Assembly: GCA_965261115.1 (NCBI GenBank) | Contig: OZ253447.1 | Location: 647,625 to 711,624, forward strand | Reading direction: 5' to 3' | Length of the DNA stretch: 64,000 bases | From: Candidatus Poribacteria bacterium | Lineage (GTDB): Bacteria; Poribacteria; WGA-4E; WGA-3G | Part shown: positions 1 through 64,000 of the stretch, piece by piece | Position numbering within the stretch: the first letter of the stretch is position 1 | How the letters are laid out: every line of letters begins with the position of its first letter | Notes under the pieces: model-generated | What the model saw: only the letters and a program-made list of their open reading frames with translations | Told to the model about the DNA's origin: nothing | The model's database searches: none | Position numbers and translations under genes: made by a program

Positions 1-904
1 AGAACCCCTGAAAAAACTGCTCATAGACGGTATTGAGAAAACCCTGTTTCTGTGAGAAATCGGTAATCGTCCCGGCAGTCTGCTCAATCGCAGCGTAGAA
101 CGGCTCCAGAGGACGGAGAAACTCGGAACGATTCAGTGTCCGTTCTGTGAGCACGTCAATGACAGTCTCAATTTCACGGGCGATAATATTTCGGCGCGTA
201 AAGTCGGGATTATCAAAGACCGTGCGAAAGATACGTTCTGTCAACAGATGCTGGATGAGCATCTCCTCTACAGCAGCGACGGAGAGGTTCGGATTCATTG
301 AGACTTGACACTGCTGATGAAAACGGGTAAACGCTTCCTGAAAATGCGGGTTGTTTTGGCGTTCCGTTTCGATTAACGCCGCCAATTTGTCACCGAGTTC
401 CGGCACCGTGTCCTTGAATTCAGCGACGGCGGTATGCCATGCTGAGATATTCTCCGCTTGATAGGTGAAGAAAGTCTGGAGCACTTGGATGAGGTTTCTC
501 GGCTCGGTGATGTCAAGGTCAAGTTGGAGTCGTCCGTGTTGATAGAGAAGGGCATGGGTCGGAGATTGGATGACGATATTTTTCGAGGGGTAACCTGCCG
601 CAAACTTCTTATCCGCTTCAGTGTGGAGATCGTCTTGGGTATCTTTCGCTTCCCAATAGCCGTGTGGTAGACCGTAAGTATCAACGACTTCACCATCCGG
701 TTGGATACGTCTGTTTTCTGGGGTGTAATGCACTTTTTCACAGAGGAGTGTGAGGTCAGAGCGATGGCAGTAATGCTGGAGCAAGTTTTGGAATGCAGTG
801 CGGACGGTGCCTTCATTTTCTATGCCGTACTGCGCATATTTTTCGAGTTCAGCATAGTAGTTTTTGATGGGCTTATGTGTCGGCTTGATATTGAAATCTG
901 GCAT
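1..904 (-). CDS. Partial CDS (N-terminal ~300 aa, continues beyond window start): putative restriction/defence enzyme with N-terminal PD-(D/E)xK nuclease-like domain (type IIG-like)
   Basis: Manual minus-strand translation from ATG at 904-902, preceded by a stop and an AGGGAAAGG SD-like sequence: MPDFNIKPTHKPIKNYYAELEKYAQYGIENEGTVRTAFQNLLQHY...RRIQPDGEVVDTYGLPHGYWEAKDTQDDL..., open to position 1. IQPDG-x14-EAK matches a PD-(D/E)xK pattern. Absent from the ORF track because it runs off the edge; the listed ORFs 373..816(-), 458..670(+) and 701..961(+) are its shadows. Confidence 0.45.
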   Translation of the reverse strand, partial: MPDFNIKPTHKPIKNYYAELEKYAQYGIENEGTVRTAFQNLLQHYCHRSDLTLLCEKVHYTPENRRIQPDGEVVDTYGLPHGYWEAKDTQDDLHTEADKKFAAGYPSKNIVIQSPTHALLYQHGRLQLDLDITEPRNLIQVLQTFFTYQAENISAWHTAVAEFKDTVPELGDKLAALIETERQNNPHFQEAFTRFHQQCQVSMNPNLSVAAVEEMLIQHLLTERIFRTVFDNPDFTRRNIIAREIETVIDVLTERTLNRSEFLRPLEPFYAAIEQTAGTITDFSQKQGFLNTVYEQFFQGF

Positions 905-1083
905 GTCCTTTCCCTATATGTTGTAGGTGAGCGAAGCAATGTCAAATTATACATAGATTAGGGCGGAATTGCAAGGAAAATTTTGTTGTATAGCAGAACT
1001 TTGTAGGAGCGAGCTGCGCTCGCGACCCACTGTGATTGCTAATTGCTGAAAACTGAATACCTCTGAAATCCTTCCCAAGAACA

Positions 1084-1112
1084 TTGACAATTAAGCGTTC
1101 ACACCCTATAAT
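1084..1112 (+). promoter_or_regulatory. Consensus sigma70-type promoter (TTGACA-N17-TATAAT)
   Basis: TTGACA at 1084-1089, 17-nt spacer, TATAAT at 1107-1112, about 30 nt upstream of the ATG at 1142 with a GGAG SD in between. Confidence 0.6.
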
Positions 1113-1141
1113 ACCCTTAAATCAACACGGAGAATGTAAGA

Positions 1142-1465
1142 ATGAAATTTAACATTACAGACTCAGAATTCACAGGTCTATTCGCTTTTTTGGCAGCATG
1201 GGGTCAAGTGGTCGGACTTTGGGCAGTAGGCGTTGCCATCTTAACAGTCGTGATACATATCGTCTTTGCCATAGCCGTCTACCGAGACGCAATCCGCTTA
1301 GATCGCACACGGGCACTGATTATCGTAGGTCCAGGAATATGGTGTATAGCAACCCTCATCGGCGGTGTAATCACAGCCGCCATCTATTGGGCAATGCATC
1401 ACTCACGCCTAAACCCAGATATCCCAATCGCCGCCACAGAAACAACAGAAACCGAAGAAGCATAA
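1142..1465 (+). CDS. Small hydrophobic membrane protein (hypothetical, 2-3 TM segments)
   Basis: ORF with GGAG SD; long hydrophobic stretches (LFAFLAAWGQVVGLWAVGVAILTVVIHIVFAIAVY...). Confidence 0.55.
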   Translation: MKFNITDSEFTGLFAFLAAWGQVVGLWAVGVAILTVVIHIVFAIAVYRDAIRLDRTRALIIVGPGIWCIATLIGGVITAAIYWAMHHSRLNPDIPIAATETTETEEA

Positions 1466-1496
1466 GCATTAGCAAGGCTATTACTACTACTTTAAC

Positions 1497-1874
1497 GTGA
1501 GTTTGATAAAAACATACCGCAAGCACCGCATGGATCAATCTGAAAAACAGAAATATCCGCAAGAATACTTAGAAAAATGTCGGCACCCTGAAATCCAAGC
1601 ACTTCGTCCGGAAACAGCAGATACCGAAGACGTATGGATACCGACATCCGAACAACTACAACAACTCCTAACACAAAAACTACCCTACCCAGATCGGTCA
1701 GTTTTCCAACGCACCGCAGACGGTTGGGAATACCAAACCTATTTTCGAGAGTGGGCTGCCGATTACGGCACCTATATTGATACACACAGACAATTCGTTG
1801 GAACCCATGCCGAAAGTGCGCTTTTGCAGGCACTAATCGCACTGCTCGGTATCAGCGAACGATGGATGGTTTAA
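1497..1874 (+). CDS. Hypothetical protein (start uncertain; GTG at 1497 or a later ATG)
   Basis: ORF track; no recognisable domain. Confidence 0.35.
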   Translation: MSLIKTYRKHRMDQSEKQKYPQEYLEKCRHPEIQALRPETADTEDVWIPTSEQLQQLLTQKLPYPDRSVFQRTADGWEYQTYFREWAADYGTYIDTHRQFVGTHAESALLQALIALLGISERWMV

Positions 1875-1889
1875 TCATTAGAGGAAACT

Positions 1890-2600
1890 ATGACATTCGG
1901 AACACTACTAACAACAATTCAAGAATACAAACAGGCAGGCATCTCAAACCCTGAAACCTTAACAACACTCCTGAATGACATGTTTGGCGATTGGTTCGCT
2001 TCACAAGGGATCAGTCGCCTCACGATGCTATCAGCGAAAAAATTATGCCTAAACGTAACAGGCGAGTTAAAACATACCAATTCTGCGAAGGGAATCGGAT
2101 TCCACTCCCGGTTCCTCATAATTTTTTTGGACGACGTAGCAGAAGCACCAGAAACAATAGCAGAGGCACTCGAATCCTACACCTCAGATGGCGATGGGGC
2201 TTATGTCTGGGTGATTCCAGACGGTTACATGGCAGCACTAACACCAGCGGAGCAAGAATGGGAACAACACGGCGGTGGTTATTTCTCGCATGAATCTATA
2301 TGTATCTCCAACACCGCCGATATAGATACCCGTTGTGTCTTAGAGGTGCTTTACGAGGATCCCGCTCTGGAGAACGTCTCTTGTGAATTTGATGTGCCAG
2401 CGCATCGATCGGTGCATTACCGACTCGATAAGCTCAAAGCCGAAAACGGTGAACCGCTGATTGCCAAAGATGCCCCTGTCAGTTACAAAATCACGAGCCG
2501 CGATGCCCGGGTCGTCGTGCAAGGCTCACGCATCCTAACAAGCGGCGAAAATAGCATATTTGCCAGTTTCGGCACCGTCATGGCGTGGTCCCCACAATAA
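1890..2600 (+). CDS. Hypothetical protein
   Basis: 236-aa ORF with AGAGGA SD upstream; no recognisable domain. Confidence 0.5.
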   Translation: MTFGTLLTTIQEYKQAGISNPETLTTLLNDMFGDWFASQGISRLTMLSAKKLCLNVTGELKHTNSAKGIGFHSRFLIIFLDDVAEAPETIAEALESYTSDGDGAYVWVIPDGYMAALTPAEQEWEQHGGGYFSHESICISNTADIDTRCVLEVLYEDPALENVSCEFDVPAHRSVHYRLDKLKAENGEPLIAKDAPVSYKITSRDARVVVQGSRILTSGENSIFASFGTVMAWSPQ

Positions 2601-2696
2601 GCATTTTTACTTTAGGTAAATACTTAGGCGGATACCATCAAAAATCTTGCATTTGAAGGTTTGAATAGTGTATACTAAAAGAAAAGGAGAATCCAA

Positions 2697-3182
2697 ATGC
2701 AAACTGATCACAAACCATTATCTGCCGAGGCTTACTTCATAGCGGGCAATGAGAAGAGTAAGTCAGGGGACTATAAAGGGGCTATCGCCGCCTACACCCA
2801 AGCAATTCGAGTAAAACCAGATTTTGCGCGTGCCTACTACAACCGCGGAGAGGTGAAAGATAAACTGGGCCAGATACCCGAAGCAACAACAGATCTCCAA
2901 ATTGCAGTAAAACTTGCCAAACAAACCAACGATGTCGGTCTTACACTTACCATCGAACAGAAACTTCAATTACGTCGAATTACTGTCGAGCCAGGTAAAT
3001 GTGGTGGACGCCCCTGTATCCGCGGCATGCGAATTCGAGTTACAGATGTCTTAGGCTTGCTTGCCAACGGACTCTCTTTTAAAGAGATTCTTGAAGAAAT
3101 GCCAGATCTGGAAGCCGAAGATATTCTGGCATGCCTCCAGTTCGCTGCGCATAAAATGGACGCTCCCGTAACGACCACATGA
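2697..3182 (+). CDS. TPR-repeat / DUF433 fusion protein (antitoxin-like)
   Basis: Strong AAGGAG SD. N-terminal TPR-like repeats (AIAAYTQAIRVKPDFARAYYNRGEV); C-terminal DUF433 signature GKCGGRPCIRGMRIRVTDVLGLLANGLSFKEILEEMPDLEAEDILACLQFAA. Confidence 0.7.
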   Translation: MQTDHKPLSAEAYFIAGNEKSKSGDYKGAIAAYTQAIRVKPDFARAYYNRGEVKDKLGQIPEATTDLQIAVKLAKQTNDVGLTLTIEQKLQLRRITVEPGKCGGRPCIRGMRIRVTDVLGLLANGLSFKEILEEMPDLEAEDILACLQFAAHKMDAPVTTT

Positions 3183-3523
3183 AGTTTTGGATCGATGCGC
3201 AACTTTCTCCTGCCTTGGCACCATGGATTACTGACACCTTTGCAGTCGAAGCATTTTCTGTTCAACGGCTTGGGCTTCGAGACGCAAGTGATGAAAGGAT
3301 TTTCTTTGCAGCCCGAGCGGAAAAAGCCATTGTGATAACCAAAGATCAAGACTTTGTGCGATTGTTAGAGAGGCTAGGTCCTCCACCTCAAGTTATTTGG
3401 GTAACTTGTGGCAACATATCAAATGCTCAAATGCGTGATGTTTTGCGACAAGACTTTCAAAGTACGCTTTCACTTTTGCAACAAGGTAAATCCTTGATAG
3501 AAATCCCTGCCCTAATTCTCTGA
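3179..3523 (+). CDS. DUF5615 (PIN-like / Mut7-C-type) domain protein, toxin-like partner of DUF433
   Basis: 4-bp overlap (ATGA) with the upstream DUF433 gene; sequence MKFWIDAQLSP...ITKDQDFVRL typical of the DUF5615 family that pairs with DUF433. Confidence 0.6.
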   Translation: MKFWIDAQLSPALAPWITDTFAVEAFSVQRLGLRDASDERIFFAARAEKAIVITKDQDFVRLLERLGPPPQVIWVTCGNISNAQMRDVLRQDFQSTLSLLQQGKSLIEIPALIL

Positions 3524-3551
3524 TTTTAGGTAAATTCTAAGGAGACAGACG

Positions 3552-3920
3552 ATGGATGTGCAAGACTATTTTGAATTTATTGATGAAACCAGCATCCGCA
3601 TCAAAGGGCATCGCGTTTATATTGATGAGGTGTTAGAAGAACGTTTACAAGGCAAAGAACCCGAAGAAATTTTGTGCTGTTTCCCAAAACTGCCCTTAGA
3701 GAAAATCTACGCTACGCTCCTCTACTATGAGGCGAACAAAACCGAGGTGGAGGCTTACTTAGAACGGGTAAGGCAACAAAAAAGAAAATCAGAAAAAGAA
3801 TGGCAGCGAACCCAGGGCTCCACACTCCTATTCGTTGAAGAGCGAGAACATCTGCGAAAAGAGCGGGAAAAACAGATTGCTTCAGGAAAGTTCAACCCAC
3901 TTTGGGATGAACCTGCATGA
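3552..3920 (+). CDS. DUF433-like domain protein with charged C-terminal extension
   Basis: AAGGAG SD; IRIKGHRVYIDEVLEERLQGKEPEEILCCFPKLPLEKIYATLLYY matches the DUF433 pattern I.G.R..V..VL...G...EEIL..FP.L....IYA.L.YY. Confidence 0.55.
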   Translation: MDVQDYFEFIDETSIRIKGHRVYIDEVLEERLQGKEPEEILCCFPKLPLEKIYATLLYYEANKTEVEAYLERVRQQKRKSEKEWQRTQGSTLLFVEEREHLRKEREKQIASGKFNPLWDEPA

Positions 3921-3970
3921 GGCCCCGATTTCTTCTTCATGAATACCTCAAGCACGCAATTCAGGAACAA

Positions 3971-4351
3971 ATGAAACTGCGAGACTACTTCGACTTCAAC
4001 AGCGAAATCGACATACGCATCAAAGGACATCGTATTGCTATTCAACACGTATTAAATAAGTATCGACAAGGCAAAAAAGTTGATGAACTTCACCGCCGCT
4101 TCCCGACTTTATCCATGGAGGAGATCTACGCCACCATCCTCTATTACCTTGCCAACAAGGAGGAAGTAGAGGTCTACCTTGAACGTGAGAGGCTTATGGA
4201 TGAAGAAGCTGGGAAACTCATAGAAGCGTATGGCAGAACTCCGACTCTGATTAATTGGGAAGAACGCTTAGAAGCAGCTAGACAAAAACTGATCACCGAG
4301 GGAAAATACCCCGCGATGCCGAAATCAGCGTCAGAAGACCCTGCGATGTGA
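3971..4351 (+). CDS. DUF433-like domain protein, paralog of 3552..3920 (alternative upstream start at 3917 overlapping the previous stop)
   Basis: MKLRDYFDFNSEIDIRIKGHRIAIQHVL...EEIYATILYY parallels the upstream paralog; AGGAAC SD before the ATG at 3971. Confidence 0.5.
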   Translation: MKLRDYFDFNSEIDIRIKGHRIAIQHVLNKYRQGKKVDELHRRFPTLSMEEIYATILYYLANKEEVEVYLERERLMDEEAGKLIEAYGRTPTLINWEERLEAARQKLITEGKYPAMPKSASEDPAM

Positions 4352-4396
4352 GAGTACTTGTCGTCTGAATCTACGATGAAGCCCCTTCTTCAGAGC

Positions 4397-7300
4397 TTAC
4401 TTTCTAATTAACATTTTCCGCGTAGCAGTAAAATCACCCGCTGTTAACGTATAAAAATACAAACCACTCGCAACAGGTTCACCCACCTCATTTTTGCCGT
4501 CCCAATACGCCGCACGGACGCGACTCTCATAGATGCCAGCGACTTGATGCCCTAACGCCAACGTCCGAACCAAGCCACCATCCGCAGCATAGATACGCAC
4601 TGTCACATCCGCAGGTTCCGCAAGCTGATACGGGATCCACGTCTCCGGATTGAACGGATTCGGATAGTTCGCAAGCAACGCCGTCTTTTCGGGAAGTAAC
4701 GATGCTAAAAGTCGTTGAAGATTTTCGATGCCTTGTCGGAAAGCAACCGACCCGTCATTTTCAACCTCCGCCTGTGCGATCCATGCCTGAATCATCGCCG
4801 GATCCAATTCCGAGTTGTCTATAGCAGTAACATTGAAAGGCGCGACTCCCACAGTTGACTCACCGAAACTTTGTGCCACAACGATCAGATCTAAGACATT
4901 AATAGTGCCATCGCCGTTCACGTCCGATTGGCGGTTGACAGACGCATCAGAACCCAAGTGTTGTGCCACCAGAATCAGATCCAGAACATTTACCAAACCA
5001 TCCTGATTGACATCCGAAGCAGGATACTTGCGGTCTTCTATGGTGATAACAATTTCAGGAACTTCTGAAGGGATCGATTCACCGCCGCTGGAGCCAGCAA
5101 AGAAATTGCTAAACGTTACACGGGTTTCTCCGACAGCCTTCGCTTTGAACGTTACCAACAGCAGCGTACCTGTACCACTACCACCCCCTTTAAGCTTTGC
5201 TGTACTAATATCTGCGATTTTACCTGCTGTGTTATCAATTTCGCCTGGCAGAAAGAAGGTATCTCCAATCTTCACATTCAGAAAATCGCCTTGGCTTACC
5301 GCAACCGCTTCAAGAACAGCAGGATCAAACGAAATATCAGTCTGCCATCCTGCTAAACCAGCAACATCATTCGCATTGAGAAAGAGGCTGAAGGTATCAT
5401 CAAGCTGAACAGGTGTTACATCCGTAGAAAGGGAAAATGGTCCATCACTCACACTCACATCTAAAGACGACGGATCTCCGACAGTGATAATCATATCAGG
5501 TGGACGAGAGGAAATTGTATCACCAAGACTCGAACCCGCTTGAAACTTCCGGAGCGATAATCGACTCTCGCCATTCGCCTTCGCCGTAAATGTGACCGAC
5601 AGCAGTGTGCCTTCGCCACTCGCTCCACCTTCGGATATCCGCGCTGAACCGACACCGATGATTCTCCCTTCTGTATTATCAATCGTGCCTCTCAAAAAGT
5701 GCGTGCGTCCACCACCCTGCTTCAGAAAATTGCCCTCGCTTACGTTGTTTACGTTTACTTTTAGCACTGCCGGATCAAACTTAATATCAGTTTGCCAACC
5801 TGCTAAGTCGGAGATATTTTCCGCTTTGAGTTGAACTGTGAACGTCCCGCCAACCTTAACCTGCGTCGCCGCTGTGGAAAAGGAAAATCTGTCACCCGGA
5901 GGTAATACCGTATATTCAGCATCAGGTGCAAACCCGAAATGGGCAGCTCCCCCCCATCCTCCTTCATAATCAAAAACCGCAACTAACAAGACATTTTTTC
6001 CTTGTTTCAGCCTGACAGGGAAGGATTCCTGATAATCGCCTGCCCACTCCCCGACAAGTTGCTCGTTAACTAATTTACCATTGAGCCAGACTTTGTGGTC
6101 ATTATCGCTTCCAGCAAACATTGTCGTCTGCTGTTCCCTGTGTGAATGCAAGATAATGGAACCATACATAACTCTATGTTGGTGGCTGTCATCAATGCCA
6201 AGAGCACTCACCAATTTTCGTGTATTATGGCCATTAGGATCGATTTTATGGGAAGTCCACACATTATTTCCAACAGATTCATCTTCCGTTGCCCCTTCAG
6301 TAGCAACACTTAGTTCCGTCACTTTACCTCCGCTTGCTTGTGCCAGCAGATCTTTGCCATTGTGAAAACCTTCTCCCGGAAGTACTACCCACAACCACGG
6401 TCCTACTATCTTCGGACCTCCTTGCAGGAAATCACTCGGGTTGCCTTGCGACCTAATAATCGTCTTTTCGGACAACCCTTCCAAAGGTGAAAAGTCAGAT
6501 ATCGCATTGTTGCGGAGGTCTAACCGTTCCAAGTTAGTTAATCCGGCAAGTGCCGATACATCCGATATGATATTGTTCTCAAGATACAACACCTCCAACT
6601 TTATTAACTTCGCAAGTGGCGACACATCTTTGATAACATTAGCATCAAGATTCAGGTGTTCCAAGCCTTTTAGATTCGCCAACGGCGTTATATCGGATAT
6701 CTGGTTATTAATCAATTCTAACCATTCCAACTCGGTTAATCCTGATAGTGGGGTAAGGTCTGAGATGTTACAGTTATTGATTTCCAAACGGCGCAGTGCT
6801 TTTAAACCTTTTAGAGATGGAATAACCGATATCGACCTGTCGTTGCTAAATTCTATCCATCGAAGTCTCGGCAACTTTGCCAAAGTAGAAAAATCTGAAA
6901 TAGGCGTACGATGAGCGGCTATACCCTCCAGGCTAATTAAGCTCGCAAGGGACGACACATCCGATATAGGGTTGCCTGAAATCCCAATCCCGTTTAATTT
7001 TCTTAGGCCTCTCAGCGGAGATAAGTCTCTTATTGAGTTTTCTTCAAGTCCCAACCAGTCTACGTTGATCAAGTCAGCAAGCGGTGATACATCGGTGATC
7101 CTGTTCCCTCGTAGCTTGATGTTATTCAGTCGCGTTAAGCCTTTCAGCGGAGATAAGTCGGATATTGAATTGCGTCGAAATTCTATCCGTTCCAACTGCG
7201 TCGCAGCTTCAAGACCCGTTAAATTGCTAATCCCAGCATCATCCGCCTCAATCCGCTCCAACCTTTCCATATCTGCCGCCGTAATCAAAGCCCCAGGGGT

Positions 7301-9058
7301 CTTGCCAAGTGCCGCTTCAACAGCAGCACGTAGGTTTGCATCAGGGATGGTAAAACCGGTGTGCGGTGGACGTGGCTCAAGCACTGGCGGAACGAAATCT
7401 TCGGAATAAAGGGCAGAAATCACATCACTAAAGTTAGCCGTCCAAACATCTCGTTTTACAACACCCTCACTCAGCAACCCTGCTAAACCCAAGTTTTGTA
7501 AACTCGGTTTATCCTCAATCTCTTTACGGAACGCCTCCGTTTCTAACCCTACTGCTGCTGCTGCGTGTGCCGCATCAAGTTCCCCTTGAAATGCAGCGTG
7601 TGACCAAGATACTGGCTCATTAATATCATCAAAGGTACCCCCTGTCAACGCTAAGGCTTCTTTGTAATCCTCGATGTCCTTTGCTACAAGGACATCCATC
7701 TCCGCTTTTTTGACATACAGGCGCAGGGCAAATTCTTTATCAAAAGGCGGGTTCTTTGTGTTCTCTATGGACGCGCGCACCACATCTTCAAACGTTTTCA
7801 TTCCTTCTGTATGACAACCGATACACGATAAACCGTTCCGCACAGTAGGATCATCATCTGCGGGACTCGGAATGGAAACAATATCCGTCGGTGCCACGTC
7901 TATCCGAGTCCCCGAACCATCTGTAATATAATACGCTTGTAGACCGTTCGGCAGATTGAAGATAACCTCACCCCCATCTTTTTCAAAAGACAACGGATGC
8001 GTAGAGATATCCTTCTTGCCTTTACTCCCAGCAAAGTCGTAGCTTTTCCAATACGCCCCATACCGAGATCGGTGACGCTCCACAACACGATTGTGCTTCG
8101 AGACACCCGACTTCGTCATCCCCGCCCGCCAAACACTCCGCCCCGGCGAACTCATATTTCTGGCAACATCTATATCTAACGCTCGCTCAAGTTCTATATC
8201 CGTCATCGGCAAATCCAGAATATCGTGATACAACGGTGGTAGCGAGGCAGTCGCAAGAAACCAATCTACATGAACAAACGGCACTTCGCAGTTCATATCT
8301 TGCCGTAAACTCGTCAACTTCGTAAGCAAATCGGCTTGTGTTTCCGGATCGTATTCTATGGTGTACGGATATTCTGCCTCAATCTTCGGCCATGCATTGC
8401 GGAAATCCGCCTCCCATTCATAATCGCGGAGGTCGATGTAGAAAATCGTGCCTCGCGTCGTTCCATCCGTATCTATAGGCTGCGGATTGGTAATATCTTT
8501 CACCCAGGAAAGGCTATTCACCAGTTTTGAGAGACCAATTTGGTAAGTGTGCAGATCCTCTGGGATCTCGCCGGCGTTATAGAGGTGTGTCATCGTAAAA
8601 TAACGGGCGTAGGGCTGGTCAAAAGGAGCGAGCGTCCTAAGATGATTCTGGATGGCAGTTAGCGTGGCATCGGTTGTAATGAAATTGACATCGCGCTGGA
8701 GCACCCACTCTGGTGCCCCTGCAAGAATCCATCGGCGAATCGTATTAATTCTTTCTTCAGGCAGCGGTTCTTCGTTGAAAGGCATCTGGGCACCCTTTTC
8801 AGTCGGTCCGAGAAGTCGTTTATAGAACTCGGAGGCATCAGGGTTCCCAGATACCACTGTTCCGGTAGCAATCAAGCCTTTTGCAGACTCAATGGCGAGG
8901 TTTTCGATAAAGGTACCCCCTGGTCCGTGGCAGTTGAGGCAGTGTTTATGAAAAATAGCATACGCCTCTTGCGCAAGGTTATTTTGTGCCTGTGCGGTTC
9001 CAAATCCCAGCATGACAAATGTTAAGATAACGAGGGATATGTTCTTATTTGTTTTCAT
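4397..9058 (-). CDS. Giant secreted multidomain protein: signal peptide, PSCyt1-like cytochrome c module (two CxxCH), LRR array, LamG-like jellyroll, two cohesin-like modules, dockerin, T9SS-type C-terminal sorting domain
   Basis: Start moved to the ATG at 9058, which has an AAGGAG SD (the track's GTG at 9082 is upstream in-frame). Signal peptide MKTNKNISLVILTFVMLGFGTAQA. Heme motifs CLNCHG and CIGCHT. Internalin-like LRRs (NISDLTPLSGLTELEWLEL...). Dockerin DVNQDGLVNVLDLILVAQ...DVNGDGTINVLDLIVVAQ. C-terminus NYPNPFNPETWIPYQL...YFYTLTAGDFTATRKMLIRK resembles a Por_Secre_tail domain. Confidence 0.75.
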   Translation of the reverse strand: MKTNKNISLVILTFVMLGFGTAQAQNNLAQEAYAIFHKHCLNCHGPGGTFIENLAIESAKGLIATGTVVSGNPDASEFYKRLLGPTEKGAQMPFNEEPLPEERINTIRRWILAGAPEWVLQRDVNFITTDATLTAIQNHLRTLAPFDQPYARYFTMTHLYNAGEIPEDLHTYQIGLSKLVNSLSWVKDITNPQPIDTDGTTRGTIFYIDLRDYEWEADFRNAWPKIEAEYPYTIEYDPETQADLLTKLTSLRQDMNCEVPFVHVDWFLATASLPPLYHDILDLPMTDIELERALDIDVARNMSSPGRSVWRAGMTKSGVSKHNRVVERHRSRYGAYWKSYDFAGSKGKKDISTHPLSFEKDGGEVIFNLPNGLQAYYITDGSGTRIDVAPTDIVSIPSPADDDPTVRNGLSCIGCHTEGMKTFEDVVRASIENTKNPPFDKEFALRLYVKKAEMDVLVAKDIEDYKEALALTGGTFDDINEPVSWSHAAFQGELDAAHAAAAVGLETEAFRKEIEDKPSLQNLGLAGLLSEGVVKRDVWTANFSDVISALYSEDFVPPVLEPRPPHTGFTIPDANLRAAVEAALGKTPGALITAADMERLERIEADDAGISNLTGLEAATQLERIEFRRNSISDLSPLKGLTRLNNIKLRGNRITDVSPLADLINVDWLGLEENSIRDLSPLRGLRKLNGIGISGNPISDVSSLASLISLEGIAAHRTPISDFSTLAKLPRLRWIEFSNDRSISVIPSLKGLKALRRLEINNCNISDLTPLSGLTELEWLELINNQISDITPLANLKGLEHLNLDANVIKDVSPLAKLIKLEVLYLENNIISDVSALAGLTNLERLDLRNNAISDFSPLEGLSEKTIIRSQGNPSDFLQGGPKIVGPWLWVVLPGEGFHNGKDLLAQASGGKVTELSVATEGATEDESVGNNVWTSHKIDPNGHNTRKLVSALGIDDSHQHRVMYGSIILHSHREQQTTMFAGSDNDHKVWLNGKLVNEQLVGEWAGDYQESFPVRLKQGKNVLLVAVFDYEGGWGGAAHFGFAPDAEYTVLPPGDRFSFSTAATQVKVGGTFTVQLKAENISDLAGWQTDIKFDPAVLKVNVNNVSEGNFLKQGGGRTHFLRGTIDNTEGRIIGVGSARISEGGASGEGTLLSVTFTAKANGESRLSLRKFQAGSSLGDTISSRPPDMIITVGDPSSLDVSVSDGPFSLSTDVTPVQLDDTFSLFLNANDVAGLAGWQTDISFDPAVLEAVAVSQGDFLNVKIGDTFFLPGEIDNTAGKIADISTAKLKGGGSGTGTLLLVTFKAKAVGETRVTFSNFFAGSSGGESIPSEVPEIVITIEDRKYPASDVNQDGLVNVLDLILVAQHLGSDASVNRQSDVNGDGTINVLDLIVVAQSFGESTVGVAPFNVTAIDNSELDPAMIQAWIAQAEVENDGSVAFRQGIENLQRLLASLLPEKTALLANYPNPFNPETWIPYQLAEPADVTVRIYAADGGLVRTLALGHQVAGIYESRVRAAYWDGKNEVGEPVASGLYFYTLTAGDFTATRKMLIRK

Positions 9059-9151
9059 TACCCGTCTCCTTTGAAGATACACCTATCGTTTTTTAGTTCG
9101 GTCCGGTGCGGTTAGGAAACCGCATCTACCTTTCTTGCGACGAACAGCAAT

Positions 9152-11425
9152 TTATTTCCTGATTAGCATTTTGCGCGTGGCAGTGAAATCGCCTGCAGTG
9201 AGCGTATAGAAATAGACACCACTCGCAACAGGTTCACCGACTTCATTGTGACCATCCCAATACGCAGCACGCGTCCGTTGTTGATATACGCCCGCGGGTT
9301 GGTGTCCTAAGTCCAACGTCCGAACCAATGCACCGTTCACTGCAAAGATCTGTAAAGTGACTTTGGCAGGTGCAGCGAGTTGATACGGTATCCACGTCTC
9401 CGGATTGAACGGATTCGGATAGTTCACAAGCAACACCGTTTTTTCCGGCAGTAACAACGCTAAAAGTCGTTGCAGATTCGCGATACCTTGTTGGAAAACA
9501 ACCGAACCGTCGTTTTCAACTTGTGCTTGTGCGATCCACGCCTTTATCATCGCCGGATCTAATCCCACGCCGTTTAGCGCCAGAACAGAAGGGGCAGCCG
9601 CAATTCCGCTCAATTCTCCGAGGTGTCCCGCAACAAGGATAAGGTCCGAGATGTTGACCGCCCCATCGCCATTTACGTCCGCCCGCGCGTTGGTGGGCCC
9701 AGTTTTTTCGAAGCTCTGCCCTACCAGAATCAGATCGAGAATGCTTGTGATCCCATCTTTATTCACATCATAAGCAGGCACTTCGATCATAACCTTTTTA
9801 TCCGGATGGTTCACCGTATACTCTGTGTCTTTGGAAAAACCAAAAAATCCACTAAACCCGCCATGACCCCGATTGTCAACAGCAACTAATAAAACATTCG
9901 TTCCAGGTTTCAGTGTGACGGGAAACGCATCTTGGAAGTCGCCAGCACCCCGAAGCACAGGGTTGTAGTGTACCACCTCACCGTTGAGCCAGATTTTCAC
10001 CTCATCATCGCTCCCAGCAAGCATCGTTGTATCCTGTTCACGCGGCGATTCCAACGTGACGGAACCATAAACCACGTGGTCATACACCTCCGAACCCGAT
10101 CCCCAACCGAGGGCATCCGTCATTTCATTGATGTTATCCCCACCCGTCGGTGAGAGGGTATGCACCTCCCAGATGCTGCTGCCTACAGACTTCCCTTCGG
10201 TCGCCCCAAAGGTAGCCACTTTCACCTCTGTAACCTTGCCCTTACTCGCCTTTGCCAGCAGATCTGTGTTATCAAGGCGTGCCCCAGGCACAATCACCCA
10301 CAACCAAGGTCCCTCTATTTTTGGTCCTGCTTCCGGGAAAGCGGAGTTAACGAAGTCTGAGTGTGAGATTGATGTGCTCTCAGCGAATCTTTCTAAACTC
10401 GATACGTCTGCTATTGGATTTTCAGTAAGCCCCATCCATGTCAAACTTGGCAAGGATACAAGCGAGGATACATCCGTTATCCGATTCTGACTCAGATCTA
10501 ACCAAGTCAGGTTAGATAACGCTGAAAGTGGAGAGACATCCGATATAGCATTGCGGTGCAGGTCAATCCAAGTCAACCCGTTTAATGCCTCAAGGGGCGA
10601 TATATCCGATATTTCATTACCCTCAAGACTGAGGCGTGTCAACCCTGTTAAACTCGCCAAGGCAGAGATATCGGTAACTTCATTGCCCGGGAGATAGAGT
10701 TCTTTCAGACTCGTTAACCCCTCCAAAGAGGAGACATCCGATATTTCTCCGCCGCAAATATTTATCACCCGCAACTTCGGTAACTTCGCCAAGGGTGCAA
10801 GGTCTAATATAGGCGTGCCCCAAGTGTGAAAGCCCTGCAGGCTGATGAGTCCTGTAAGTGGCGACAGATCAGCCACAGGATTGTGGCTCATCGCTATCGA
10901 CCTAAGTTTTATCAAACCCGCAAGTGGAGACCAGTCGTCTACAACGTTATCTCCAAGATTTACATGCCGCAAGTTGATTAACCCTTTAAGAGGTGATATA
11001 TCGGATATCAAGTTATGTGGGATATGCAAATCACCTAAGTTGATTAACCCCTTAAGAGGTGATATATCGGATACGGTATTATCTTCCAATTGTATGCGAT
11101 GCAATCTGATCAATTCTGCAAGCGGCGATAGATCGGATATCGAATTGTGGTTAAGTCTCAGGTCCTCAAGATTTGTTGCCGTTTCAAGCCCCGTCAAATC
11201 GCTAATGCGTCTGTTATTCGCCTCAAGACGGATCAACCTCTCCATCTCATCCACGGTAACCCGGGCATCCGGTGCTTTATCGAGTGCTTCATTAATCGCT
11301 TCGCGAAGGTTCGCGTCAGGGATGTCAACGGTCTGTGCCCTTGTTATCAATGGAAACAAAAAGAACAGCATTACGCAAAGCGTGAGTGTATAAACAAAAA
11401 TGTGTTTTCTTTTACTGAGTACCAT
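9152..11425 (-). CDS. Secreted LRR / LamG-like / dockerin / T9SS-CTD protein, tandem paralog of the giant protein
   Basis: Signal peptide MVLSKRKHIFVYTLTLCVMLFFLFPLITRAQ; LRR repeats; dockerin DVNKDGITSILDLILVGQ...DVNGDGAVNISDLILVAG; C-terminal ~110 aa nearly identical to the neighbour (ends ...FYTLTAGDFTATRKMLIRK). Confidence 0.75.
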   Translation of the reverse strand: MVLSKRKHIFVYTLTLCVMLFFLFPLITRAQTVDIPDANLREAINEALDKAPDARVTVDEMERLIRLEANNRRISDLTGLETATNLEDLRLNHNSISDLSPLAELIRLHRIQLEDNTVSDISPLKGLINLGDLHIPHNLISDISPLKGLINLRHVNLGDNVVDDWSPLAGLIKLRSIAMSHNPVADLSPLTGLISLQGFHTWGTPILDLAPLAKLPKLRVINICGGEISDVSSLEGLTSLKELYLPGNEVTDISALASLTGLTRLSLEGNEISDISPLEALNGLTWIDLHRNAISDVSPLSALSNLTWLDLSQNRITDVSSLVSLPSLTWMGLTENPIADVSSLERFAESTSISHSDFVNSAFPEAGPKIEGPWLWVIVPGARLDNTDLLAKASKGKVTEVKVATFGATEGKSVGSSIWEVHTLSPTGGDNINEMTDALGWGSGSEVYDHVVYGSVTLESPREQDTTMLAGSDDEVKIWLNGEVVHYNPVLRGAGDFQDAFPVTLKPGTNVLLVAVDNRGHGGFSGFFGFSKDTEYTVNHPDKKVMIEVPAYDVNKDGITSILDLILVGQSFEKTGPTNARADVNGDGAVNISDLILVAGHLGELSGIAAAPSVLALNGVGLDPAMIKAWIAQAQVENDGSVVFQQGIANLQRLLALLLPEKTVLLVNYPNPFNPETWIPYQLAAPAKVTLQIFAVNGALVRTLDLGHQPAGVYQQRTRAAYWDGHNEVGEPVASGVYFYTLTAGDFTATRKMLIRK

Positions 11426-11439
11426 TCAATTTTACCTCC

Positions 11440-12207
11440 TTAGGAGCGTGCCTGTAAGCGTGCAAGTTGTTCTCGGAGGCGTTCGACTTCTGCTTCAGCT
11501 TTCTGTCGGGCAAGAGTTTCTTGTGCCGCGCGTGCCTCCACATCCTCTGCGCGTGCCTCCGCATCCTCTGCGCGTGCCTCCGCATCTTCCGCGCGTGCGG
11601 CGTGCTGCTCCGCTGGCGTTTGGAGCCATTGCTCCGCAACCGGGTCGTAAACCCCCAAACGCCTCTCCCGTATATGGAAATCCAAACCGAGAACATCTGA
11701 ATGCACCCCGCCATCAACACTCGGCAGAATTGGGACATAGACTCCCTTTACCAACTGAAAGCCCATCAACGGTGAAGGCAGATAGAGTGCCTCAGCATCA
11801 TAGAGGAGATAGTTCGGTATGCCGAGCGCAGCGTAGAGCGCCATCTTGTCTGTTAGGTCATTCTGATAGGTCGTTTTGCTTGAGAACTCCATCACGAAAT
11901 CTGGAACCTTTCCCTCTTCCCATACCTTGTAAGTGTGTCGCTTCTTTTGCCCGATACCGAAAGAGACGAGGACATCGGGTGCGACGACTGCGCGGGGGTT
12001 GCCCTCGGTATAATATGTCAGAATATCACCAGAGACATAGACATCCGGCATCTGCGCGAAATGTGCCTTCAGCGTCTGCAAAAGCCAGAAAAGGATTTCG
12101 AGGTGGAGATCGCTAGCTGCCATAGGTTTACCGTCCGTTTCGGGGTAGAGGTCCGTCGTGTCTGTGGGTGCGTAAGGCATGTTACGCCCATTTTTATAGG
12201 TATCCAT
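11440..12207 (-). CDS. Uma2-family (DUF820) PD-(D/E)xK endonuclease-like protein with repetitive C-terminal coiled-coil tail
   Basis: GAGGAG SD. Uma2-like core (...DGKPMAASDLHLEILFWLLQTLKAHF...VYVSGDILTYY...). C-terminal AEDAEAR heptad repeats. Confidence 0.6.
   Translation of the reverse strand: MDTYKNGRNMPYAPTDTTDLYPETDGKPMAASDLHLEILFWLLQTLKAHFAQMPDVYVSGDILTYYTEGNPRAVVAPDVLVSFGIGQKKRHTYKVWEEGKVPDFVMEFSSKTTYQNDLTDKMALYAALGIPNYLLYDAEALYLPSPLMGFQLVKGVYVPILPSVDGGVHSDVLGLDFHIRERRLGVYDPVAEQWLQTPAEQHAARAEDAEARAEDAEARAEDVEARAAQETLARQKAEAEVERLREQLARLQARS
11528..11602. repeat. 21-bp tandem repeat (~3.5 units, GCGCGTGCCTCCGCATCCTCT) inside the 3' part of the Uma2 gene
   Basis: Seen directly; encodes the AEDAEAR repeats; also creates the spurious Pro/Arg-rich ORFs 11400..12116(+) and 11412..11738(-). 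Confidence 0.7.
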
Positions 12208-12662
12208 CGGTGATTCTCCTCGCCGTGGGATGTGTGAAAAACAAGACTAAAGTTTCGATAATAGGACTTACGCAGGATGCTTTTTTGTAGCACAAACTTC
12301 CCAGTTTGTGGCACAAGAACGTTGTGTTTTCCGAAACATTTCATCTAACACAGCCGCCTACAGTCAAAAATTGCGTAAGTCCTGGATAAGTTAAGGATAC
12401 CTTAACATTCGGAGAATGTCAACACTTTTTCAAAAGGAAACATGAGTTGGCAGGTGCAATTTTTCAATCGCAATTCCGCGCTTAAAGGCAGAAATCAAGT
12501 GGAGTCATAATGAAAACTTTATAGGTGGGCTTGCACGAAGTTTGAGAAAATATTCCAGTAATTCTATGAAGAACGTTTGACAATCAAGAAACGTCTCTAA
12601 TCCTAAAAATCCTGAGTCAGATAACCGAGTACTGACAACTGATTGCCGAAGACTGACAACTA

Positions 12663-15245
12663 CTACGCTTTCTGCTTCGGATTCCAGAACGCACAAATCA
12701 CCGCTGTAATCGGGATCGCAAGCACTAAGCCGAGCGTGCCAGCCAATAACCGCACTATTTCTGCGGAGACAACACCGATGCTCAATAACTGCGCAGGCGG
12801 CGATTTAAAGAAGTTCAGATCCGGTGCTACAACCGTGACAACAAGCAGCAACTCCACACCGAGATAGGCAAAGACCAGCGTATTCACCATCGTCCCCAAG
12901 ATGTCCGTACCGACGTTGAGACCGGAGGCGATGAGCCGCCATGTCGGCATATTCGGGTTCGCCTTACGAATCTCCTCCATACTCGATGCCACCTCAATCG
13001 CACCATCAACAGCGACACCTAACACCCCCATCAACATCCCCGCCAAGAGGATTTGCACGAAATCGAAGGGTGGCGTGCGTGTCGCCTCTATAATATCCGC
13101 TGAAATCGCATTCTCTAACCCAGAAAAATGGAGATGCTGCTGCGCAAACAGGACAATCAGACCCGCAACCAAAATACCACCCATCGTCCCCAACACGGCT
13201 GAAAACGTCTTCCGACTCGGACCGATAACGAACACCAGCGACACAAACGCCACCACGCCTGATGTTAGCGTCACGATAAACACCGCATTCGCGCCGCCCG
13301 AAATCAACGGCAGCATGAAGAAATAGATGACAGCCGCTGAGATCAGCATCGCACACGCCGTACGGATGCCTTCAATCCGACCCACGAGGATAATCAGGAG
13401 CAGCATCCCACCAACCATCCAAATCAGGAACCGGTCCCTACCGTAATCTTGGACGATGTTAACGAGACTCACCTGTTCAGGATCGCCCGCGACACGGCAC
13501 AGGATAACGTCACCCGGCTCCGCAGGAATACTCAGCAACGGCATATTGTGATTCACGATATTCCGTAACACCAAGCGTCTGCCTTTATACATCCCGCTCA
13601 GCATCTCCACCTCAAGGATATGATGCTCGCTTTTCGATTCATAGACACCGAGAACGGTTCTCTCTCCATGATCCGTCTCACGAATACTATAGGTCTGCTC
13701 ATATTTAACATCCGAAAGGAGCCAGCGACTGTCTTTCCACGGTTTCACGGATACAGTGACCTCGTCAGATAACGGAATGTTCTCCTTGTTGAACGCCTCA
13801 CGCAAAGCCGAAGGAACAACCTGTTTGTCCAACTCACTTATAGCACTGCTGTCAATATCAAAAAGGAAATTGCCGTTCGACTCAAGCAGTTGGACGACTC
13901 TACCTTTCGCGTACTCCGACTGTTCTGAGATTGCAGCGGAGAGTCCGTGCGTTCGATGGTACACAAAGATTGTGCCAATCAGGACAATCCCCATCGCAAT
14001 CGGCACAGCAATACGTGCCTTGCTATGCGGCGGATCAGCACGGAACAACTCCTCTAACTCTTCCTCTGAAGGCAGGTCTTCATGAATTTCGGATCTGTCT
14101 ACCTGCGTGTATTGCGTCAGAAACCCCGCAACGGATGCCGCAATCGGGACCGTCAACACCAATCCGATGGTGCCTACCACCGCCTGAATAATCGCAACAG
14201 CCGTCGCTTCATCGTTGACGAGACGGAGAAATGGATAGAGGTAACCGACTTCTGGGAATTCGATGCGCGGGAGCAGCATCGTCATCATGTGCGCGCCGAG
14301 GTAGGCGAAAATGAGCGTGTCCGCCATTGTCCCCATAATGTCGCGTCCGACATTCAGCCCAGCACGGATCGCCTGTCGCACGGTGATATTCGGGTTCACC
14401 TGCTTGACTTCATGGACACTTGAGGAGATGGACATACTCACATCCATCATCGCACCGACAGCCCCTAAGATGATGCCTGCGGACAGAATGCCTGTGAAGT
14501 TCCAACCGTGTGAGGCGGGGGTCCGCCACAGCGCAATACCGAGTTCAAGGAACCCGAACTCTTGCGCCAATCCTGTGAGTGCCAGCGCATGTTGACTGAT
14601 GACCGACAAAACACCAACAGCAGCTAAGCCGCCGAGCGTGCCAAGCACACCGGAGATGACTTTGAAACTAAACCCTGTAATGAGAAGGAAGGTCGCTAAC
14701 GTGAGGAGGGCAGCAATTAAGAGCGCGACACCAATCGGGTTATAACCGCTAATCGTCAGGGGCACCAGCAGATACAACACAGAAAGCGCAGTGACAAACA
14801 AGGTCAGAATCGCGCGGACACCTTTCATCCCAGCGACAAGGATCATCAGCACGCCCAACGTACCTGCCAGATATAACAGGAACGGCGTACGGAAATACTC
14901 CCGCATCGACACCCGCTCAATTTTCGGGTTCATCGGATCCCGGAGCGGAATATCAAGGAACAGCACATCCCCCTTGTGCACCACCCTGTCCCCGAAGGCG
15001 CGGCCCGTCCAAACGTTGTTGACTTGGACTGTCTCCCCACGAAATTGTCCAGAGAGGATACGGAAGGACAATACTTGGTCCGCCTCGTCGCTCGTATCTA
15101 TTTTAATAACGCGTCCCAAGCAGACCAGCACCTGCAACGCCCCATCGTGCGTCACTTCCGCAAACCGATAAAGTTTCACGTGTAACACAGCAACGCTCAG
15201 CAGGATAAGCAAGATCGCGACGATTTTGATGTTTCTTTCTCGCAT
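12663..15245 (-). CDS. YibE/F-family integral membrane protein with the YibE/F module duplicated in tandem within one polypeptide
   Basis: 860 aa with two homologous halves (e.g. IRAGLNVGRDIMGTMADTLIFAYLGA vs IASGLNVGTDILGTMVNTLVFAYLGV), each preceded by a soluble N-terminal segment and containing multiple TM helices. Confidence 0.6.
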   Translation of the reverse strand: MRERNIKIVAILLILLSVAVLHVKLYRFAEVTHDGALQVLVCLGRVIKIDTSDEADQVLSFRILSGQFRGETVQVNNVWTGRAFGDRVVHKGDVLFLDIPLRDPMNPKIERVSMREYFRTPFLLYLAGTLGVLMILVAGMKGVRAILTLFVTALSVLYLLVPLTISGYNPIGVALLIAALLTLATFLLITGFSFKVISGVLGTLGGLAAVGVLSVISQHALALTGLAQEFGFLELGIALWRTPASHGWNFTGILSAGIILGAVGAMMDVSMSISSSVHEVKQVNPNITVRQAIRAGLNVGRDIMGTMADTLIFAYLGAHMMTMLLPRIEFPEVGYLYPFLRLVNDEATAVAIIQAVVGTIGLVLTVPIAASVAGFLTQYTQVDRSEIHEDLPSEEELEELFRADPPHSKARIAVPIAMGIVLIGTIFVYHRTHGLSAAISEQSEYAKGRVVQLLESNGNFLFDIDSSAISELDKQVVPSALREAFNKENIPLSDEVTVSVKPWKDSRWLLSDVKYEQTYSIRETDHGERTVLGVYESKSEHHILEVEMLSGMYKGRRLVLRNIVNHNMPLLSIPAEPGDVILCRVAGDPEQVSLVNIVQDYGRDRFLIWMVGGMLLLIILVGRIEGIRTACAMLISAAVIYFFMLPLISGGANAVFIVTLTSGVVAFVSLVFVIGPSRKTFSAVLGTMGGILVAGLIVLFAQQHLHFSGLENAISADIIEATRTPPFDFVQILLAGMLMGVLGVAVDGAIEVASSMEEIRKANPNMPTWRLIASGLNVGTDILGTMVNTLVFAYLGVELLLVVTVVAPDLNFFKSPPAQLLSIGVVSAEIVRLLAGTLGLVLAIPITAVICAFWNPKQKA

Positions 15246-15262
15246 TGTATTATTATGAGTCG

Positions 15263-16204
15263 TTAGTTCGTTTTGATCTGCCCCCAGGTCGTCGTCACCT
15301 TCCCAGCAGGCTTAACCGACAGGGGGCCGGGAAATGTTGATTGCCAAGATGGGTTGTACCCCTCAGCTATCAGTTTCATATTTCGTCCATTTTTTTTCAT
15401 CACACCGATAAATACACTGTCTTTCTGTTCAACGTGAAAAGCGATTTGCTGACCGTCGGGTGACCAAGACGGGCGTTCCTCGCCACCAGCTGTCAATTTT
15501 CGGACATTGGAGCCATCGGCATTCATCAAGAAAATCCCACCTCGCCGACTCCAGTCAGAATAAAACGCTATTTGCTGTCCATCCGGTGACCAAGCCGGGT
15601 AACGCTCGTTGTCCGGATGCCGCGTAAGCTCCCTAAACCCGCTTCCATCTACGTTGATGACACAAATGTCAGTAGTTTCTGGGGTATCGCGAGGTTTCCA
15701 GAATTCAAAAGCGAGCCTTTGTCCATCTGGTGACCAGGCGAAATTCCCAATAAAACCTGCATCAGGCACCTGAACCCTTTCCTCTTTTCCTGTTTCAACA
15801 TCGTATAAAGAAAAGTACCAAGCAACAGCAGATACGATTTTGCGTCCATCCGGCGACCAGGCGTAACCGTCAGAAGAAAATTCAGAGGGTATACCTTCCA
15901 TCGCTCTCACATTACGTCCATCTGAATCCATCAAAAGAATCCATTCCTCTTTCGACCTCTTAAAAGCAATTTTTGTTCTGTCTGGCGACCATATTGGCAA
16001 ATGTTCGTCTATATCTGGAGTATTGGTTAGGTTGCGGAGTTGCTTTCCATCCGGACGGACCGTGCAGATTTCGGTGCCTAACCAATCATCACCAATGCAG
16101 ACAAAAACAATTTGAGATGCCCATACTCGAGAGGTTAAATTCCAGGGTATACCACCAACGCTAAGGACTGTTATCACAATTAAAGTCAAGAGGATGCGTC
16201 TCAT
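15263..16204 (-). CDS. TolB-like periplasmic WD40/PD40 beta-propeller protein
   Basis: Start set at MRRILLTLIVITVLS (signal peptide) with AAGGAG SD; repeated WSPDG(Q/R)xIAF motifs typical of PD40 repeats. Confidence 0.65.
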   Translation of the reverse strand: MRRILLTLIVITVLSVGGIPWNLTSRVWASQIVFVCIGDDWLGTEICTVRPDGKQLRNLTNTPDIDEHLPIWSPDRTKIAFKRSKEEWILLMDSDGRNVRAMEGIPSEFSSDGYAWSPDGRKIVSAVAWYFSLYDVETGKEERVQVPDAGFIGNFAWSPDGQRLAFEFWKPRDTPETTDICVINVDGSGFRELTRHPDNERYPAWSPDGQQIAFYSDWSRRGGIFLMNADGSNVRKLTAGGEERPSWSPDGQQIAFHVEQKDSVFIGVMKKNGRNMKLIAEGYNPSWQSTFPGPLSVKPAGKVTTTWGQIKTN

Positions 16205-16418
16205 GGTAATCACTCCTTTATGCAAATGGAATGTATCTATTCGCATACATTGCAATTTACGTGCCAATCTATAACGAGCGGTCCAGGCACGCATAAATAT
16301 CAAGGGGTGCTAAAACCGTCCAAACTTTAGCCATCGCTTACTAAAATTTGAACGATTTATTTTTCTGCACAATACGGGGCAGAAATTAAGGAACACAGCA
16401 CAAATTTGTGCAGAACGC

Positions 16419-18293
16419 TCAGAGATGCTTCCGTATATTCTCAGCGACGCTGCGTGGAATCCCTTTCACAGAGAGCAATGTATCCAGACTCGCCTCTCGG
16501 ATCGCCTCAATAGAACCGAAATGCTGGAGCAGTGCCTGTTTCCGTCTCGGACCGACGTTCGGAATCTCGTCAAGCACAGACGCACTCAGCGACTTCTGTC
16601 GGAGCCTGCGATGATACGTAATCGCAAACCGATGCGCCTCATCACGTAAGCGTTGGATCATGTGTAAAGTCGGATTATCTTCTCGCAACACAATCGGTTC
16701 CGATTTCCCCGGCACGAAAATCTCTTCAATCCGCTTCGCAAGCGCGATCATCGGAATATCGGGAAGATGCGATGCCGCGAAAGCCTTCATAGCCGCCTGT
16801 GCCGCACGCAGCTGACCTTTCCCACCATCAATCAACATGAGATCCGGCAGTTTATTAAATTTCTCATCATCCGCAAGGGCACGGCGGAAGCGACGCGTAA
16901 TAACCTCTTGCATCATCGCGAAATCGTTCTGTCCCTCAACCGAGCGAATCTTGAACCGGCGGTATTCACTTGACACCGGTTTCCCGTCTTCCAAGACTAC
17001 CATCGATCCAACCGCAAATCGATCACCGAGATTAGAAATATCGTAGGCTTCAATCCGTCTGAGCGGGTGTTTCAGTTCAAGCAGTTCCTGTAATTCAACG
17101 AGCGCAGGCTCCACACCACTACTATAAACCACGTTCTGTTCACGCTGCGTCAGCAGAATCTCAGCGTTTTTTGATGCTAAAGTTTGTAACTTCCTGAGCC
17201 GACCCGCTCTCGGCACATGCAACCCGACACGACTCCCACGTTTGCCACTCAGCCAATTCTCAATCACCTCTACCGATTCAATCTGCATCGGCAGAACAAC
17301 CGTCTTCGGAACAAAAACCGCGTTTTGATAATACTGCGAAATAAACGCATTTAACGCCGTCGCGAGCGACCCTGGATCCGCATCGTTGAGATAGTAATGC
17401 TCACGTTCAAGCAGCTTACCATCTCGCACCCGTAGCAGCTGCACGCACGCAATATCAGCCCGTGCGGCAATCCCGATGACATCTTCATCCGCAGCGGAAA
17501 CGCTATCCATGTTTTGTGTTGTAATCGCCTGTTGAACATCCTTAAGCGTGTCCCGATACTTCGCGGCCGTCTCAAAATCGAGTGCATCCGCCGCAGCTTC
17601 CATCTGCTCTGTCAACTCTTTAACAACAGCATCTGTATTCCCACTCAAGAATTGACATACCTTTTGAACGATCTCATCGTAATCTGTGACATCCACCTTA
17701 TCCGCACAAGGGCCCGGACACCGTCCGATGTGATAATCAAGACAGACCCGATACGTGTTACCTGTCTCCGTGAGCGGCAAGGTACAGGTCCGGATCGGAA
17801 AAAACTTCGTCAACTCCTTAAGCACCTGGCGTGTTGAACGCACATGAACAAACGGACCAAAATACCGGGTCCCATCGTTCTCGGCTTTACGGGTAATATG
17901 GATACGCGGAAAAGGCTCATTAGTGGTCACGCGCAGATACGGGTAGCGTTTATCGTCCTTTAACTTAACGTTGTAGCGAGGTTGATGCGCCTTAATCAAG
18001 TTATTCTCTAAAATCAACGCCTCTACTTCTGTCTCTGTAACGATATAATCGATCTCAGTCACATACCGCATCATCTGCGATGTCAACGCCGATGTAGATT
18101 TCTCGCGACTGTTGACAGCAAGTTTTGGCTTGCGAGCTTCGCCAAAATAGGAGCGCACCCGTGTCCGCAAACGGATCGCTTTCCCAACATAGATAACACT
18201 GCCATCGGAGGCTTTCATCAGATAAACCCCCGGCGCATTCGGCAGCGATTGCCACAATTCAGGTGTCGCCTTTTCCCGTTGCTCTGTGTTCAT
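16419..18293 (-). CDS. uvrC: Excinuclease ABC subunit C (UvrC)
   Basis: N-terminal GIY-YIG motif (GVYLMKASDGSVIYVGKAIRLRTRVRSYF), UvrBC-interaction region, C-terminal RNaseH-like/HhH region; 624 aa is typical. Confidence 0.9.
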   Translation of the reverse strand: MNTEQREKATPELWQSLPNAPGVYLMKASDGSVIYVGKAIRLRTRVRSYFGEARKPKLAVNSREKSTSALTSQMMRYVTEIDYIVTETEVEALILENNLIKAHQPRYNVKLKDDKRYPYLRVTTNEPFPRIHITRKAENDGTRYFGPFVHVRSTRQVLKELTKFFPIRTCTLPLTETGNTYRVCLDYHIGRCPGPCADKVDVTDYDEIVQKVCQFLSGNTDAVVKELTEQMEAAADALDFETAAKYRDTLKDVQQAITTQNMDSVSAADEDVIGIAARADIACVQLLRVRDGKLLEREHYYLNDADPGSLATALNAFISQYYQNAVFVPKTVVLPMQIESVEVIENWLSGKRGSRVGLHVPRAGRLRKLQTLASKNAEILLTQREQNVVYSSGVEPALVELQELLELKHPLRRIEAYDISNLGDRFAVGSMVVLEDGKPVSSEYRRFKIRSVEGQNDFAMMQEVITRRFRRALADDEKFNKLPDLMLIDGGKGQLRAAQAAMKAFAASHLPDIPMIALAKRIEEIFVPGKSEPIVLREDNPTLHMIQRLRDEAHRFAITYHRRLRQKSLSASVLDEIPNVGPRRKQALLQHFGSIEAIREASLDTLLSVKGIPRSVAENIRKHL

Positions 18294-18386
18294 CTTTATG
18301 CTCCTATATCGGTTTGTGACACGTTCTGGGGGTCGCGCGACACCTACGAAAACTCAACCTTCGCATAGATCGCCTGTAAAGACAAT

Positions 18387-19106
18387 TCACACCCTATCGA
18401 AACAAGACAAAACTTTCTCATACACCGCCCGATAGATAGATCTACCTTCCAAGACATACTTCATCTCAAAGTTAGTAGCAATATCTTGATCCGGTCTGAG
18501 ATCTGCATCAACAGGACGGAGCAAGGGCAAATCTGTAAGCCGCTCCTGAATCTCCCAAAAGTATTCCGCATAATCCGTCACAATATACAACCGACCGTCA
18601 TCTGAATTGAGTGTGCGCGTCAAGGCTTCCAAAAAGTCTTGATTCCGAAAAATCCGGCGTTTCCGCTGCCGCTTCTTGGGCCACGGATCCGGGAAATAGA
18701 TATGATATGCCTGTACGGACGCCGCAGGCACATATCGGGTCAAAAAGTAGTTGGCATCCGTCCACGCCAGCCGAACATTTGAAAACGTCCCAGACGCTCT
18801 ATCAACACCGAAATGCCCTATGTACTTCTCAAACCGCTCCCGCGTCAATTCAACATACTTCTGTGCACGCTCTATACCGATATAGTTCACCTTCGGATGC
18901 CGTTTCGACGCTTCAAGCAGAAAACGACCCTTACCGAATCCAATCTCTATTTCCACCGGGTGCGTATTCCCGAAAAACACTTCCCAATCAATCGGCGCAG
19001 CCACCTCACTGAGCGGAACAGTGTGTTCTGCGATAATATCAATGATCTGGGAGTGAGAAGTCGTATTCTGATAGTAGAGATCATTGTAGTCAGGATTTTC
19101 ACGCAT
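18387..19106 (-). CDS. trmB: tRNA (guanine46-N7)-methyltransferase TrmB
   Basis: VEIEIGFGKGRFLLEASKRHPKVNYIGIE and PDPWPKKRQRKRR motifs characteristic of TrmB. Confidence 0.8.
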   Translation of the reverse strand: MRENPDYNDLYYQNTTSHSQIIDIIAEHTVPLSEVAAPIDWEVFFGNTHPVEIEIGFGKGRFLLEASKRHPKVNYIGIERAQKYVELTRERFEKYIGHFGVDRASGTFSNVRLAWTDANYFLTRYVPAASVQAYHIYFPDPWPKKRQRKRRIFRNQDFLEALTRTLNSDDGRLYIVTDYAEYFWEIQERLTDLPLLRPVDADLRPDQDIATNFEMKYVLEGRSIYRAVYEKVLSCFDRV

Positions 19107-19122
19107 TTTTTATTAGCTTTTT

Positions 19123-19335
19123 CTTAGTACCAAAAACGTAGTTCGTAATGTAATGGAGAACGGATAAACGGAATGGAACACTAAAGCATCAACCCTCTCT
19201 AACCGAACCGCAAGGTAATATAAAAATTCTTCTTAGCATCAAAAACGTAGTTCGTAATGTAATGGAGAACGGACATACGGAGTGGGACTCAAAAGCATCA
19301 ATGCCCCCTAATCGAACCGCAAGGTATTATAAAAA
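19123..19335. repeat. Two direct copies of a ~110-bp intergenic repeat (CAAAAACGTAGTTCGTAATGTAATGGAGAACGGA...CGAACCGCAAGGTAATATAAAAA)
   Basis: Seen directly between trmB and the epimerase gene; the 3' motif CGAACCGCAAGG also occurs upstream of the PhyH gene at 61463. Confidence 0.75.
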
Positions 19336-20076
19336 AAGGTGGAGATGTGTTTTAACCAGATTGTCTTGGGGTTGATACCCTAACACCTCAACAGCACCAC
19401 TGATATCAAGGTAACTCTGCTGATACCCATCAGAGTTCGCAGACCGTCCATAAGTAATCAGATACTTAACCGGTCCATCATAATCAACAGCCAAGCCAAA
19501 GAGTTGGACACAATCTCGTGGCGTAAGCAGTGTGCTACAGTGCCGAATCCCACTCGGCTCATAAGTCCCATTGAAACTTCCAATACGGATGCTAACGAAC
19601 CGCATATCGTGCGCATCAACGAGATACCGTCCCGCAATCTCTGCCATCCCCTTCATCGCCCCATACCAACCATCAGGACGAAACTGATCGCCCGTCGAAA
19701 ACCGAGGCGGCGAATTCAACCGCTCATTCCAACCCGAAACATGATTCGTACTGGCGTATATAATTTTCTGAATCCCGCCCTCACGTGCCGCTTCAAAGAG
19801 CGTCATAGACGCGCCAATGTCGCTAACCTCACCCGGAACCTTTCCGAGCGAATCTTGGCGTATATAAGCCAGATGCACCAACACATCCTGATCACGGCAT
19901 AGCTCCTGCATCGCGGGGTAGTCCCGAATATCCGCTTGCACCACGCGGGAGTTTGCATCCGCAATCGGGTTAATATCCATCAACGTTAATGTATAAGTAT
20001 CCTGTTCTTCCCACGCCTTCCAAAGCGCGGTCCCGACTGTACCAGCCGCACCTGTAATAAGTACGCGTTGCTTCAT
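19327..20076 (-). CDS. NAD-dependent epimerase/dehydratase family (SDR) protein
   Basis: N-terminal Rossmann motif VLITGAAGTVGTAL; SDR-like body. Confidence 0.6.
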   Translation of the reverse strand: MKQRVLITGAAGTVGTALWKAWEEQDTYTLTLMDINPIADANSRVVQADIRDYPAMQELCRDQDVLVHLAYIRQDSLGKVPGEVSDIGASMTLFEAAREGGIQKIIYASTNHVSGWNERLNSPPRFSTGDQFRPDGWYGAMKGMAEIAGRYLVDAHDMRFVSIRIGSFNGTYEPSGIRHCSTLLTPRDCVQLFGLAVDYDGPVKYLITYGRSANSDGYQQSYLDISGAVEVLGYQPQDNLVKTHLHLFL

Positions 20077-20084
20077 ATCTTCCT

Positions 20085-20216
20085 CTCAAAGTCCCCCTGA
20101 TAAGGGGGATTTAGGGGGTTTTCCTCCACTCAAAGTCCCCCTGATAAAGGGGGATTTAGGGGGTTTCTGCCCCTCAAAGTCCCCCTGATAAGGGGGATTT
20201 AGGGGGTTTCTTAAAA
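20085..20216. repeat. Three tandem copies of a 44-bp unit CTCAAAGTCCCCCTGATAAGGGGGATTTAGGGGGTTT containing a perfect hairpin (TCCCCCT-GATA-AGGGGGA)
   Basis: Seen directly. Single copies of GATAAGGGGGATTTAGGGGG at 25130-25158 (+), 36400-36436 (inverted) and a partial copy at 44334-44349. Confidence 0.8.
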
Positions 20217-20253
20217 ATACCAAAATTACTATTTTTTCGAAAGTCCCCTAAAA

Positions 20254-22971
20254 CTATTCCCCATTTTCAGTCTCCAATGCCGCCATAATATCCGCGTGCA
20301 CCGCTTTCGGATCAGCCACCGGCTGGACATAGAACCGATCAATCGCCTGTCCACCCAACCCAGAACATTTACACATCTCAACGTTCAATCCGAGTTTCGC
20401 CAAAATACCGCTGAAGTAGTGAAGGAATCCCATCTTCTCCTCACCGACAACGACAATCTCTGAGTAACTCCGTGCCGTCTCAACAGTGACATCATCAACC
20501 TGCCATGTATCATTCAGATTCACATAGTGCTTCTTAAAAACCTCCGCAAGTGTAACCTCCTCTGCAAGGAGACTCCGGATGTCAAAGTCAAGGTCCCGCT
20601 TGAGTTCCTCATCAAGCGGCATCGGCTCCCCTTGATGATGAAGCGGTTGATGCACAAGTCGATAGATCTCAAGCTCAATATTCGTATCCTGTTTCGTATA
20701 GACGCGCGCGTCTCGGACATCTATGCCGTTCGCAAAAAACAGACCGCTCACCGTGTGCAACTTCCCAATCCGGCTCGGACTACAGAGATGTAGCTCCGTA
20801 AATCCGGGACGGTCAACAAATTGGACGATCCCTGTGATGGATGTCGATTTCACTTCCGTAACGGTGGCTTCCGCCTGCGTCGTCATCTTTATATGCATAG
20901 CGATCTCCTCAGGAGAAACACTAATACGGTAGGAAACCGGCATGTGGTGAAGGAATTGCTGAAATTCTTCAACAGGCGCAAAGGCACCCCACTGCGTCTC
21001 CTCTTGACCCACAAAGCGAGTCCGAGCGACTTCATATAAACTCTTCAGATTATGTTTAACCACATGGCTGAAGTTCTGTGAACCGTTGGCTTTGGAATCA
21101 CAATAGGTGAGCAGATACAAGGCAGTTAAACGCTCCAACGAATTAACCTTCTTACAGAATTCGGCGATCGTGCTTTCATCCCAATGGTGATAGCGTGCCA
21201 AATCTATCATTGCCAAGTGTTCCCGAATCAGAAAGCAAATCTCGTCCGTCTGTTGCGAATTGAACCCAAATCCCGGGGCGATGCGTTCCGCTTTTTCCGC
21301 ACCGGTTATCGGATGACTCGGATCCGGCTTATCTATATCGTGAAGGAAAAGTGCCATATAGAGCGGGCTTGGATCCGAAAGCGAGCGAAATGCAGTGTTG
21401 AGTTCCTCTAATTCGGAAGTCGGGGACGGCGACACCGGTGAACCAAAACCGCCCGCCCCACCAAACGGGCTACTCGACTCCGTCTGCCGAATTTCATCAA
21501 GATACCCAATCGCAACAAGCGTATGTTTCCCAACCGTATACGGATCAAGACTCCGTTCGCTCCGCGTCATCATCGCCCTCTCAAACAGTTCCCCACCTTC
21601 CCCTAAATGTGATAAAATATTGAGTCTATGCAAACGTGTTAAGGTCTTCGCGAGATCCCCCGGCACATTTAACAACTCTGCCATCCGCTTCTGGAAAATA
21701 CCCCAATCAAACGCATGAACATAGCGCGAAATAAATGTCGAAAGCGAGGCATCAATCTCAAAATCGTACTGTTGAAAATAGGTGAACAACGTAAAGAGTT
21801 CGCCCGCATCAAGTTCACCGAAGTTATTATCAATACAGTATAGCAAATCCGTCCGCACCGCAAGCACATCCGAGATAGGAATCCCGTTTGCCAGCATCTT
21901 CCGGGTTAACAACTCCGCTTTAAAATGCAGATATTTTGCCTTCGCGTAATATTCCGCCATGAACGCGTAACGTCCCTCGTCGGTTTCATCTGTGAGTCCA
22001 AGGACGCGAGCGATCTGTGCCTGTAGCATATCCTCCCGCTCAGGATGATAGGTCAGATCATCGTGTGGTGCATCGGCAAGCACATGGAGCAAATTGCGCA
22101 CCTTGAACATGAAATCAAGAGACGGCATTAGCTGCGCATCGTCGTAGCGTTCGTAGAGTTCAGGGATTGACGTAAAATCCGGCAGTCCGCATATCCAGAG
22201 TGCGTATTGAAGCGTCCGAAGCCCACCCCGTCCGGTTTTCACATTCGGTTGATTGAGATAGATGGTGTCCTCAGATGCCTTGAACGCATCCGCCTTAGAT
22301 TTCAACAGATCCAGCACAAGTGAGATATCCGATTTTTCGGAGTGCACCGCCTTTCGGAAACGCTCCGTCAGTGCCGCATCACCCACAATAAACCGCATAT
22401 CAATCAACGCCGTCATATCTTGATAGTTCCACTGCGCTATATCTGCGAGCGGTCGATAGATAAAACTGAACTCAAATCCCGGAATCACCGAGTGGAGACT
22501 GTCAAAAAAATCGTAGAACCATCGGATCAGTTCAAGCGTGCTTTCATCGTAAATATCCTCTAAATCCACAGAGGAAGTATAAACAACATCCACATCCGAA
22601 AAATAGCAAAGCTCATTTCTACCGTAACTGCCGACACCATAGAGCGCGACATCCGGCACCCATTCCTCCAATTCTGCCTCTAAATCGGCGGTATCAACGT
22701 CTGGAAGTTCCTTCAGCACGTCAATCTGCTTCTGGTATTCATCCCGAATCTGGAAGGCGGCAACCTCATAAACCTTCTGAATCACGACATCCCACACCCG
22801 GGCATGTATCTCACAAGCACCAAAACCGCTTTCGCCCGCCAAGATACGGGCTTTCAGCTGCTCCCGTTCGGATTGGATAAAAGCCGCAAGTTGTTTTTGC
22901 AACGCCTCAAAAGATACATCCAAGTCCGGCACATAAGTATTGAGTCGTTTTCCGATCTGTGTACTATCCAT
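20254..22971 (-). CDS. glnD: [Protein-PII] uridylyltransferase / uridylyl-removing enzyme GlnD-like (NT domain, HD domain, two ACT domains)
   Basis: Nucleotidyltransferase motif GVGSYGRNELCYFSDVDVVY near the N-terminus, central HD-like region (LFLHDIDKP), two C-terminal ACT-like domains; 905 aa matches GlnD. Confidence 0.6.
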   Translation of the reverse strand: MDSTQIGKRLNTYVPDLDVSFEALQKQLAAFIQSEREQLKARILAGESGFGACEIHARVWDVVIQKVYEVAAFQIRDEYQKQIDVLKELPDVDTADLEAELEEWVPDVALYGVGSYGRNELCYFSDVDVVYTSSVDLEDIYDESTLELIRWFYDFFDSLHSVIPGFEFSFIYRPLADIAQWNYQDMTALIDMRFIVGDAALTERFRKAVHSEKSDISLVLDLLKSKADAFKASEDTIYLNQPNVKTGRGGLRTLQYALWICGLPDFTSIPELYERYDDAQLMPSLDFMFKVRNLLHVLADAPHDDLTYHPEREDMLQAQIARVLGLTDETDEGRYAFMAEYYAKAKYLHFKAELLTRKMLANGIPISDVLAVRTDLLYCIDNNFGELDAGELFTLFTYFQQYDFEIDASLSTFISRYVHAFDWGIFQKRMAELLNVPGDLAKTLTRLHRLNILSHLGEGGELFERAMMTRSERSLDPYTVGKHTLVAIGYLDEIRQTESSSPFGGAGGFGSPVSPSPTSELEELNTAFRSLSDPSPLYMALFLHDIDKPDPSHPITGAEKAERIAPGFGFNSQQTDEICFLIREHLAMIDLARYHHWDESTIAEFCKKVNSLERLTALYLLTYCDSKANGSQNFSHVVKHNLKSLYEVARTRFVGQEETQWGAFAPVEEFQQFLHHMPVSYRISVSPEEIAMHIKMTTQAEATVTEVKSTSITGIVQFVDRPGFTELHLCSPSRIGKLHTVSGLFFANGIDVRDARVYTKQDTNIELEIYRLVHQPLHHQGEPMPLDEELKRDLDFDIRSLLAEEVTLAEVFKKHYVNLNDTWQVDDVTVETARSYSEIVVVGEEKMGFLHYFSGILAKLGLNVEMCKCSGLGGQAIDRFYVQPVADPKAVHADIMAALETENGE

Positions 22972-23180
22972 TTCCCCTCACCCCTAAGAATATATTAGCG
23001 TAGTCCAATTGTAGCGTAGTACCTCCGAGTAACGAAATGACTAAGTGTTCACTTAAACGCATTATACATCAAATACGGAAAAAAAACAACTGTCGTTTCA
23101 ATCGCGCTTCCTAAGAACGCTACTTTTTCCTTGACACGCTTTTCTAACCTTGTTAATATGCAAAATCGGAGGAACCTGAA

Positions 23181-24242
23181 ATGAGCGACACCAAACATCG
23201 CGTAGCCATCATCGGGTGTGGACGGATGGGGCAGAACTATGCAGAAGCCTATACCACCTATCCCGACACAGAAATTATTGCGATCGTCGATGCCAATACG
23301 GAACGGCGGGAGGTCCTCGGTACGCGCTTCAATGTTGAGGCACTCTATTCAGATGTAGAGGCACTATTGCGCGACATCGTACCAGACATCGCTGTCGTTG
23401 TTACGCCTACCAAATACATGAAAGATGCCGTAATCGCCTGCGCAGAAGCCGGCATCAAAGGCATCTCCACCGAGAAACCGATCGCCGCCCGTCTCGAAGA
23501 TGCCGATGCAATGGTCAACGCGTGTGCTGAACGCGGCATCGTGTTCGCTGGCGGCAATCTGCAACGCGCAATGAACGAAGTCCAAGAAGCCGCATCCCGA
23601 CTCCATAACGGCGAATTTGGCGACATCAAGGGCGCGACTGTTCACGGATTCGGTGGCGAAATCTCCGGCGGCGGATGTCAACACATCTCGGTCCTACGGC
23701 TTTTCACCAACGCCGAAGTTGAGGAGATCGTCGCATACGGAACACCACCTGAAGCGTTAAACGCGGAAACCGATGAAGGTCTAATCATCAACGGACATTT
23801 CCAACTTACAAACGGGTTGACATGTAGTGTCTTCGGGACACAGACGCCCTGCCGCGGCGTAGACGTCTGGACAGACGAATGCCTCGTCCGCTGGGACTGG
23901 AACCCCCCAGAGATTTTCAAAGGCTATGACCCAAACGGCAATCGTATCCGCCTCGAACCCAATTACAATCCGTATCCCTGGAACGAATTCAGTTACCTCA
24001 CCGGTTCAATCCGCTCCTTTTTGGCAGCAGTTGAGGGCAACGGACACCCCTGGATTACTGGCGCGGATCTCCGACAGGCGTTAGAGGTGGCAATCGCGGC
24101 GAAACTCTCCGCAACCCGAAACAGTGTTCCCATCAAATTACCTCTGGAGGACAGATCCTTAGCACTCTACCCACGTCCCTACCGATGGCTCGGTGGCGAC
24201 GCAACCGGTAAACCCCAAAGTATCAAAGAAGCAAAGTCGTAG
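23181..24242 (+). CDS. Gfo/Idh/MocA-family NAD(P)-dependent oxidoreductase
   Basis: RVAIIGCGRMGQNYAEAY Rossmann N-terminus; GGAGG SD. Confidence 0.75.
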   Translation: MSDTKHRVAIIGCGRMGQNYAEAYTTYPDTEIIAIVDANTERREVLGTRFNVEALYSDVEALLRDIVPDIAVVVTPTKYMKDAVIACAEAGIKGISTEKPIAARLEDADAMVNACAERGIVFAGGNLQRAMNEVQEAASRLHNGEFGDIKGATVHGFGGEISGGGCQHISVLRLFTNAEVEEIVAYGTPPEALNAETDEGLIINGHFQLTNGLTCSVFGTQTPCRGVDVWTDECLVRWDWNPPEIFKGYDPNGNRIRLEPNYNPYPWNEFSYLTGSIRSFLAAVEGNGHPWITGADLRQALEVAIAAKLSATRNSVPIKLPLEDRSLALYPRPYRWLGGDATGKPQSIKEAKS

Positions 24243-24290
24243 GCACGCTCCGACGTGCCGTCCACATAGCAATAAGCACGCTCCGCGTGC
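24242..24290. repeat. Two copies of hairpin repeat GGCACG(C)TCCG(A)CGTGCC immediately after the stop codon
   Basis: Family (A)AGTAGTAGGCACGCTCCGCGTGCCGTAAC also at 27842-27870, 46810-46838 and a degenerate copy at 46985-47012, always just 3' of a stop codon. Confidence 0.7.
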
Positions 24291-24308
24291 CGTAACAGGA
24301 GAACAACG

Positions 24309-25097
24309 ATGAACGAAGATCAGAAATATCTATTCGATTTGACCGGATTCCTCATCGTCGAAAACGCCCTGACAGCCGAAGAAGTCGCACAATGCAACGC
24401 AGCCATTGACCATCACATTGAGGCACTCAGAGAACGTGATAGCTCACTCGCAGGCGGCTCACCCGCACTTGTCGGCACAGCACACCGGATGGACATGGGC
24501 GGTATGCTCGCATGGGAGAAACCGTGGTGCGAACCGTTCCGAAATCTCCTCGTGCATCCGAATGTTAAACCCCACCTTGAAGAAGCATTGGGCAAACAGT
24601 ATCGACTCGACCACGGTCCCGGTTTAATCGCCATGGAAAAAGGGACGGAAGGCGGCACTTTACACGGTGGCGGGATTGAACGCCCCAATTTCTCCGAAGC
24701 CTATTTCTTCAAATATGGACGGATATACACAGGTTTGACCGTCGTCGAATACATGCTTGCCGATGAAGGTCCCGGCGATGGAGGCTTAGCCATCATACCC
24801 GGAAGCCACAAGGCAAACCTCCCCTGTCCGAGCAGCATGAAGCGATACGAACAATATCAGAATCTGGTGCTTGAAGTCAATGCTAAGGCTGGCGATGCCG
24901 TGATTTTCACTGAAACCTTGACACACGGCACGCTTCCGTGGAAAGGCAGCCATCAACGGCGTGCACTTCTCTACAAGTTCAGTCCTGGATTCCAGTCTTA
25001 TGGGGTCGGGGCACACCAGGTTACGTATCCCGATTACATTGAGGATATGTCCCCTGAACAGCGAGAAGTTATGGAGGCACCCCACATCCGTCACTAA
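24309..25097 (+). CDS. Phytanoyl-CoA dioxygenase (PhyH) family Fe(II)/2OG oxygenase
   Basis: PhyH-like sequence incl. IIPGSHK; AGGAG SD. Confidence 0.6.
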   Translation: MNEDQKYLFDLTGFLIVENALTAEEVAQCNAAIDHHIEALRERDSSLAGGSPALVGTAHRMDMGGMLAWEKPWCEPFRNLLVHPNVKPHLEEALGKQYRLDHGPGLIAMEKGTEGGTLHGGGIERPNFSEAYFFKYGRIYTGLTVVEYMLADEGPGDGGLAIIPGSHKANLPCPSSMKRYEQYQNLVLEVNAKAGDAVIFTETLTHGTLPWKGSHQRRALLYKFSPGFQSYGVGAHQVTYPDYIEDMSPEQREVMEAPHIRH

Positions 25098-25177
25098 ACC
25101 CGTTCAGGACTTACGCAGCGCCTCTTAGAATCCCTCTGATAAGGGGGATTTAGGGGGTTAGAAATAAGGAGAAACCC

Positions 25178-26119
25178 GTGTCAAATCTACGCGTTGCTGT
25201 CATCGGTTGCGGCGGCAGAGGCCGCGGCCACATGAAAATCCTCTCCGAATTTGACGATACTACCCTCGTCGCTGTCTGCGACCCTGTTGAAGCGGCACGA
25301 AACAACGCCGCGGATACGTTCAACGTTTCAAACCGCTATGAGAGCATTGACGAACTATTGGACAGTGAAACCTTAGACGCTATTTTCGTCGCGACACCGG
25401 CGCACCTCAACGGTGAGGCAGCACTCCCGTGCTTTGAACGCGGTGTCCACACGCTTTTAGAGAAACCCCCAGGGATGAGCGTCTCTGAGACAGTCGCCTT
25501 GCGTACTGCAGCAGAACGGACAGGTGCGAAAGGGATGGTAGGCTGGAACCGTCGCTTCCATCCGATCATCGTTGAAGCAAAACGCCAAGTTACCGCACGC
25601 GGTCCTGTCACGCAAATCGTCGGGGAATTCCACAAGAGTATTACCCGACTGACAGGCAGATTTCCAGAACATCTGATGGACAACATGTTCTTGGAGACAC
25701 CGATCCACGCCCTTGATACGATCCGTGCCGTAGCCGAAGCCGACGTCCAAGAAGTGCATAGCGTCGTCCAACGGGCGATTTCAGATTACAAGGATGTCCA
25801 CGCCGCACTCATTCTGTTTGACAACGGATGCGTCGCACAACACATCGCCAACTACACCACAGATGCACGTCTCGAACGCTACGAGATTCACGGGAGAGAC
25901 ATCTCGGCTTACCTCGAAGGCGTCTCCCAAGGCACCGTTTTCTGTGATGGAACGCAGCACAAACTCACTGAGGCAGGCACCGGCGGCACCGTTGAGCAGA
26001 ACAGATATTTTTTAGATTGCGTCAAATCCGACACCCCAGTTTCGTTCCCAGCAGCGAATCTTGACGAAGCCGTTAAAACTATGCAACTCGCTGAAGATAT
26101 TCTAAACGGACTGCGTTGA
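25178..26119 (+). CDS. Gfo/Idh/MocA-family oxidoreductase
   Basis: GTG start with AAGGAG SD; RVAVIGCGGRGRGHMKIL N-terminus; EKPPGMS motif. Confidence 0.75.
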   Translation: MSNLRVAVIGCGGRGRGHMKILSEFDDTTLVAVCDPVEAARNNAADTFNVSNRYESIDELLDSETLDAIFVATPAHLNGEAALPCFERGVHTLLEKPPGMSVSETVALRTAAERTGAKGMVGWNRRFHPIIVEAKRQVTARGPVTQIVGEFHKSITRLTGRFPEHLMDNMFLETPIHALDTIRAVAEADVQEVHSVVQRAISDYKDVHAALILFDNGCVAQHIANYTTDARLERYEIHGRDISAYLEGVSQGTVFCDGTQHKLTEAGTGGTVEQNRYFLDCVKSDTPVSFPAANLDEAVKTMQLAEDILNGLR

Positions 26120-26269
26120 GAAAATTCGCGTCCCGTGGAAGATCGGAACGGTTGGAAGGATGAAACCTCTCCTTTCCAGCCTTCCCATATTCCAGTCTTC
26201 CAATCCCAGACGCAAACGAATGGATTCTGTGTAAGCCTTAAAATTGAAAATTGCTTGAAAGGAAAACCA

Positions 26270-27094
26270 ATGCCAACATTAGAAGAACGCTTTGAAGCCT
26301 ATAAAACCGACGGCTTCGCAATCTTTGAAAAGGTCTTTGACGAACCCCAAATGCAAAATTGGCGCGAGAAACACGCAGAACTCTCCGCAGCCAACGACGG
26401 ACAAACCTGGTTCGGCAATACCCTCGAACTGGCACCTGAACTCATGTGGCCCGCCGTCTCACACCCGACAATCCTTGAATTTATAGAAAAGGTGATGGGT
26501 CCCTTTGTGCAATTAGATAACCTCACACTCGCCGCGTTTCCACCCATGGAAAAAGAAAAAGCGGAGGGTAGGGTCTCCGGGTGGCACCGCGACCGATGGG
26601 CACACGTCCCCTACACCGACGCCTATCACCGTCCGAACGCCATCAATGCCATCTCCTATCTGCAAGACCTAACACACGAATTCGGACCCCTCCGCGTCAT
26701 TGTCGGTTCGCATCGGAAACCGATTACCATGGAAGACTCACAACGCGGCATCCCACATCCCGATGAAACACTCATCCACATGGGAGCTGGGGATGTCGTC
26801 ATCACACACAACGGACTCATCCACTCCGGCACACCGAATACTTCTGACAAGCTACGCTATTTCTTCAGCATCTACTATAATCTGACATGGCTGAAACATA
26901 CCGATCACCACACGGGTCCGCACACCCAAAAATTATTGGAAACCGCAAGAGCCGCAAATAACCATCAACACATGCGACTCCTCGGTGTCGATGAGCAACT
27001 CCAACCGCGATGTAACTCCGGCTTCCTCCAATCCGATGAAGAACGCTGGGAAGAATGGGCAACAACCGACCGCGACGCAATCAAGGAGGCATAA
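26270..27094 (+). CDS. PhyH-family dioxygenase (start moved to the ATG at 26270 with AAGGA SD)
   Basis: WHRDRW and VIVGSHRKP motifs. Confidence 0.6.
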   Translation: MPTLEERFEAYKTDGFAIFEKVFDEPQMQNWREKHAELSAANDGQTWFGNTLELAPELMWPAVSHPTILEFIEKVMGPFVQLDNLTLAAFPPMEKEKAEGRVSGWHRDRWAHVPYTDAYHRPNAINAISYLQDLTHEFGPLRVIVGSHRKPITMEDSQRGIPHPDETLIHMGAGDVVITHNGLIHSGTPNTSDKLRYFFSIYYNLTWLKHTDHHTGPHTQKLLETARAANNHQHMRLLGVDEQLQPRCNSGFLQSDEERWEEWATTDRDAIKEA

Positions 27095-27097
27095 CCG

Positions 27098-27841
27098 ATG
27101 GCAAATCCTGTAGTGCCACCAACACTCAACGTCGAACTCGATCACCAATTGCAACAAGAGGTCAACTTCTTCCTCAACTGGGGCTACCTCGTTGTTGACA
27201 ACGCCGCAACACCTGAACAGATTGAATCGCTACGCGCGGCACTCGATGAAAGCTACGAACGCAGAGACAAAAGCCAATTCATCGGGGAACTGCTTGAGGA
27301 AGACGACCGGTTCGCTTTCCTGCTCGACAATCCACCGGTCATGAAACGGATGGAAGCCATATTAGGCACCTGTGTCCAACTCCACAGTGCAACAGCACGC
27401 ATCACCGAACCCGGAACACCAGACCAGCATTGGCACCGCGATGGCCCCTGGCCCGTCGCACCCAACGGAACACCCTACGGGAGTCTACCAGCACAGATTA
27501 ATTGCGGCTATTACCTCGACGAAGTTACCGACGACAACGGTCCCACGGTTATCCAACCGGGTAGCCACAGAGCACCCTTCCGTCCACCGCCAACGCCTGT
27601 CGAATTGCCCGATGAAAAACGGGTCCTCGTCTCCCCCGGACAAGCGGTTATGTTCGACGGATGGACATGGCACCGAGGCGCAGCGAACAACTCCTCACAA
27701 CGTCGGCGCGTCTGCCTGATGTGCTACCAAAACGCCTGGATGAAATCCCGCGAACCCTTTGACGGACCCCGCGTCACCAAACTCCGAGAAGAAGGCACGC
27801 CGCAGCAGCAACTCTTACTCGGCGCAATCCCAAAATGGTAA
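27098..27841 (+). CDS. PhyH-family dioxygenase
   Basis: HWHRDGPW and IQPGSHRAPF motifs; AAGGAGG SD. Confidence 0.65.
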   Translation: MANPVVPPTLNVELDHQLQQEVNFFLNWGYLVVDNAATPEQIESLRAALDESYERRDKSQFIGELLEEDDRFAFLLDNPPVMKRMEAILGTCVQLHSATARITEPGTPDQHWHRDGPWPVAPNGTPYGSLPAQINCGYYLDEVTDDNGPTVIQPGSHRAPFRPPPTPVELPDEKRVLVSPGQAVMFDGWTWHRGAANNSSQRRRVCLMCYQNAWMKSREPFDGPRVTKLREEGTPQQQLLLGAIPKW

Positions 27842-27885
27842 AGTAGTAGGCACGCTCCGCGTGCCGTAACCAACGGAAATTATAT

Positions 27886-29340
27886 ATGAACCTCGCTTAC
27901 ATCGTCATCGACACACTCCGCTACGACTACATCGGCGCAAATGGAAACGACTGGATAGAAACACCGAACATCGATCGGTTCGCTTCCAAGGCCTGGGCTT
28001 ACGACCGCGCCTTCTGCGCTAGTTTCCCAACCATCCCATACCGAACCGATGTCATCACCGGACAATACGGCGCACCCTTCCACGCATGGAAACCGCTCCG
28101 ACACGAACGTCAAACCTTACCGTGGACGCTTGCACAAAACGGATACGCAACACAACTCATCCACGATACACCGCATCTCGTCAACGGCGGACACAACTTC
28201 GACTGGCCCTTCCACGCATGGACATTCGTCCGCGGCGCAGAAGTCGATCGAGACTGGATTATGGACACCGACCCCTGGCCCGATAACTGGACCCGCCAAT
28301 CCCTCTTCGATTGCATCGACGACAAAGCCGCCGAATCAGGCATGCTCCGCAGCTACGCCCGCGCAAACAGAAACCGCAAAAAACCGGAGGACTGGAACTG
28401 CGCAAAACTTTTCAATACCGCCGCCCAATTCCTCAAAGATAACGCCAAACGCGATAACTTCTTCCTCTGGATAGACTGTTTCGACCCGCACGAACCTTGG
28501 GACTCACCCCTTGAATTCATGAAAAAATACGACAAGCGACCCGGCTATGACGGGCGCGTCGATCCACGGAGCCTCGGCGCACGCGGCAACGCGGAACTCT
28601 CAGACGAAGCGAAACAACACATCAAAGACCAATACGCCGCGAAAACGACATGGATGGATCACTGTTTCGGACAGTTCCTCGATGCCCTCGAATCCACTGG
28701 ACTCGACAAAAACACCGCTGTCATTTTTACCGCTGACCACGGCACAAATGTCGGTGAAAGAGGTAGGTTTGGCAAGGGGCAACCTGTCCGTCAACAAGAA
28801 GCACACGTCCCGCTTTTCATCCGTCTCCCCGAAGGCGATACCGGACGGAGCAACGTCATCGTCCAACCCCAGGATTTCTTCCCAACGATCCTCAATATTT
28901 TGGGAGAGACGCGCCCTGACGGACTTGAAGGACACGATATCTTAACACCCGCACGCGACGGAAAATCCGGCGACAGAGAACTTGCCCTCTCAGGTGGAAG
29001 CATCGAACGCTGGCAGCAAGCATCACAAAACGAAAACGCGATCCTCTTCACCGCATTCAGCCAAGAATGGAGTTTAGAGGTCGCCGCAAAACCCGAAAAC
29101 TCAAAACTCGTCGGGCTTGGCGAGTTAGAATATGTCCAAGACAAGCACCCAGACATCGTTGCGAAACTCCACGCCGCCGCCGTCGATGAAATCGAACGCC
29201 GCGGGACCGATCCGGCACTGATGGCATGGCTCCGAAGTGGGGGTGAAGCCGCATTCCCTGCCGAAGCCAATTACTGGGACGGCTTCCCCGGCCCCGAAGG
29301 TTACCGCCCCTATTTCGGCAAACTTTATACTGGAGAATAG
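27886..29340 (+). CDS. Sulfatase-like hydrolase (alkaline phosphatase superfamily)
   Basis: N-terminus IVIDTLRYDYIGANG... and overall fold-family resemblance. No canonical C/S-x-P-x-R FGly motif seen (FCASFPTIPYRTD instead), so the substrate is uncertain. Confidence 0.5.
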   Translation: MNLAYIVIDTLRYDYIGANGNDWIETPNIDRFASKAWAYDRAFCASFPTIPYRTDVITGQYGAPFHAWKPLRHERQTLPWTLAQNGYATQLIHDTPHLVNGGHNFDWPFHAWTFVRGAEVDRDWIMDTDPWPDNWTRQSLFDCIDDKAAESGMLRSYARANRNRKKPEDWNCAKLFNTAAQFLKDNAKRDNFFLWIDCFDPHEPWDSPLEFMKKYDKRPGYDGRVDPRSLGARGNAELSDEAKQHIKDQYAAKTTWMDHCFGQFLDALESTGLDKNTAVIFTADHGTNVGERGRFGKGQPVRQQEAHVPLFIRLPEGDTGRSNVIVQPQDFFPTILNILGETRPDGLEGHDILTPARDGKSGDRELALSGGSIERWQQASQNENAILFTAFSQEWSLEVAAKPENSKLVGLGELEYVQDKHPDIVAKLHAAAVDEIERRGTDPALMAWLRSGGEAAFPAEANYWDGFPGPEGYRPYFGKLYTGE

Positions 29341-29371
29341 AACATCCAGTCCCTTTCTTTGCAGGCGGGGT

Positions 29372-29558
29372 TTGATGAAGTTTAAGAAAATAAATCGGTA
29401 ATCCCCAGGCCCGGTAGGGTTTTTGCTGGGGGTATTTGATAGGGTGTTTCTGCGTATTTCTTCACGGTTTGGAACCGCACCGGGTCTTAGACACAAACGC
29501 TGTGGTAACCTCATTGGAGATTTTATGAAATTACCGAATTAAAAAATTAATCTTCATC
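29372..29558. mobile_element. MITE-like element copy 1 (~187 bp) with ~29-bp imperfect terminal inverted repeats (TTGATGAAGTTTAAG...AAATCGGTAAT / ATTACCGAATTAA...TTAATCTTCATC)
   Basis: TIRs seen directly. Internal CCCCAGGCCCGGTAGG...GGTTTGGAACCGCACCGG hairpin module. Second copy at 30827-30946. Confidence 0.6.
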
Positions 29559-29605
29559 CAACCTCGCCAAACTTTTATCCTTCTAAAGCTCTAAAATAGA
29601 CAAAC

Positions 29606-29634
29606 TTGACAAGGATTTCAGGTTTTGATAACAT
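29606..29634 (+). promoter_or_regulatory. Possible sigma70-like promoter (TTGACA-N17-TAACAT) upstream of the Gfo/Idh/MocA gene
   Basis: Perfect -35, weak -10. Confidence 0.3.
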
Positions 29635-29749
29635 ATTAGCGTAGCTATTCAACCGAACCTACACAAAAACACGCTTGAAGTGCAATTCACGCCAAAATAC
29701 TGAACTCGATCTTAGCCCCATTGGGGCATTATGTTTATAGGAGAAACTC

Positions 29750-30799
29750 ATGCCACGCACATACAAAGCCTGTCTCATCGGATGCGGACGGATGGGCGCA
29801 ACTATCGACGACGAAGTCGCAGGACGACCCGATAGCTTTATCTGGCAACCCTTCTCACACGCCGCTGCAGCAGTCGCATGTGAGCGAACTGACCTCGTCG
29901 CTGTCTCCGATGTCTTCGAGGAAAAAGCCGAAACCATCAGAAAACGCTACGGTGCCGAACGCGCGTACACAGATTATCAAGAGATGATCGAAAAAGAGAA
30001 ACCCGACATTGTATGTCTCGCCACGCGTCCCGGTCCACACGCCGATATTACCGTCTTCGCCGCTGAGAACGGCGTTAAAGGCATCTACTGCGAAAAACCG
30101 CTCTGCTGCTCTATGGAAGAAGCAGACATCATGGTAGATGCCGTCGAAAAGCACGGTGTCAAATTCAACTACGGCACACAACGCCGCTATATGCCGATCT
30201 ATCGCAAAATACGAGAACTCGTCGATGCCGGCGAAATTGGGAATGTCCAGTGCACCATCGCGCAATACGGCGCCAGCTCCGCGCTCTGGGGACTCACCCA
30301 CGCCGCTGATATGCTCCTCTTCCTCGCAGGCGACCCAGAAGTCGATTTCGTACAAGGCACGGTTGTCTGTAACGATTCAGATTGGGACGGCAACCGTCTT
30401 AACACCGACCCCGCCATCACCAGCGGTTACATCCGGTACGCCAACGGCGTCCACGGCTATAATACGGCGGGTACTGGACCCGAATATGAGGTTTGCGGCA
30501 CGGGTGGCAAAATCCGTGTACAAAACAACAGCAGAGAAATCCAATTCCGAAAAAAGGATGGCACCTTCTATGAAGAAGTCCCGTTCCCAGAGACCTCCCG
30601 TGCCACAGGCACCGTGATGGGGATCACAGATGTTGCTGAGGCACTCGACGAAGACCGCGAAACAAAGGGACCCATCCAACTCGCACGCCGGAGCCAAGAG
30701 ACACTCATGGGTATCATCGAATCGCACCGACTCGACGGTAAACGCGTCTCACTCCCGATGGAAAATCGAGGTCTCTACGTCGCAGGAAAAAGTTGGTAA
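29750..30799 (+). CDS. Gfo/Idh/MocA-family oxidoreductase
   Basis: YKACLIGCGRMGATIDDE N-terminus; CEKPLCCSMEEAD motif; GGAG SD. Confidence 0.75.
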   Translation: MPRTYKACLIGCGRMGATIDDEVAGRPDSFIWQPFSHAAAAVACERTDLVAVSDVFEEKAETIRKRYGAERAYTDYQEMIEKEKPDIVCLATRPGPHADITVFAAENGVKGIYCEKPLCCSMEEADIMVDAVEKHGVKFNYGTQRRYMPIYRKIRELVDAGEIGNVQCTIAQYGASSALWGLTHAADMLLFLAGDPEVDFVQGTVVCNDSDWDGNRLNTDPAITSGYIRYANGVHGYNTAGTGPEYEVCGTGGKIRVQNNSREIQFRKKDGTFYEEVPFPETSRATGTVMGITDVAEALDEDRETKGPIQLARRSQETLMGIIESHRLDGKRVSLPMENRGLYVAGKSW

Positions 30800-30826
30800 A
30801 ATTGCGCACATCCGAGTAGGCGCGCT

Positions 30827-30946
30827 TTGATGAAGTTTAAGTATTTAAATCGGTAATTCCGATTTTCCCCCAGGTCCGGTAGGTGCGGTTTGGAACCGCA
30901 CCGGACTGCCCCAAGACATTACCGAATTAACATTTTAATCTTCATC
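30827..30946. mobile_element. MITE-like element copy 2 (~120 bp; same TIRs as copy 1, lacks a ~60-bp internal segment)
   Basis: TTTGATGAAGTTTAAGTATTTAAATCGGTAAT...ATTACCGAATTAACATTTTAATCTTCATC; internal long palindrome GTCCGGTAGGTGCGGTTTGGAACCGCACCGGAC. Confidence 0.6.
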
Positions 30947-30963
30947 TAACCTCGCCAAAAAAC

Positions 30964-31950
30964 ATGAACTTAGAAACCCAAATCCAACAATTCCGTGAAA
31001 CCTTCTACAACGTCAAATCCGAAGTCCAAAAACGCATCGTCGGCCAAGACACGATCATTGAAGGTGTACTTTTTTGCCTACTCGCCAACGGACACGCACT
31101 CCTCGAAGGCATCCCCGGCTTAGGCAAAACGCAACTCATTCACACCCTCAGCGAAGCACTCGATCTCGCTTACAAGCGTATCCAATTCACACCCGACATG
31201 ATGCCTTCGGACATCACAGGTACAACACTCCTCGTAGAAGACGAACACGGCGGAAGGCAGCTCGAATTCCAACAGGGCCCCATCTTCGCACAACTCATCC
31301 TCGCCGATGAAATCAACCGCGCCACACCGCGCACGCAATCCGCGCTCCTTGAGGCGATGCAAGAACGCACCGTCACCGTCGGACGCACCAGCCACCAATT
31401 AGAAGAACCCTTTTGTGTCCTCGCGACACAAAACCCGCTGGAGATGGAAGGCACCTATCCACTCCCAGAGGCGCAACTCGATCGGTTCCTCTTCAAACTC
31501 CTCATCGACTTCCCCAACGAAGACGAAATCGTCGAAATCCTACGCCGCACCACATCCGGCACCGATATTACCATTGACAAGGTTACGAACGCCGAAACGC
31601 TCAACGAGATGCGCCGACTTGTCCCGCAAGTCCCCATCGCCGAGCATGTCGAACGCCACATCATCCGACTCGTCCGAGCGACACACCCAGATTCCGAAGA
31701 CGCACCGGAGATCGTGAAACAATACGTCCACCTCGGCGCAGGTATCCGAAGCGTCCAAGCCATCGCCCTCACCGCCAAAATCAACGCCCTCCTCAACGAA
31801 CGCTACAACGTCGCCTTCTCGGATATTGACACTGTTTTGCTCCCCGCACTCCGCCACCGCATCCTCCTCAATTTCGAGGGACAAGGCGAAGGCATTGCAC
31901 CCGACACCATCGTCAACGAAGTCCGCAACACCATAACGCCAGCATCATAA
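30964..31950 (+). CDS. MoxR-family AAA+ ATPase
   Basis: Walker A GIPGLGKTQL, Walker B LILADEINRATP, and the characteristic SALLEAMQERTVTV motif. Confidence 0.85.
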   Translation: MNLETQIQQFRETFYNVKSEVQKRIVGQDTIIEGVLFCLLANGHALLEGIPGLGKTQLIHTLSEALDLAYKRIQFTPDMMPSDITGTTLLVEDEHGGRQLEFQQGPIFAQLILADEINRATPRTQSALLEAMQERTVTVGRTSHQLEEPFCVLATQNPLEMEGTYPLPEAQLDRFLFKLLIDFPNEDEIVEILRRTTSGTDITIDKVTNAETLNEMRRLVPQVPIAEHVERHIIRLVRATHPDSEDAPEIVKQYVHLGAGIRSVQAIALTAKINALLNERYNVAFSDIDTVLLPALRHRILLNFEGQGEGIAPDTIVNEVRNTITPAS

Positions 31951-32075
31951 CTTCGGCCCATTCGTCATTATCAAAAACACCCGAAAACGACAACTTAAAA
32001 TACTCGAATAAATTAACATCTCAGAGCCATTCAATTGTCCATCTTTCGATCAAATTTTCATCCCCAGGCCCGGTG

Positions 32076-33434
32076 TCACTTACCCCCATTTTTTTTTGAA
32101 GCGTTGTGATAAAAGGTTTTTGATGGGAAAGGTATGGGAAAGTCAGTAGGTTTATGATAAAATACCTCCTTACAACCGTCTGGGATCACAGACAAACCTA
32201 TAAAATCGTAAGGAGGTATTTTATGAAAAAGAGATACCCGAAACGGGTAAATCCAGAAACGATGATAACACGTTTTGAAGAAATATGCAAGTCTGTCGGT
32301 CTGAAAAAACCGACTTTTCGGAACTTGCTGTTCGTCTTGATAGCGATCAGTGTTGCGAAAACCTTTCGCATCAATGAGATCGCCTCGCGTTTGCCGCTTG
32401 TTGTTGCCCGGGAGAAGTCGAAACAGAAAAGATTTCTCCGCTTTCTTGACACACCCTTGCCTGTGGATGCGCTGAAGACATCCTGGTTCGCAGCGGTTCT
32501 GACTTGGTTTTCGAGGGATGCGGGGGCTGATGTGTATTTGCTCGTTGATGAGACGGATCTGATTGCGGGGTGGAAGGCACTTGTGATTTCGATCCCGTTT
32601 CGGCATCGTGCGATCCCTATCTTTTGGTTCATTTACAGCAATCAGCAGATCCGAGACGGTATCTATAAAAGTCATAACGAGATCATCCAATACTTTTCTG
32701 AGTGCGTCTATCAACAGGCTTTAGAAGTTATGTCGAAAAACAGCCAGCGTCCTGTTTTGGTATTTGACCGTGGCTTTGCCCGTGCGCAGCATGTCATCAA
32801 GTTTCTCAAGGCAAAGCATATCCGCTTCGTCATGCGGGTTTGCCGAAATGTCGGCATCATACATCATGGCAGTCGTAAGAAACTTGATGACATGCCAGAC
32901 GGATGGTATCCCGAAATCCTTTATCAGGCACAACACCAGATACCCCTGCAGCTTTATATCATTCGAGACACTGATTTCAAAGACCCAATGTATCTCATCT
33001 CAAACCACATCTGTGGACATCAGATACATCAATGCTACAAAAGACGTATGCAGATCGAACACGGATTCCGAGATATAAAGTCTTGCTTCGGATTTGGAAA
33101 ACTCGTCTTGAAAAAACCGACACAAGCACGGCTTGAGGTCTTATGGCTCTGTGCCTGTTTCGCTTATGGGTTGCTCTTTATCAGTTACGAGAAAACGGCA
33201 ACACATTGGCAGAAGTTTTACAATACAGACAAGAGAAAAAACTACTCCGTCATTACCGTTATCAAACGCATTCTCACCGATACGTGGAATACCGCGTTTC
33301 TCATCTCATTTTTCACGGATATAGACTGTAGAGGGAATCGAGTTTAGATTGCCACGCACTGACTGCTTTTCTCACACATAAACCTAACAACATCAACTAC
33401 ATTCTATACTTGAAAAAAAATGGGGGTAGGTGAC
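32076..33434 (+). mobile_element. IS4-family-like insertion sequence (~1.36 kb), imperfect 23-bp terminal IRs (GTCAC(T/C)TACCCCCATTTTTTTT), flanked by a 10-bp direct duplication CAGGCCCGGT
   Basis: IRs and duplication seen directly at 32066-32098 and 33413-33444; encloses a single DDE transposase gene. Confidence 0.7.
32223..33347 (+). CDS. IS4-family DDE transposase
   Basis: Start at MKKRYP with a perfect AAGGAGG SD (the track start at 32154 lies inside a fold-back structure). Motifs LVDETDL, VFDRGFA, and Y-x2-R-x3-E-x6-K (YKRRMQIEHGFRDIK). Confidence 0.75.
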   Translation: MKKRYPKRVNPETMITRFEEICKSVGLKKPTFRNLLFVLIAISVAKTFRINEIASRLPLVVAREKSKQKRFLRFLDTPLPVDALKTSWFAAVLTWFSRDAGADVYLLVDETDLIAGWKALVISIPFRHRAIPIFWFIYSNQQIRDGIYKSHNEIIQYFSECVYQQALEVMSKNSQRPVLVFDRGFARAQHVIKFLKAKHIRFVMRVCRNVGIIHHGSRKKLDDMPDGWYPEILYQAQHQIPLQLYIIRDTDFKDPMYLISNHICGHQIHQCYKRRMQIEHGFRDIKSCFGFGKLVLKKPTQARLEVLWLCACFAYGLLFISYEKTATHWQKFYNTDKRKNYSVITVIKRILTDTWNTAFLISFFTDIDCRGNRV

Positions 33435-33636
33435 CAGGCCCGGTAGGTTCGGTTTCCTAACCGAACCGGCTCCTTAAAAAAATGTGAAATTCAATAACTT
33501 CTTATAGTAAAATCCGAAAAATAAGTTTACACATGTAGCATAGGCTGTTAGCCTGTGCCGTAAGGGTTTGGGTGTTCAGAAGATGTATAAGAAATTAGGG
33601 AATCCACTATAAAATTGAATGGCTCTGATTAACCTC

Positions 33637-33665
33637 TTGACATCTCCTTGAACCCACACTATAAT
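33637..33665 (+). promoter_or_regulatory. Consensus sigma70-type promoter (TTGACA-N17-TATAAT) for the Fic gene
   Basis: Seen directly; overlaps the track's TTG start at 33648, which is therefore rejected. Confidence 0.6.
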
Positions 33666-33737
33666 ATAGGATTATCAAAAATTGGGAAAAATGACAACAC
33701 AAATTTTCCATTTTCAAAAAGAGGCGAAAACGGTAAT

Positions 33738-34865
33738 ATGCAAGACTTTACAGCAGGCTTGTACCGACAGCAACGAGAATACAAGAGCTTTAGCCCATCC
33801 TTCATCAACTGTCCTTTTGCCTGGGAAAACCGTCAAATAGATCAGTTGGTTGAACAAGCCGCAAATCTTTTGGGAGAACTCAAGACTTATGCGGAAATCG
33901 TCCCAGATGTCGATTTTTCGATACCAATGAGTATCGCAAAAGAAGCGATAGACTCTAATCTGATTGAAGGCACAAAAACTAAGATTGATGAGGTCGTTCT
34001 GCCACAAACAGAGATTCCAGCAATCCGACAGGCTGATTGGCAGGAAGTCCAAAATTACATTGAAGCCATGAATTTCGCGATAGCCGAACTCCCAAGAATC
34101 CCACTCTCAACGCGACTTCTCAAAGATGTCCATAAAATATTGATGTCCGGTGTTCGTGGAAGACATAAAGCACCCGGCGAAATCCGCAGAAGTCAAAACT
34201 GGATCGGCGGTGCGTCACTCGCCGACGCGCTTTTTGTCCCTCCCTCACCGGAAGAACTGCCCGATCTCCTAAGCGATCTGGAAAAATTCTGGCACAACAA
34301 ATCACTACAACTGCCCTATCTTATCAAAATCGCTATCACGCACTATCAGTTTGAAACCATTCACCCTTTCCTTGATGGAAACGGCAGATGCGGAAGACTC
34401 TTAATTGTTTTGCAACTTATCGACGCACAGTTACTTAACAAGCCTGCCCTTTATGCGTCTACCTTTTTTGAGAGAAACAAGGTTTCATATTACAATTCCC
34501 TTACCCGCGTTCGCACCGCAAATGATTTAGAACAGTGGATCGTATTTTTCTTAATCGGAATCGTCGAGACTGCCCAGCACGGACTCAAAACATTCAAAGC
34601 AATCATTGCCCTCCGTCAAGAATATGACACTAAAATCCTAACGCTCGGTGTCCGAGCGAAAAATGCCCAAAAGCTGCTTCAACATATGTATGCAACCCCC
34701 ATTGTCAACGTTAGATCCGTTGAAAAGGAGTTAGACATAAGTTTCTCAAGCGCGAACAGACTCCTAAAATCCTTGACAGCACTCGGCATCTTGAAAGAGA
34801 CCACTGGTCACTCCCGTAACCGTCTCTTCGTATTGGAAAAATACCTAAACCTCTTCAGAAGTTAG
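33738..34865 (+). CDS. Fic-family protein (Fic/DOC fold; AMPylation-type motif HPFLDGNGRCGR) with C-terminal wHTH-like region
   Basis: Canonical Fic motif HPFLDGNGRCGRLL; the N-terminal region resembles the common Fic N-domain (...SIAKEAIDSNLIEGTKT...). Confidence 0.8.
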   Translation: MQDFTAGLYRQQREYKSFSPSFINCPFAWENRQIDQLVEQAANLLGELKTYAEIVPDVDFSIPMSIAKEAIDSNLIEGTKTKIDEVVLPQTEIPAIRQADWQEVQNYIEAMNFAIAELPRIPLSTRLLKDVHKILMSGVRGRHKAPGEIRRSQNWIGGASLADALFVPPSPEELPDLLSDLEKFWHNKSLQLPYLIKIAITHYQFETIHPFLDGNGRCGRLLIVLQLIDAQLLNKPALYASTFFERNKVSYYNSLTRVRTANDLEQWIVFFLIGIVETAQHGLKTFKAIIALRQEYDTKILTLGVRAKNAQKLLQHMYATPIVNVRSVEKELDISFSSANRLLKSLTALGILKETTGHSRNRLFVLEKYLNLFRS

Positions 34866-34898
34866 CGAACCCCACACAAAAATGAGGAAATTATAACG

Positions 34899-35483
34899 AT
34901 GAGGACATCCCAAGCATATTTCACGCCCGAAGAATACATCACTTTAGAACGCAAAGCAATCCCTGACGCTGAGATAGTTAGAAGCGAATATATCAACGGT
35001 AAAATAATTGGAAGATCCAGTTCTAACTGGGCACACAATGTTATTACAGGCAACATTGTCGCTGGACTTTACACCCGTTTCAGAAACAGGGGATGCTTCG
35101 TATTTGCCAACGAAATGCGTGTCAGTATTCCAGCAGCAAATTCCTATTTTTATCCCGATGTCGGCGTTGTCTGTGAAGAACCCCGTTTTGAAGACGATGT
35201 TCTTGACATACTCCTCAACCCCATAGTCGTCGTAGAAGTGCTTTCTCCGTCAACAGAGGCTTACGACAGAGGCGACAAATTCGCACACTACCGCCAACTC
35301 CAATCCTTACAAGAATACATCCTCGTCTCCCAAGACAAGGTCCGTGTCGATCACTACGTCCGACACGCAACACAATGGATCCTCACCGACTTCCAAGAAC
35401 TGGAGCAACACCTTCCACTCACCTCAATCCAATGCGAACTTCCCCTACAAGAGATATACGAAAACGTCCCGTTCCCTGAATAG
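34899..35483 (+). CDS. Uma2-family (DUF820) putative restriction-endonuclease-like protein
   Basis: Classic Uma2 pattern: ...YINGKII...HNVITGNIVAGLYTRFRNRGCFVFANEMRVSIP...YFYPDVGVVCEE...; GAGGA SD. Confidence 0.75.
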   Translation: MRTSQAYFTPEEYITLERKAIPDAEIVRSEYINGKIIGRSSSNWAHNVITGNIVAGLYTRFRNRGCFVFANEMRVSIPAANSYFYPDVGVVCEEPRFEDDVLDILLNPIVVVEVLSPSTEAYDRGDKFAHYRQLQSLQEYILVSQDKVRVDHYVRHATQWILTDFQELEQHLPLTSIQCELPLQEIYENVPFPE

Positions 35484-35540
35484 CACCGATAGCCCCTGCC
35501 ACATTGACAAGACTTCCGAAATGGTCTTATTTTTTCTCCT

Positions 35541-36242
35541 TCAGTGCTTTTGGGTTTTGGGTGTGATGTCTATTGCGTCTTGCTCGGTGTTGATGGCGTT
35601 GCAGGCGACGAGGGTTTTTAGGATTTGATGTGCCAAAGTTACGTGTTTCGTGGCTTCTTCGGTGTCTTCTGCTTGGAAGATGCATTGTTTCTGGTATCCG
35701 TAGAGGGTTTCTAATTCTTGGGCGATGTTTGTAGAGGTCGTGAGGTTCAAGGTGCGGTAATTGGCGCAGAATTCGTCTCGAGTTTGGTTGAAGAGGTCGC
35801 GGTATTTCTCAGGAAATTGACGGTGGTTGATGTCCAAGCGTCGGAATTGATTGAAGAGTTCTTGCCGGAGCTGCCTTTGATGATCCGCACGTTCTTTGGT
35901 ATAATGAAGCTTGTAATTTCTGATGTATCTGCCTTCACGATAAGTATCGAACGCCGCGAGGGCACTCTCATTGAGTTTATCATCCGCGTCCTTACCGTAT
36001 TTTTCGTCGAAAGCCTTCAGATGTTTCTTAAAGTACGCCGCGATAAATTCAGATCTGCTGCTGAGTTCGCTGTCGTTGAGGGGTTCAGCCATAATTTGAT
36101 CAATATCGAGCGTCTCTGGGATTCCGAGGGGTGGCAGTTCGTCTTCAAATTCTTCAATGAATGCGTCAATGATGTCGGTTAATTTCATAAAACGTGCGTA
36201 GGATATGACGACAAATTGTTTGTGTTTCTCTTTGAGTTTCAT
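35541..36242 (-). CDS. Hypothetical protein (233 aa)
   Basis: AAAGGAG SD 8 nt before the ATG; no recognisable domain; TGCGTAAGTCCT motif ~20 nt upstream. Confidence 0.5.
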   Translation of the reverse strand: MKLKEKHKQFVVISYARFMKLTDIIDAFIEEFEDELPPLGIPETLDIDQIMAEPLNDSELSSRSEFIAAYFKKHLKAFDEKYGKDADDKLNESALAAFDTYREGRYIRNYKLHYTKERADHQRQLRQELFNQFRRLDINHRQFPEKYRDLFNQTRDEFCANYRTLNLTTSTNIAQELETLYGYQKQCIFQAEDTEEATKHVTLAHQILKTLVACNAINTEQDAIDITPKTQKH

Positions 36243-36749
36243 GTGTGGACTCCTTTAAATCAGGACTTACGCATTTTTCCATGATAACGGACGTCCGACG
36301 CACTGCAGGCGGGGTTTGAAACCCCGCCTGCAGTGGGGGCTGCGTAAGTCCTATAAATAAAATTGGGCTTACGGAAAAAGCAGTAATTTCGGTATTTTTA
36401 AACCCCCTAAATCCCCCTTATCAGGGGGACTTTAAGAGGATGTGCGTAAGTCGTAAAAATGTTACACCAGTGTAACATTTGGGATGAATAGGTTATCGGT
36501 CTAAACTTAGTGGTTGTAAGGGTTTAGAGGCGATTTTGTTGTTGCCGTAAAAAAGAAAAAATGGCGAAAAGTGTAACATTTGGTTTAGCGGTTAACCATC
36601 AGCAGTTAGAAAAATGGTTAGGTTTATGATTTAGATGTTTTAACTTAATTTGAGTTTATATTTTATATAATACCATATATAATATAGGGAGGCAAATTTA
36701 TTTTTTAGGGCTTACAACTGAATGCCCCTGATGAAGAATGAAATCGCGC

Positions 36750-36778
36750 TTGACAAACGTGGGTTCATAAGTTAATAT
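36750..36778 (+). promoter_or_regulatory. Sigma70-like promoter (TTGACA-N17-TAATAT) in a 900-bp non-coding region
   Basis: Seen directly. Confidence 0.45.
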
Positions 36779-36784
36779 TAATTA

Positions 36785-36916
36785 GAGAAACTGAGGTTTG
36801 AGTTCCGGTCGTATCTGGAACGCTATTTTAAAATCAAACACGCTTAAGACTTACACAGGTTGCTCTTTTGTAGCATAGGCTGTTAGCCTGTGCCCTGAGA
36901 ACGTCTCTGTTTTTTG
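36785..36916 (+). ncRNA. Candidate small non-coding RNA (~130 nt) between the promoter at 36750 and a hairpin plus T6 tract at ~36896-36916; contains the 26-nt hairpin repeat TGTAGCATAGGCTGTTAGCCTGTGCC
   Basis: Promoter and weak terminator seen directly; no ORF with an SD inside; the identical 26-mer recurs at 33534-33559. Confidence 0.25.
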
Positions 36917-37149
36917 AGAGTTTATCCGCTGACGGAGCGTCATATCGTCAAAATTGCGTAAATCCTGCACGCTTATAGAAAGACAGAATTCAATTGTGGC
37001 GATATTCTACCGAGGCGCGGGAATTGGTACTTACTGGCATATTCATGATGCAAGACAGACCGGATTCATCGCACGGGCACCCGAATTGTGTGAACCATCG
37101 TTTTGAGGTTTATTAACTGGACACCTGCACACAAATCGGAGAAACCGTC

Positions 37150-37509
37150 ATGTCGAAATATCAGACACAGCCTATTAAGATGGATCCTTATCAGATCCAG
37201 ACTGTTTCTCTCAAGGAACTTGTATCCGACAGTAAATTAATAAAGTTCCTGAGAGTAGAAATACCTTACGGAAAGGCGTATGGACGGATTCCATTCGCTC
37301 GGGTCCTCTACGCTTTTAACGGCGTTGAACAAAAAAAGGCAGTTCCGATGGATCTCGATAAGGGCGCATTTAGTGACAGCAGTTTCGAGAATGTATTTGA
37401 CGATGAAGAACTCGAAAAAACGTTCCGCGAAATTGCCCCTGACGTTTTTCGCAACGCTGCACCACAAATCGTTGAAGCAGTTAGCAAAGCCGCCTCTTCA
37501 AAACGGTAA
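37150..37509 (+). CDS. Hypothetical protein (119 aa) upstream of the RM-like operon
   Basis: GGAG SD; no recognisable domain. Confidence 0.5.
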   Translation: MSKYQTQPIKMDPYQIQTVSLKELVSDSKLIKFLRVEIPYGKAYGRIPFARVLYAFNGVEQKKAVPMDLDKGAFSDSSFENVFDDEELEKTFREIAPDVFRNAAPQIVEAVSKAASSKR

Positions 37510-37591
37510 GACAAACGGATTAGTAGGCTTTTAATCTTGACTTTGCTGCTGGCGAACGTTGCTACCTCACCATTTTGCATACAATTTTTTC

Positions 37592-37621
37592 TTGACACCA
37601 CCAACAAAATTTTGCTACAAT
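37592..37621 (+). promoter_or_regulatory. Sigma70-like promoter (TTGACA-N18-TACAAT) upstream of the three-gene RM-like operon
   Basis: Seen directly ~50 nt upstream of the ATG at 37670. Confidence 0.45.
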
Positions 37622-37669
37622 TAACGGGCAATCTAAACTTTCGCTTTCAGAGAACGAGACAAGAAAAAT

Positions 37670-38710
37670 ATGCAAGAATCTTTACAAAAATTACAAGAGT
37701 TGCTCCAGAAACTCTTCCGTGCTGATGCTGCCGATCTCAACTTCGGTATCTACCGCATTATCAACTACCGACGAGACCAGATCCAAAAATTCATTGACGA
37801 GGAACTCCCCACCATCGTCCAAAACGCGCTTGAGGCAAACACCGAAGCAGAATCTGCACACGAACGGATTACCGAACTTGAGAATCAAGTTCGAGAATTA
37901 GGTAATAATCTCGGAGAGGAAATGTTGGATGCCGATGGAAATCTCGTCAACGAGGTCTATAGAGAAAGACCTCTCATCCAGCAATACCTTGAAGCAAGAG
38001 AACAACTCGGCTCCCCGCAAACTCAAGACCAGCGCGCTCATGCTGTCTATAACCACCTCTATACCTTCTTCTCCCGCTACTACGAAGACGGCGACTTCAT
38101 CCCGCGCCGACGTTACTCCCAAACCGAACGCTACGCCGTCCCATACAACGGTGAAGAAGTCTACCTCCACTGGGCAAACAAAGACCAATATTATGTCAAA
38201 AGCGGAGAGCATTTCTCCACCTACAGATTCACATCTCAAGGCATCACTGTCACTTTTGACCTCCAAAACGCAGATGTCGAAAAAGATAACGTCAAAGGTG
38301 AAAAACGTTTCTTTATCCCCATACCTGCTAAGACAATCTATAAACCAGAAACCGATGAGGTTAGCATCCCATTTGAATACCGTCCACTCACCGACGAAGA
38401 AAAGAAAAAATACAGTGGTCAAAAGCAACAGGACAAAATTATTGAAGCCGCTGAATCTGAAATCATGAGATGCCTGACCAGTCATTACAATGCCCTATCC
38501 GCATTAGATCACCAAACGGAAGGCGAAACTACCCTCAAAAAGCACCTCCGCACCTATACACGCCGCAACACCGCTGACTTCTTCATTCACAAAAATCTCA
38601 GGCAGTTCCTCAACCGCGAACTGGATACCTACATCAAAAACGAAGTCATCCGTATATCTGACCTAATTTTAACGAACGTTAATACAGAATTAAGCAGGGG
38701 GAGGGCGTAA
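37670..38710 (+). CDS. Unrecognised 346-aa protein encoded immediately upstream of mod; possibly an N-terminal extension of Mod separated by a frameshift
   Basis: ORF ends at 38710. The mod reading frame is already open from 38683, and a single G insertion in the G5 tract at 38697-38701 would join the two frames. No known motif recognised. Confidence 0.5.
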   Translation: MQESLQKLQELLQKLFRADAADLNFGIYRIINYRRDQIQKFIDEELPTIVQNALEANTEAESAHERITELENQVRELGNNLGEEMLDADGNLVNEVYRERPLIQQYLEAREQLGSPQTQDQRAHAVYNHLYTFFSRYYEDGDFIPRRRYSQTERYAVPYNGEEVYLHWANKDQYYVKSGEHFSTYRFTSQGITVTFDLQNADVEKDNVKGEKRFFIPIPAKTIYKPETDEVSIPFEYRPLTDEEKKKYSGQKQQDKIIEAAESEIMRCLTSHYNALSALDHQTEGETTLKKHLRTYTRRNTADFFIHKNLRQFLNRELDTYIKNEVIRISDLILTNVNTELSRGRA

Positions 38711-38739
38711 CTGAAGTATTAACTAATAGTAATAATTGG

Positions 38740-40794
38740 TTGGAAACCGCGAAACTCGTCCACACCATCGCCACCCAAATTATTGAATTTCTCTCCCACA
38801 TTGAAGAATTCCAAAAACGTCTCTGGCTAAAAAAGAAATTTGTCCTTTCTACCGACTACTGCTTCACACTTGACCGCGTCCCAGAAGAATTTTATTTAGA
38901 AATCGCACAGAACACCGATCAACTTGAGGAGTGGAAAGACCTCTTTGCTATTCACGAAATAGACAACAACCTCATTGATGCCCACTACACCGAACCACCC
39001 TCCGTTGAATTCCTGAAAGAAAATCCGAACCTTGTTTTGGATACCTGCCACTTTGATTCAGACTTCAAGGATCGCCTCTTGGCGAATTTTGACGATCTGG
39101 ACAACGAGACAGATGGCTTGTTAATACACAGTGAGAACTTTCAGGCGTTAAATCTGTTGATAGAAAAATACCGCGAATCACTAAAAGCTATCTATATTGA
39201 TCCGCCCTATAATACTGATGCCTCAGCAATTCTTTACAAAAACAATTACAAAGATTCATCGTGGATGTCGTTGATGGCAGATCGGATTGCAGTCTCCCAC
39301 GGATTGTTGGCAGATAATGGCATCTTTTGTGCAGCGATTGACGATGTAGAAGCAGCCAATCTAAGACATCTACTCCAAAATCTCTTTGGGAACGAGAATG
39401 AACTCGGAATTGTTGCAGTTTGTTCCAATCCAGCAGGTCGTCAAAGACCCACAGGCTTTGCCCCTGCTCATGAATACGCTATGTTTTTCAGTCAAACCCA
39501 AACAGCACAAGTCGGCCGCCTTGAACGAACAGAAGAACAACTCGAGAACTCAGAAATTGATGAACAAGGTCGCTACTTCACATGGAGAGGACTTAGGAAT
39601 GGCGGAGGTCCCAACGCTCTGCGTGGTGCCCGGCCTCGTTTGTTCTATCCACTTTTTGTGAGGAATGATCAAATTCGCATTCCCAACATGGAATGGGATA
39701 GCGAGACCCGACAATGGGATCTCTTGGAATCGCCGAATCTTGGTGAAATAGAAGTATTACCAATTAGACCTGATGGTGAAGAGATGACGTGGAGGTATGG
39801 AATTGAGACCTTACAAAGAAGACTATCAGAAACTATTGCGAGAAGTGACCAGAATGGTAATATTCGGATTCTTGTTAAACGGTATCTAAACGAAGAAGGC
39901 ATGCTACCCAAGACATGGTGGGGTAAAACAGAGTACTCATCAACGCAATATGGAACCATTTTTTTAACAAATATGCTGGGTGATAGTCTCGCATTCATGT
40001 TCCCTAAATCTATTCACCTCGTTGAAGATTGTCTGAGTGTTTCTTCCCTCGGTAAAGATGATATTGTACTTGATTACTTTGGAGGATCTGGGACTACCGC
40101 CCACGCAACTATCAACCTAAATCGCCAAGACGATGGAAAGCGTAAATACATTCTTATTGAGATGGGACATCACTTTGATACCGTTCTTAAACCGCGTATC
40201 AAGAAAGCCATTTACGCCGAAAAATGGAAGGATGCTAAACCCATCTCTTGTGAGAATCAGCTCTCCCAAATCATCAAATATCAACGCATTGAATCTTACG
40301 AAGATGCCCTCAACAACATCGAATTCAACAAAACTGAACATGAGGATATCCTGCTAACTGCCGAACATCAATTAAGTTATCTGTTCGGCAGTGAAACGCG
40401 CGAAAGTCTAACGTTCCTTAACATTTCCGAACTCCAAAATCCGTTCAGTTATCAACTTAATATCGTCAAAGATATGCAGACGCAGAAACAGTCTGTCGAT
40501 TTACCGGAAACCTTCAACTACCTTCTCGGTATCTCAGTGCAAACTCGTCAATGTCTGAATGATGATGATAGACGTTATCTTGTCTACAAAGGTACAATTG
40601 GGCAAAAACCAGTCGTTATTATCTGGCGTGAAACCGCAGGCTGGAAACAAAAAGATTGGGAACGTGATTACCAGTTCATCGAAGAAAATAAACTCACAGA
40701 AGGCGCAGCAAAAGTCTATGTCAACACAGATAGCATCGTTCCAGAGGCAGAATCCTTAGATCCGCATTTTAAACGACTGATGTTTTCACAATAA
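38740..40794 (+). CDS. Type III restriction-modification Mod-like beta-class N6-adenine DNA methyltransferase
   Basis: Motif IV AIYIDPPYNT near residue 155, followed later by motif I VLDYFGGSGTTAHA (beta-class order as in EcoP15I Mod). Only a TTG start and no SD, see findings. Confidence 0.8.
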   Translation: METAKLVHTIATQIIEFLSHIEEFQKRLWLKKKFVLSTDYCFTLDRVPEEFYLEIAQNTDQLEEWKDLFAIHEIDNNLIDAHYTEPPSVEFLKENPNLVLDTCHFDSDFKDRLLANFDDLDNETDGLLIHSENFQALNLLIEKYRESLKAIYIDPPYNTDASAILYKNNYKDSSWMSLMADRIAVSHGLLADNGIFCAAIDDVEAANLRHLLQNLFGNENELGIVAVCSNPAGRQRPTGFAPAHEYAMFFSQTQTAQVGRLERTEEQLENSEIDEQGRYFTWRGLRNGGGPNALRGARPRLFYPLFVRNDQIRIPNMEWDSETRQWDLLESPNLGEIEVLPIRPDGEEMTWRYGIETLQRRLSETIARSDQNGNIRILVKRYLNEEGMLPKTWWGKTEYSSTQYGTIFLTNMLGDSLAFMFPKSIHLVEDCLSVSSLGKDDIVLDYFGGSGTTAHATINLNRQDDGKRKYILIEMGHHFDTVLKPRIKKAIYAEKWKDAKPISCENQLSQIIKYQRIESYEDALNNIEFNKTEHEDILLTAEHQLSYLFGSETRESLTFLNISELQNPFSYQLNIVKDMQTQKQSVDLPETFNYLLGISVQTRQCLNDDDRRYLVYKGTIGQKPVVIIWRETAGWKQKDWERDYQFIEENKLTEGAAKVYVNTDSIVPEAESLDPHFKRLMFSQ

Positions 40795-40812
40795 ATCCGC
40801 AAAACAACTGCT

Positions 40813-43800
40813 ATGCCCAAAAGAAACAACTCACAACGCACACTTGACAACCATCTTACGCTCCACGGATGGCTCAACAGCCATTTCGGGTATAAAACCA
40901 CGCGCGACCTACTTAACGATGTCGTAAGACTTGATGAGGGATTCAGCCCAGATGGACACTCTCCAATCTGCGAATTTCTTATGTCCCTTCCAGATTTAAA
41001 GTATGGAATTGAGGATACTTTACCAATCTATGATTCCAATATCAAAAAGCATCTGTCTGCCATAAATAACAAACGCACACAACCAATCGTCCTCCGTTAC
41101 TTTCAATACCTTGCACTCCTCTATACTGAAATTTTTTTAGATTGGAAATTCAACAGACCGGGTGAATTTCTACGTCAACTTAATATGTTTGTCCAACGCC
41201 GTAATGATGCCAGAGCTCCGAGCGATGCCATGGATACAAACTTCACAAACGCGGATCTCGATAAACTCGCTTTCTGGATGGCAACCGGTGCAGGCAAAAC
41301 CCTCATCATGCACATCAACTACCATCAATTCCTACACTACTGCAAAGACGAAGAAACTCTTGACCATGTCATTCTTATCACACCCAACGAAGGGTTGAGT
41401 GAGCAACATATACGCGAACTTGCCAACTCCGGCATTCGGTGTGAACGTTTTAACATTGAACGAAATCGCTTGGCGAGTACGCATGAGGCAGTACAGGTAA
41501 TCGAAATAACAAAATTAGTAGAAGAAAAAACCGGTGGTGGTTTGAGCGTTCCGGTTGAAGCATTTGAGGGAAACAACCTCATTTTTGTAGATGAAGGTCA
41601 CAAAGGTAGCGGTGGAAAAGTCTGGCGAACTTACCGAGAAGCACTCGCCGAAACCGGTTTCACCTTTGAATATAGTGCGACTTTCGGACAAGCACTTGCA
41701 GCCGCGAGAAACGCAGACCTTGTTGAAGAATATGGAAAAGCCATCGCCTTTGACTATTCATATCGATACTTCTACGAGGATGGACATGGCAAGAACTTCC
41801 GTGTCCTTAACGTTCACCACGATGAAGAGTCCCAAACCGAAACACTCCTTTTAGCCAATCTTCTCAGCTTTTACGAACAGCGATGCTATTTCAAGCAAGA
41901 ACGCGACGCGGTGCGTGATTACGGATTAGATTCACCCTTATGGACATTCGTTGGAAGTAAAGTTAATGCTGTCTATACTGAGAACAGCCGTTCCCGCTCT
42001 GATGTCCTTAACGTTATTCGTTTTCTGCACCGGTTTCTAAAAAACGAAGAAAATTGGGCAACCGATACCATCGAGAAGATTCTCAACGGTGATTCCGGCT
42101 TATCGGATGACGGCACTGATGTTTTCCACAACCGTCTCAACTATCTCAGAAACCTCCGTGAAACGCCAGCGCAAATCTATACTGGTATCCTCGATGAAGT
42201 ATTTCACACCAACGCAAGCGGCGCATTACACCTACAAGATGTTCGAAATGCGCAAGGCGAAATTGCATTGAAAACTACTCACGGCACGGAAAACTTTGGT
42301 CTCATCTACATTGGGGATACCACTGCCTTCAAAAAACTTGTCAATAGCGATAATGCAGGTATTGAAACAGAGTCCGAAGATGTACTGACGGAAAGCCTTT
42401 TTAACAACATCAACACTTTCGATAGTCCAATTAATATCTTGATTGGCGCGAAAAAATTCATTGAAGGATGGGACAGTTGGCGTGTCACCGCGATGGGACT
42501 ACTAAACATCGGTAGGCAGGAAGGCTCTCAAATTATCCAATTGTTCGGTCGGGGTGTTCGCTTACGCGGCAAAAACATGAGCCTCAAACGCAGTGCTGCT
42601 CTTGACGGCGAGCATCCGCCTAATCTACCTCTCTTGGAAACCTTAAATATTTTCGCTGTCCGTGCCAACTTCATGGCACAATTCCGAGATTACCTCATGC
42701 GTGAAGGCATAGAACTCGATGAACCTATCCAAATGGAGATTCCAATCGTCTCTAACGACAGTTTCCTCGCGCATCAGCTCTTCGTCCCAAACGTTCTTCC
42801 ATACGACGAAGCTGCCAAAGGACAGTGTGTTCCCCTCGTAGTTAATATCAATGCTTACATCACTCATACGACGCAAATCGTTGAGGTTATCGGGAGCAGT
42901 ACACAACAAGGCATCCGAGGGAGTAGATCAACGGCAGCCTTGGAACGTAAAATTCCAGAAGAAAGTCTGAAATTGGTAGACTGGGAAAAAATCTACCTGC
43001 ATCTGATTGAATACAAACACGAACAGCAATTTCACAACCTCATCTTTGACATCCAGACCCTTAAGACAATTATGGAGCCATCTCAAGAACTGTACGGGCT
43101 CACCGTCATGGCAGAATCCGAAGTCAAGCCAACATCGTTGGAAGAGGTCACTCGCTTAGAGGAATTAGTGATTACACTCCTCCGCAAGTATATCGCCAAA
43201 TTTTATCGCATCATTCAGAAGCAGTGGAGTAGCAACAGGGTGAGGTTGAAAACATTAGACGAAGATGATGCTAATTTCACAGATTGGAGTGTCCACATTC
43301 CCCGAGACGAAGCACAGGAACTCGAGCCACAAATTCAACACCTCATAGAGAGTGGTGAAATATACGGACCGAATGTAACAGATTTCCCCAACGCCTACAA
43401 CGATAGGCACTTATATCAACCACTCCTCGCGATAACCAATGCCAACGATTCGTGGCGAATCGCACCACCGGCTCTGGAAGAAAGCGAACAACAATTTGTA
43501 AAAGATTTGCGTCTTTACATCCGCCAGCAACGCGAAGAACATTTCAAAGAAAAAGAGATGTTCCTCTTACGCAACCAGAGTCGAGGCAAAGGTATCGGCT
43601 TTTATCAGAATGAAGGCTTTTATCCCGACTTTATTCTCTGGATAACCAAAGGAGCAAAGCAGCGTATTGTTTTCATCGAACCTCACGGTATGGTGCATGA
43701 CGCGGTTAACGAGCACAACGACAAAATCACCCTTTTTAAAAGACTCCGTACCGTTTCTTATGAACGCTTCCGCGGTGAACACGTGCAAATGGACTCCTTT

Positions 43801-43956
43801 ATCATCTCAAAAACTGACTTTCAAGTTCTCCGCCGCAGAGAAGGTATGGAGAGACAGGAATTTGCAGATGAATGGCACATCCTCTTCCGCACCGAAGCAG
43901 ATCCAAGTTACCTCTCTCCAATTTTCCAAGAACCAGATCATGACTCCACGCCGTAG
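40813..43956 (+). CDS. Type III restriction enzyme Res-like subunit (SF2 helicase plus C-terminal PD-(D/E)xK-like nuclease region)
   Basis: Walker A MATGAGKT, motif II FVDEGHKG (DEAH-like), motif VI QLFGRGVRLRG. C-terminal YPDFILW...IVFIEPHG resembles the Res endonuclease motif but with E-P-H in place of E-x-K. Confidence 0.75.
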   Translation: MPKRNNSQRTLDNHLTLHGWLNSHFGYKTTRDLLNDVVRLDEGFSPDGHSPICEFLMSLPDLKYGIEDTLPIYDSNIKKHLSAINNKRTQPIVLRYFQYLALLYTEIFLDWKFNRPGEFLRQLNMFVQRRNDARAPSDAMDTNFTNADLDKLAFWMATGAGKTLIMHINYHQFLHYCKDEETLDHVILITPNEGLSEQHIRELANSGIRCERFNIERNRLASTHEAVQVIEITKLVEEKTGGGLSVPVEAFEGNNLIFVDEGHKGSGGKVWRTYREALAETGFTFEYSATFGQALAAARNADLVEEYGKAIAFDYSYRYFYEDGHGKNFRVLNVHHDEESQTETLLLANLLSFYEQRCYFKQERDAVRDYGLDSPLWTFVGSKVNAVYTENSRSRSDVLNVIRFLHRFLKNEENWATDTIEKILNGDSGLSDDGTDVFHNRLNYLRNLRETPAQIYTGILDEVFHTNASGALHLQDVRNAQGEIALKTTHGTENFGLIYIGDTTAFKKLVNSDNAGIETESEDVLTESLFNNINTFDSPINILIGAKKFIEGWDSWRVTAMGLLNIGRQEGSQIIQLFGRGVRLRGKNMSLKRSAALDGEHPPNLPLLETLNIFAVRANFMAQFRDYLMREGIELDEPIQMEIPIVSNDSFLAHQLFVPNVLPYDEAAKGQCVPLVVNINAYITHTTQIVEVIGSSTQQGIRGSRSTAALERKIPEESLKLVDWEKIYLHLIEYKHEQQFHNLIFDIQTLKTIMEPSQELYGLTVMAESEVKPTSLEEVTRLEELVITLLRKYIAKFYRIIQKQWSSNRVRLKTLDEDDANFTDWSVHIPRDEAQELEPQIQHLIESGEIYGPNVTDFPNAYNDRHLYQPLLAITNANDSWRIAPPALEESEQQFVKDLRLYIRQQREEHFKEKEMFLLRNQSRGKGIGFYQNEGFYPDFILWITKGAKQRIVFIEPHGMVHDAVNEHNDKITLFKRLRTVSYERFRGEHVQMDSFIISKTDFQVLRRREGMERQEFADEWHILFRTEADPSYLSPIFQEPDHDSTP

Positions 43957-44117
43957 AGAAAATTTACAGATTCTTAGGCATCTCATTTTGCGTAAGTCCT
44001 AAAAATCCTATAAATCTTGATCCGACAATCCAAGTAAAATTTCATAGCAACTTTCAACAACCGTCCCCCTAAAACCATCGAAAACGTAGTTGTGGATTGG
44101 GTTCGAGGCACTTCATA

Positions 44118-44159
44118 AATTTCATAGTTTTCCGTATTTGCTATGAAAACTATGAAATT
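44118..44159. other. Perfect 15-bp inverted repeat AATTTCATAGTTTTC / GAAAACTATGAAATT separated by 12 bp, ~170 bp downstream of res
   Basis: Seen directly; followed by TTTTAC. Could be a terminator hairpin or an operator-like palindrome. Confidence 0.4.
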
Positions 44160-44402
44160 TTACACCACTTTACGGCACTGTTGATAAGGTTCATAGACGA
44201 TTGATAAACGACCCAGGGCCATTCAATTCTCTGGAAAACAGCTAAATTCCCTTATGATTTTGGCATCCCTAAACACGAAAATCCGCGTTCTCCGCGTTCT
44301 CCGCGTTCTCCGCGATTCAGACAATTTGAAAATTGAATCCCTCTGATAAACGACAGTATTTCCCTTGCCACCACCAACGAATTGTGCTAAAATACACACA
44401 GC

Positions 44403-45785
44403 ATGAACCAACACGACCGAAAACACCCACATAAAGAACTCCGCGCCCTCCTCGGAACACGTTTCAGCACAGACGATGCCATCCGAGACGCGCACGCACG
44501 CGATGCCTCATACCATCAAGGCGCGCTCCCAGAGGCAGTCGTCTTCCCGAAAACCAACGCCGAAGTCGCAAATATTGTCAGAATCTGTGCAAAACATAAG
44601 ATACCGATCATCCCTTACGGCACCGGCACCGGCGTTGAAGGCGCAGTCGTCGCAACCGAAGGCGCGCTCTGCATCGCACTCAACGAAATGAACCGCATCT
44701 GCCGCGTCAGTCCAAACGACAGAGATGCTACTGTCGAAGCAGGCGTAACCCGTCTCCAACTGAACACGCATCTCGCAGACATCGGCACACAACTCCACTT
44801 CTCCGTCGATCCGGGTGCAGATGCCTCGTTAGGCGGGATGGTCGCAACCCGCGCATCCGGCACGAGTGCCGTCCGATACGGTACAATGCTCGATAACGTC
44901 CTCAGCTTGACCGTCGTCACTGCGGACGGCTCTATTGTTCACACCGGCAGCAGAGCCAGAAAATCCGCCGCAGGCTATGATCTGACACGTCTCTTTATCG
45001 GCTCAGAAGGCACACTCGGGATTATCACCGAAATCACACTCAAATTGACAAGGTTGCCGGAAGCCGTTGCCTCCGCGGTCTGTGCTTTCCCAACCATAGC
45101 CGCAGCCGTAGACACCGTTATCAAACTAATAGATGCAGGTGTCAGCATTGCCCGTATCGAACTACTGGACGAACAGCAGATGGATGCCGTCAACAAATAC
45201 GCAGGATTAGATTACGAAGTCGCACCGACGCTCTTTTTTGAGTTCCACGGGTCTGAACACGCGGTTGCCGAAAGCTCTGAGATCGCCGGTAAAATCGCAG
45301 CAGCACACGGCAGCGGCGATTTCCGATGGGCAACAGACGACAACGAACGCAAACGGCTCTGGCAAGCCCGATACGATAGCTACTACGCCGCACTCAATCG
45401 TCGTCCGGGTTCCGTCGGCTACGTAACCGATGTGTGTGTCCCGATCTCTCAACTCGCCGAATGTATCGCAAAAACGAAAGCGCGCCTCGCCACATCGGAG
45501 CTTGTTCCCTCAATCCTTGGACACGTCGGTGACGGAAACTTTCACGTCGTTTTCCCACTTGAACCCAACAACAAGGACGAATTAGCAGAAGCGCAGCGAC
45601 TCAGCGATCAGATTGTAGACATCGCCTTAGAGATGGACGGCACTTGCACAGGCGAACACGGTGTCGGTGTCGGTAAACGGAACGCATTAGAGAAGGAACA
45701 CGGAGAGGCAGTAGACCTGATGCGTGCAATCAAACACGCCTTGGATCCACAAAACTTAATGAATCCGGGCAAAGTCTTTCTGTAA
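44403..45785 (+). CDS. FAD-linked oxidase (GlcD / D-lactate dehydrogenase-like, PCMH-type FAD-binding domain)
   Basis: VVFPKTNAEVANIVRICAKHKIPIIPYGTGTGVEGA FAD-binding region; C-terminal FAD-oxidase domain (GTCTGEHGVGVGKR). Confidence 0.75.
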   Translation: MNQHDRKHPHKELRALLGTRFSTDDAIRDAHARDASYHQGALPEAVVFPKTNAEVANIVRICAKHKIPIIPYGTGTGVEGAVVATEGALCIALNEMNRICRVSPNDRDATVEAGVTRLQLNTHLADIGTQLHFSVDPGADASLGGMVATRASGTSAVRYGTMLDNVLSLTVVTADGSIVHTGSRARKSAAGYDLTRLFIGSEGTLGIITEITLKLTRLPEAVASAVCAFPTIAAAVDTVIKLIDAGVSIARIELLDEQQMDAVNKYAGLDYEVAPTLFFEFHGSEHAVAESSEIAGKIAAAHGSGDFRWATDDNERKRLWQARYDSYYAALNRRPGSVGYVTDVCVPISQLAECIAKTKARLATSELVPSILGHVGDGNFHVVFPLEPNNKDELAEAQRLSDQIVDIALEMDGTCTGEHGVGVGKRNALEKEHGEAVDLMRAIKHALDPQNLMNPGKVFL

Positions 45786-45809
45786 GGATAAAGTACATTT
45801 ATAACAGAC

Positions 45810-46814
45810 ATGGCAAACCACTGGAAAATCCTCATCACCGATTACGCCTGGGCCTCGATTGAACCCGAACGACAGGTCCTTGCCGAAATCGGCGCAGAAC
45901 TCATCGCAGCAGAAACTGGCGACGAACCGGAACTGCAAACGCTCGCACCGACGATGGACGGTATCCTCACCTGTTGGAACCCGGTTCGCGAGCCAGTCAT
46001 CACCGCCGCGAAGAAGTGTCAGGTCATCGCACGCTACGGCATCGGACTTGATAACATCGATGTAGAAGCTGCCACCGAACAAGGCATCGTTGTCACTAAT
46101 GTCCCTGCCTACTGTATGGACGAGGTTTCTGACCACGCGATGGGACTCCTATTGGCGTGTGCCAGAAAAATTCCACGTTTCGATCGGGCTGTCAGAAATG
46201 GCACATGGGATCAGAACATCGGACCGGAGATGCACAGAATCCGGGGCAAAACGCTCGGCATCGTCGGGTTCGGACGGATTGGACAAGCGATTATCCCAAA
46301 GGCGAAAGCGTTCGGACTTACAATCAACGTCTGCTCCCCGCGCACGGATCCCAAACGAATCCAGCAACAGGGCGCACAAAAGGTCTCATTCCAAGAACTT
46401 CTTACAACGTCCGACTTTATCACAATCCACGCGCCGTTGACACAGGAAACAGAACACATGTTCAGCGATGCCGAATTCCGTGCGATGAAACCGACAGCCT
46501 TCTTAATCAATACGGCACGCGGTGGCATCGTAGACACCGCTGCGCTCACAACCGCACTCCAAAACGGAGACATCGCCGGTGCGGGCCTGGATGTTTTGGA
46601 AACCGAGCCACCTGAACCAAATACCGAACTCCTAACGTTTGATAATGTCGTCGTTACACCACACGCCGCATTCGTCTCAGAAGACGCAATTCTTGAACTG
46701 GAGGTCACCGCTGCCAGATGTGTAGCACAAGTGCTCACAGGACAACTGCCGGAATCCGTTGTGAACCCATCGGTCTTAGAACAACCGAACCTCCGAGCAA
46801 AATCATTAAAGTAG
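45810..46814 (+). CDS. D-isomer-specific 2-hydroxyacid dehydrogenase family protein
   Basis: NAD-binding GKTLGIVGFGRIGQAI; catalytic region ...INTARGGIVD...; HAAFVSED. Confidence 0.75.
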   Translation: MANHWKILITDYAWASIEPERQVLAEIGAELIAAETGDEPELQTLAPTMDGILTCWNPVREPVITAAKKCQVIARYGIGLDNIDVEAATEQGIVVTNVPAYCMDEVSDHAMGLLLACARKIPRFDRAVRNGTWDQNIGPEMHRIRGKTLGIVGFGRIGQAIIPKAKAFGLTINVCSPRTDPKRIQQQGAQKVSFQELLTTSDFITIHAPLTQETEHMFSDAEFRAMKPTAFLINTARGGIVDTAALTTALQNGDIAGAGLDVLETEPPEPNTELLTFDNVVVTPHAAFVSEDAILELEVTAARCVAQVLTGQLPESVVNPSVLEQPNLRAKSLK

Positions 46815-47030
46815 TAGGCACACGTCGTTGTGCCGTAACATAAAAAAATAGGACGAACGCATAACCGAGATCGTCTCAAGGGAAAGGTGGAAGAACGGAA
46901 GAATGGTGGGACCGCTCCATACTTCCAATCATCCTATCTTCCTATCCTTCAAGGAAACGCAGATATCTTACATAAGTCCTGATTAAAGTAGCAGACACAC
47001 TGACTATGCCGTAACCATTGGAGAACTTAA

Positions 47031-48224
47031 ATGCAACAACTTCCTGACGCAACTGGGCATTTTGGACAATTCGGAGGCAGATACGTCCCCGAAACCCTGA
47101 TGCCCGCGCTATTAGAACTCGAAGACGCATACAACGCACTCAAAGACAACGCCGATTTCCAAGAAGAATTCCAGTACTATCTCCGCGAATACGTCGGACG
47201 ACCCAACCCACTCTACTACGCCGAGCGTCTGACAGAAACCCTCGGCGGCGCGAAGATATACCTCAAACGGGAAGACCTCAACCATACGGGTGCCCATAAA
47301 ATCAACAGTGCGATCGGACAAATCCTTCTCGCACGTTGGATGGGCAAAAAACGCATCATCGCCGAGACAGGCGCAGGACAACACGGCGTCGCAACCGCCA
47401 CCGTCGCCGCAAAGTTCGACATGGAATGCGAAGTCTACATGGGTGAGGAAGACATAGAACGGCAGGCACTCAATGTCTTCCGAATGCAGTTGATGGGAAC
47501 GAAAGTCGTGCCTGTGAACTCCGGCTCCCGCACCCTCAAAGACGCGATCAACGCCTGTTTCCGAGACTGGGTCACGAATGTCCGTACCACCTACCTACTT
47601 CTCGGTTCGGTTGTCGGCGCGCACCCTTATCCGATGATCGTCCGAGACTTCCAAGCCGTCATCGGTGATGAGGCACGAGCGCAGATCTTAGAACAAGAAG
47701 GTGCCTTACCGGATTGTGTCGTCGCCTGTGTCGGTGGCGGTAGTAACTCGCTCGGTATGTTCTACCCCTTTTATGCCGATGAATCCGTCCGGATGATCGG
47801 CGTAGAAGCCGCCGGTGAGAGCATCCGTAGCGGACGACACGCAGCACCACTCACTGCAGGCAGCGTCGGTGTCTTTCACGGTGCCAAGTGCTACCTATTG
47901 CAAGAAGACGACGGACAGATAACCCCTGCACACTCCATCTCTGCGGGGTTAGATTATCCGGGTGTCGGACCCGAACACAGTTATTACCGTGAAACCGGTA
48001 GAGCCGAATACGTCCCTATTACCGATGCAGAAGCTGTAGAAGGGTTCCAGTTGTTATCGGAAACAGAGGGTATCATCCCCGCATTAGAATCCGCACACGC
48101 CATCGCTTATCTACGCGAACTCGCACCTAAACTCGGTAAAGAGAAAGTCATCGTCGTATGCCTTTCAGGCAGAGGCGATAAAGATGTCTACACCATCGCA
48201 AAGGAATTAGGCATTAGTCTCTAA
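47031..48224 (+). CDS. trpB: Tryptophan synthase beta chain
   Basis: Near-canonical TrpB sequence ([16 protein letters not shown]..., [18 protein letters not shown]-lysine context); GGAG SD; no trpA adjacent. Confidence 0.9.
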
Positions 48225-48378
48225 TTTCGCATGAATTTATCTGGAACATTGCCAATGTGATTCTTCGCAGCACCTCTGACTCGTATTTAATTGAAAAAAA
48301 TTACCTTTGAGATGTACGCTATGGTATAATTGCCTCCAAGGAATCTTAAATCCTAATTATAATGAGCGAGGTGGCACG

Positions 48379-48993
48379 ATGACCCGCGAAACCGTAGATG
48401 CTGGTTCAAGTCTGTCGCTACAACAAAAAGCCCGAAAGCTCATCAGTTGGCTTCTCCATAAACACGGGCCCGTTCGGAATTGGCGATACATCCCGACACA
48501 CGTGTTGCTGCGAAAACTACGATCGGAGTCTGCTGAGATGCGCGCCTACGCCGCCGAAGGGTTAGGCGGTGTCGGCGATGTCCATGCGGTCGCACCGCTC
48601 ATTGATGCCTTAACCGATAACAACTCAACCGTCCGCCGATTCGCCATCTCCTCACTCGGTAAGATCCGAGATGCCCGCGCCATTGATGTCCTGATCCCAT
48701 TCCTACAAGACGAAGAACCGGATATGCGCTGCGCCGCCGCCGTCGCGCTCGGAGAATTAGGACTCACCGAAGACAGGTTTTCAACACCACCCGTACAAGT
48801 AATAGAAGCACTAATAAACAGCGTAACAGACAGCGATAGAGCCGTCTGCTCCGCTGCAGTTGTCGCTTTAGGCAGAATCGGCAGCCCGCAAGCCATCGCT
48901 GCGCTCAACGCACTCGCAGACACCACCGACAGCGAATGGATCCGCCGTTATATCAGCGAAGCACTCCATCAAATTGAAGAACAGAACACCTAA
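48379..48993 (+). CDS. HEAT-repeat (PBS-lyase-type) protein
   Basis: Repeated units ...VR..A..ALG.IGD..A...L... (e.g. VRRFAISSLGKIRDARAIDVLIPFLQDEEPDMRCAAAVALGELG); start chosen at the ATG with a GAGGTGG SD. Confidence 0.55.
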   Translation: MTRETVDAGSSLSLQQKARKLISWLLHKHGPVRNWRYIPTHVLLRKLRSESAEMRAYAAEGLGGVGDVHAVAPLIDALTDNNSTVRRFAISSLGKIRDARAIDVLIPFLQDEEPDMRCAAAVALGELGLTEDRFSTPPVQVIEALINSVTDSDRAVCSAAVVALGRIGSPQAIAALNALADTTDSEWIRRYISEALHQIEEQNT

Positions 48994-49231
48994 CAATCCG
49001 ATCAATATAGGTAAAACATGTTGTCAGTGACACCCTGCTAAAGCATGGGTGCTTGTGCGAAGCCTATACCACAGGTTCACTCCACAAGATTAAGTCCTGA
49101 CTACAGTAAAATATCGCGGTATCTTGGTGTGGTCGCCAGCACAATGTTTCGGATGCTCCCCAAGTCTGATTCCTTTTGGATACTGTGATCTGGATGGGGC
49201 AATATACAACCCGAAAGGGAGATTACAAACT
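48994..49231 (+). ncRNA. Candidate omega-RNA region for the adjacent IsrB (238-nt non-coding stretch immediately 5' of isrB)
   Basis: Inference from the known IscB/IsrB locus architecture (omega-RNA encoded upstream of and overlapping the 5' end of the ORF); no covariance evidence available here. Confidence 0.3.
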
Positions 49232-50254
49232 ATGTTTGTTCCAGTAACGAGTAAAACGGGTGGCAAGTTAATGCCGACACGTCCAAACAAGGCAGGTATG
49301 CTGATTAAGAAAGGATTAGCAACCCCCTATTGGTCTAATGGCATATTCTGTGTCAGACTCAACTACGAAGTGGAAACCGACTACACGCAAGAGATTGCTG
49401 TGGGTGTAGACCCTGGCAGCAAAAAAGAAGGCTTTACCGTGAAGTCTGAAGCACATACCTACTTGAATGTTCAAGCCGATGCCCATAACAAAGTCGGCAA
49501 GAAGATTGAAAAGCGTCGTGAGTTGCGGCGAGGGCGGCGTTCTCGGAAGTGTCCGAACCGCAAAAACCGCACCAACCGTCTTGCAAATAAAGAACGGATT
49601 CCCGCAGGCACACGTGCGAGATGGGATTGGAAACTCCGTATCCTTGACTGGTTGTCTAAACTCTATCCTATCACCCATGTCTGCGTTGAAGACATTAAGG
49701 CACGAACAATACAACGTGCTAACAAGTGGAATCAGTCTTTTAGTCCATTGGAAGTCGGTAAGCAGTGGTTCTACACTCAAGCGCAGAAGCGATGGAAACT
49801 GCTAACACTTCAAGGCTACGAGACAAAAGAGATACGCGATAGACTCGGTCTCAAGAAGTCGTCTAAAAAACTTGCTGAAACTTTTGACGCACATTGTGTA
49901 GATTCTTGGTGTCTTGCTTATCACACAATAGGCGGGCAAGATATACCTGATAATACCCGTGTATTCTGTATATCGCCGATCCCCATACGCAGGCGTGAAC
50001 TTCATAGACAAAACCCACAGAAAGATGGGAAGCGTCCACGCTATGGCGGCACGACTTGGAATGGATGGGTAAAGAACACACTCGTCAAACATGTTAAATA
50101 CGGTTTGACACGGATCAGTGGCTTTAGCAAACAAGGGATTTCTCTATATTCTCTGCGTGGAAAACGCTTGTGTCAAAACGCGAAAACACAAGATTTAAAA
50201 GTGCTAACACGACTCAACTTTAACTATAGGAGCGGTGTTTCCTGCGCCCGCTAA
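49232..50254 (+). CDS. IsrB-like OMEGA RNA-guided nickase (IscB homolog lacking the HNH insertion): PLMP domain, RuvC-I, Arg-rich bridge helix, RuvC-II, RuvC-III, TI domain
   Basis: Start at MFVPVTSKTGGKLMPTRPNKAGMLIKKG with AAGGGAG SD; this N-terminus is the hallmark IscB/IsrB sequence (PLMP motif here KLMP). RuvC-I AVGVDPGSKKEGFTV, bridge helix KRRELRRGRRSRK, RuvC-II ITHVCVEDIK, RuvC-III FDAHCVDSWCLAYH. Only ~70 aa between RuvC-II and RuvC-III, so no HNH. Confidence 0.75.
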   Translation: MFVPVTSKTGGKLMPTRPNKAGMLIKKGLATPYWSNGIFCVRLNYEVETDYTQEIAVGVDPGSKKEGFTVKSEAHTYLNVQADAHNKVGKKIEKRRELRRGRRSRKCPNRKNRTNRLANKERIPAGTRARWDWKLRILDWLSKLYPITHVCVEDIKARTIQRANKWNQSFSPLEVGKQWFYTQAQKRWKLLTLQGYETKEIRDRLGLKKSSKKLAETFDAHCVDSWCLAYHTIGGQDIPDNTRVFCISPIPIRRRELHRQNPQKDGKRPRYGGTTWNGWVKNTLVKHVKYGLTRISGFSKQGISLYSLRGKRLCQNAKTQDLKVLTRLNFNYRSGVSCAR

Positions 50255-50282
50255 AGCAGGGGTTTCCACACCGAAGATTTTG

Positions 50283-50498
50283 ATGAAGAAAGAACAAATC
50301 GTCTCCCAAAATCCACGAATTATGAATGGCAGGTTGGTCTTTGCTGGCACTCGTGTGCCGGTTGAAAGTCTAATTCAGCACCTCGCTGCAGGAGATTCAC
50401 TCAATAAATTTCTCGACCACTTCCCGACAGTGTCGCGTGAACAAGCAGTTGCTTATTTAGAAATGAACCTGGAATTCGCAGATGCGCGTGTTGAATGA
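50283..50498 (+). CDS. DUF433 domain protein (start at MKKEQIV)
   Basis: VFAGTRVPVESLIQHLAAGDSLNKFLDHFPTVSREQAVAYLE matches the DUF433 pattern; begins 29 nt after the isrB stop. Confidence 0.55.
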   Translation: MKKEQIVSQNPRIMNGRLVFAGTRVPVESLIQHLAAGDSLNKFLDHFPTVSREQAVAYLEMNLEFADARVE

Positions 50499-50643
50499 AT
50501 TCTCCATTTTTCTTGATTTTTACAACCAAATCTGGTATAATAATTGTTAATTTTCACAGCATCTGAAATGGTTCCACTCACACAAATTGAGAGTCCACAT
50601 TAGCACGCGCGACTACAAGCGTACCACCTACACTACAATAACT

Positions 50644-51561
50644 ATGGACGAAATCCAAGACTTCAAATCCGGTTACGTTAGCATCATCGGCGCACCTAAC
50701 GTCGGGAAATCGACGCTGCTTAATGCTATCTTAGGGCAGAAATTAGCGATCGTCACCCCGAAACCACAGACAACGCGTAACCAGATTCGTGGAATCCTCA
50801 CCACAGACACCCATCAAATTATCTTTGTCGATACCCCCGGGCTGATGAACCCAAAGTACCGCTTACAAAGCGAAATGGTCAAAACCGCTTATGGTGCTTT
50901 AGCGGACGCGGATGTCGTACTTTTCGTGATTGATGTCACGCGCCGAGACCCAGATATCGAAGATACAATCCTAAAACGCCTCAAACGTATTAAATCGACA
51001 ACAATCCTCGTTCCGAACAAAGTAGATCTCGTCGAAAAACGCACCCTACTCCCTATCTTTGAAGACTACAGCCAAAAGTTTGAATTCGCGCACATAATCC
51101 CCATCTCCGCCTTAACCGCCGATGGGGTCCCAGTGCTTCTCGAGCAGATTGAAGACTATCTGCCCGTTGGTCCCCAATATTTCCCAGAGGACCAACTCAG
51201 CGATCTCCCCGAACGGTTCTTCATCGCCGAAACCGTCCGAGAGAAAATTATGCTCATGACGCAACGCGAGATACCCTACGCCTCCGCTGTTGTCGTTGAA
51301 GAATTTGAGAAACGCCAGACAAACAAATCAGGCGAGATTCTTTATATCCGTGCCATCATCTACGCAGAACGACAGACACAGAAGCAAATTATCATCGGCA
51401 AAGGGGGTAAGTTAGTCAAACGGGTGGGTGAACTCGCACGCATCGATATCGAAAAATTCTTAGATGAACGCGTCTTCTTAGAACTCTACGTAACAGTCAA
51501 AGCCGATTGGCGCAGAGATGCACGTAAACTCAAGGAATTAGGCGGCTTTGCAGATATTTAA
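50644..51561 (+). CDS. era: GTPase Era
   Basis: G1 GAPNVGKSTLLN, G3 DTPG, G4 NKVD, C-terminal KH domain; start chosen at MDEIQDFKSGYVSIIG to match Era length (the track's upstream alternative start at 50587 is possible). Confidence 0.85.
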   Translation: MDEIQDFKSGYVSIIGAPNVGKSTLLNAILGQKLAIVTPKPQTTRNQIRGILTTDTHQIIFVDTPGLMNPKYRLQSEMVKTAYGALADADVVLFVIDVTRRDPDIEDTILKRLKRIKSTTILVPNKVDLVEKRTLLPIFEDYSQKFEFAHIIPISALTADGVPVLLEQIEDYLPVGPQYFPEDQLSDLPERFFIAETVREKIMLMTQREIPYASAVVVEEFEKRQTNKSGEILYIRAIIYAERQTQKQIIIGKGGKLVKRVGELARIDIEKFLDERVFLELYVTVKADWRRDARKLKELGGFADI

Positions 51562-51666
51562 CCACATTCTTCTGAATCAAAAACTTAATCACCGCCAACA
51601 TAGTCAAGAATTAATCAAAAACCCGCCTGAAACGAAGTCGAAGGCAGGCCAGGAACCCCAAAAAAA

Positions 51667-54600
51667 ATGACAGAAGCGTCAATTCACGTACAAGGTGCGC
51701 GAGAACACAACCTACGCAATATTGACATCCAACTGCCAAAAGATAAACTTATCGTCTTCACCGGCGTTAGCGGCTCTGGTAAATCTTCACTGGCAATTGA
51801 TACTGTCTATGCCGAAGGACAACGGCGATATATTGAATCTTTATCGGCGTACGCACGCCAATTCTTGGGACAACTCGGAAAACCAGACGTAGATGAAATC
51901 GTCGGGCTGTCCCCCTCTATCGCCATCAGTCAGGGATCAACCGGACATAACCCGCGCTCCACGGTCGCCACTGTAACCGAGATCTACGACTACCTGCGTG
52001 TGCTTTATGCCCGTGTCGGACAATTCCACTGTCCCGAATGTGGTCGTGAAGTCGGTTCACAAACCCCCACAGACATCGTCAACACTTTGCTCAACCACCC
52101 TGAACGCACAAGGCTCATCATCTTAGCACCGATCGCCAGAGGTTCCCGCGGCGCACATGAAAAAGAAATCGAGGACCTACGAAATGCCGGTTTCGCCCGA
52201 TTACGCGTTGATGGCGAAATACACGAAATCCGTCCAGGCTTCGCGCTCAGTCGCAACCAACGCCACGACATTGATCTCGTCATCGACAGGATTATCATCA
52301 AAGACGGCATCGAACCACGCATCACGCAAGCAGTAGATACAGCACTTTTGCGCGGAGAGGGCAGCATGCTTGTCCAAGTTGTGCCAACTGAAGGCGAGGC
52401 ATCCCCATTTCTATCAGAAGAAGACGATCTACTCTTTAGTAGGGACTACACCTGTTCGCACTGTCGGATAAGTTTCGTGAAACCAGAACCCCGCCATTTT
52501 TCTTTCAATAACCCCGACGGAATGTGCGAAAACTGCAGGGGGTTGGGTGTACAAATGGGGATCCTACCGCAGTTGATTATCCTTGATGATACCCTCTCTA
52601 TCATGAAAGGAGCTATCAGTCTGTGGGGACCCCTTAACACGCAAAAGCGCGCCACAGAAAAAGCCATTGCCGAAGCACTCGCAAAACATCTCGGATTTGA
52701 TCTCAAAACGCCTTGGAAGGAACTCACGCCGGAACAACAAAACGCCGTCCTTTACGGCACCGGCGACGACATCCTCACGATCACGATCCCCGCGAAAAAT
52801 ACACAAAAAAATCGAAAACAACGCCGACGACACCGCGTCCACTTTCACGGTATCATCCCCGCCGAAGAACAGAAGCACTACTTCGATGATGACGACGAAG
52901 CCGATGAAGACGACTTCCCTGATTACTTCGTCAAAATGACCTGTCGAGTATGTGAAGGCACCCGACTGAACTCTTGGACAAAAGCCATAACGATAGACAA
53001 TACCCCAATAACCAACATCCTTGAAATGTCTATTCAGGACGCGACCGATTTTTTCAATGATCTTGAACTCCCAGAACGCGAGGCGTTCATCGCGCAGGAA
53101 CTCTTAAAGGAAATTCGCGGACGACTCGGATTCCTTATGGATGTCGGATTGGGATACCTGACGCTCTCACGTCCCGCACCGACGCTTTCCGGCGGTGAAG
53201 CGCAACGCATCCGTCTCGCCAGCCAAGTAGGCGCAGGGTTACGCGATGTTACTTACGTGCTTGATGAGCCGAGCATCGGGTTACACCCACGCGACCACGC
53301 GGGGCTACTCACCACCCTCCTAAACCTGCGGAATCAGGGCAACACCGTCATTGTTGTTGAACACGATGAGGCAACCATGTTGGTCGCCGACTGGATCGTC
53401 GATTTCGGGCCTGGCGCAGGCATCAAAGGCGGAAAGATAACCGATATCGGGACACCCGCACAATTCATTAAGGAGAGTAGGACCCTTACTGCCCAATATC
53501 TCCGTGGCGATAAGGTGATCATCCAGCCTGAATCCCGCCGCCCAACAGGAGACAACTGGATACAGATACAAAACGCACGGCAAAACAACCTGAAAGCGAT
53601 CAGTCCTAAAATACCAATCGGCACCCTCTGCTGTGTAACAGGTGTCAGCGGCTCTGGAAAGAGTTCCTTAATCCACGATATCCTCTACAATGCACTCGCT
53701 CGCGACCTCATGAAGGCAAAAACCGTACCGGGCGACTACGACGATATCCGAGGGATCATCAAAGAAAAAGAAGTGCCTATCTCCGATGTTATTGACAAAA
53801 TTATCAACATTAACATGGCACCCATCGGACGAACACCACGCTCCAACGCCGCAACCTACACAAAGGTGTTTGATGCGATTCGCGCACTCTACGCCGGCTT
53901 GCCTGATGCAAAATTGCGAGGCTATAAACCGGGACGGTTCAGTTTCAATGTTACCGGAGGCAGATGTGAGGCATGCAACGGCAACGGTGCCAAAAAAGTT
54001 GATATGGGACTCCTCTCTGATGTCTGGGTGGAGTGCGAGGTATGCAATGGGAAACGCTTTAACAACGAGACCCTCGCAATAAAATATAAAGGGAAAAATA
54101 TCGCTGAAGTCCTCGAAATGGATATTGATACCGCACTCGTCCACTTCGCCGATATTCCAAGAGTCGCAAGAGGCTTAAAACTACTCCACGATGTCGGCCT
54201 CGATTACATTAAACTCGGACAACCCGCACCGACACTTTCCGGAGGCGAGGCGCAACGCATCAAACTTTCAAAGGAACTCTCAAAACGAGGAACCGGCAAA
54301 ACCCTTTATATCCTTGATGAACCCACAACAGGGTTGCATTTTGACGATGTAAATAAACTACTAACGATTCTTCATCGACTCGTAGACGATGGTAACACCG
54401 TCGTCGTCGTAGAACATAACCTTGAGGTCATCAATTCCGCAGACTATCTCATCGACTTAGGACCAGAGGGCGGTGTCGGCGGTGGCACTATCGTTGCTGA
54501 AGGCACACCTGAACAGATCGCTGAGATGCCCGAATCTTACACCGGACAAGCACTCCGCGGTGATTTCGATATCTGGCGTGATGCCAAGCAACGACTCAAG

Positions 54601-57465
54601 GAACCTGAACTTGCTTACGCACTCGGACAAACACACGAAGAACGAACTGCAATCGCTGTGCAAGGTGCTACAGAAAATAACCTCAAAAATGTTGACATCG
54701 ATATCCCGCATCGGAAAATGACGGCGTTGACAGGTGTCAGCGGCTCTGGAAAAACCTCCCTCGCACTTGATACCATCTACGCCGAAGGACAGCGGCGTTA
54801 TATCGAGACTCTCAGCACCTATGCACGTCAGTTCATAGGACAGATGGAGAAACCGAAAGTCTCAAAAATCGAAGGACTTTCACCCGCCATCGCAATTTCG
54901 CATGCAAACGCAGGGCAAAACCCACGCTCAACAGTCGCAACAATCACCGAAATACATGACGGACTCCGCACGCTTTACGCCAGATGGGGTAAACCCCACT
55001 GTCCCGACTGCCTTGTAGAGGTCCAATCCCAGAGTGCCGAACAAATAACACAACAGGTTTTTGAAATGCTCCCGCAAGAACGGGTGGATGTTCTCGCCCC
55101 CCTCACAAACTTTATGCTTCTCCCAGAAACTAACGAAGGCATAACAAGGGGTAAAATCATTGACATCAACGCCAATGAATCTGCTTACGGGCTAAAGGGA
55201 AACGAGGATTACGCCGAGGCATTCAGTCGATTGCAACGCGCTGGTTTTGCACGCGTCCAAATTGATGGCGAAATTCACAGACTTGATGAAGCCCCCAAAC
55301 TCAGCAAAGGCATTCGCCATGAAATTTTTATCGTCATTGATCGCGTTGAACTCGTTGACGAAGAAAAGGCGCGGTTTACGGAAGCCGTTGAGTTAGCACT
55401 CCTCCAAAGCGGCGGGTTCGTACTCATCCAAAAAACGCGTTCCACCGCTCGCGCGTCCACGAGAAGCAACCGATCCAAACAGAAAACCACGGAAAAACCA
55501 GAGCCGGAGACGACAGATAAAAAATTCTTCAGTGAACACGCCATGTGTGCCGCCTGCGGCAACAACTTCGCACAGTTGACACCACGCCACTTCTCCTTTA
55601 ACAACAAAGTCGGCGCGTGCGACTTCTGCGACGGACGCGGCAGGAATTTACACCCACCACACAACGCATGCAGCCAATGTCAAGGCACACGTCTGAAACC
55701 GTTTCCAAGCCACGTCATGTTTGAAGATACAACCATCGCTGAATTGATGGAAATGTCAATTACCGAAATTATTGCGTTCTTCAATGTCCGGTTGAAACAG
55801 ATTGAAGCGCAAGTCGGCAATGACACACAAAACGGTAGTGCGGATCCTTCTGTCCCAAAAGGGGTGTCAACCTCCAGAGCGACACATCCTGCACTTCATG
55901 TACATACCTCGCCTGAATTTGAAGCCGAAGTCCTCCAGCAAATTCAGATACGCCTTCAGTTCTTAGAAGATATCGGACTCGGTTACCTCGCATTAGACCG
56001 TGGCGCACCGACGCTTTCGGGCGGCGAAATGCGTAGAATCCAACTCGCAAGTCAACTCGGCAGCGGGCTCACCGGCGTAACCTATATCCTCGACGAACCG
56101 AGCATCGGGCTACACCCACGCGACCAAGAACGTCTCATCAACGCACTCAAGGAACTCCGCGATATCGGCAACAGCGTCCTCGTCGTTGAACACGACCGCG
56201 ATACAATATTAGCCTCCGACCATGTGATTGACTTCGGACCTAAAGCAGGCAAAGGCGGCGGTGAAATTATCGCCATCGGGGCACCAGATACCTTTACTGA
56301 CGGCACCATTGCTACACAGAAACCGTCTACCCAGTCTCTGACGCAAGCCTACCTCTCCAATGAAGTAGAAATCCCTGTTCCAAAAACGCGACGTAAAGGG
56401 ACAGGCAAACAGTTGGCAATATCCGGTGCGAAAACCAACAACCTCAAAAACATTGATGTCAAGATTCCGCTCGGAACACTCACCTGCGTAACCGGCGTTT
56501 CCGGGTGCGGAAAAAGCTCACTCGTTGAAGGCACCCTAAAACCAGCACTTGAAAGTCGTAGCTCCATCAAAACAGGTGATGCTAAAGATCGCCGTTATAC
56601 CCACCATATCAGCGATAGCCAGTGGGAACCCATATATAACGACTACGGAATACCGGAGTATGAAAGCATCCGCGGTGTTAGCCATATCAAGCGACTCATC
56701 AACGTAGACCAGAAGGCGATCGGTGAAACACCGCGCTCTAATCCTGCTACTTATACCGACCTGTTCACGAAAATCCGTGAACTCTTCGCCGAGCAACACG
56801 ACGCAAAGATGCGCGGATTTGGTATCGGTATGTTCAGTTTCAATCTTGCTGCTGGACAGTGCCACGTATGCGAGGGGCACCGTTTCAATCGCGTCGAGAT
56901 GCATTTTCTGCCGGATGTCTGGATGCCGTGTGAAGCGTGTAATAGCACCGGCTACAATATAGATACGCTTGAAATCCGTTATAAAGGAAAAAATATCGCC
57001 GAAGTCTTAGATATGACGGTAGATGAAGCACTCACATTCTTCAGTGAAAGTTCACGTATCTGCCGAACACTCCAGATGTTAGCCGATGTCGGGTTGGGTT
57101 ACATCCAATTAGGGCAATCAGCGACGACACTCTCCGGTGGTGAAGCACAGCGCGTCAAACTCGCGAAAGAGTTAGCGCGTCGTCAAACCGGTTCAACGCT
57201 CTATATTATGGACGAACCGACAACAGGACTCCACTTCGACGACATCCAAAAGCTCCTCAAGGTCTTGAACACACTCGTCGATGCAGGGAACACCATCATC
57301 GCCGTCGAACACAACATCGACGTCATCAAATCCGCAGACTGGATCATCGACTTGGGACCCGAGGGCAGCAAACGTGGCGGAGAAGTCGTTGCAATGGGCA
57401 CCCCCGAAGAGGTCGCAAAGGTCCAAAAATCCCACACCGCACGCTTCCTACGTGAGGTATTGTAG
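51667..57465 (+). CDS. uvrA: Tandem-fused double UvrA (two complete UvrA units in one 1932-aa polypeptide)
   Basis: Unit 1 from MTEASIHVQGAREHNLRNIDIQLPKDKLIVFTGVSGSGKSSLAIDTVYAEGQRRY... to ...AEGTPEQIAEMPESYTGQALRG. Unit 2 from ~residue 990 TAIAVQGATENNLKNVDIDIPHRKMTALTGVSGSGKTSLALDTIYAEGQRRY... to ...GTPEEVAKVQKSHTARFLREVL. Each unit has two ABC modules and the UvrA zinc-finger CxxC pairs. Confidence 0.85.
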   Translation: MTEASIHVQGAREHNLRNIDIQLPKDKLIVFTGVSGSGKSSLAIDTVYAEGQRRYIESLSAYARQFLGQLGKPDVDEIVGLSPSIAISQGSTGHNPRSTVATVTEIYDYLRVLYARVGQFHCPECGREVGSQTPTDIVNTLLNHPERTRLIILAPIARGSRGAHEKEIEDLRNAGFARLRVDGEIHEIRPGFALSRNQRHDIDLVIDRIIIKDGIEPRITQAVDTALLRGEGSMLVQVVPTEGEASPFLSEEDDLLFSRDYTCSHCRISFVKPEPRHFSFNNPDGMCENCRGLGVQMGILPQLIILDDTLSIMKGAISLWGPLNTQKRATEKAIAEALAKHLGFDLKTPWKELTPEQQNAVLYGTGDDILTITIPAKNTQKNRKQRRRHRVHFHGIIPAEEQKHYFDDDDEADEDDFPDYFVKMTCRVCEGTRLNSWTKAITIDNTPITNILEMSIQDATDFFNDLELPEREAFIAQELLKEIRGRLGFLMDVGLGYLTLSRPAPTLSGGEAQRIRLASQVGAGLRDVTYVLDEPSIGLHPRDHAGLLTTLLNLRNQGNTVIVVEHDEATMLVADWIVDFGPGAGIKGGKITDIGTPAQFIKESRTLTAQYLRGDKVIIQPESRRPTGDNWIQIQNARQNNLKAISPKIPIGTLCCVTGVSGSGKSSLIHDILYNALARDLMKAKTVPGDYDDIRGIIKEKEVPISDVIDKIININMAPIGRTPRSNAATYTKVFDAIRALYAGLPDAKLRGYKPGRFSFNVTGGRCEACNGNGAKKVDMGLLSDVWVECEVCNGKRFNNETLAIKYKGKNIAEVLEMDIDTALVHFADIPRVARGLKLLHDVGLDYIKLGQPAPTLSGGEAQRIKLSKELSKRGTGKTLYILDEPTTGLHFDDVNKLLTILHRLVDDGNTVVVVEHNLEVINSADYLIDLGPEGGVGGGTIVAEGTPEQIAEMPESYTGQALRGDFDIWRDAKQRLKEPELAYALGQTHEERTAIAVQGATENNLKNVDIDIPHRKMTALTGVSGSGKTSLALDTIYAEGQRRYIETLSTYARQFIGQMEKPKVSKIEGLSPAIAISHANAGQNPRSTVATITEIHDGLRTLYARWGKPHCPDCLVEVQSQSAEQITQQVFEMLPQERVDVLAPLTNFMLLPETNEGITRGKIIDINANESAYGLKGNEDYAEAFSRLQRAGFARVQIDGEIHRLDEAPKLSKGIRHEIFIVIDRVELVDEEKARFTEAVELALLQSGGFVLIQKTRSTARASTRSNRSKQKTTEKPEPETTDKKFFSEHAMCAACGNNFAQLTPRHFSFNNKVGACDFCDGRGRNLHPPHNACSQCQGTRLKPFPSHVMFEDTTIAELMEMSITEIIAFFNVRLKQIEAQVGNDTQNGSADPSVPKGVSTSRATHPALHVHTSPEFEAEVLQQIQIRLQFLEDIGLGYLALDRGAPTLSGGEMRRIQLASQLGSGLTGVTYILDEPSIGLHPRDQERLINALKELRDIGNSVLVVEHDRDTILASDHVIDFGPKAGKGGGEIIAIGAPDTFTDGTIATQKPSTQSLTQAYLSNEVEIPVPKTRRKGTGKQLAISGAKTNNLKNIDVKIPLGTLTCVTGVSGCGKSSLVEGTLKPALESRSSIKTGDAKDRRYTHHISDSQWEPIYNDYGIPEYESIRGVSHIKRLINVDQKAIGETPRSNPATYTDLFTKIRELFAEQHDAKMRGFGIGMFSFNLAAGQCHVCEGHRFNRVEMHFLPDVWMPCEACNSTGYNIDTLEIRYKGKNIAEVLDMTVDEALTFFSESSRICRTLQMLADVGLGYIQLGQSATTLSGGEAQRVKLAKELARRQTGSTLYIMDEPTTGLHFDDIQKLLKVLNTLVDAGNTIIAVEHNIDVIKSADWIIDLGPEGSKRGGEVVAMGTPEEVAKVQKSHTARFLREVL

Positions 57466-57583
57466 GAGCAATAGACCAATTCTTGTTAGTTTGACCTTTA
57501 GCACTTATTTTCTGCTTGATTTTCTCTCTTAAACATGCTATGATTTAGATTCCATATACGGAACACAACAAAGAAAGGCTAAC

Positions 57584-57802
57584 ATGATTCATATTAACGA
57601 GGAACTCTGTGTCTATTGCGGCGCATGCGTCGCTGTCTGTCCTGAAAACATCATTGATCTGGTAGACACACATCTGAAAATAGACCAACCCAAGTGCACC
57701 GATTGTATGAAATGCGTCAAAGGATGCCCGATTGGTGTACTTTCCATGGAACGGAACGGAAAGATTTACGCTTTCGATTATCCTGACAGAGGACTCTTCT
57801 GA
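57584..57802 (+). CDS. 2[4Fe-4S] ferredoxin
   Basis: Two CxxCxxCxxxCP motifs (CVYCGACVAVCP, CTDCMKCVKGCP); GAAAGG SD. Confidence 0.8.
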   Translation: MIHINEELCVYCGACVAVCPENIIDLVDTHLKIDQPKCTDCMKCVKGCPIGVLSMERNGKIYAFDYPDRGLF

Positions 57803-57828
57803 TTAAGGACACCCCAAAGAGAGTATAA

Positions 57829-59022
57829 ATGCTACATTCAGAATATGATGTCATTGTTGTTGGCGCGGGCCCCGGGGGTTCCATCGCTGCAAAAGTTGCC
57901 GCTGAAAATGGATTACGAGTACTCCTCTTAGAGAAACGCCAAGAAATTGGGACCCCTGTTCGCTGAGCAGAGGGTATTGGCACAGAGGCTCTGTGCGAAT
58001 TTATTCAACCGGACCCAGCATGGGTGTCCCGCGAGATGGACGGGGCGCGCTTCTTTTCACCGAATGAAACTGCTGTGACATTTCATCATCCAGAGATAGG
58101 TTATGTGCTGGAACGGAAGGTCTTTGATCGAGCAATTACAGAAATGGCAGCAACCGCTGGTGCTGAAGTGATGGTTAAAGCCCGCGTCACAAACACCACT
58201 TTCTCTGATGAGGGTACTGTGAACGGTGTCGTGTTCCGATATTCAGGACGTGAGTACACTTGTAAAACGAAGGTAGTCATTGCATCGGATGGTGTCGAAT
58301 CACAGGTCGGTCGATGGGCAGGCATTGATACAACCCATCAACTGCGTGAGGTAGGAATCTGTGCCCAATATCTGATATCAAATATTGATATCAGACCCGA
58401 GTACTTTGACTTCTACTTCGGACACCAAGTCGCACCACGCGGCTATGTCTGGGTATTTCCAAAAGGTGATGACATCGCTAATGTTGGCATCGGTATTGGT
58501 GGCGCTATTTCAGGCAAAGGTGGCAAACTCGCCATAGATTATTTGAACGAGTTTGTCAAACGAAAATTTCCAGAGGGTAAAATTTTAGGGCTGGTGTGCG
58601 GAGCCGTTCCTGTTGGGCAAAGCTTGTCTCAACTCGTCGCGGACGGCATTTTAATTGTAGGTGACGCAGCGCACCACAGCGATCCAATGTCTGGTGGCGG
58701 CATCGCTAACGCAATGTATTCAGGAAAATTCGCCGCCGAAGCCGCAGCCGACGGTATTCACAGTGGTGATGTCACTGAAAAAGCACTCTCGGCATATACA
58801 AAACGCTGGAATAGAGAATTCGGCAAGCATTTTAAAAATATCTGTCGCATCCGAGATGGTATCATCAAATTTAGTGACGAAACGCTTGATAAATATACAG
58901 AAACACTTTCTAAAATCCCCACCGAACAGATAACAATGGCGAAGATTTTCCAAACACTGCTGATGCACCAGCCCCGTTTGCTTTTTGAACTCCGCCATCT
59001 CATTCTGGCAGGATGGATTTAG
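57829..59022 (+). CDS. Geranylgeranyl-reductase-family FAD-dependent oxidoreductase with in-frame TGA (codon 46) at the conserved Cys position; candidate selenoprotein, or pseudogene/sequencing error
   Basis: ATG at 57829 with AAAGAGAG SD: [45 protein letters not shown]-[TGA 57964-57966]-AEGIGTEAL... The track ORF 58024..59022 (GTG start) is the same frame continued. Total 397 codons, typical for GGR/ChlP. Confidence 0.6.
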
Positions 59023-59226
59023 CAGGTTGTCTAAACAAGGTTACACCTCAGTTAACTCGGCTTAATCTATACCACACCGAATCCCTCTTAAATAAATACG
59101 CAGCGTCCGCGTAGCGTGTCGCCTCCCATCCAAAATTCCAGCCTTCCAATCCCCAAATTTCCACTTGACAAATTCTGGAATATATGGAATTATAATACCG
59201 TATCTATCAAAAACGTCGTATTCACA

Positions 59227-60087
59227 ATGAAAATTCCAGATTACTATCAAATCTTAGAAATCGAGCGGGATGCTACCGCTCGCGAGATACAGGGAGCATT
59301 TCGGAAACTCGCAAAACGCTACCATCCCGACAAAAATCCGGAGCAGACCGCTTTTGCGGAAAAGATGTTCCGCGAAATCTGTAATGCTTATAACACGCTC
59401 CAAGATAAAAAACAGAAATCTGATTACGATCGGACATTACAGACGATTGAACGACAGCAGAAATCGCAAGAAGCGTACTTCGACAGACTGAATAGGCTTG
59501 ACCAGAACTACGCTAAGTTAGAATTGCTGTTGCACGCACTGCTCCGTCAAAACTACGAAACCGGCGTTTCTATGTATGAGCAGTTATGCTATCACTCCGA
59601 AGAAGTAGGGGAAAAGTGGTGCATCGATGATTTCCTGAGTTACGAAGAGAGTCGAGACTGCGAATTCCTCATCGCCGAAGCATACCAGAAACTCGGATTT
59701 TCTAACGGAGACGCGTCTTCCACGCTTGAGCGACACCGAAAAATCGAACAGGCGATGCTGCTTTATGAATCCCTACTGTCCGCTGAATCAAAACGTCCCT
59801 GTTTCAAACACTTTATTCGCGAAGTTAAAGAACGTCTCAAACTCATCTACCTCTATCACTTTAGCGTTGAAGGTTACGACCAAAGGTGCCACATTCCGTT
59901 GACGAAGATCCAAGCGTTAAAACTCCCGAAACGAGAGACCGCATGGATGTACAAAAAAATCGCTGAATTTTATGTCGAGATTGATCAACTACCAGAAGCA
60001 CGCATCGTTCTGAAAATGGCGTTTGAACTGCAACCCCGTCTCACCGGTGCCAAAAAGATTTGCCAACGATTGAACATAGCATATTAA
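59227..60087 (+). CDS. J-domain (DnaJ-like) protein with helical C-terminal region
   Basis: DYYQILEIERDATAREIQGAFRKLAKRYHPDKN is a canonical J domain with HPD motif; start chosen at the J-domain Met (the track's upstream start at 59116 is possible). Confidence 0.7.
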   Translation: MKIPDYYQILEIERDATAREIQGAFRKLAKRYHPDKNPEQTAFAEKMFREICNAYNTLQDKKQKSDYDRTLQTIERQQKSQEAYFDRLNRLDQNYAKLELLLHALLRQNYETGVSMYEQLCYHSEEVGEKWCIDDFLSYEESRDCEFLIAEAYQKLGFSNGDASSTLERHRKIEQAMLLYESLLSAESKRPCFKHFIREVKERLKLIYLYHFSVEGYDQRCHIPLTKIQALKLPKRETAWMYKKIAEFYVEIDQLPEARIVLKMAFELQPRLTGAKKICQRLNIAY

Positions 60088-60171
60088 TCGTCAGTTATCA
60101 TCTGAACAAGGATCCTTATATCATATGAAAGGATTTTGTTTTTCAATTTAAGAATATTAGGGGGTTCAGCA

Positions 60172-60270
60172 ATGCAAATCAAACGCAAAGACTTTAAAAA
60201 TCCTATCAACTATTATTTGCTAATCGGTGCTTTGTTGCTCCTTAAATGGCTGTTTTTTCGTGAATGCTAA
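60172..60270 (+). CDS. Possible small hydrophobic peptide (32 aa; MQIKRKDFKNPINYYLLIGALLLLKWLFFREC)
   Basis: AGGGGG SD 7 nt upstream of the ATG; single predicted TM helix; below the ORF-track length cutoff. Confidence 0.25.
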   Translation: MQIKRKDFKNPINYYLLIGALLLLKWLFFREC

Positions 60271-60376
60271 GATTTGCTATGATTAAGAGTATCCAATCAC
60301 AGTAAATCTGGTAATCTCATCAATCACAGTTCAGACTTCTACTAATAGTTGACAACTATTCACGAGGAAAATACGA

Positions 60377-61264
60377 ATGCGAAAAGAGGTACGCTGGGAA
60401 CGGATGTTCCCTGACGAATTAGAAGCAGCATTCAATGAATGTCCCGCCGTCTATTTTACCTATGGACTCTGTGAACCACATGGCCCCCAAAATACGGTAG
60501 GACTCGACGCACTCAAAGCACACGGAATCGCTTGTCGTGCCGCACATACGCACGGCGGCATCGTCGCGCCACCCGATTACTGGCATATCCACGAACACGG
60601 CATGTATGCGAACTGGGCATATCGGAATGTCGGCGAAGTACGCAGCTGGCTGACAGCAATGCCAGCGTGGCAACATTTCAAAAACGTCTGCTATCACGTC
60701 CGTGCTGCCGATGCGCTCGGATTCCACGCTGCTATCTTCCTCACCGGACATTACGGACCCAATTGGCAAGACCTCAAGACGCTTCTATCCCTAATCCAAC
60801 CGCACTTCGCCATGCAACTCTACGGACTTCCCGATTTTGAAGCAAACACACCTGGATTCGACCATCAAGGCAACGGCGGCGACCATGCCGGCAGAGTCGA
60901 AACTTCACTCCTGTGGGCATTAGAGCCAGAGTGTGTTGACATGTCGCGGATGCCTGCAGCAGACGCAGAGGGACCGCACTTCGCGATGGGAACAAACGCT
61001 CCCGATTCCGACCGACGCATCGGCGAACGTATGGTAGACGACGAAGTTGCATGGCTCGGGAAAAAGATGCAGGAATTATTGGAGGCTTACGCACAGCAAA
61101 ACATTACTGAACGCCAACCTGTAACTTTCGAGGAAGTCGAACAGATATGGACAGAAACCGTATTCCCTGCCTTGAAAACCTTTGAGACGATGAAAAATCC
61201 AAACGAATCACCACCGGAAGATTCACAATGGTTTCGACAGTGCAAACTTCCGGAACTTTCCTAA
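60377..61264 (+). CDS. Creatininase-family amidohydrolase
   Basis: N-terminal ...YFTYGLCEPHGPQNTVGLD... (cf. family motif E-x-HG-x-HLP) and ...LTGHYGPN...; GAGGA SD. Confidence 0.55.
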   Translation: MRKEVRWERMFPDELEAAFNECPAVYFTYGLCEPHGPQNTVGLDALKAHGIACRAAHTHGGIVAPPDYWHIHEHGMYANWAYRNVGEVRSWLTAMPAWQHFKNVCYHVRAADALGFHAAIFLTGHYGPNWQDLKTLLSLIQPHFAMQLYGLPDFEANTPGFDHQGNGGDHAGRVETSLLWALEPECVDMSRMPAADAEGPHFAMGTNAPDSDRRIGERMVDDEVAWLGKKMQELLEAYAQQNITERQPVTFEEVEQIWTETVFPALKTFETMKNPNESPPEDSQWFRQCKLPELS

Positions 61265-61462
61265 GCGAGATTTTTAATTTTTAGGCACCTGGGCTGTGCT
61301 CCACTCCACTACGCGCAGGTTTTTGGTTAAGAATGAAACATTAAATCGAAATTGTAGCCTGCAACAACGGCGCAGGGTTTTTGATTGGGTGTTTCTTCAG
61401 ATATACGCAAAGGAACGTGAATGTCCTAACCACCCTGACCGAACCGCAAGGAAAATAAAAAA

Positions 61463-62224
61463 ATGGAAACGACAAATGGACAACTCCTTGAAAATTACCG
61501 AAAAGATGGATTCCTGACCGGTATCCACATTTCTGAAAGTGCCGAAGCTTTACACTTCCGTAAAGAATATGATGCGTTAGAAGCCGAAGTCGGTGCAGAG
61601 AAATGTGAAATCGGTCTCATTGATTGGCACTTTGACTACAAATTTATTTGGGACCTCGCAACCCACCCCAACATCGTTGATGTCATTGAAGCACTCATCG
61701 GACCGGATGTGATGCTGTTAGCCACGCACTTCTTCTGCAAGTATGGACCCCGTGAAAAATTCGTCGCATGGCACCAAGATGTGACCTACTGGGGACTTGA
61801 GCCACCAGATGCAGTTACCGCTTGGTATGCTATAGATGATAGCGACACAGGCAACGGCTGCATGCAGGTAATCCCCGGAAGCCATCAGCGCGGCATACAA
61901 GAGCACGGAACATCAGAACAGGAAGGCAATCTGCTAAGCATCAATCAAGAAGTTCCGGTCACCGAATCGGAAGCAGAGACCGCCGTCGATCTTGTCCTAA
62001 AGGCGGGTGAGATGTCTATCCATCACGGTCAGATAATCCATGGGAGCCTACCGAATCACTCCACGCGCAGGCGATGCGGATTAACAATCCGATACATTCC
62101 GCCAACAGTGAGGCAGGCAGAGGATAATTCGCTGAAACGTCCGTGGAAACCGATCCTGCTGCGCGGCGAAGACCGGCACGAAAATTTTACCACCGTACCC
62201 AATCCGTTCCCACACGATGGATAG
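61463..62224 (+). CDS. PhyH-family dioxygenase
   Basis: WHQDVTYW and VIPGSHQRG motifs. Confidence 0.65.
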   Translation: METTNGQLLENYRKDGFLTGIHISESAEALHFRKEYDALEAEVGAEKCEIGLIDWHFDYKFIWDLATHPNIVDVIEALIGPDVMLLATHFFCKYGPREKFVAWHQDVTYWGLEPPDAVTAWYAIDDSDTGNGCMQVIPGSHQRGIQEHGTSEQEGNLLSINQEVPVTESEAETAVDLVLKAGEMSIHHGQIIHGSLPNHSTRRRCGLTIRYIPPTVRQAEDNSLKRPWKPILLRGEDRHENFTTVPNPFPHDG

Positions 62225-62240
62225 GCGCAAGTAACAAAAA

Positions 62241-63413
62241 ATGAACGCTCATATCTACGATGCAATTGTTATTGGTGCCGGTGGAATGGGTAGCGCGACC
62301 GCATACCACCTCGCTAAATCTGGCGCAGATGTGCTTGTCTTAGAACAGTTCCAGCGCGGGCATACCCTTGGTAGCTCACACGGAGAAACCCGTATCATCC
62401 GTTTCTTCTATGATAAGCCTTTCTACACCGAACTGATGAAAACCGCCTACGCTGAATGGCGTGATCTTGAGGCTGCATCGGAGAAGTCTCTGCTTTTCAT
62501 CACAGGAAGTGTCGGTATCGGCGCGAAGGGAAACCCATACGGACGCGCCGCGCGGCAAAGCTTAGATGCCGCAGGTGTTGAATCCGAATGGTGGGATGCG
62601 ACACAGTTAGCGAAACGTTTTCCGCAATTCCGAGAAACGGACGGTATGGAGATCCTCTGGCAAAAAGATACCGGCTTTCTACGTGCCGCTGAGTGTGTCT
62701 CCACTCACTTGCAATTGGCAGAGCAACATGGCGCAACAGTCCGGGAGGAGACCCGTGTAACCAACATCGATTGGCAAGCAGATGCCCCAACTGTTCAGAC
62801 CGAAAACGGCTCGTTTCACGGCAGAAAAGTCGTTATAACCGCAGGTGCATGGACAGGAAAACTCCTCACAGAACTGAATCTTCCGCTCACAGTTACAAAA
62901 CAACAGGTGTGCTACTATCAACCCATAGACAGCAAACGTTTCCAGCCAGACCGGTTTCCAGTCTTCACAGAATCAACGCCTGATGGAGAATTCATCTATG
63001 GCATCCCCGCTTTCGGTTCTTTTAATGCGGGTGGCGGTTTAAAAATTGCACGCCACGGGAGAGGACAAATCATCTCCCCCGATACACCCCAACGCACACC
63101 GGATACCGATTACATCGCGCATATAGATGCTTACGTACAAGAACGTCTCCCAGAACTTGGAAAAGCCATGCATACCGAAGTCTGCCTCTATACTGAAACG
63201 CCAGACGAAGACTTTATTATCGACACACACCCTCACTGTTCGGATATGTTGATCGCCGCAGGTTTCTCAGGACACGGCTTTAAATTTTGTGCCCTCGTTG
63301 GACGTATCATGAGCGAACTCGCTCGAAACGGCGAAACCGATTTTGACATTCACCCATTCTGTATTGACCGAGAACACAAAATCTCAAGCGGCATCCCAAG
63401 ACTGCAGTCATAA
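62241..63413 (+). CDS. Monomeric sarcosine oxidase / N-methyl-L-tryptophan oxidase-like FAD-dependent oxidoreductase
   Basis: N-terminal DAIVIGAGGMGSATAYHLAKSG; C-terminal AGFSGHGFKFCALVG, the covalent-FAD Cys context of the MSOX/SolA family. Confidence 0.7.
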   Translation: MNAHIYDAIVIGAGGMGSATAYHLAKSGADVLVLEQFQRGHTLGSSHGETRIIRFFYDKPFYTELMKTAYAEWRDLEAASEKSLLFITGSVGIGAKGNPYGRAARQSLDAAGVESEWWDATQLAKRFPQFRETDGMEILWQKDTGFLRAAECVSTHLQLAEQHGATVREETRVTNIDWQADAPTVQTENGSFHGRKVVITAGAWTGKLLTELNLPLTVTKQQVCYYQPIDSKRFQPDRFPVFTESTPDGEFIYGIPAFGSFNAGGGLKIARHGRGQIISPDTPQRTPDTDYIAHIDAYVQERLPELGKAMHTEVCLYTETPDEDFIIDTHPHCSDMLIAAGFSGHGFKFCALVGRIMSELARNGETDFDIHPFCIDREHKISSGIPRLQS

Positions 63414-63555
63414 TAAAACAGAAAAAATACTCATCAGCGCAGTTTCCGCCCTTTTTCTTGACATTCAGAAAAATTTCGGGCATACTTAAGAGGAAACAAC
63501 GCGCGGTGTTATTTACAATTCTATCGCAATTTTTTTGGATTTCGGAGGTAAGGAA

Positions 63556-63831
63556 ATGAACCATTATAGAGAGATTATTACCATTGAACCAGATAAACGC
63601 AGCGGGCAACCTTGTATTCGAGGAATGCGGATCACCGTTTACGATATTTTTGAATATCTCGCATCCGGCATGACAGTGGCAGAAGTCCTTGATGATTTCC
63701 CAGAGCTAACTGAGACAGACATTCGTGCCTGTTTCGCGTATGCCGCGGACAAGGAAAAATCGCAGATGGTTGTTTACACAAATGAAACTTCTATTCGTCT
63801 TGCTGCCGTCCGATTAAGCCCGACGGTATGA
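63556..63831 (+). CDS. DUF433 domain protein
   Basis: KRSGQPCIRGMRITVYDIFEYLASGMTVAEVLDDFPELTETDIRACFAYAA; start at the ATG with GGAGGTAAGG SD. Confidence 0.6.
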   Translation: MNHYREIITIEPDKRSGQPCIRGMRITVYDIFEYLASGMTVAEVLDDFPELTETDIRACFAYAADKEKSQMVVYTNETSIRLAAVRLSPTV

Positions 63832-63939
63832 GTCTTCCTCCGACAGTTATACGCATAGAATCTTCACAGTTCCATCCATTAACTTGCTTAAGAAGTGAGC
63901 CCATCTATTCGGATTGAATTTGTTACAAGGAGTCAGGAT

Positions 63940-64000
63940 AATGCCAACAACCCTTAAAGCAGGCAGCGCAACCGCGAACATAACACCACCCCTCAACACA
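63940..64000 (+). CDS. Partial CDS (N-terminal 20 aa MPTTLKAGSATANITPPLNT; continues beyond window end), unknown product
   Basis: ATG preceded by GGAGTCAGGA SD. Confidence 0.3.

Follow-up and report, generated by a model that had tools for sequence, protein, structure and literature searches.

A conserved two-gene cassette of Candidatus Poribacteria encodes dockerin- and cohesin-bearing LRR proteins, one of them with a two-haem module

The closest described counterparts of the proteins reported here come from several unrelated systems. Tandem cohesins and type I dockerins occur in the clostridial scaffoldin/adaptor systems (ScaB, Acetivibrio/Pseudobacteroides cellulosolvens), and the NagH/NagJ toxin complexes of Clostridium perfringens (2ozn/2jnk) provide a non-cellulosomal example of the cohesin-dockerin pairing; non-cellulosomal modules of both kinds were reportedly surveyed by Peer et al. 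in 2009. LRR units of 22 residues are found in the Listeria internalins (InlA/InlH), and BspA-type LRR surface proteins of Bacteroidota also join LRRs to a T9SS C-terminal domain (CTD). Planctomycete PSCyt1 proteins combine a PSCyt1 cytochrome c with DUF1549/DUF1553. For Poribacteria, Kamke et al. (2014, PMC3909097) reported an abundance of LRR (PF12799) and WD40 proteins that have a signal peptide and end in a TIGR04183 tail; the main text of that paper is silent on cohesin, dockerin and cytochrome modules, and neither a cassette, a scaffold logic nor a haem module is described there. A literature search found no paper linking Poribacteria with dockerin or cohesin, and no described system comparable to the cassette or to the phylum-wide dockerin-linker-CTD tag reported below.

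The window analysed was a stretch of 64,000 nucleotides of poribacterial DNA, in which two genes, B and A, lie in tandem with the following features.

9152 to 11425, minus strand: gene B, 757 aa; signal peptide, LRR, beta-sandwich, dockerin, helical linker, CTD
10385 to 11323, minus strand: internalin-like LRR array of B, aa 35-347, N-cap and 13 units of 22 residues; LRR_4 130.5 bits
9806 to 10327, minus strand: beta-sandwich of B, aa 367-540, about 175 aa, conserved; weakly GH2-N/PA14-like
9611 to 9775, minus strand: dockerin of B, aa 551-605, two F-hand Ca-binding segments; Dockerin_1 33.5 bits; DVNKDGITSILD...DVNGDGAVNISD
9155 to 9610, minus strand: end of B, helical linker of about 60 aa (606-667) and sorting-type beta-sandwich, aa 668-757
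9059 to 9151, minus strand: spacer between B and A, 93 nt, with a hairpin
4397 to 9058, minus strand: gene A, 1553 aa, ATG start; signal peptide, dihaem module, LRR, beta-sandwich, two cohesins, dockerin, linker, CTD
8705 to 8974, minus strand: cytochrome c sub-domain of A, aa 29-118, class-I/PSCyt1-like; CLNCH at aa 40-44, invariant Met92-Pro93
7379 to 8704, minus strand: alpha/beta domain of A, aa 119-560, about 440 aa, conserved, no family annotation; contains the second haem motif
7811 to 7825, minus strand: CIGCH motif of A, aa 412-416
6461 to 7348, minus strand: LRR array of A, aa 571-866, N-cap and 12 units of 22 aa; LRR_4 120 bits
5903 to 6418, minus strand: beta-sandwich of A, aa 881-1052, aligning with the paralogous module of B; Glyco_hydro_2_N at E 0.018
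5045 to 5893, minus strand: two cohesin modules of A, aa 1056-1190 and 1200-1338; Cohesin 72.3 bits, in two stretches
4862 to 5020, minus strand: dockerin of A, aa 1347-1399; Dockerin_1 37.9 bits; DVNQDGLVNVLD...DVNGDGTINVLD
4400 to 4861, minus strand: end of A, helical linker, aa 1400-1464, and sorting-type domain, aa 1465-1553

ORF calling and translation bore out both reading frames proposed in the sequence-only reading, and an N-terminal signal sequence, also proposed there, was read in each translation and is of the Sec type. The mechanical ORF of A extends upstream to a GTG at 9082; the start of A is the ATG at 9058, and homologues share this Met start. Shine-Dalgarno sequences precede the ATG of A (AGGAG) and that of B (AGGAGG). 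No terminator-like site was found on the minus strand of the spacer, and since its hairpin lacks a T-run on the coding strand, A and B are probably co-transcribed. The two proteins are paralogues, as had been proposed: identity is 46% across the LRR and beta-sandwich (531 aa), rises to 67% in the C-terminal 221 aa and is complete in the final 20 residues.

Domain annotation was carried out with Pfam and NCBIfam profiles at curated cut-offs, together with PDB sequence matches. The modular description given earlier held for the LRRs, cohesins, dockerins, the two CxxCH motifs and the CTD; it failed for LamG, and PSCyt1 was below threshold in A itself. The cohesin score of A lay well above the cut-off (24.1), and the best PDB match, covering both modules, was ScaB (3l8q, E 1e-5). 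The two cohesins are 51% identical to each other, and among relatives the cohesins group by position, 1 or 2 (67% identity inside a group, 53% between the groups). Both dockerins also exceeded their cut-off (22.9) and contain both F-hand loops (DxNxDGxxxxxD); their top PDB match was the Cel48 dockerin 2y3n_B (E 6e-9). The Ca-binding loops were kept across 98 dockerins, and A-type and B-type dockerins were distinct (59% identity within groups, 50% between). Like the clostridial adaptor scaffoldins, A joins tandem cohesins to a dockerin of its own, and the dockerins of both proteins have two Ca-binding F-hand segments. In contrast to those systems, A and B contain no enzymes or CBMs, their host is a Gram-negative sponge symbiont, the putative anchor is a T9SS-type CTD rather than SLH or sortase, and the cargo is a haem module together with binders of the LRR and WD40 types.

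The main new result was that this pair exemplifies a conserved two-gene cassette that occurs in multiple copies, often tandemly repeated, in the sponge-symbiont Candidatus Poribacteria. All 73 related loci (73/73) came from poribacterial MAGs or SAGs, representing about 52 genomes. In 61 of the 73 loci B was followed by A on one strand, giving 64 adjacent pairs (about 52 genomes) with a median spacer of 85 nt; tandem repeats of the cassette accounted for a further 16 A-to-B adjacencies. No conserved neighbours other than A and B were found across the 73 loci. The architecture of B was LRR-sandwich-dockerin-linker-CTD and that of A dihaem-LRR-sandwich-cohesin(1-2)-[dockerin]-CTD. Every complete B had a dockerin and every complete A at least one cohesin, while 13 A-type proteins had a cohesin and no dockerin of their own. 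A dockerin-only B directly upstream of a cohesin-bearing A, including the 13 dockerin-less forms, is the pattern expected if the B dockerin were the cognate ligand of the A cohesin. As in other non-cellulosomal cohesin/dockerin systems, the modules would serve protein assembly outside plant cell-wall degradation; what differs is their placement in a conserved multi-copy cassette and on a phylum-wide dockerin-linker-CTD tag.

The LRR arrays showed the strict 22-aa periodicity of internalins, in agreement with the earlier description, and matched the LRR part of the NCBIfam internalin_A model at E 4e-52 (A) and 5e-54 (B). Across 78 homologues the most variable LRR positions were those of the concave face (1.8-2.0 bits, compared with 0.2-0.6 bits for the scaffold). 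The N-cap, the unit length and the variable concave face are shared with the Listeria internalins; however, A and B scored 177-184 bits, far under the internalin family cut-offs (1600), and have no inter-repeat Ig region and no LPXTG or GW anchor. Their cohesin, dockerin and haem modules are additional to anything in internalins or BspA-type proteins.

The explanation that we favour, with middling confidence, is a non-cellulosomal cohesin-dockerin surface complex that displays variable LRR binders for host or particle targets. After Sec export and periplasmic haem attachment, the CTD would direct A and B across or onto the outer membrane, where the B dockerin may plug into an A cohesin and the dockerin of A may bind a cohesin in a second A molecule or in a different cohesin-bearing protein. 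The outcome would be a membrane-proximal, possibly chain-forming complex that displays a pair of distinct LRR binding surfaces, both diversifying rapidly, beside a redox-active haem module, whose role could be electron transfer, sensing or catalysis. Its likely purpose would be to recognise ligands of the sponge host or of particles, or to adhere to them. The cassette is part of a broader poribacterial network, whose WD40, LRR and other modules share its dockerin-linker-CTD tail. The self-assembling surface scaffold suggested in the sequence-only reading appears more plausible in the light of the 64 pairs in which a dockerin-only B directly precedes a cohesin-bearing A.

Alternatively, A and B could be independent adhesins or binders that arose by tandem duplication and form no specific A-B complex, their dockerins and cohesins engaging other members of the repertoire or nothing. 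The proteins are paralogous with most modules in common, so adjacency could reflect mere duplication, and the cassettes themselves are tandemly duplicated. Furthermore, more than 6000 other proteins carried the dockerin-linker-CTD tail, WD40 and cohesin proteins among them, and another cohesin bearer was found in a cohesin-reprolysin-like-CTD protein (L013:18431-20659); true cohesin partners may thus lie elsewhere. However, simple duplication would not keep the asymmetry between B and A, and the B-then-A order and complementary content were retained throughout the pairs, even where A had lost its dockerin. We regard independent binders as a real but minor possibility.

The T9SS-type sorting domain claimed for both proteins was upheld in part. 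NCBIfam TIGR04183 exceeded its cut-off of 23 (25.7 in A, 29.9 in B); Pfam Por_Secre_tail did not (13.4 and 18.2 against 27). FlgD_ig, by comparison, scored above its cut-off (A 33.7, B 36.2, against 27), and the PDB match of the A domain was FlgD (7eh9, E 4e-4). Like the T9SS type A cargo of Bacteroidota/FCB, the proteins have as their last 85 or so residues a beta-sandwich matching the NCBIfam model; unlike that cargo, the poribacterial domain invariably follows a conserved helical linker and mostly a dockerin as well, in a phylum in whose single-cell genomes no Por structural genes were reported (PMC3909097). No T9SS/Por structural genes were found within the window. One could suppose that the CTD is a structural FlgD-Ig-like beta-sandwich and not a secretion signal, the proteins being periplasmic or released otherwise. 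The stronger FlgD_ig score, the FlgD structures and the failure to find Por genes in poribacterial SAGs speak for this, although the SAGs are incomplete genomes. Against it, the domain is strictly C-terminal and, over unrelated types of cargo, varied less than any other module (entropy 0.72 bits, compared with 1.2-1.4 for others; 79% median identity across paralogues), which fits recognition by a common machinery. It also contains YPNPFNP, GxYFY and a K-hydrophobic-x-hydrophobic-x-K end, which we take to be typical of type A CTDs. A purely structural role is, on balance, unlikely.

The two CxxCH motifs reported for A were invariant among 67 relatives (37-66% identity). The PSCyt1-like assignment was borne out in the family: A itself scored 18.6-20.8 bits against a cut-off of 22, but 60 of the 67 relatives matched at E <= 1 (best 9e-10). 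Cytochrome_CBB3, likewise sub-threshold in A, was found in 66 of 67, and the sub-domain profile matched PDB entries for FoxE and for a cbb3 subunit. The second CxxCH is not part of a cytochrome c domain; it sits in the separate domain of about 440 aa, in which C412, C415 and H416 and some 30 further polar or aromatic residues were invariant and for which sequence searches of Pfam, NCBIfam and the PDB gave no counterpart. Structure prediction of the N-terminal region gave a confident AF2 model (pLDDT 92.4, pTM 0.88), with no fold match in a Foldseek search of PDB and BFVD, and no functional analogue of the haem module emerged. The family of these 560 aa is unannotated and very large (5013 representative clusters at 50% identity). 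As in planctomycete PSCyt1 proteins, an N-terminal PSCyt1-type cytochrome c precedes a large uncharacterised extracytoplasmic region in an expanded family, and relatives occur in Planctomycetota; in contrast, the A family has no DUF1549/DUF1553 or PSD matches, and its 440-aa domain has its own invariant CxxCH and no Pfam model.

Conservation of both haem motifs and the invariant residues would also suit a redox or enzymatic core function, with the dihaem module as an extracytoplasmic electron-transfer or catalytic unit that the LRR, cohesin and dockerin modules only position at a substrate, partner cell or host matrix. Elsewhere the module is fused to FGE-sulfatase, Ser/Thr kinase, TonB_C and WD40 domains, and a Neorhizobium plasmid has a NOX-like Ferric_reduct/FAD/NAD gene followed, after 17 nt, by the gene of a 1157-aa cytochrome that contains the module. 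That neighbour is a single case, however; three other contexts showed nothing similar and the genomic contexts of relatives were inconsistent. Furthermore, B is equally conserved without a dihaem module, and no known enzyme fold was matched. A primarily redox or enzymatic function is quite improbable.

In contrast to the LamG-like jellyroll proposed earlier, the beta-sandwich gave no LamG match even at E <= 10. The only Pfam matches were weak ones, to GH2_N and, in B, to BetaGal_ABD2 and RhaB_D2 (E 0.13-0.19), and the profile retrieved GH2 beta-galactosidase, glucuronidase and RsgI3 PA14 chains from the PDB at E 0.2-1.2; the module thus weakly resembles GH2-N/PA14 sugar-binding jelly rolls. 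Such a resemblance, the cohesin and dockerin modules, a GHL15-dockerin protein in one related locus (L043) and the wealth of sulfatases and sugar oxidoreductases in Poribacteria could suggest a true cellulosome-like polysaccharide-degrading complex, but this is highly improbable, as Pfam and NCBIfam detected no glycoside hydrolase or recognised CBM in A or B and the dockerin-tagged cargo encountered here consists mainly of LRR and WD40 repeat proteins. The earlier statement that the combination is not a described family agrees with the literature searched, and the NCBI names of relatives were solely 'hypothetical protein' or 'T9SS type A sorting domain-containing protein'.

The two tandem genes described in the sequence-only reading were confirmed at the stated positions, as ORFs that both lie on the minus strand. 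The cohesin-bearing gene, whose product has a two-haem N-terminus, is here called A, and the dockerin-only LRR gene directly before it is called B; the pair, B then A, is termed the cassette.

4397..9058, minus strand: gene A, ATG start, 1553 aa (the mechanical ORF reaches a GTG at 9082)
9152..11425, minus strand: gene B, 757 aa

A strong Shine-Dalgarno sequence precedes the ATG of both genes, the start methionine of A is shared by its homologues, and both N-termini read as probable Sec signal peptides. The terminator scan detected no terminator-like site on the coding strand of the 93-nt spacer between the genes; promoter and terminator scans of the window gave chance-level results. The two proteins are paralogous, as had been proposed, with 46% identity over 531 aa (the LRRs and the next domain) and 67% identity over the last 221 aa.

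Pfam analysis bore out the LRR, cohesin and dockerin assignments. LRR_4 scored 120 bits in A and 130 bits in B (cut-off of 27), and the repeats keep strictly to a 22-residue internalin-type unit, of which A has 12 and B has 13. Class 1 internalin models (NF033189 and others) gave 177-184 bits against a threshold of 1600, with the alignment confined to the LRR region. Cohesin (PF00963) was found in A as two stretches (72.3 bits; cut-off of 24.1) and was not detected in B, and Dockerin_1 (PF00404, type I) was found in both proteins (37.9 bits in A and 33.5 in B; cut-off of 22.9). The dockerins of A and B each carry two F-hand calcium-binding loops (DxNxDGxxxxxD) that are conserved in 98 homologues. 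The closest solved sequences to these modules are true cellulosomal ones: the A cohesins matched ScaB cohesins (PDB 3l8q, E 1e-5), and the nearest dockerin was that of Cel48 (2y3n_B, E 6e-9).

The proposed LamG-like identity of the ~175-aa domain that follows the LRRs was not upheld. No LamG family (for example PF13385) matched it at E ≤ 10, and a profile of 47 sequences gave no LamG match in the PDB. The only Pfam matches at E ≤ 10 were weak and were to GH2_N, BetaGal_ABD2 and RhaB_D2; the profile weakly matched PDB chains of GH2 beta-galactosidase, glucuronidase and PA14. The domain is a conserved beta-sandwich whose family is uncertain and which may bind sugar.

Species-representative genomes were scanned with B, which yielded 397 relatives; 73 loci were kept (~52 genomes, 41-82% identity), all of them from Candidatus Poribacteria MAGs or SAGs or from sponge-type MAGs, and the modules of A and B were mapped by tblastn onto these 1.4 Mb of loci. 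The B-type architecture, LRR-sandwich-dockerin-linker-CTD (where CTD denotes the C-terminal T9SS-type/FlgD-Ig-like domain), was present in 84 ORFs, and the A-type architecture, dihaem-LRR-sandwich-cohesin(1 or 2)-[dockerin-linker]-CTD, in 69. B was followed directly by A in 64 adjacent pairs from 61 loci, the median spacer being 85 nt. Repetition as B-A-B-A is frequent (16 A-to-B adjacencies), and the cassette is present at several places per genome; nothing else was conserved alongside it in the related loci. A separate cohesin database search returned short fragments alone and says little about full architectures.

Since the order of the pair is kept, and since 13 A-type proteins have a cohesin and no dockerin, a dockerin-only gene beside a cohesin-bearing gene is a stable feature. 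This is the pattern that would be expected of a cognate pair, and the conserved adjacency is the one line of evidence that the A cohesins may bind a dockerin. Alternatively, and less probably, A and B may be independent adhesins that arose by tandem duplication, a reading that their paralogy favours and the retained partnership speaks against.

The modules differed in how freely they vary. A-type and B-type dockerins formed separate groups (59% identity within groups and 50% between), as did, in proteins that have two cohesins, the first and the second one (67% within and 53% between); the cohesin groups are compatible with two binding specificities without proving them. Among 78 B-type homologues, the scaffold positions of the LRRs were near-fixed (0.2-0.6 bits) and the concave face was the most variable (1.8-2.0 bits). 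The CTD was the most conserved module, at 0.72 bits compared to 1.2-1.4 for the others, with a median identity of 79% compared to 41-62% for the remaining modules in the tblastn mapping of the loci. Taken together, the dockerin and cohesin groups, the LRR variability and the CTD conservation fit a binding surface that diversifies while the chassis for assembly and sorting stays constant.

The N-terminal ~560-565 aa of A, which carry both CxxCH motifs (the two-haem or dihaem module), have many relatives. In a word-indexed search, residues 1-565 had more than 2267 close relatives at 57-91% identity, most of which carry LRRs or are split genes, and an exhaustive search gave 5013 clusters (50% identity) at E ≤ 0.001, 1443 of them at E ≤ 1e-30. 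The module also occurs at ~40% identity in other phyla (named examples being Planctomycetota and Chthonomonadaceae), where its fusion partners are FGE-sulfatase, Ser/Thr kinase, TonB_C, WD40 or TPR domains. Its sole likeness to a known family lies in residues ~30-118, which resemble class I/PSCyt1-type cytochrome c. The PSCyt1 assignment made from sequence fell short of the PF07635 cut-off of 22 in A itself (18.6-20.8 bits), with no match in B, and was supported through the family, 60 of 67 relatives matching at E ≤ 1 (best E 9.4e-10). Cytochrome_CBB3 matched 66 of the 67, profile searches of the PDB gave FoxE and a cbb3 subunit and no others, and the first CxxCH and a Met-Pro axial-ligand motif were invariant in all 67.

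Residues ~119-560 had no sequence match in Pfam, NCBIfam or the PDB; they contain the second CxxCH (C412, C415, H416), which is invariant, as are ~30 other residues. An AlphaFold2 model based on the diverse 67-sequence alignment reached a pLDDT of 92.4 and a pTM of 0.88, superseding a poor model from 35 close homologues (pLDDT 63). Comparison of the module model with the PDB and BFVD using Foldseek revealed no similar structure, the best E-values being ~0.8. Fatty acid cis/trans isomerase (CTI, PF06934) was considered and rejected: scores were below the cut-off, 14 of the 67 relatives matched at E ≤ 1 (best E 1.3e-4), and the match in relative P0126 spanned ~75 of 692 model positions, beside the cytochrome domain. 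On an 11x long-read metagenome contig (L075, 6001-10232), an A-type gene is broken into two ORFs, one of 576 aa (dihaem) and the next of 811 aa (LRR-cohesin-dockerin-CTD), and B is likewise in fragments. Many of the stand-alone 570-aa dihaem proteins in the databases therefore probably derive from split or frameshifted A genes, and may be assembly frameshifts.

A second and less likely alternative, that A and B are mainly a redox or enzymatic device, was considered in the light of gene context. On the Neorhizobium petrolearium plasmid NZ_CP123001.1 (L078, 5615-10376), a 1157-aa c-type cytochrome includes the dihaem module, aligned at 30% identity across 85% of the query, and starts 17 nt downstream of a gene for a Ferric_reduct/FAD/NAD (NOX-like) transmembrane reductase, a neighbour that hints at electron transfer by the module. 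Three other contexts of distant dihaem relatives (L074, L076 and L077) held nothing comparable and were inconsistent with one another. A caspase-family gene and an OmpA-family gene also lie near the Neorhizobium cytochrome gene.

The T9SS-type sorting tail proposed for both proteins was recovered by one family model and missed by another. NCBIfam TIGR04183 (T9SS type A) was exceeded in A (25.7 bits) and B (29.9 bits; cut-off of 23), and Pfam Por_Secre_tail (PF18962) was not (13.4 and 18.2 against 27); a cohesin-CTD protein from a related locus (L013) with a related CTD scored 36.8 on the latter. FlgD_ig was also matched (33.7 bits in A and 36.2 in B; cut-off of 27). No T9SS machinery gene (SprA/Sov, PorV, PorU, GldK/L/M/N) was found within the 64-kb window, and none was a conserved neighbour of the cassette among the 73 loci. 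Por structural genes were reported to be absent from poribacterial single-cell genomes, and TIGR04183 tails were noted on poribacterial eukaryote-like proteins (Kamke et al. 2014, PMC3909097). The CTD could, less probably, be read as a non-sorting domain; the lack of Por genes in the single-cell genomes favours that reading, and the TIGR04183 scores speak against it. If it is a T9SS-type signal, its presence in a phylum with no known T9SS implies an unrecognised T9SS or a new route, and complete Poribacteria chromosomes now exist in which the export machinery can be sought; those bearing the cassette include OX639973.1, OX639992.1, OZ242310.1 and OY764073.1.

The tail was also found beyond the cassette. 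In the related loci the same dockerin-linker-CTD arrangement, with a 60-aa helical linker, ends a seven-bladed WD40 protein (L013:16482-18203, plus strand) and a 2296-aa LRR/Big_1 protein. Dockerins are likewise terminal in a GHL15-LRR protein and a Big_5/CopC protein, and partially so in an ankyrin protein, and a cohesin-reprolysin-like protein bears the CTD with no dockerin. A database search with the tail of the WD40 protein gave 6032 proteins at E ≤ 0.001. WD40, cohesin, LDL-receptor class B and CARDB domains are among those on their N-terminal side, and every named entry was a poribacterial "T9SS type A sorting domain-containing protein". These matches suggest that Poribacteria tag their secreted repeat proteins by a general system.

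A non-cellulosomal cohesin-dockerin assembly of A and B is the most likely explanation. Both proteins would be exported, we infer by way of the CTD; B would dock onto A through cohesin-dockerin binding, and A could dock onto further cohesins. The complex would show two variable LRR surfaces beside the haem module, which may have a redox role, at the sponge symbiont's outer membrane or close to it, and these surfaces may recognise host or particle ligands. A true polysaccharide-degrading cellulosome is the least likely rival because no CAZyme or CBM is present: neither A nor B matched a GH or CBM family in Pfam or NCBIfam, and a single GHL15-dockerin protein was seen, in a related locus.

A broader proposal is put forward tentatively, and we consider it rather unlikely to hold in full: that there is a phylum-wide, cellulosome-like but non-catalytic assembly in which repeat proteins (LRR, WD40 and possibly ankyrin) with the dockerin-linker-CTD tail, exported via a T9SS-type signal, plug into haem-bearing cohesin scaffoldins on the cell surface, forming a modular, fast-evolving host-interaction organelle, and that the two-haem module is a new haem-protein fold present in thousands of uncharacterised proteins of other phyla.

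Cohesin-dockerin pairs outside cellulosomes, LRR surface proteins and T9SS-type tails are already known kinds. The literature search found no description of these modules combined in a conserved, multi-copy gene pair, of a phylum-wide dockerin-linker-CTD tag on repeat proteins or of the unannotated two-haem domain, and no link between Poribacteria and dockerin; the main text of Kamke et al. 2014 (PMC3909097) is silent on cohesin, dockerin and cytochrome. How sponges recognise and tolerate their symbionts is an open question in which "eukaryote-like" repeat proteins are the main suspects, and the cassette makes it testable through specific cohesin-dockerin pairs, variable LRR surfaces and a conserved C-terminal signal. 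The 560-aa two-haem module, a very large family that lacks both a family annotation and a fold that has been solved or matched, is a good structural and biochemical target. These findings should interest specialists in sponge symbiosis and in protein families.

The remaining genes of the window, which include sulfatase, PhyH, GFO/IDH/MocA, toxin-antitoxin-like and restriction-modification genes, fit a poribacterial origin; no tRNA or Rfam features were found within it.

2697-4351, plus strand: four small genes, three DUF433 (one fused to TPR repeats) and one DUF5615/PIN-like, directly adjoining gene A
11440-12207: Uma2-like gene, between B and the YibE/F-like gene
12663-15245, minus strand: 860-aa protein with two YibE/F-like stretches, upstream of the cassette
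23181-31950 and 61463-62224, plus strand: dense GFO/IDH/MocA oxidoreductase and PhyH-family dioxygenase genes, and one sulfatase gene
51667-57465, plus strand: 1932-aa protein with two UvrA_inter stretches, a UvrA DNA-binding domain and several ABC ATPase domains

The small genes at 2697-4351 resemble toxin-antitoxin modules. The product of 51667-57465, about twice the usual length of UvrA, resembles a head-to-tail fusion of two UvrA units. The region 32000-44000 is low in GC (0.42-0.46 compared to 0.49-0.54 around it) and encodes a DDE transposase, a Fic protein, a Uma2 nuclease, an N6/N4 DNA methylase and a 1047-aa ResIII helicase, with a resemblance to type III restriction-modification; this region is probably a defence island that was acquired. 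Antisense ORFs of ~200 aa within the LRR-coding regions (10845-11393, plus strand, in the window) recur in 64 loci (cluster 1) and are most likely a by-product of repeat codon periodicity, not real genes. The YibE/F-like gene is common to eight related loci (cluster 21), which are probably true orthologous positions.

Follow-up and report, generated by a model that had tools for sequence, protein, structure and literature searches.

The window, the whole 64-kb stretch of Candidatus Poribacteria DNA analysed here, contains a two-gene Type III restriction-modification operon, mod followed by res, whose mod is a long form of about 1,040 codons (Table 1). The two genes lie on the same strand with a gap of 18 nt, mod being directly upstream of res, which is the Type III gene order. 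An earlier, sequence-only reading had described three co-oriented genes, A, B and C, behind one promoter; all three ORFs were found where it had placed them, but the count of three did not stand, as the fused form of A and Mod is the norm. The promoter that it proposed ahead of the operon is the top match to the sigma-70 consensus (11/12) in a scan of positions 36200-44500 and, as a consensus match, is a candidate promoter. The locus adjoins a low-GC insert with transposase, Fic and Uma2 genes.

Table 1. Features of the mod-res operon, in window coordinates.
Feature	Coordinates	Strand	Remarks
Promoter-like site	37592..37621	+	TTGACA, 18-nt spacer, TACAAT; TG before the -10 element
N-terminal module (earlier gene A)	37670..38710	+	ATG start; 346-aa ORF; TAA created by the frameshift
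Linker insert	38669..38736	+	Between peptide repeats LTNVN (38669-38686) and LTNSN (38719-38736); contains the repeat tract
Mod core frame	38683..40794	+	Open from 38683; PF01555, PDB sequence matches, PADLOC MTase_III, dN/dS
Degenerate simple-sequence repeat GGGGGAGGG (G5AG3)	38697..38705	+	Frameshift site; one base below the in-frame length
Mod ORF as called	38740..40794	+	TTG start; 684 aa
WLETAK helix, conserved	from 38737		Mod core
DPPY	39199-39210		Mod core
FGGSGTT	40078-40098		Mod core
Res	40813..43956	+	ATG start; 1047 aa; PF04851 ResIII, PADLOC REase_III
GAGKT	41287-41301		Res, helicase motif
DEGH	41590-41601		Res, helicase motif
YPDFILW	43621-43641		Res, C-terminal nuclease-like motif
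FIEPHG	43672-43689		Res, C-terminal nuclease-like motif

The assignment of gene B to the beta-class Mod proteins was borne out by a match to PF01555 (E = 3e-24), by PDB sequence matches to Mbo45V (7dsu), the H. pylori Mod (6k0w) and EcoP15I Mod (4zcf), and by the position of DPPY ahead of FGGSGTT, the beta-class motif order of a Type III N6-adenine methyltransferase. A fused homologue (P0001) matched the PADLOC model MTase_III with E = 1.9e-174. The central region of the Mod core varies among alleles and is presumably the TRD. Gene C is likewise the Res-like SF2 protein that it had been taken for, an SF2 helicase/ATPase with a ResIII domain (PF04851, E = 4e-11; PADLOC REase_III, E = 1.5e-156), the motifs GAGKT and DEGH, and a C-terminal YPDF...FIEPHG. 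This last motif is conserved as YPDF...F(I/V)(E/D)PHG, and in a motif alignment the Lys of PD-(D/E)xK is replaced by His in 33 of 35 homologues.

Sequence comparison places gene A as the N-terminal module (N-module) of a long-form Type III Mod and not as a separate gene. The conceptual A-Mod fusion aligns over 98-100% of its length, at 67-83% identity, with at least 116 homologues of 1013-1063 aa, and among the related loci with enough sequence about 50 have a single fused ORF of 950-1180 aa. The ~1040-aa fusion put forward in the sequence-only reading is thus the norm among homologues, and the look at related loci for a single fused ORF that it advised came out in favour of fusion. The order N-module, Mod, Res is conserved, with Res downstream in every related locus with enough sequence and an insert between mod and res in a few of them. 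As noted earlier, gene A lacks a recognisable motif: profile and structure searches, which had also been advised, returned no Pfam, NCBIfam or PHROG match and no PDB fold match for the N-module (the structure models had a pLDDT of 73 for gene A alone and a mediocre 66 for the full-length fusion). The extension was rightly called uncharacterised in that no function has been described for it, but it is by no means rare, since it forms the N-terminus of ~1000-1090-aa proteins in 2033 clusters at 50% identity; the long-form family is already in databases as 'site-specific DNA-methyltransferase' or Type III MTase.

The two reading frames of mod part at GGGGG (38697-38701). Consistent with the earlier proposal, the Mod frame is open ahead of this run, and adding one G fuses A and Mod into a 1041-aa ORF that reads ...LSRGEGVTEVLTNSNNWLETAKLVHT.... 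G5 alone is unremarkable, as 23 such runs occur in the window, where no G run reaches 6, and the site is significant only because relatives were compared. The window and the related locus L001, which are out of frame, have 12 nt between GAATTAA and CGTAAC; L084 and L005, which are in frame, have 13 nt. The 13-nt versions are GCA plus G10 in L084 and AC plus G5AG5 in L005; L084 has the same flanks as the window, which reads GCA plus G5AG3, one base fewer.

The tract sits in a linker insert: relatives without it read ILTNENLGWLETAK, and insert-bearing relatives read ILTNVNSELSRGGGVTAVLTNSNNWLETAK. The insert is the least conserved 30-residue block of the whole protein, and its equivalent, residues 332-356, has a pLDDT below 50 in the full-length model. 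The imperfect 18-bp direct repeat reported around the junction is identical at only 12 of 18 positions and was missed by an automated repeat search, but it does encode the peptide repeat LTNVN/LTNSN, which is kept in relatives and flanks the tract-bearing insert.

Relatives carry longer repeats at this junction, namely poly-G (G8 in L001; G9 in L007; G10 in L002, L006, L014 and L084; G12 in L099; G13 in L100), (AG)9-14 (L012, L101 and L102) and (CA)n, the last seen in protein tails. Five of the six G/C runs of at least 8 in 214 kb of Poribacteria loci fall exactly here. Frameshifts at the junction are confined to repeat-bearing Poribacteria copies, and both wrong frames occur: the shift needed is +1 nt in the window, L001, L002, L006 and L100 and -1 nt in L007, L014 and L099, while L084, L005 and L012 are in frame. 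In an unbiased sample, repeat-bearing junctions comprised 3 in-frame (ON) and 6 out-of-frame (OFF) copies, near the 1:2 expected for random tract length, and all six repeat-free junctions were ON (Fisher p = 0.028). Near-identical sequences that differ in tract length were seen in relatives, as were same-flank ON and OFF alleles: L099 and L100 align over 1769 nt at 99.83% identity with G12 versus G13 as the sole gap, a difference that, like some of the ON/OFF calls, could be assembly noise, since all comparison sequences are metagenome assemblies and every sequencing platform is prone to errors in long G runs. The N-modules of a fused (P0005) and a split (P0193) protein are 95.5% identical. 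About 85 of 119 clusters of gene A homologues are 330-365-aa ORFs that end right after poly-Gly; the homologue lists are apparently biased to short proteins (none above 630 aa, despite full-length homologues at 86% identity), so that short-versus-long counts are unusable as an ON:OFF ratio and were dropped. A metagenome scan by flank pattern returned 18 loci, with L084 as the only true relative.

In a survey of Type III mod genes, tracts of G9 or longer or of at least 5 dinucleotide units were considered potentially phase-variable, and a switching rate of ~1e-3 is quoted for G9 (PMC5909438). The relatives' G9-G13 (L002, L006, L007, L014, L084, L099 and L100) and (AG)9-14 (L012, L101 and L102) tracts reach this length, whereas the window's G5AG3 falls short of it (mononucleotide at least 9, dinucleotide at least 5 units), so the window sequence alone gives switching no support. 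Of the four options offered in the sequence-only reading, phase variation at a homopolymer is nonetheless the best fit by way of the relatives, given the repeats at the same site, both wrong frames, the G12/G13 polymorphism and the purifying selection downstream; the part that did not hold concerns the window tract itself, a decayed remnant that is shorter than the tracts expected to switch fast.

The N-module, Mod core and Res had dN/dS values of 0.09-0.16, OFF-versus-OFF pairs included, and the downstream ORFs are intact. No conserved restart codon was found in the out-of-frame copies: in L001, L006, L007 and L100 the Mod frame offers no possible start until 100 to 127 codons into conserved sequence, and the gene caller set the Mod starts of L100, L101 and L102 380-660 nt downstream. 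Purifying selection combined with the lack of a conserved restart codon in such copies is the signature of slipped-strand phase variation. These starts also bear on a genuine two-gene arrangement, in which the N-module and Mod core would be separate polypeptides that assemble and the TTG at 38740 the real Mod start. This TTG stands one codon past the conserved Trp of WLETAK, and many relatives have a free-standing N-module ORF; however, it is the Leu codon of WLETAK and reads CTG in L001, it is confirmed to lack a Shine-Dalgarno sequence, and the repeat-free relatives are all fused. We rejected it as a designed start and consider two genes barely credible. Programmed recoding, by a ribosomal -1 frameshift or RNA-polymerase slippage yielding the 346-aa protein and full-length Mod at a set ratio, would suit the finding that out-of-frame genotypes are common yet under purifying selection downstream; long homopolymers can provoke transcriptional slippage, and some leaky rescue of G9-G13 OFF alleles may occur. 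It is very improbable, as the loci need shifts of opposite sign, for which reason a uniform programmed frameshift was rejected, the tract varies in length and type (G, AG, CA), and in-frame alleles exist. Neither an X XXY YYZ slippery heptamer in the window's zero frame (AGC AGG GGG AGG GCG TAA) nor a single shift direction among the relatives was found, and efficient RNA-polymerase slippage would need a longer tract than G5AG3.

A sequencing or assembly indel would mean that the true genome reads G6AG3 or G5AG4 and that its 1041-codon mod is unbroken. The error would fall in a homopolymer; moreover, the source 6.67-Mb contig has a single occurrence in the protein collection, every one of its nearest relatives is a Poribacteria MAG, and mod carries frameshifts or stops away from any repeat in other Poribacteria MAGs (L013 and L027). 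But G5 and G3 are short runs in which to expect a consensus error, and mod is the only split gene seen across the 64 kb, where ORFs reach 1932 aa. The same OFF frame and 12-nt spacing recur in L001, an independent short-read assembly, and protein tails ending in ...SRGGA before the stop occur in other assemblies too. We judge such an error unlikely. Irreversible pseudogenisation, with mod permanently lost and res an orphan awaiting decay, deserves somewhat more weight as a possibility, though still a doubtful one: reversion is much less likely across the G-to-A interruption, the low-GC insert with transposase, Fic and Uma2 genes is next door, and decayed copies exist elsewhere (L027 and L013), but the 684-codon Mod core and 1047-codon Res are intact with no further lesions. 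Between pseudogenisation and the best explanation the difference is just one of degree: how recently the allele was frozen and whether it is revertible.

Altogether, we consider it very probable that the locus is a long-form mod-res operon that is phase-variable in a Poribacteria sub-lineage and represented in the window by an OFF allele. With a tract one base short and interrupted by an A, this allele is probably slow- or non-switching, and the window mod is best described as a putative OFF allele with a decayed tract, recently frozen or slowly switching. The long-form Mod consists of a conserved ~340-residue N-module, a disordered linker and a beta-class N6-adenine methyltransferase core. 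In the proposed mechanism, the linker holds, in one Candidatus Poribacteria sub-lineage, a hypermutable simple-sequence repeat, mostly poly-G, whose length is altered by slipped-strand mispairing at replication. An in-frame tract would give full-length Mod (ON); other lengths would bring a stop a few codons past the tract and leave the N-terminal fragment only (OFF). Type III Res depends on Mod for target recognition, as in EcoP1I and EcoP15I, and the OFF state is therefore expected to shut down methylation and restriction alike, with no harm to the cell. We infer this loss of restriction as well as actual switching in the window organism, whose G5 or G3 should revert by +1 slippage far less often, and presumably switch at a slower rate, than the relatives' G9-G13. 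It is conceivable, if improbable, that the OFF state is not null but frees the conserved 340-residue N-module with an activity of its own, such as Res or DNA binding or regulation of the system, so that the switch toggles two functional states; parallel poly-G, (AG)n and (CA)n at one linker would then reflect selection for the split point.

One consequence is that a Poribacteria 'hypothetical protein' followed by a short methylase is really one gene, and more than 80 public protein clusters carry the same mis-split. The data point to contingency-locus behaviour, a stochastic on/off of a restriction system and the methylome in large-genome, uncultivated sponge symbionts, a group for which we found no report of phase-variable restriction-modification in the literature. 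If confirmed, this would offer a handle on phage-defence heterogeneity within sponge microbiomes. A further outcome is a large N-terminal domain family of Type III Mod proteins that has no name as yet, with the 2033 clusters given above.

Among known systems, the operons of Klebsiella and E. coli IncF plasmids and haloarchaeal plasmids (e.g., NZ_CP018955.1) share the N-module, at 36-45% identity over residues 16-332, fused to a ~1046-aa Mod and followed by a large helicase-nuclease. Their annotation is generic only (a long-form 'DNA methyltransferase' and a DEAD/DEAH helicase), and the operon of the E. coli plasmid is preceded by two additional genes, one for an HTH regulator and one SNF2-related. 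With EcoP15I and EcoP1I the locus shares mod then res, a beta-class N6-adenine methyltransferase with DPPY before FxGxG, and an SF2 helicase Res with a C-terminal nuclease-like region. Compared to those enzymes (4zcf), the Mod here has about 350 additional N-terminal residues, or about 470 up to the methyltransferase core, with no Pfam or PDB match, and the predicted Res nuclease motif is PD...(E/D)-P-H, not (D/E)xK, in the 33 homologues noted above.

[quoted passage not shown] Those genes belong to small-genome pathogens, whereas the hosts here are uncultivated Candidatus Poribacteria with 4-7-Mb genomes; the window tract is interrupted and below the published length, and the present case is known from sequence alone. 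In the present loci, at least three repeat types share one site, and the repeat lies ~340 codons into a ~1040-aa long-form Mod, within a disordered linker that is inserted between two conserved domains, with the result that the OFF state leaves a complete N-terminal module. The mechanism itself is known; the new details are the host clade, the long-form Mod and the position of the repeat in an interdomain linker.

All three co-oriented ORFs of the Type III-like operon recognised by the sequence-only reading are present in the window (see table). Gene A, described there as having no recognisable motif, gave no Pfam, NCBIfam or PHROG match; the proposed beta-class Mod matches PF01555, with DPPY ahead of FGGSGTT, and sequence matches link its core to Type III Mods of known structure (Mbo45V, H. 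pylori Mod, EcoP15I Mod). Res contains a ResIII/SF2 domain and matches the PADLOC Type III REase profile with E = 1.5e-156. A C-terminal nuclease-like motif of Res, YPDF(I/V)LW...F(I/V)(E/D)PHG, lies at 43621-43689; Lys is the usual residue of the PD-(D/E)xK nuclease motif, and among the Res genes of related loci L001-L077 it is replaced by His in 33 of 35 homologues, Lys being found only in L039 and L061.

Upstream of the operon, a low-GC (0.42-0.46) insert occupies 32000-37600, between MoxR and the restriction-modification genes. A Uma2 gene is immediately upstream of mod in two related loci as well (L004 and L007), and the housekeeping genes GFO_IDH_MocA and MoxR precede the operon both in the window and in the related locus L100. 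Elsewhere in the window, a 397-codon geranylgeranyl-reductase-like ORF with GGR_cat and FAD_binding_3 domains (57829..59022, +) has an in-frame TGA at 57964-57966 (GTPVR*AEG), and a perfect 7-bp hairpin, GCACAGA-GGC-TCTGTGC, begins 16 nt downstream of this TGA; in related reductases this position would usually be a conserved Cys, and the TGA may encode selenocysteine or represent a nonsense mutation.

Features of the operon and of the region preceding it
Feature	Position	Strand	Remark
MoxR	30964..31950		precedes low-GC insert
DDE_Tnp_1 transposase	32154..33347		in low-GC insert
Fic/DOC protein	33648..34865		in low-GC insert
Uma2-family protein	34899..35483		in low-GC insert
DUF2280-like ORF	35541..36242	-	in low-GC insert
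119-aa ORF without match	37150..37509		in low-GC insert
Promoter-like site	37592-37621		best consensus match in region
Gene A	37670..38710	+	ATG start, 346 aa
Mod core ORF	38740..40794	+	TTG start, 684 aa
Res ORF	40813..43956	+	ATG start, 1047 aa

As had been proposed, the open Mod frame reaches back to 38683, and one G inserted into GGGGG at 38697-38701 yields a 1041-aa ORF. When this conceptual fusion was used as query, at least 116 proteins of 1013-1063 aa were retrieved with 67-83% identity and 98-100% query coverage, those with a source name being labelled "site-specific DNA-methyltransferase" and originating from Candidatus Poribacteria; one fused homologue, P0001, matches the PADLOC MTase_III profile PDLC03646 (1057 positions) with E = 1.9e-174. 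Gene A alone, searched against one genome per species, detected 80 loci, with 67-86% identity in Poribacteria and 35-50% in Latescibacterota, Dehalococcoidia, Armatimonadota, haloarchaea, Suttonella and Sulfurihydrogenibium. The idea that gene A and Mod form one reading frame was borne out in relatives by the homologue search and the ORF survey: about 50 loci with enough sequence carry a single ORF of 950-1180 aa, and the order N-module (the gene A part), Mod core, Res is constant wherever the contig is long enough. An exhaustive HMMER search with the N-module returned 2033 clusters at 50% identity, 742 of them at E ≤ 1e-30, always as residues ~1-340 of host proteins mostly of 1000-1090 aa. 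The N-module and the catalytic core are conserved to the same degree, and conservation is lowest in the linker that joins them; AlphaFold2 modeling of gene A from a 66-sequence alignment (pLDDT 73) predicted a helical bundle, a beta-rich middle and further helices. The N-module is an integral, strongly conserved part of a long-form Mod family, whose E. coli, Klebsiella and haloarchaeal plasmid members are annotated merely as "DNA methyltransferase". The E. coli IncF plasmid locus L103 (NZ_CP018955.1, 27985-42956) encodes a 1046-aa long-form Mod, 36% identical, in the order HTH regulator, SNF2-related protein (987 aa), Mod, DEAD/DEAH helicase (1120 aa), and 11 Klebsiella plasmids give similar matches.

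Junction tracts in the window and its closest relatives (frame: N-module and Mod core in or out of frame with each other)
Locus	Tract	Frame
Window	G5AG3	out
L001	G8	out
L002	G10	out
L006	G10	out
L007	G9	out
L014	G10	out
L084	G10	in
L005	G5AG5	in
L012	(AG)9	in
L099	G12	out
L100	G13	out
L101	(AG)11	out
L102	(AG)14	out

In Poribacteria, repeats concentrate at this junction: 214 kb of their loci contain six G/C runs of at least 8, five of them exactly at the junction. Relatives bearing G9-G13 tracts include OZ240244.1, OZ246979.1, OZ241983.1 and ERZ27298221/2. In a sample of loci picked independently of ORF length, repeat-bearing junctions were in frame in three cases and out of frame in six, whereas all six repeat-free junctions (L003, L004, L008-L011) were in frame (Fisher p = 0.028); free drift of tract length would predict 1:2, to which the observed 3:6 is close. 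Among the proteins retrieved with gene A as query, ~85 clusters are ORFs of 330-365 aa whose stop codon follows a poly-Gly run within a few codons, in both frames ("...GGA*" and "...GGGRNCSINQ*"), and a few homologues terminate after RERERE or THTHTH, corresponding to (AG)n and (CA)n tracts. Additional G runs were seen in L014 (G8 at 6096-6103, in a G-rich stretch ~1.9 kb upstream of mod) and in L005 (G7 at 2168-2174, within the Mod core, shortly ahead of a premature stop at 2233). The paralogous N-module and Mod copies L101 (4001-7124) and L102 (4001-7160), ~12 kb apart on the 4.25-Mb Poribacteria contig ERZ25069580, have 100% identical N-modules; an inverted ~330-aa ORF follows each copy and a 1062-aa ORF lies between them, all without Pfam match.

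Relatives have three linker types: a short one, ILTNENLGWLETAK; a repeat-free one, LIFxDxNFQEDxLTKVNWIETAK; and a tract-bearing one, ILTNVNSELSRGGGVTAVLTNSNNWLETAK, in which the tract sits between the duplicated peptides LTNVN and LTNSN. The imperfect 18-bp direct repeat noticed earlier corresponds to this duplication (12/18 identical). In the full-length model, pLDDT falls below 50 at residues 332-356, and the tract-bearing linker appears to be a small duplication or insertion within a predicted disordered loop; the simplest reason for the repeat being placed here is that such a loop tolerates poly-Gly of any length.

A single programmed ribosomal frameshift at the junction is argued against by the opposite shift directions among loci, the frame being repaired by +1 nt in the window, L001, L002, L006 and L100 and by -1 nt in L007, L014 and L099, and by the varying repeat type. 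No conserved restart was found in out-of-frame loci, the first Mod-frame start lying 100-127 codons inside conserved sequence (L001, L006, L007, L100). The TTG of the window was rejected as a Mod start; it is merely a Leu codon of the conserved WLETAK. As regards decay, comparisons of the window with relatives gave dN/dS values of 0.09-0.16, alike for N-module, Mod core and Res, in a set that takes in pairs of two out-of-frame alleles and has synonymous sites near saturation; these values indicate that the Mod core was translated for most of its history. The two assemblies that supplied L099 and L100 have adjacent accession numbers; across 1769 nt these loci share 99.83% identity, with G12 versus G13 as the sole gap, and the N-modules of a fused (P0005) and a split (P0193) homologue are 95.5% identical. 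Altogether, the junction repeats, the occurrence of both wrong frames, the L099/L100 polymorphism and the low dN/dS support, at the level of sequence, the leading interpretation of the sequence-only reading, i.e., phase variation of mod by repeat slippage.

The flanks GAATTAA...CGTAAC are common to four alleles, enclosing 13 nt in the in-frame alleles (L084, GCA+G10; L005, AC+G5AG5) and 12 nt in the out-of-frame ones (window, GCA+G5AG3; L001, ATGC+G8). The window tract is one G short and interrupted by A. A sequencing error is an unlikely source of this split, given that the G runs at the tract are short, no further split gene is visible across the 64 kb, and independent short-read assemblies share the frame state (L001). 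G5 is commonplace in the window (23 runs), and no longer G run occurs there. A survey of Type III mod genes counted tracts of G9 or longer as potentially phase-variable and quoted a switching rate of ~1e-3 for G9 tracts (PMC5909438); by its criteria, relatives qualify as potentially phase-variable, and the window tract does not. We read the window as probably carrying an OFF allele with a decayed switch; as both downstream ORFs are intact, the loss would be recent or still slowly reversible.

Phase variation of Type III mod genes through repeat slippage is a well-known mechanism. The literature searched contained no account of phase-variable restriction-modification in Poribacteria or in other sponge symbionts; new here are the clade, the long-form Mod and the position of the repeat in the linker.

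Follow-up and report, generated by a model that had tools for sequence, protein, structure and literature searches.

An intact IsrB/omega-RNA element of IS200/IS605 type at the start codon of a DUF433 gene in Candidatus Poribacteria

To our knowledge, no known relative on the Cas9 lineage is smaller than IsrB, which is in use as a programmable nickase. Restorative homing has been demonstrated for IscB and TnpB; we know of no demonstration of it by an IsrB nickase. HEARO elements were reportedly noted by Weinberg in 2009 to insert beside ATGA or GTGA. The IsrB of Desulfovirgula thermocuniculi (DtIsrB) has the TAM NTGA, which is read by residues R323 and Q326 (PMC9581776), and the IsrB TAMs given in the literature are NTGA, NTG and NTGG. 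The adaptor pseudoknot is degenerate in IscB RNAs (PMC9581776), and guides of the IscB type require transcription from outside the element (Meers preprint 10.1101/2023.03.14.532601). Most IscB/IsrB loci have been reported without an adjacent tnpA.

A 64,000-nucleotide stretch of DNA from a Candidatus Poribacteria bacterium (the window) was analysed; coordinates are positions in this window, and all features described lie on its forward strand (+). Positions 49023-50282 hold one intact 1,260-bp IsrB/omega-RNA element of IS200/IS605 type. It is very probably a non-autonomous insertion sequence (ISC1/IsrB type), composed of a gene for the HNH-less RNA-guided nickase IsrB and an omega-RNA scaffold, and is a further member of an already known type of IsrB mobile element. 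A preliminary description had placed it between a HEAT-repeat gene and a DUF433 gene, and both neighbours were confirmed: upstream, a co-directional HEAT-repeat protein gene (ATG 48379, 204 aa), and downstream, the DUF433 gene (50283-50498, 71 aa). The insertion point lies exactly between the ribosome-binding region of the DUF433 gene and its start codon.

Both ends were defined using further copies and empty sites. Across 77 related loci, conservation sets in abruptly at 49023, and the sequence 5' of this position is unrelated among them. The first part of the non-coding stretch upstream of isrB (48994-49231), namely 48994-49022, is host DNA. A 98.4%-identical copy with unrelated flanks (L001) has exactly 49023-50287 in common with the window copy, and the multi-locus conservation profiles agree with the ends given by this comparison. 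Empty sites were obtained via HEAT orthologues in close relatives (L081 and L084), where the same HEAT-DUF433 junction is found without the element. Both element ends are therefore fixed, the ATGA at 50283-50286 is host-derived, and the insertion is evolutionarily recent. Comparison of the occupied and empty sites showed a single ATGA and no target-site duplication. The extent was thus corrected from the 48994-50270 of the preliminary description to 49023-50282. Metagenome pattern scans for the predicted empty junction and for the 3' end of the HEAT gene returned no matches, nor did exact-sequence look-ups of the DUF433 and HEAT proteins of the window.

The isrB coding sequence (49232-50254, stop codon 50252-50254) starts at ATG 49232 and encodes a protein of 340 aa that begins MFVPVTSKTGGKLMPT. 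Homologues are overwhelmingly 339-342 aa long and start at MFVP, so the TTG at 49124, which opens a longer reading frame, is not the isrB start, in agreement with the choice made earlier. The protein is divided into a PLMP domain (residues ~1-54), RuvC-I (D60), a bridge helix (~88-106), RuvC-II (E153), RuvC-III (H221/D224) and a TAM-interacting domain (~282-340, with R312 and Q315). The motifs GVDPG, RRELRRGRRSRK, VCVEDIK and HCVDSWC, previously read from the sequence alone, are all present in the open reading frame. The PLMP N-terminus proposed with them holds as a domain, being covered by the match to Pfam RRXRR (PF14239, residues 3-157, 3.8e-30), but not as a literal motif: the window copy reads KLMP where the family consensus has PLMP.

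The earlier assignment to the IsrB type was borne out by comparison with solved structures. Among solved structures, the IsrB of D. thermocuniculi (PDB 8DMB) is the nearest relative by sequence, at 1.6e-38 with the single sequence and 9.4e-44 with a profile, and the same structure is the best fold match of the IsrB model (E 2.7e-26, TM 0.73/0.75, spanning 343 columns). The fold comparison was performed on an AF2 model (pLDDT 79) from a mixed Poribacteria/Firmicutes alignment; an earlier AlphaFold run with 35 near-identical homologues (pLDDT 53) was discarded. The PLMP region aligns with DtIsrB residues 8-59 and is modelled in a layout of four strands and a helix (pLDDT ~90), and the modelled helix 88-106 carries the bridge-helix motif RRELRRGRRSRK. 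The IsrBs of Poribacteria and Firmicutes carry D60, E153 and D224 without exception; H221 is invariant within the Poribacterial clade. The TAM-interacting domain was left unaligned by pairwise sequence search and was aligned by multiple alignment and fold comparison. In the multiple alignment GKRLCQ is matched with Dt GKRIGQ, with R312 corresponding to R323 and Q315 to Q326.

The omega-RNA scaffold forms the left end of the element (49023-49231, 209 nt), as delimited by the onset of conservation and by covariation. It is composed of stem S1 (49023-49029 with 49095-49101), SL1 (49031-49051), SL2 (49052-49088), a long-range stem (49104-49123 with 49179-49192), stem-loops at 49125-49138 and 49149-49169, and a terminal hairpin (49210-49219) that overlaps the Shine-Dalgarno sequence GGGAG. 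ACCA in the SL2 loop (49068-49071) and TGGT in a second loop (49130-49133) form the adaptor pseudoknot, and CCCCA, also in a loop (49158-49162), pairs with TGGGG (49195-49199) in the nexus pseudoknot. Over 71 copies and 57 pairs, 90.8% of cells were paired, compared with 32-45% when the pairing was slid, and 32 of the 57 pairs had compensatory changes; roughly half of the family copies lack pairing at S1 pairs 2-3. One pair of the adaptor pseudoknot swaps between G-C (32 copies) and A-U (31 copies), with 95.5% of cells paired, and one of the nexus pseudoknot between U-A (34 copies) and A-U (29 copies), with 98.8% paired.

Model searches were in line with this structure. HEARO (RF02033) matched 49023-49226 over the full model and in register from 49023, with a weak score (22.6 bits, E 0.074; gathering score 83); the validated Dt omega-RNA likewise scores under the HEARO gathering score (56 vs 83 bits). 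A family covariance model (R1) gave a single match in the window, the omega-RNA scoring 237 bits. Run on the validated Dt omega-RNA, this model recovered nothing beyond SL1, so that the case for RNA homology across phyla is made by the common 5' motif, the architecture of the pseudoknots and the HEARO matches. The omega-RNA expected upstream of isrB is thus upheld by covariation and the in-register HEARO match, but the 238 nt first allotted to it are reduced to a scaffold at 49023-49231 and a candidate guide in host DNA. A regulatory RNA of the 5'UTR, considered as an alternative identity, was rejected on the evidence described here.

The candidate guide segment CAATATAGGTAAAACATGTT (49003-49022) directly flanks the element, in host DNA that forms the 5'UTR of the DUF433 gene, and L084 carries the same sequence at its empty site. 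It was placed following PMC9581776 and the Meers preprint (10.1101/2023.03.14.532601), and its length of 20 nt is an assumption taken from DtIsrB. The interval from the HEAT gene to the element has no promoter-like or terminator-like site, which would suit entry of transcription from outside.

At the right end, the palindrome noticed earlier over the isrB stop proved to be a conserved subterminal hairpin (50233-50273). It has an outer stem CGGTGT/ACACCG and, beyond an internal loop of pyrimidines (TTCC/TTTCC), an inner stem whose CTAAAG loop holds the isrB stop codon. The hairpin is thermodynamically unremarkable alone (z = -1.4) and was accepted because of covariation across copies rather than its own stability: 94.8% of cells for its 13 pairs were paired, compared with 31-45% when slid, and 11 of the 13 had compensatory changes. 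It resembles SL1, and the left and right hairpins of one element resemble each other more than those of different elements do (p 2e-8). Inverted terminal repeats are absent; imperfect subterminal hairpins stand at both ends.

The hairpin is followed by the terminal spacer AAGATTTTG (50274-50282), the last bases of the element before the TAM, with its boundary taken from the empty sites. A conserved GAAGAT, then 0-6 variable nt and then the TAM were found in 72 loci, and (A/G)TGA lies directly 3' of the right end in 72 parsed loci; the TAM is here deduced from genomic sequence. In the window it is ATGA (50283-50286), which is host DNA made up of the DUF433 start codon and one further base and is present once, as the DUF433 start, in L081 and L084.

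The family is multi-copy in Poribacteria, with 264 relatives in species genomes, and has moved recently: copies of 100% and 99% identity occupy different sites of one chromosome. OX639973 is an example of a complete Poribacteria chromosome with identical copies. Disrupted copies also exist (L058 and L071). The description of a solitary element was confirmed, as no Y1 transposase is adjacent to the window element or among the window open reading frames scanned. In 80 related copies, the flanks out to 2.5 kb contained neither a transposase nor a recurrent neighbour gene.

The position of the window copy recurs within the family. In 59-68% of copies, the insertion point coincides exactly with the start codon of a host gene that is intact and on the same strand. 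In the Poribacterial clade, this applied to 49 of 72 copies compared with 26% of control sites, and to 30 of 51 copies compared with 14% of controls when sites outside long open reading frames were used. Three of the five Firmicutes/Deltaproteobacteria-type IsrB loci examined were placed in the same way. An attempt was made to separate selection from targeting by asking whether only old copies lie at start codons; a hand tally, which does not decide between the two, had ~9 of 17 copies with a near-identical sibling so placed, and ~40 of the 55 remaining copies. No description of exact host start-codon placement of such elements was found in the literature searched.

We tentatively suggest that the NTG(A) TAM lets IsrB elements reside within host transcription units, where they would be found or retained in the same orientation and exactly between the Shine-Dalgarno/spacer and the ATG or GTG, although we lean slightly against this being a general, selected strategy. 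If it were so, the host promoter would transcribe the externally encoded guide, and translation of the host gene would be kept by coupling to the isrB stop, which lies 28 nt upstream of the host ATG, or via the purine-rich AGGAG located 5' of the right-end hairpin, which that hairpin would bring near.

A mechanism can be proposed for this copy by analogy with published work on DtIsrB, IscB and TnpB. Transcription would enter from the co-directional HEAT-repeat gene and yield an RNA consisting of ~20 nt of host guide, ending at 49022, and the 209-nt scaffold. IsrB would be translated from ATG 49232, with its Shine-Dalgarno sequence in the last hairpin of the scaffold. A Y1 transposase (TnpA) acting in trans would excise the element, with SL1 and the stop-codon hairpin as its likely recognition sites, and thereby restore a junction of guide match and ATGA. 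This junction could then be recognised by the IsrB-omega-RNA complex, with R312 and Q315 reading TGA of the TAM, and nicked, and recombination with a sister copy would return the element to the nicked site.

Other readings of the locus were weighed against that of a mobile IsrB element. As to the protein, the alternatives to IsrB would be an IscB whose HNH domain has degenerated or a RuvC nuclease of TnpB type; the N-terminal part with PLMP, RuvC-I and bridge helix is indeed matched by IscB structures and by the IscB model of NCBIfam. The IscB matches, however, are confined to residues 3 to ~150, and the NCBIfam model covers residues 5-156 only and stays under its cut-off (91.6 vs 175 bits), whereas the full-length match by both sequence and fold is IsrB 8DMB. 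A Pfam search of the protein gave no HNH match, zinc-finger matches were also absent, and the 67 residues between E153 and H221 leave no space for an HNH domain, as had been argued from the motif spacing; TnpB/Cas12 structures were reached only at E > 1e-3. An IscB or TnpB identity is so improbable on these grounds that it was ruled out.

It is also conceivable that the copy is an immobile relic, with isrB and RNA intact but excision lost or expression absent, simply carried along between its HEAT and DUF433 neighbours. The inner stem of its right-end hairpin, TGCGCCCG...CAGGGG, departs from the consensus and from the 98%-identical sister L001, and the hairpin is only marginally stable; a transposase might act poorly on a copy whose inner stem is off consensus and folds modestly. 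The lack of a nearby transposase and the disrupted relatives known in the family point the same way. We nevertheless consider this reading unlikely, as the open reading frame is uninterrupted and retains every catalytic and TAM-reading residue, the fit of the omega-RNA to the family structure scores 237 bits, the insertion is missing from close relatives and family members have moved recently. Less probable still is co-option by the host, in which the IsrB-omega-RNA complex or the right end would control translation of the downstream (DUF433) gene and the element would be a regulator rather than mainly a selfish nickase. Such a role would suit the frequency of start-codon placement, the AGGAG before the right-end hairpin and the short distance from isrB stop to host ATG, as well as the purifying selection on a host gene downstream of a shared insertion (84 synonymous vs 43 non-synonymous codon differences). 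Against it, the nuclease residues are fully conserved and the family resembles a selfish element in being multi-copy, mobile and polymorphic; the placement is also explained by the need for transcription of the guide from outside together with selection against gene disruption.

Read as a mobile IsrB/omega-RNA element, the window copy belongs to a clade that is a compact example of its type, combining a 340-aa protein with a scaffold that, at 209 nt, is shorter than the 262 nt of DtIsrB. This clade comes with defined ends, TAM and RNA secondary structure and with hundreds of natural variants. Its multi-copy, recently mobile state in uncultivated sponge symbionts (Poribacteria) makes it a natural system for the spread of TnpA-less OMEGA elements, and start-codon placement suggests a route to guide transcription without killing the interrupted gene. 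Related proteins in the public records consulted carry only the labels 'RRXRR domain-containing' or hypothetical, so recognition as IsrB improves their annotation.

Among known systems, the element shares with IS200/IS605 elements (ISC1 group, TnpA-less copies, Meers et al. 10.1101/2023.03.14.532601) the lack of target duplication and of inverted terminal repeats, subterminal hairpins that are alike at both ends and a fixed tetranucleotide beside the insertion. As in that group, most copies have no adjacent tnpA, and element and upstream gene point the same way. What sets it apart from the IS200/IS605 descriptions found in the literature searched is its exact placement at host start codons. 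TnpB is likewise an RNA-guided RuvC nuclease of IS200/IS605 elements, with a presumed role in bringing the element back after excision. Its fold arrangement differs (matches only at E > 1e-3), its guide RNA occupies the 3' end and carries a 3' guide, and its TAM is 5' of the target. PLMP, RuvC-I and bridge helix are common to IscB (OgeuIscB 7XHT/7UTN, E 1e-8 to 1e-16). The guide RNA is encoded upstream as in IscB, with the 5' guide outside the element, and HEARO (RF02033) aligns end to end from 49023; unlike IscB, the element has no HNH and retains the adaptor pseudoknot.

The closest system is DtIsrB (8DMB; Hirano et al. 2022, PMC9581776), found in a host unlike the mesophilic sponge-symbiont phylum studied here, in which activity would follow by analogy. 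The two proteins (340 aa here, 353 aa in DtIsrB) have a common domain order of PLMP, split RuvC with bridge helix, short REC/HNH linkers and TAM-interacting domain, with 34% identity over residues 3-281 and a fold TM of 0.73, and both have the catalytic D/E/H/D and the TAM-reading R and Q. With a scaffold of 209 nt compared with 262 nt, some peripheral stem-loops must be missing. The omega-RNAs both begin with GTCA and SL1 with its CTRAAG loop and share the adaptor and nexus pseudoknots and the terminal Shine-Dalgarno hairpin, and the right end of the native DtIsrB locus has the same layout of hairpin, GAAGAT and NTGA.

The isrB ORF was placed on the forward strand from ATG 49232 to TAA 50252–50254 (340 aa, N-terminus MFVPVTSKTGGKLMPT), in the single copy of the element found in the window. 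The mechanical ORF list stretches it upstream to TTG 49124, a start which the preliminary description had already considered wrong and which is ruled out by the homologues: almost all of the best 120 of 3,318 database homologues start with MFVP and are 339–342 aa long, and the isrB copies in 80 related loci follow the same pattern. In Pfam the product matched RRXRR (PF14239) at 3.8e-30 and no HNH domain, and the NCBIfam IscB model aligned to residues 5–156 only, with a score under the model cut-off. The best match among all PDB sequences was the IsrB of Desulfovirgula thermocuniculi (DtIsrB, 8DMB; residues 3–291, E 1.6e-38 with the single sequence and 9.4e-44 with a family profile), and the match to IscB chains was confined to the N-terminal third. 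An AlphaFold model, computed from a mixed Poribacteria/Firmicutes alignment (pLDDT 79, pTM 0.80), also had 8DMB as top structural match (E 2.7e-26, TM 0.73/0.75, 343 columns), followed by IscB structures and then RuvC resolvases; Cas12f and TnpB-like folds were matched at E > 1e-3 only.

When the product was aligned with full-length DtIsrB and 28 other IsrBs, D60, E153 and D224 were invariant, and the invariance of H221 was limited to the Poribacterial clade. GKRLCQ was aligned with GKRIGQ of DtIsrB, so that R312 is the equivalent of R323 and Q315 that of Q326; these two DtIsrB residues were shown to read G and A in the TAM NTGA, the motif 3' of the guide-matching sequence (Hirano et al., PMC9581776). 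RuvC-II and RuvC-III are separated by only 67 residues, and there is therefore no space for an HNH domain, as first proposed. Judged from sequence and predicted fold, the product is an IsrB, and the element, in which all defining features testable on sequence were found, belongs to the IsrB family.

The covariance-model search suggested earlier was successful in part: the Rfam model of HEARO, the IscB guide RNA, aligned full length to 49023–49226, but with 22.6 bits (E 0.074), far under the Rfam gathering score (83), which is not reached by the experimentally validated omega-RNA of DtIsrB either (56 bits). A genome scan returned 264 relatives, every one in Candidatus Poribacteria assemblies, from which 80 loci were kept. 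Across 77 loci nucleotide conservation begins abruptly at 49023 (GTCA...), and the 20 nt 5' of this position are unrelated between loci. A structure of 57 pairs in 10 helices was built by hand and tested on 71 aligned scaffolds against slid partners and 500 shuffles; 90.8% of cells were paired (32–45% with slid partners), 32 pairs had compensatory changes, and none of the shuffles matched the observed values. Covariation supports an omega-RNA in the stretch upstream of isrB where it had been expected, and includes two pseudoknots, each with a clean swap at one pair: ACCA 49068–49071 with TGGT 49130–49133 (G-C in 32 copies, A-U in 31) and CCCCA 49158–49162 with TGGGG 49195–49199 (U-A in 34 copies, A-U in 29). 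They are the counterparts of the adaptor and nexus pseudoknots, respectively, which form the core of IsrB omega-RNAs (Hirano et al., PMC9581776). In about half of the family copies pairs 2 and 3 of the outermost stem are unpaired (GTCA... facing ...TTTTC, not ...TTGAC); in the window copy they are paired (49024–49025 with 49099–49100; columns 2–3 with 84–85 of scaffold alignment A1). Four loci (L003, L005, L039 and L054) have 25–90 additional nt within the scaffold or element.

The search for further copies yielded a 98.4% identical one in unrelated flanks (L001), with identity from 49023 to about 50287. The right-end hairpin (50233–50273, +), whose loop contains the stop codon of isrB, is present in every copy and is followed by GAAGAT, 0–6 variable bases and ATGA (GTGA in two loci), after which the loci diverge. 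On its own the window hairpin is not unusually stable; across the family 94.8% of cells in its 13 pairs are paired and 11 pairs have compensatory changes, which bears out its earlier description as the right-end hairpin. It resembles SL1, the left-end stem-loop of the omega-RNA (49031–49051), more within than between elements (p 2e-8). This likeness agrees with the pair of subterminal hairpins in IS200/IS605 elements, and is also consistent with the published finding that SL1 is not needed for nicking.

Orthologues of the HEAT protein (94–95% identical) led to two contigs, L081 and L084, in which DUF433 comes straight after HEAT, with no element between them; in these empty-site loci the covariance model of the family had no match. 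The L084 junction reads ...AATCAATATAGGTAAAAATATGCT joined to ATGAAGAAAGAAC, and the window reads ...GATCAATATAGGTAAAACATGTT, element, ATGAAGAAAGAAC; the element is therefore 49023–50282 (1,260 bp), inserted without target duplication, and ATGA 50283–50286 is host DNA, serving as both TAM and DUF433 start codon. The location between the HEAT-repeat gene (+, start ATG 48379, since all orthologues have 204 aa) and the DUF433 gene (+, start 50283) was thus correctly described, as was the hairpin over the stop; the span of 48994–50270 was corrected by L001, the 77 loci and the empty sites.

Because the guide lies outside the element, transcription must begin upstream in host DNA. External guide transcription was argued by Meers et al., who also report that iscB is co-oriented with the upstream gene (preprint 10.1101/2023.03.14.532601). 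The HEAT gene runs in the same direction and ends 29 nt upstream of the element, with no promoter-like or terminator-like site between them. Transcription would enter from host DNA and read the guide; excision would leave the donor joint CAATATAGGTAAAACATGTT-ATGA, in which a sequence matching the guide perfectly precedes the TAM; this joint would be nicked by IsrB, and recombination would restore the element. We infer this nick-and-restore step from work on IscB and TnpB.

Empty sites were reconstructed for 72 loci with both ends parsed. In 49 of them (68%) the TAM ATG/GTG opens an ORF of 60 aa or more, compared with 26% of control ATGA sites (p 1e-13), and a Shine-Dalgarno motif is found in the left flank of 32 (44%), compared with 4.8% (p 2e-23). 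In a stricter test (68 non-redundant sites, ORFs of at least 100 aa, 51 sites outside ORFs), same-strand start codons were found at 30/51 non-ORF sites and 14% of comparable controls (p 2.6e-13). Nine of ten downstream ORFs checked had a Pfam match, and in several, among them a sulfatase, a mandelate-racemase-like enzyme, a TonB receptor, an isocitrate/isopropylmalate dehydrogenase and LarA, domain coverage or a signal-peptide-like N-terminus points to a full-length protein from the TAM codon. One host gene 3' of a shared insertion has 84 synonymous and 43 non-synonymous codon differences between species. In 3/5 independent DtIsrB-like loci from other phyla, the next gene on the same strand is called from the TAM NTG. 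Much of this placement is explained by the dependence on outside transcription, together with selection against gene disruption. Downstream translation could be preserved through coupling to the stop codon of isrB, 28 nt upstream, or by AGGAG just before the right-end hairpin. No description of start-codon placement of IsrB elements was found in the searchable literature, a scope outside which the original HEARO paper lies.

OX639973 carries 100% and 99% identical copies at different chromosome positions (L047, L050, L060), and other genomes have 99% identical pairs; the Poribacterial family has therefore moved recently. No recurrent neighbour gene was found within 2.5 kb in 80 loci and no transposase among the window ORFs scanned, so the element is solitary as described, in agreement with published work in which tnpA is absent next to most IscB/IsrB loci. 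At the insertion site common to L051 and L055 the elements are 97.7% identical and the downstream host gene only 87%, and the element is therefore younger than the host divergence; at that of L009 and L010 the host ORF is 95% identical and the elements, of different subfamilies, only 78%. Decayed members have a stop at codon 37 (L058) or 165 (L071).

The HEAT-era interval (48994–50586) varies between closely related Poribacteria. DUF433 is its sole content in L081 and in the window minus the element; in L084 it has DUF433, DUF5615 and an 88-aa ORF, and in L083 it is empty. On the short contig L082, which stops short of any era gene, HEAT is followed by a PemK-like module. The interval has the look of a hotspot for small cassettes resembling toxin-antitoxin systems. 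At 51667–57465 (+) lies a UvrA-like ORF whose 1,932 aa are about double the length usual for UvrA; its single chain has the UvrA motifs twice, and the related contig L083 has an orthologue called at 1,937 aa. Elsewhere in the window are a TPR-DUF433 fusion protein and two putative endonucleases of the Uma2 family (PF05685), at 2697–3179 (+), 34899–35480 (+) and 11443–12207 (-), together with several PhyH dioxygenase genes.

Overall the preliminary description was supported, with corrected boundaries. To a specialist the identification as IsrB is routine. The exact anatomy, the size and recent mobility of the Poribacterial family and its placement at start codons add something useful, though incremental. 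In the native locus of DtIsrB, the experimentally studied element (L085, 3040–3100), the right end has the same order of hairpin, internal loop, GAAGAT and TAM as the Poribacterial elements, and its terminus, TTGA, is identical to the published TAM. Its inner right-end hairpin, CCCCTGAATGAATTCAGGGG, occurs identically in the Poribacterial copy L044. In both systems the Shine-Dalgarno sequence lies inside the terminal omega-RNA hairpin (49210–49219, +, in the window), whereas the window element differs in its shorter scaffold (209 nt, 262 nt in the structurally studied DtIsrB), its shorter protein and its host phylum.

Follow-up and report, generated by a model that had tools for sequence, protein, structure and literature searches.

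Organization of the Ferredoxin–Reductase Locus

The 64-kb stretch of Poribacteria DNA analyzed here (hereafter the window) carries on its forward strand a small ferredoxin gene followed, after a spacer of 26 bp, by a gene of the geranylgeranyl reductase (GGR) family, in which the sole internal stop is a TGA at codon 46 (context GTPVR-TGA-AEGIG). A preliminary description, made from the letters alone, had reported this 397-codon reading frame with its TGA, the ferredoxin gene 26 bp upstream and a hairpin shortly after the TGA, all of which are present in the sequence. The features are as follows:

57516..57544, + strand: promoter-like TTGATT-17-TATGAT, carrying TG, in the gap that separates the ferredoxin gene from a uvrA-like gene; might drive the operon, weak
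57584..57802, + strand: 2[4Fe-4S] ferredoxin gene, 72 aa, ordinary TGA stop; presumed electron donor
57829..59022, + strand: GGR-family flavoenzyme gene, 397 codons plus stop, predicted selenocysteine (Sec) at residue 46
57862..57879, + strand: GxGxxG FAD-binding motif GAGPGG, residues 12-17 (G12, G14, P15 and G17 invariant)
57964..57966, + strand: UGA codon 46, predicted Sec codon, where homologs have the flavin-proximal catalytic Cys
57970..58006, + strand: possible extended SECIS with a G.G mismatch flanked by lower stems 57970-57972/58004-58006 and 57974-57978/57998-58002; tentative
57980..57996, + strand: SECIS-like upper stem-loop GCACAGA-GGC-TCTGTGC, 7 bp, apical loop GGC at 57987-57989
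58435..58461, + strand: GGR catalytic motif PxxYxWxFP, here PRGYVWVFP, residues 203-211 (sequence motif)
58693..58701, + strand: GGG motif of the flavin site, residues 289-291 (G289, G290 and G291 invariant)

The ferredoxin ORF contains two CxxCxxCxxxCP motifs and matches Pfam Fer4_7 (8.6e-15). A ferredoxin gene was found directly upstream of the GGR gene in 20 of the 21 informative Poribacteria loci as well as in most archaeal loci, and natural ferredoxin–GGR fusions occur among the paralogues (P0081, P0090, and P0097). Linkage and fusions together support the earlier proposal that the ferredoxin is the partner of the reductase, and they suggest that the Poribacteria GGR is ferredoxin dependent. 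The promoter-like site upstream of the pair is considered weak, because the count of such sites in the region does not exceed that in shuffled sequences. The ferredoxin stop and the GGR start overlap in some Poribacteria loci.

The Interrupted Gene Encodes a Geranylgeranyl Reductase Family Member

The product of the interrupted gene is a member of the GGR family, with scores above the cut-offs of both GGR_cat (Pfam: PF22578; 1.9e-25, 89 bits against a cut-off of 27) and NCBIfam TIGR02032 (235.7 bits against 158.8), and reduction of polyprenyl C=C bonds is its predicted activity. None of the equivalog models (archaeal DGGGPL reductases, ChlP, and MenJ) reached its own cut-off for this protein. 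The PxxYxWxFP motif (defined in PMC10821996 and PMC6309074) and the GGG motif of the GGR flavin site (PMC6309074) both lie downstream of the TGA, and the GxGxxG motif lies upstream of it, so that a functional enzyme would need read-through of this codon. An AlphaFold2 model of the full-length protein adopted the three-domain GGR fold (pLDDT 87.6, pTM 0.88), for which Foldseek returned 3OZ2 as the best match (TM 0.87, 396 columns, 37% identity), followed by 4OPT and 3ATQ.

The best match, the digeranylgeranylglycerophospholipid reductase Ta0516 of Thermoplasma acidophilum, is of the same family (phmmer 2.9e-80 over residues 5-392) and shares with the window protein the fold, the GxGxxG motif, the flavin loop PVR-C-[GA]-EG, the YxWxFP motif and the GGG motif; it differs in being archaeal, in having Cys in place of the UGA and in being encoded by a gene that lacks the hairpin. 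NADP(H) has been reported as the reductant of Ta0516, although its locus holds a gene for a 4Fe-4S protein (PMC10821996). In the GGR of Methanosarcina acetivorans, by comparison, the ferredoxin gene adjoins the reductase gene as in the window, and that ferredoxin is the specific, required reductant in vivo (Isobe et al. 2014; Ogawa et al. 2014, cited in PMC10821996 and PMC6309074); unlike the window protein, this is a Cys enzyme from an archaeal host. Two Methanosarcinales GGRs (P0103 and P0105) share about 49–51% identity with the window protein. The Sulfolobus acidocaldarius GGR (3ATQ/3ATR), whose Cys47 matches codon 46, is more distant (~22% identity, with a longer C-terminal domain), and its locus has no ferredoxin gene (PMC10821996).

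A Conserved UGA Replaces the Catalytic Cysteine

The preliminary description had placed the TGA at the conserved flavin-site Cys and had read it as a Cys-to-UGA substitution, and both points were borne out by alignment with GGR homologs. Codon 46 aligns exactly with a near-invariant Cys, which is Cys45 (chain numbering) in the T. acidophilum enzyme of 3OZ2 and Cys47 in the S. acidocaldarius enzyme, and the aligned column is Cys in 28 Cys-type database proteins. Cys47 of the S. acidocaldarius GGR is essential for catalysis (PMC10821996), and the conserved Cys of the family sits directly behind the FAD ring (PMC6309074). All 29 Poribacteria sequences compared (22 genome loci, six further loci and the window), with protein identities of 63–97%, have TGA at this codon, and all 58 homolog loci retrieved from outside the Poribacteria have TGC or TGT. 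The Sec forms comprise a single clade nested within the Cys-type bacterial GGRs.

The protein is conserved before and after the TGA at a divergence at which synonymous sites are near saturation, and pN lies far below pS on both sides of the codon among the Poribacteria orthologs. In the 45 codons upstream of the TGA, pN was 0.02–0.10 against a pS of 0.49–0.86, indicating strong purifying selection. A genome-wide reassignment of TGA was rejected, since this triplet is the stop codon of 5 of the 38 window genes, the ferredoxin gene included. A scan of the window for other TGA-interrupted ORFs gave no convincing second selenoprotein; the ORF pair at 25154-27094 was considered and rejected as two separate genes. 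We regard this in-frame TGA as very probably a genuine Sec codon, which stands in for the catalytic Cys of a putative lipid-saturating flavoenzyme.

A SECIS-Like Hairpin Follows the UGA

In bacterial SECIS elements the UGA-to-loop distance ranges from 16 to 37 nt, and the minimal fdhF element is 17 nt. In the window, the hairpin starts 13 nt and its loop 20 nt after the UGA, and the UGA-to-hairpin distance is invariant across the Poribacteria orthologs. Pairing was retained at 96% across 25 distinct sequences, with compensatory changes at three of the seven pairs (CG>UA, AU>GC, and AU>CG/UA). The covariation score was 0.382 against 0.215 in shuffles and was reached by none of the 500 and in no slid register. 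The loop (GGC, GGA, or GUC) begins with G in 24 of 29 sequences, and a G in the first or second loop position is a feature of bacterial SECIS elements (PMC13582414). Cys-type homologs of similar protein sequence lack the hairpin, and the 17-mers at the corresponding position have folding energies of 0 to −4.9 kcal/mol in Cys types against −6.4 to −9.9 kcal/mol in most Sec types. The single-sequence measures were as follows: the 76-nt fold around the hairpin gave z = −1.69, which is modest alone, hairpins with a 7-bp stem and a 3-nt loop occur at 0.14% of window positions, and by MFE the 45 nt downstream of the TGA rank in the best 2.9% among segments following TGN trinucleotides. Because it is conserved and covaries across genomes, the hairpin is more than a chance pairing.

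The pattern varies in a pelagic subclade (L014-L016, L087, and L088), whose stem contains a C.C or C.U mismatch. When these sequences are folded with a simple 5-bp stem, the 7-nt loop opens with CC rather than G, and the GGC loop is presented only with an internal stem mismatch. Additionally, the possible lower-stem extension is predicted in most orthologs, but its pairing is partial and it was rejected as a covarying structure, as no covariation was found. The helix CCGC-UGA-GCGG, with the UGA in a triloop, was likewise rejected (80% paired, no covariation); its pairing follows from the conservation of the Arg and Ala codons. Rfam searches returned noise only and no SECIS family, both for the whole window at the gathering threshold and for 57900-58100 at E<=10.

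In comparison with the canonical bacterial SECIS (E. coli fdhF type; bSECISearch consensus), the hairpin has in common that it is a stem-loop within the ORF, at a short fixed distance after the UGA and with a G in the loop, and it differs in its 3-nt loop, its perfect 7-bp stem, the lack of a bulged U and the lack of an Rfam match. The covariation, together with the G in the first or second loop position, speaks for the candidate SECIS that had been proposed initially. We read the stem-loop at 57980-57996 as a SECIS-like element, to which SelB would putatively bind.

Proposed Selenocysteine Insertion and Alternative Readings

The conserved codon and the hairpin are brought together in the reading that we regard as very probable, namely that this is a ferredoxin–GGR operon of a marine Poribacterium in which UGA codon 46 of the reductase is read as selenocysteine. 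None of selA, selB, selD or tRNA-Sec lies within the 64-kb window; a scan of the window for tRNAs and tmRNAs gave no hit at all, and a Pfam scan of 20 further window ORFs detected no SelA, SelB, or SelD. Three ORFs of SelD-, SelB- and SelA-like sizes (starting at 37670, 38740, and 44403) proved to be an unknown protein, a DNA methylase and an FAD-linked oxidase. At the level of the phylum, the SelA, SelB, and SelD COGs are present in each of bin70, bin44, and genome WGA3G of Poribacteria (PMC5649159 Table S4), and Poribacteria with Sec-type group 4 hydrogenases have been reported (PMC13582414); the Sec machinery is presumed for this genome as well.

A conserved UGA, a hairpin and selection on both sides of the codon would fit any recoding mechanism equally, so the residue inserted might be other than Sec: Cys could be delivered by an allo-tRNA of the tRNA(ReC) type using SelB and the same hairpin, or the hairpin could stimulate near-cognate read-through (Trp, Cys, or Arg). 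tRNA(ReC)-like tRNAs that decode a SECIS-dependent UGA as Cys do exist in several uncultured phyla (PMC13582414), but those named in that study are Armatimonadota, Desulfobacterota, and JAPLJL01, not Poribacteria. The retention of a costly UGA and hairpin for the sake of Cys, where a TGC suffices, would be hard to explain at such divergence, and the Poribacteria bins contain SelA and SelD, which are needed for Sec only. We therefore give non-Sec recoding a small chance. Insertion of Sec at residue 46 remains the preferred reading, and next to it we weighed a role of the hairpin in transcription attenuation, termination or mRNA stability, with its place after the UGA due to chance. The hairpin together with GAAUUUAUUC does match a crude terminator pattern, and a terminator-like scan picks it up with GAATTTATTC; however, the tail is U-rich at only five of eight positions and codes for a conserved Glu-Phe-Ile, and the enzyme would be lost if transcription ended 30 nt into the essential part of the ORF. 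The fixed distance from the UGA and the restriction of the hairpin to the TGA clade, with none in the Cys-type relatives, also argue against this explanation, which is accordingly very improbable.

Least plausible, to the point of being negligible, is a reading of the TGA as an ordinary stop (through pseudogenization, an assembly error, or the splitting of the gene into a 45-aa peptide and a C-terminal protein with a start of its own). Annotation, both public and by gene callers, does give a 45-aa ORF plus an ORF of 283–348 aa, and 2 of the 22 genome loci have further defects (an additional TAG in L022 and a frameshift in L011), but the same TGA occurs in 29 independent assemblies, including chromosome-level ones (complete chromosomes bearing the gene include OY763324.1, OZ243938.1, OZ246960.1, OY282444.1, OZ240244.1, and OZ242326.1, besides the 4.43-Mb contig of ERZ25068511), pN/pS upstream of it is about 0.03–0.15, the restarts fall at so many positions that there is no conserved internal start, the GxGxxG motif would be cut off from the rest of the Rossmann fold, and the full-length model and 3OZ2 can be superposed along 396 columns. 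Pseudogenization and sequencing error, which the preliminary description had left as alternatives, are thus effectively refuted, because the TGA is kept across assemblies, whole chromosomes too, within a conserved protein whose synonymous sites are near saturation.

Under the preferred reading of the UGA as a Sec codon, SelB with Sec-tRNA(Sec) would bind the 17-nt stem-loop at 57980-57996, and Sec insertion would compete with release factor 2 at the UGA to give a full-length FAD enzyme of 397 aa. Sec46 would occupy the place of the conserved Cys, directly behind the isoalloxazine ring. Electrons for the FAD would come from the small 2[4Fe-4S] ferredoxin, and the reduced flavin together with the Sec residue would saturate the C=C bonds of geranylgeranyl (polyprenyl) chains. 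A chemical benefit of Sec over Cys in this enzyme is presumed.

Ether-Lipid Genes in Orthologous Loci

In other Poribacteria, the orthologous loci hold a cassette of a DGGGPS-like UbiA, ferredoxin, the Sec-type GGR and GGGPS, with PcrB/UbiA genes adjoining the reductase in loci L008-L010, L012, L014-L019, L086, and L087. The PcrB (GGGPS) proteins of these loci pass the cut-off of equivalog TIGR01769, and the UbiA proteins match NF009521 or NF009523 best, below the cut-offs of these models. This cassette suggests the saturation of archaeal-type ether lipids, and on its account an archaeal-type prenyl glycerol-phosphate ether is most likely the substrate of the GGR. GGGPS and UbiA are absent beside the reductase gene in the window and in the loci of its closest relatives, and tblastn gave no match to PcrB or UbiA anywhere in the window; since these genes do not adjoin the window gene, the substrate in this genome is assigned from orthology alone. 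The broader idea that marine Poribacteria make saturated archaeal-type isoprenoid glycerol-ether lipids, through a GGGPS/DGGGPS/ferredoxin/GGR cassette in which the reductase is a selenoenzyme, is put forward tentatively, and we consider it doubtful at present. Other bacteria with ether-lipid genes (FCB group; Villanueva et al., PMC7852524; Coleman et al., PMC6431249) likewise have GGGPS and DGGGPS homologs; the Poribacteria differ in having them in one cassette with a ferredoxin and a Sec-type GGR, in orthologous loci rather than in the window. The word Poribacteria is absent from PMC7852524 and PMC6431249.

Implications for the GGR Family and the Poribacteria

Among selenoprotein reviews and databases up to 2026, the searchable tables and texts list no Sec-type GGR; the family table of PMC13188914 has no GGR entry, and NCBIfam lacks a model of a Sec-type GGR. 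The Sec FAD enzymes listed in that table resemble the Sec-type GGR in having Sec in place of a redox Cys and a bacterial SECIS in the coding region, but they belong to other flavoenzyme families and perform thiol/sulfide chemistry, whereas the targets of GGR are unactivated C=C bonds, and the GGR Cys lies outside any CxxC or disulfide couple. The Sec-type GGR would add an enzyme family to the selenoproteome, and it would be the first Sec enzyme of isoprenoid or lipid saturation. In all public copies that were checked, the annotation gives a protein that is truncated at the N terminus and has no FAD-binding motif, so that the gene is broken in metabolic reconstructions of Poribacteria.

If the idea of a selenoenzyme cassette is correct, the Cys-to-Sec exchange would show that the enigmatic flavin-proximal Cys of GGRs is chemically active, as a redox or nucleophilic residue, and neither structural nor purely acid–base; it could relay single electrons from the ferredoxin or form a flavin C4a adduct. 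The natural Sec variant would be a ready mechanistic probe for the family, and biofuel-oriented GGR engineering (PMC6309074) might gain from it a catalyst that better tolerates oxidation. The cassette of the orthologous loci puts archaeal-type ether-lipid genes in another bacterial phylum, which bears on the "lipid divide" debate, and membrane-lipid saturation in a bacterial phylum would, if the idea of a selenoenzyme cassette is correct, depend on selenium.

A Geranylgeranyl Reductase Gene Interrupted by an In-Frame TGA

The window harbors a geranylgeranyl reductase (GGR)-like ORF whose codon 46 is TGA, preceded at a spacing of 26 bp by a ferredoxin gene. The preliminary description had reported this pair, the TGA, and a hairpin behind it, and all were recovered as described.

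Features of the ferredoxin–GGR locus (local coordinates)
51667–57465, +, two tandem UvrA-like units (1932 aa), immediately 5′ of the ferredoxin gene
57584–57802, +, ferredoxin ORF (72 aa), two CxxCxxCxxxCP motifs, Pfam Fer4_7 8.6e-15, TGA stop
57829–59022, +, GGR-like ORF, putative selenocysteine (Sec)-GGR, start 57829, TAG stop at 59020–59022
57964–57966, +, UGA codon 46, predicted Sec codon, sole stop inside the GGR ORF
57980–57996, +, hairpin GCACAGA-GGC-TCTGTGC, 7-bp stem, conserved and covarying
59116–60087, +, DnaJ-domain ORF as listed, true start probably the Met of MKIPDYYQILE
59165–59193, good sigma-70-like promoter-like site TTGACA-17-AATTAT with TG, within the 5′ extension of the listed DnaJ ORF

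With Cys placed at codon 46, the product matched Pfam GGR_cat (1.9e-25), NCBIfam TIGR02032 (235.7 bits vs. a cut-off of 158.8) and, by phmmer, the Thermoplasma acidophilum GGR structure (PDB 3OZ2; 2.9e-80). When the read-through product was modelled with AlphaFold2 (pLDDT 87.6, pTM 0.88), the model superposed on 3OZ2 with a TM of 0.87 over 396 columns, and every GGR-family feature tested was found in the window protein. The TGA, in the context GTPVR-TGA-AEGIG, aligned as had been proposed with a near-invariant Cys, namely Cys47 of Sulfolobus acidocaldarius GGR (SaGGR) and Cys45 of 3OZ2 (chain numbering). This flavin-site Cys is conserved throughout archaeal GGRs, is required for catalysis in SaGGR and has been proposed to take part in electron transfer or to tune the flavin (PMC10821996); it is located immediately behind the isoalloxazine ring (PMC6309074).

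Conservation and Selection on Both Sides of the TGA

The codon-46 TGA was present in 22 of 22 genome loci fetched as DNA, all labelled Candidatus Poribacteria and including chromosome-level assemblies, sponge and coral MAGs, and open-ocean MAGs, as well as in six of six further loci from other assemblies. The remaining 58 loci of the same scan (Methanosarcinales, ANME-1, Methanomassiliicoccales, Methanobacteriales, Chloroflexota, Ignavibacteria and others) all exhibited TGC or TGT at this position. Pairwise comparison with the window gave pS of 0.49–0.86 and pN of 0.02–0.10 for the 45 codons 5′ of the TGA, and a similar pattern for the first 45 codons 3′ of it. Judging from the low pN relative to pS before the TGA, the N-terminal segment with its FAD-binding GxGxxG motif is translated in the GGR frame and selected jointly with the rest of the protein. 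The "restart" codons chosen by gene callers differ widely among copies, so that none is a conserved internal start, and TGA terminates five of the 38 window genes, the ferredoxin gene among them, which shows the genetic code to be standard. A pseudogene or a sequencing error, both raised earlier as alternatives, and likewise a split gene, are thus excluded by the TGA shared across Poribacteria, by selection on both flanks, by the lack of a conserved internal start and by the standard code. Two of the 22 Poribacteria loci bear additional defects, a TGG>TAG change (locus L022:3001–4191) and a frameshift (locus L011:3001–4190), representing either MAG assembly errors or local gene decay.

Public databases do not recognize the Sec codon. 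All Sec-GGR copies looked up were annotated as N-terminally truncated products of 283–348 aa (e.g., MFB3041337.1, MCZ6681524.1), named "NAD(P)/FAD-dependent oxidoreductase" or "digeranylgeranylglycerophospholipid reductase" and usually accompanied by a separate 45-aa ORF. Likewise, the roughly 60 clusters found by protein search at 63–97% identity were all devoid of the N-terminus (283–346 aa, 70–86% coverage), and full-length matches appeared only at ≤63% identity.

A Covarying SECIS-Like Hairpin

By itself, the hairpin stands out only moderately. In 29 sequences, 25 of them distinct, 96% of cells in the 7-bp helix were paired, and three pairs exhibited changes on both sides (CG to UA; AU to GC; AU to CG or UA). 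The helix covariation score was 0.382 vs. 0.215 ± 0.022 in shuffles (0 of 500 reaching 0.382), and slid registers scored ≤0.17. Several compensatory changes replace two amino acids together, such as Thr...Cys by Ala...His or Ala...Arg, which points to a constraint on the RNA rather than on the protein. The distances from the UGA to the stem (13 nt) and to the loop (20 nt) were constant, and the triloop variants GGC, GGA and GUC share the G at the first or second loop position that is a hallmark of bacterial SECIS elements (PMC13582414). Most Sec types had a folding energy of −6.4 to −9.9 kcal/mol for the 17-mer, compared with 0 to −4.9 kcal/mol for its equivalent in Cys-type homologues, even the nearest; the stem of a pelagic subclade has an internal mismatch. 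Neither a proposed lower stem nor a helix that would enclose the UGA in its loop showed covariation, and Rfam yielded no match to the hairpin. A crude scan flagged the hairpin followed by GAATTTATTC (57980–58006) as terminator-like, an arrangement that might conceivably link transcription to ribosomes stalled at the UGA.

The Sec machinery, judged here from the literature on Poribacteria, is the weakest link of the selenoprotein argument: none of its genes lies within the 64-kb window, SelA, SelB and SelD COG counts are non-zero in Poribacteria bin70, bin44 and WGA3G (Slaby et al. 2017, Table S4, PMC5649159), and Poribacteria with Sec-type group 4 [NiFeSe] hydrogenases appear in a 2026 survey (PMC13582414). 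All sequence-level features of bacterial selenoproteins that were tested were found in the window gene. The conserved UGA, the Cys of homologues, selection on both sides and the covarying hairpin together lend strong support to the candidate selenoprotein of the preliminary description; we regard the conserved UGA-recoded GGR as genuine, with its UGA almost certainly read as Sec. On this reading, Sec-GGR is a bacterial selenoprotein derived by Cys-to-Sec replacement, with a SECIS inside its ORF.

Probable Ferredoxin Partner and Archaeal-Type Lipid Gene Cassette

Of the 21 informative Poribacteria loci, 20 have the ferredoxin gene immediately 5′ of GGR, its stop overlapping the GGR start in some; most archaeal loci have it upstream as well. 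In paralogues of about 470 aa, part of them labelled Poribacteria, a 2[4Fe-4S] domain is fused to the GGR N-terminus (database hits P0081–P0100; alignment A1, columns 1–90), a Rosetta-stone type of link between the two proteins. The Methanosarcina acetivorans GGR requires its adjacent ferredoxin in vivo (PMC10821996, PMC6309074). An electron path from ferredoxin through FAD to the substrate is well supported by inference because of this requirement, the gene linkage and the fusions. The promoter-like site, together with the later DnaJ start, would make the ferredoxin–GGR pair a two-gene unit in the window. The two-unit UvrA-like protein is kept in related contigs (1931–1938 aa).

Unexpectedly, in the more divergent Sec-type Poribacteria (loci L008–L010, L012, L014–L019, L086 and L087), the pair lies in a cassette ordered UbiA–ferredoxin–GGR–PcrB, also observed in the closest Cys-type relatives (L081–L085).

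Cassette spans in relatives (locus coordinates, outside the window)
L009:1900–5002, Sec type
L014:1900–4990, Sec type
L086:2203–7065, Sec type
L083:2925–5968, Cys type

The cassette PcrB scored 209–216 bits vs. 161.55 for the NCBIfam equivalog TIGR01769 (phosphoglycerol geranylgeranyltransferase, GGGPS). The cassette UbiA is DGGGPS-like; that of L009 matched best, below cut-off, to NF009521 (geranylgeranylglycerol-phosphate geranylgeranyltransferase, DGGGPS), and that of L014 to NF009523 ("prenyltransferase") followed by NF009521, all below cut-offs. These genes are the core of archaeal diether-lipid synthesis, found here in Poribacteria. The window and its nearest relatives, ordered UvrA-like–ferredoxin–GGR–DnaJ-like, have lost this arrangement, and for the window genome we therefore infer the substrate by orthology.

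In a neighbor-joining tree, the Sec forms comprised one clade inside the Cys-type bacterial GGRs, with the protein hits P0031/P0034 as sister and archaeal sequences outside. From this nesting, Cys appears to have been converted to Sec only once, in a marine poribacterial ancestor. In the protein search, the ancestral gene was about 50% identical to Methanosarcinales GGRs.

Other Features of the Window

1890–2600, +, Anabaena sensory rhodopsin transducer (ASRT) domain protein
4397–9082, −, leucine-rich-repeat protein, 1561 aa
9152–11425, −, leucine-rich-repeat protein, 757 aa
32154–43956, island with DDE transposase, Fic protein, Uma2 endonuclease, N6/N4 DNA methylase and type III restriction Res subunit

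Both leucine-rich-repeat proteins resemble eukaryote-like repeat proteins of sponge symbionts; over their last ~90 residues, which end in LTAGDFTATRKMLIRK, the two are nearly identical. No rhodopsin gene was evident near the ASRT-domain protein.

Novelty and Implications

We found no prior report of Sec-GGR in the literature, of which our coverage was incomplete, so that "unreported" is provisional. NCBIfam has no Sec-GGR model, and the term "geranyl" is absent from, or in one case confined to an unrelated reference of, a 2026 family table (PMC13188914), BSepDB (PMC13326102), deep-Sep (PMC12013277), a 2022 review (PMC9312934) and the GOS survey (PMC2398784). The chemistry of Sec-GGR, flavin-dependent alkene reduction in lipid synthesis, is unusual among selenoenzymes. 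Sec-GGR bears on the unsettled role of the GGR active-site Cys, and its study reveals an archaeal-type lipid cassette in Poribacteria.
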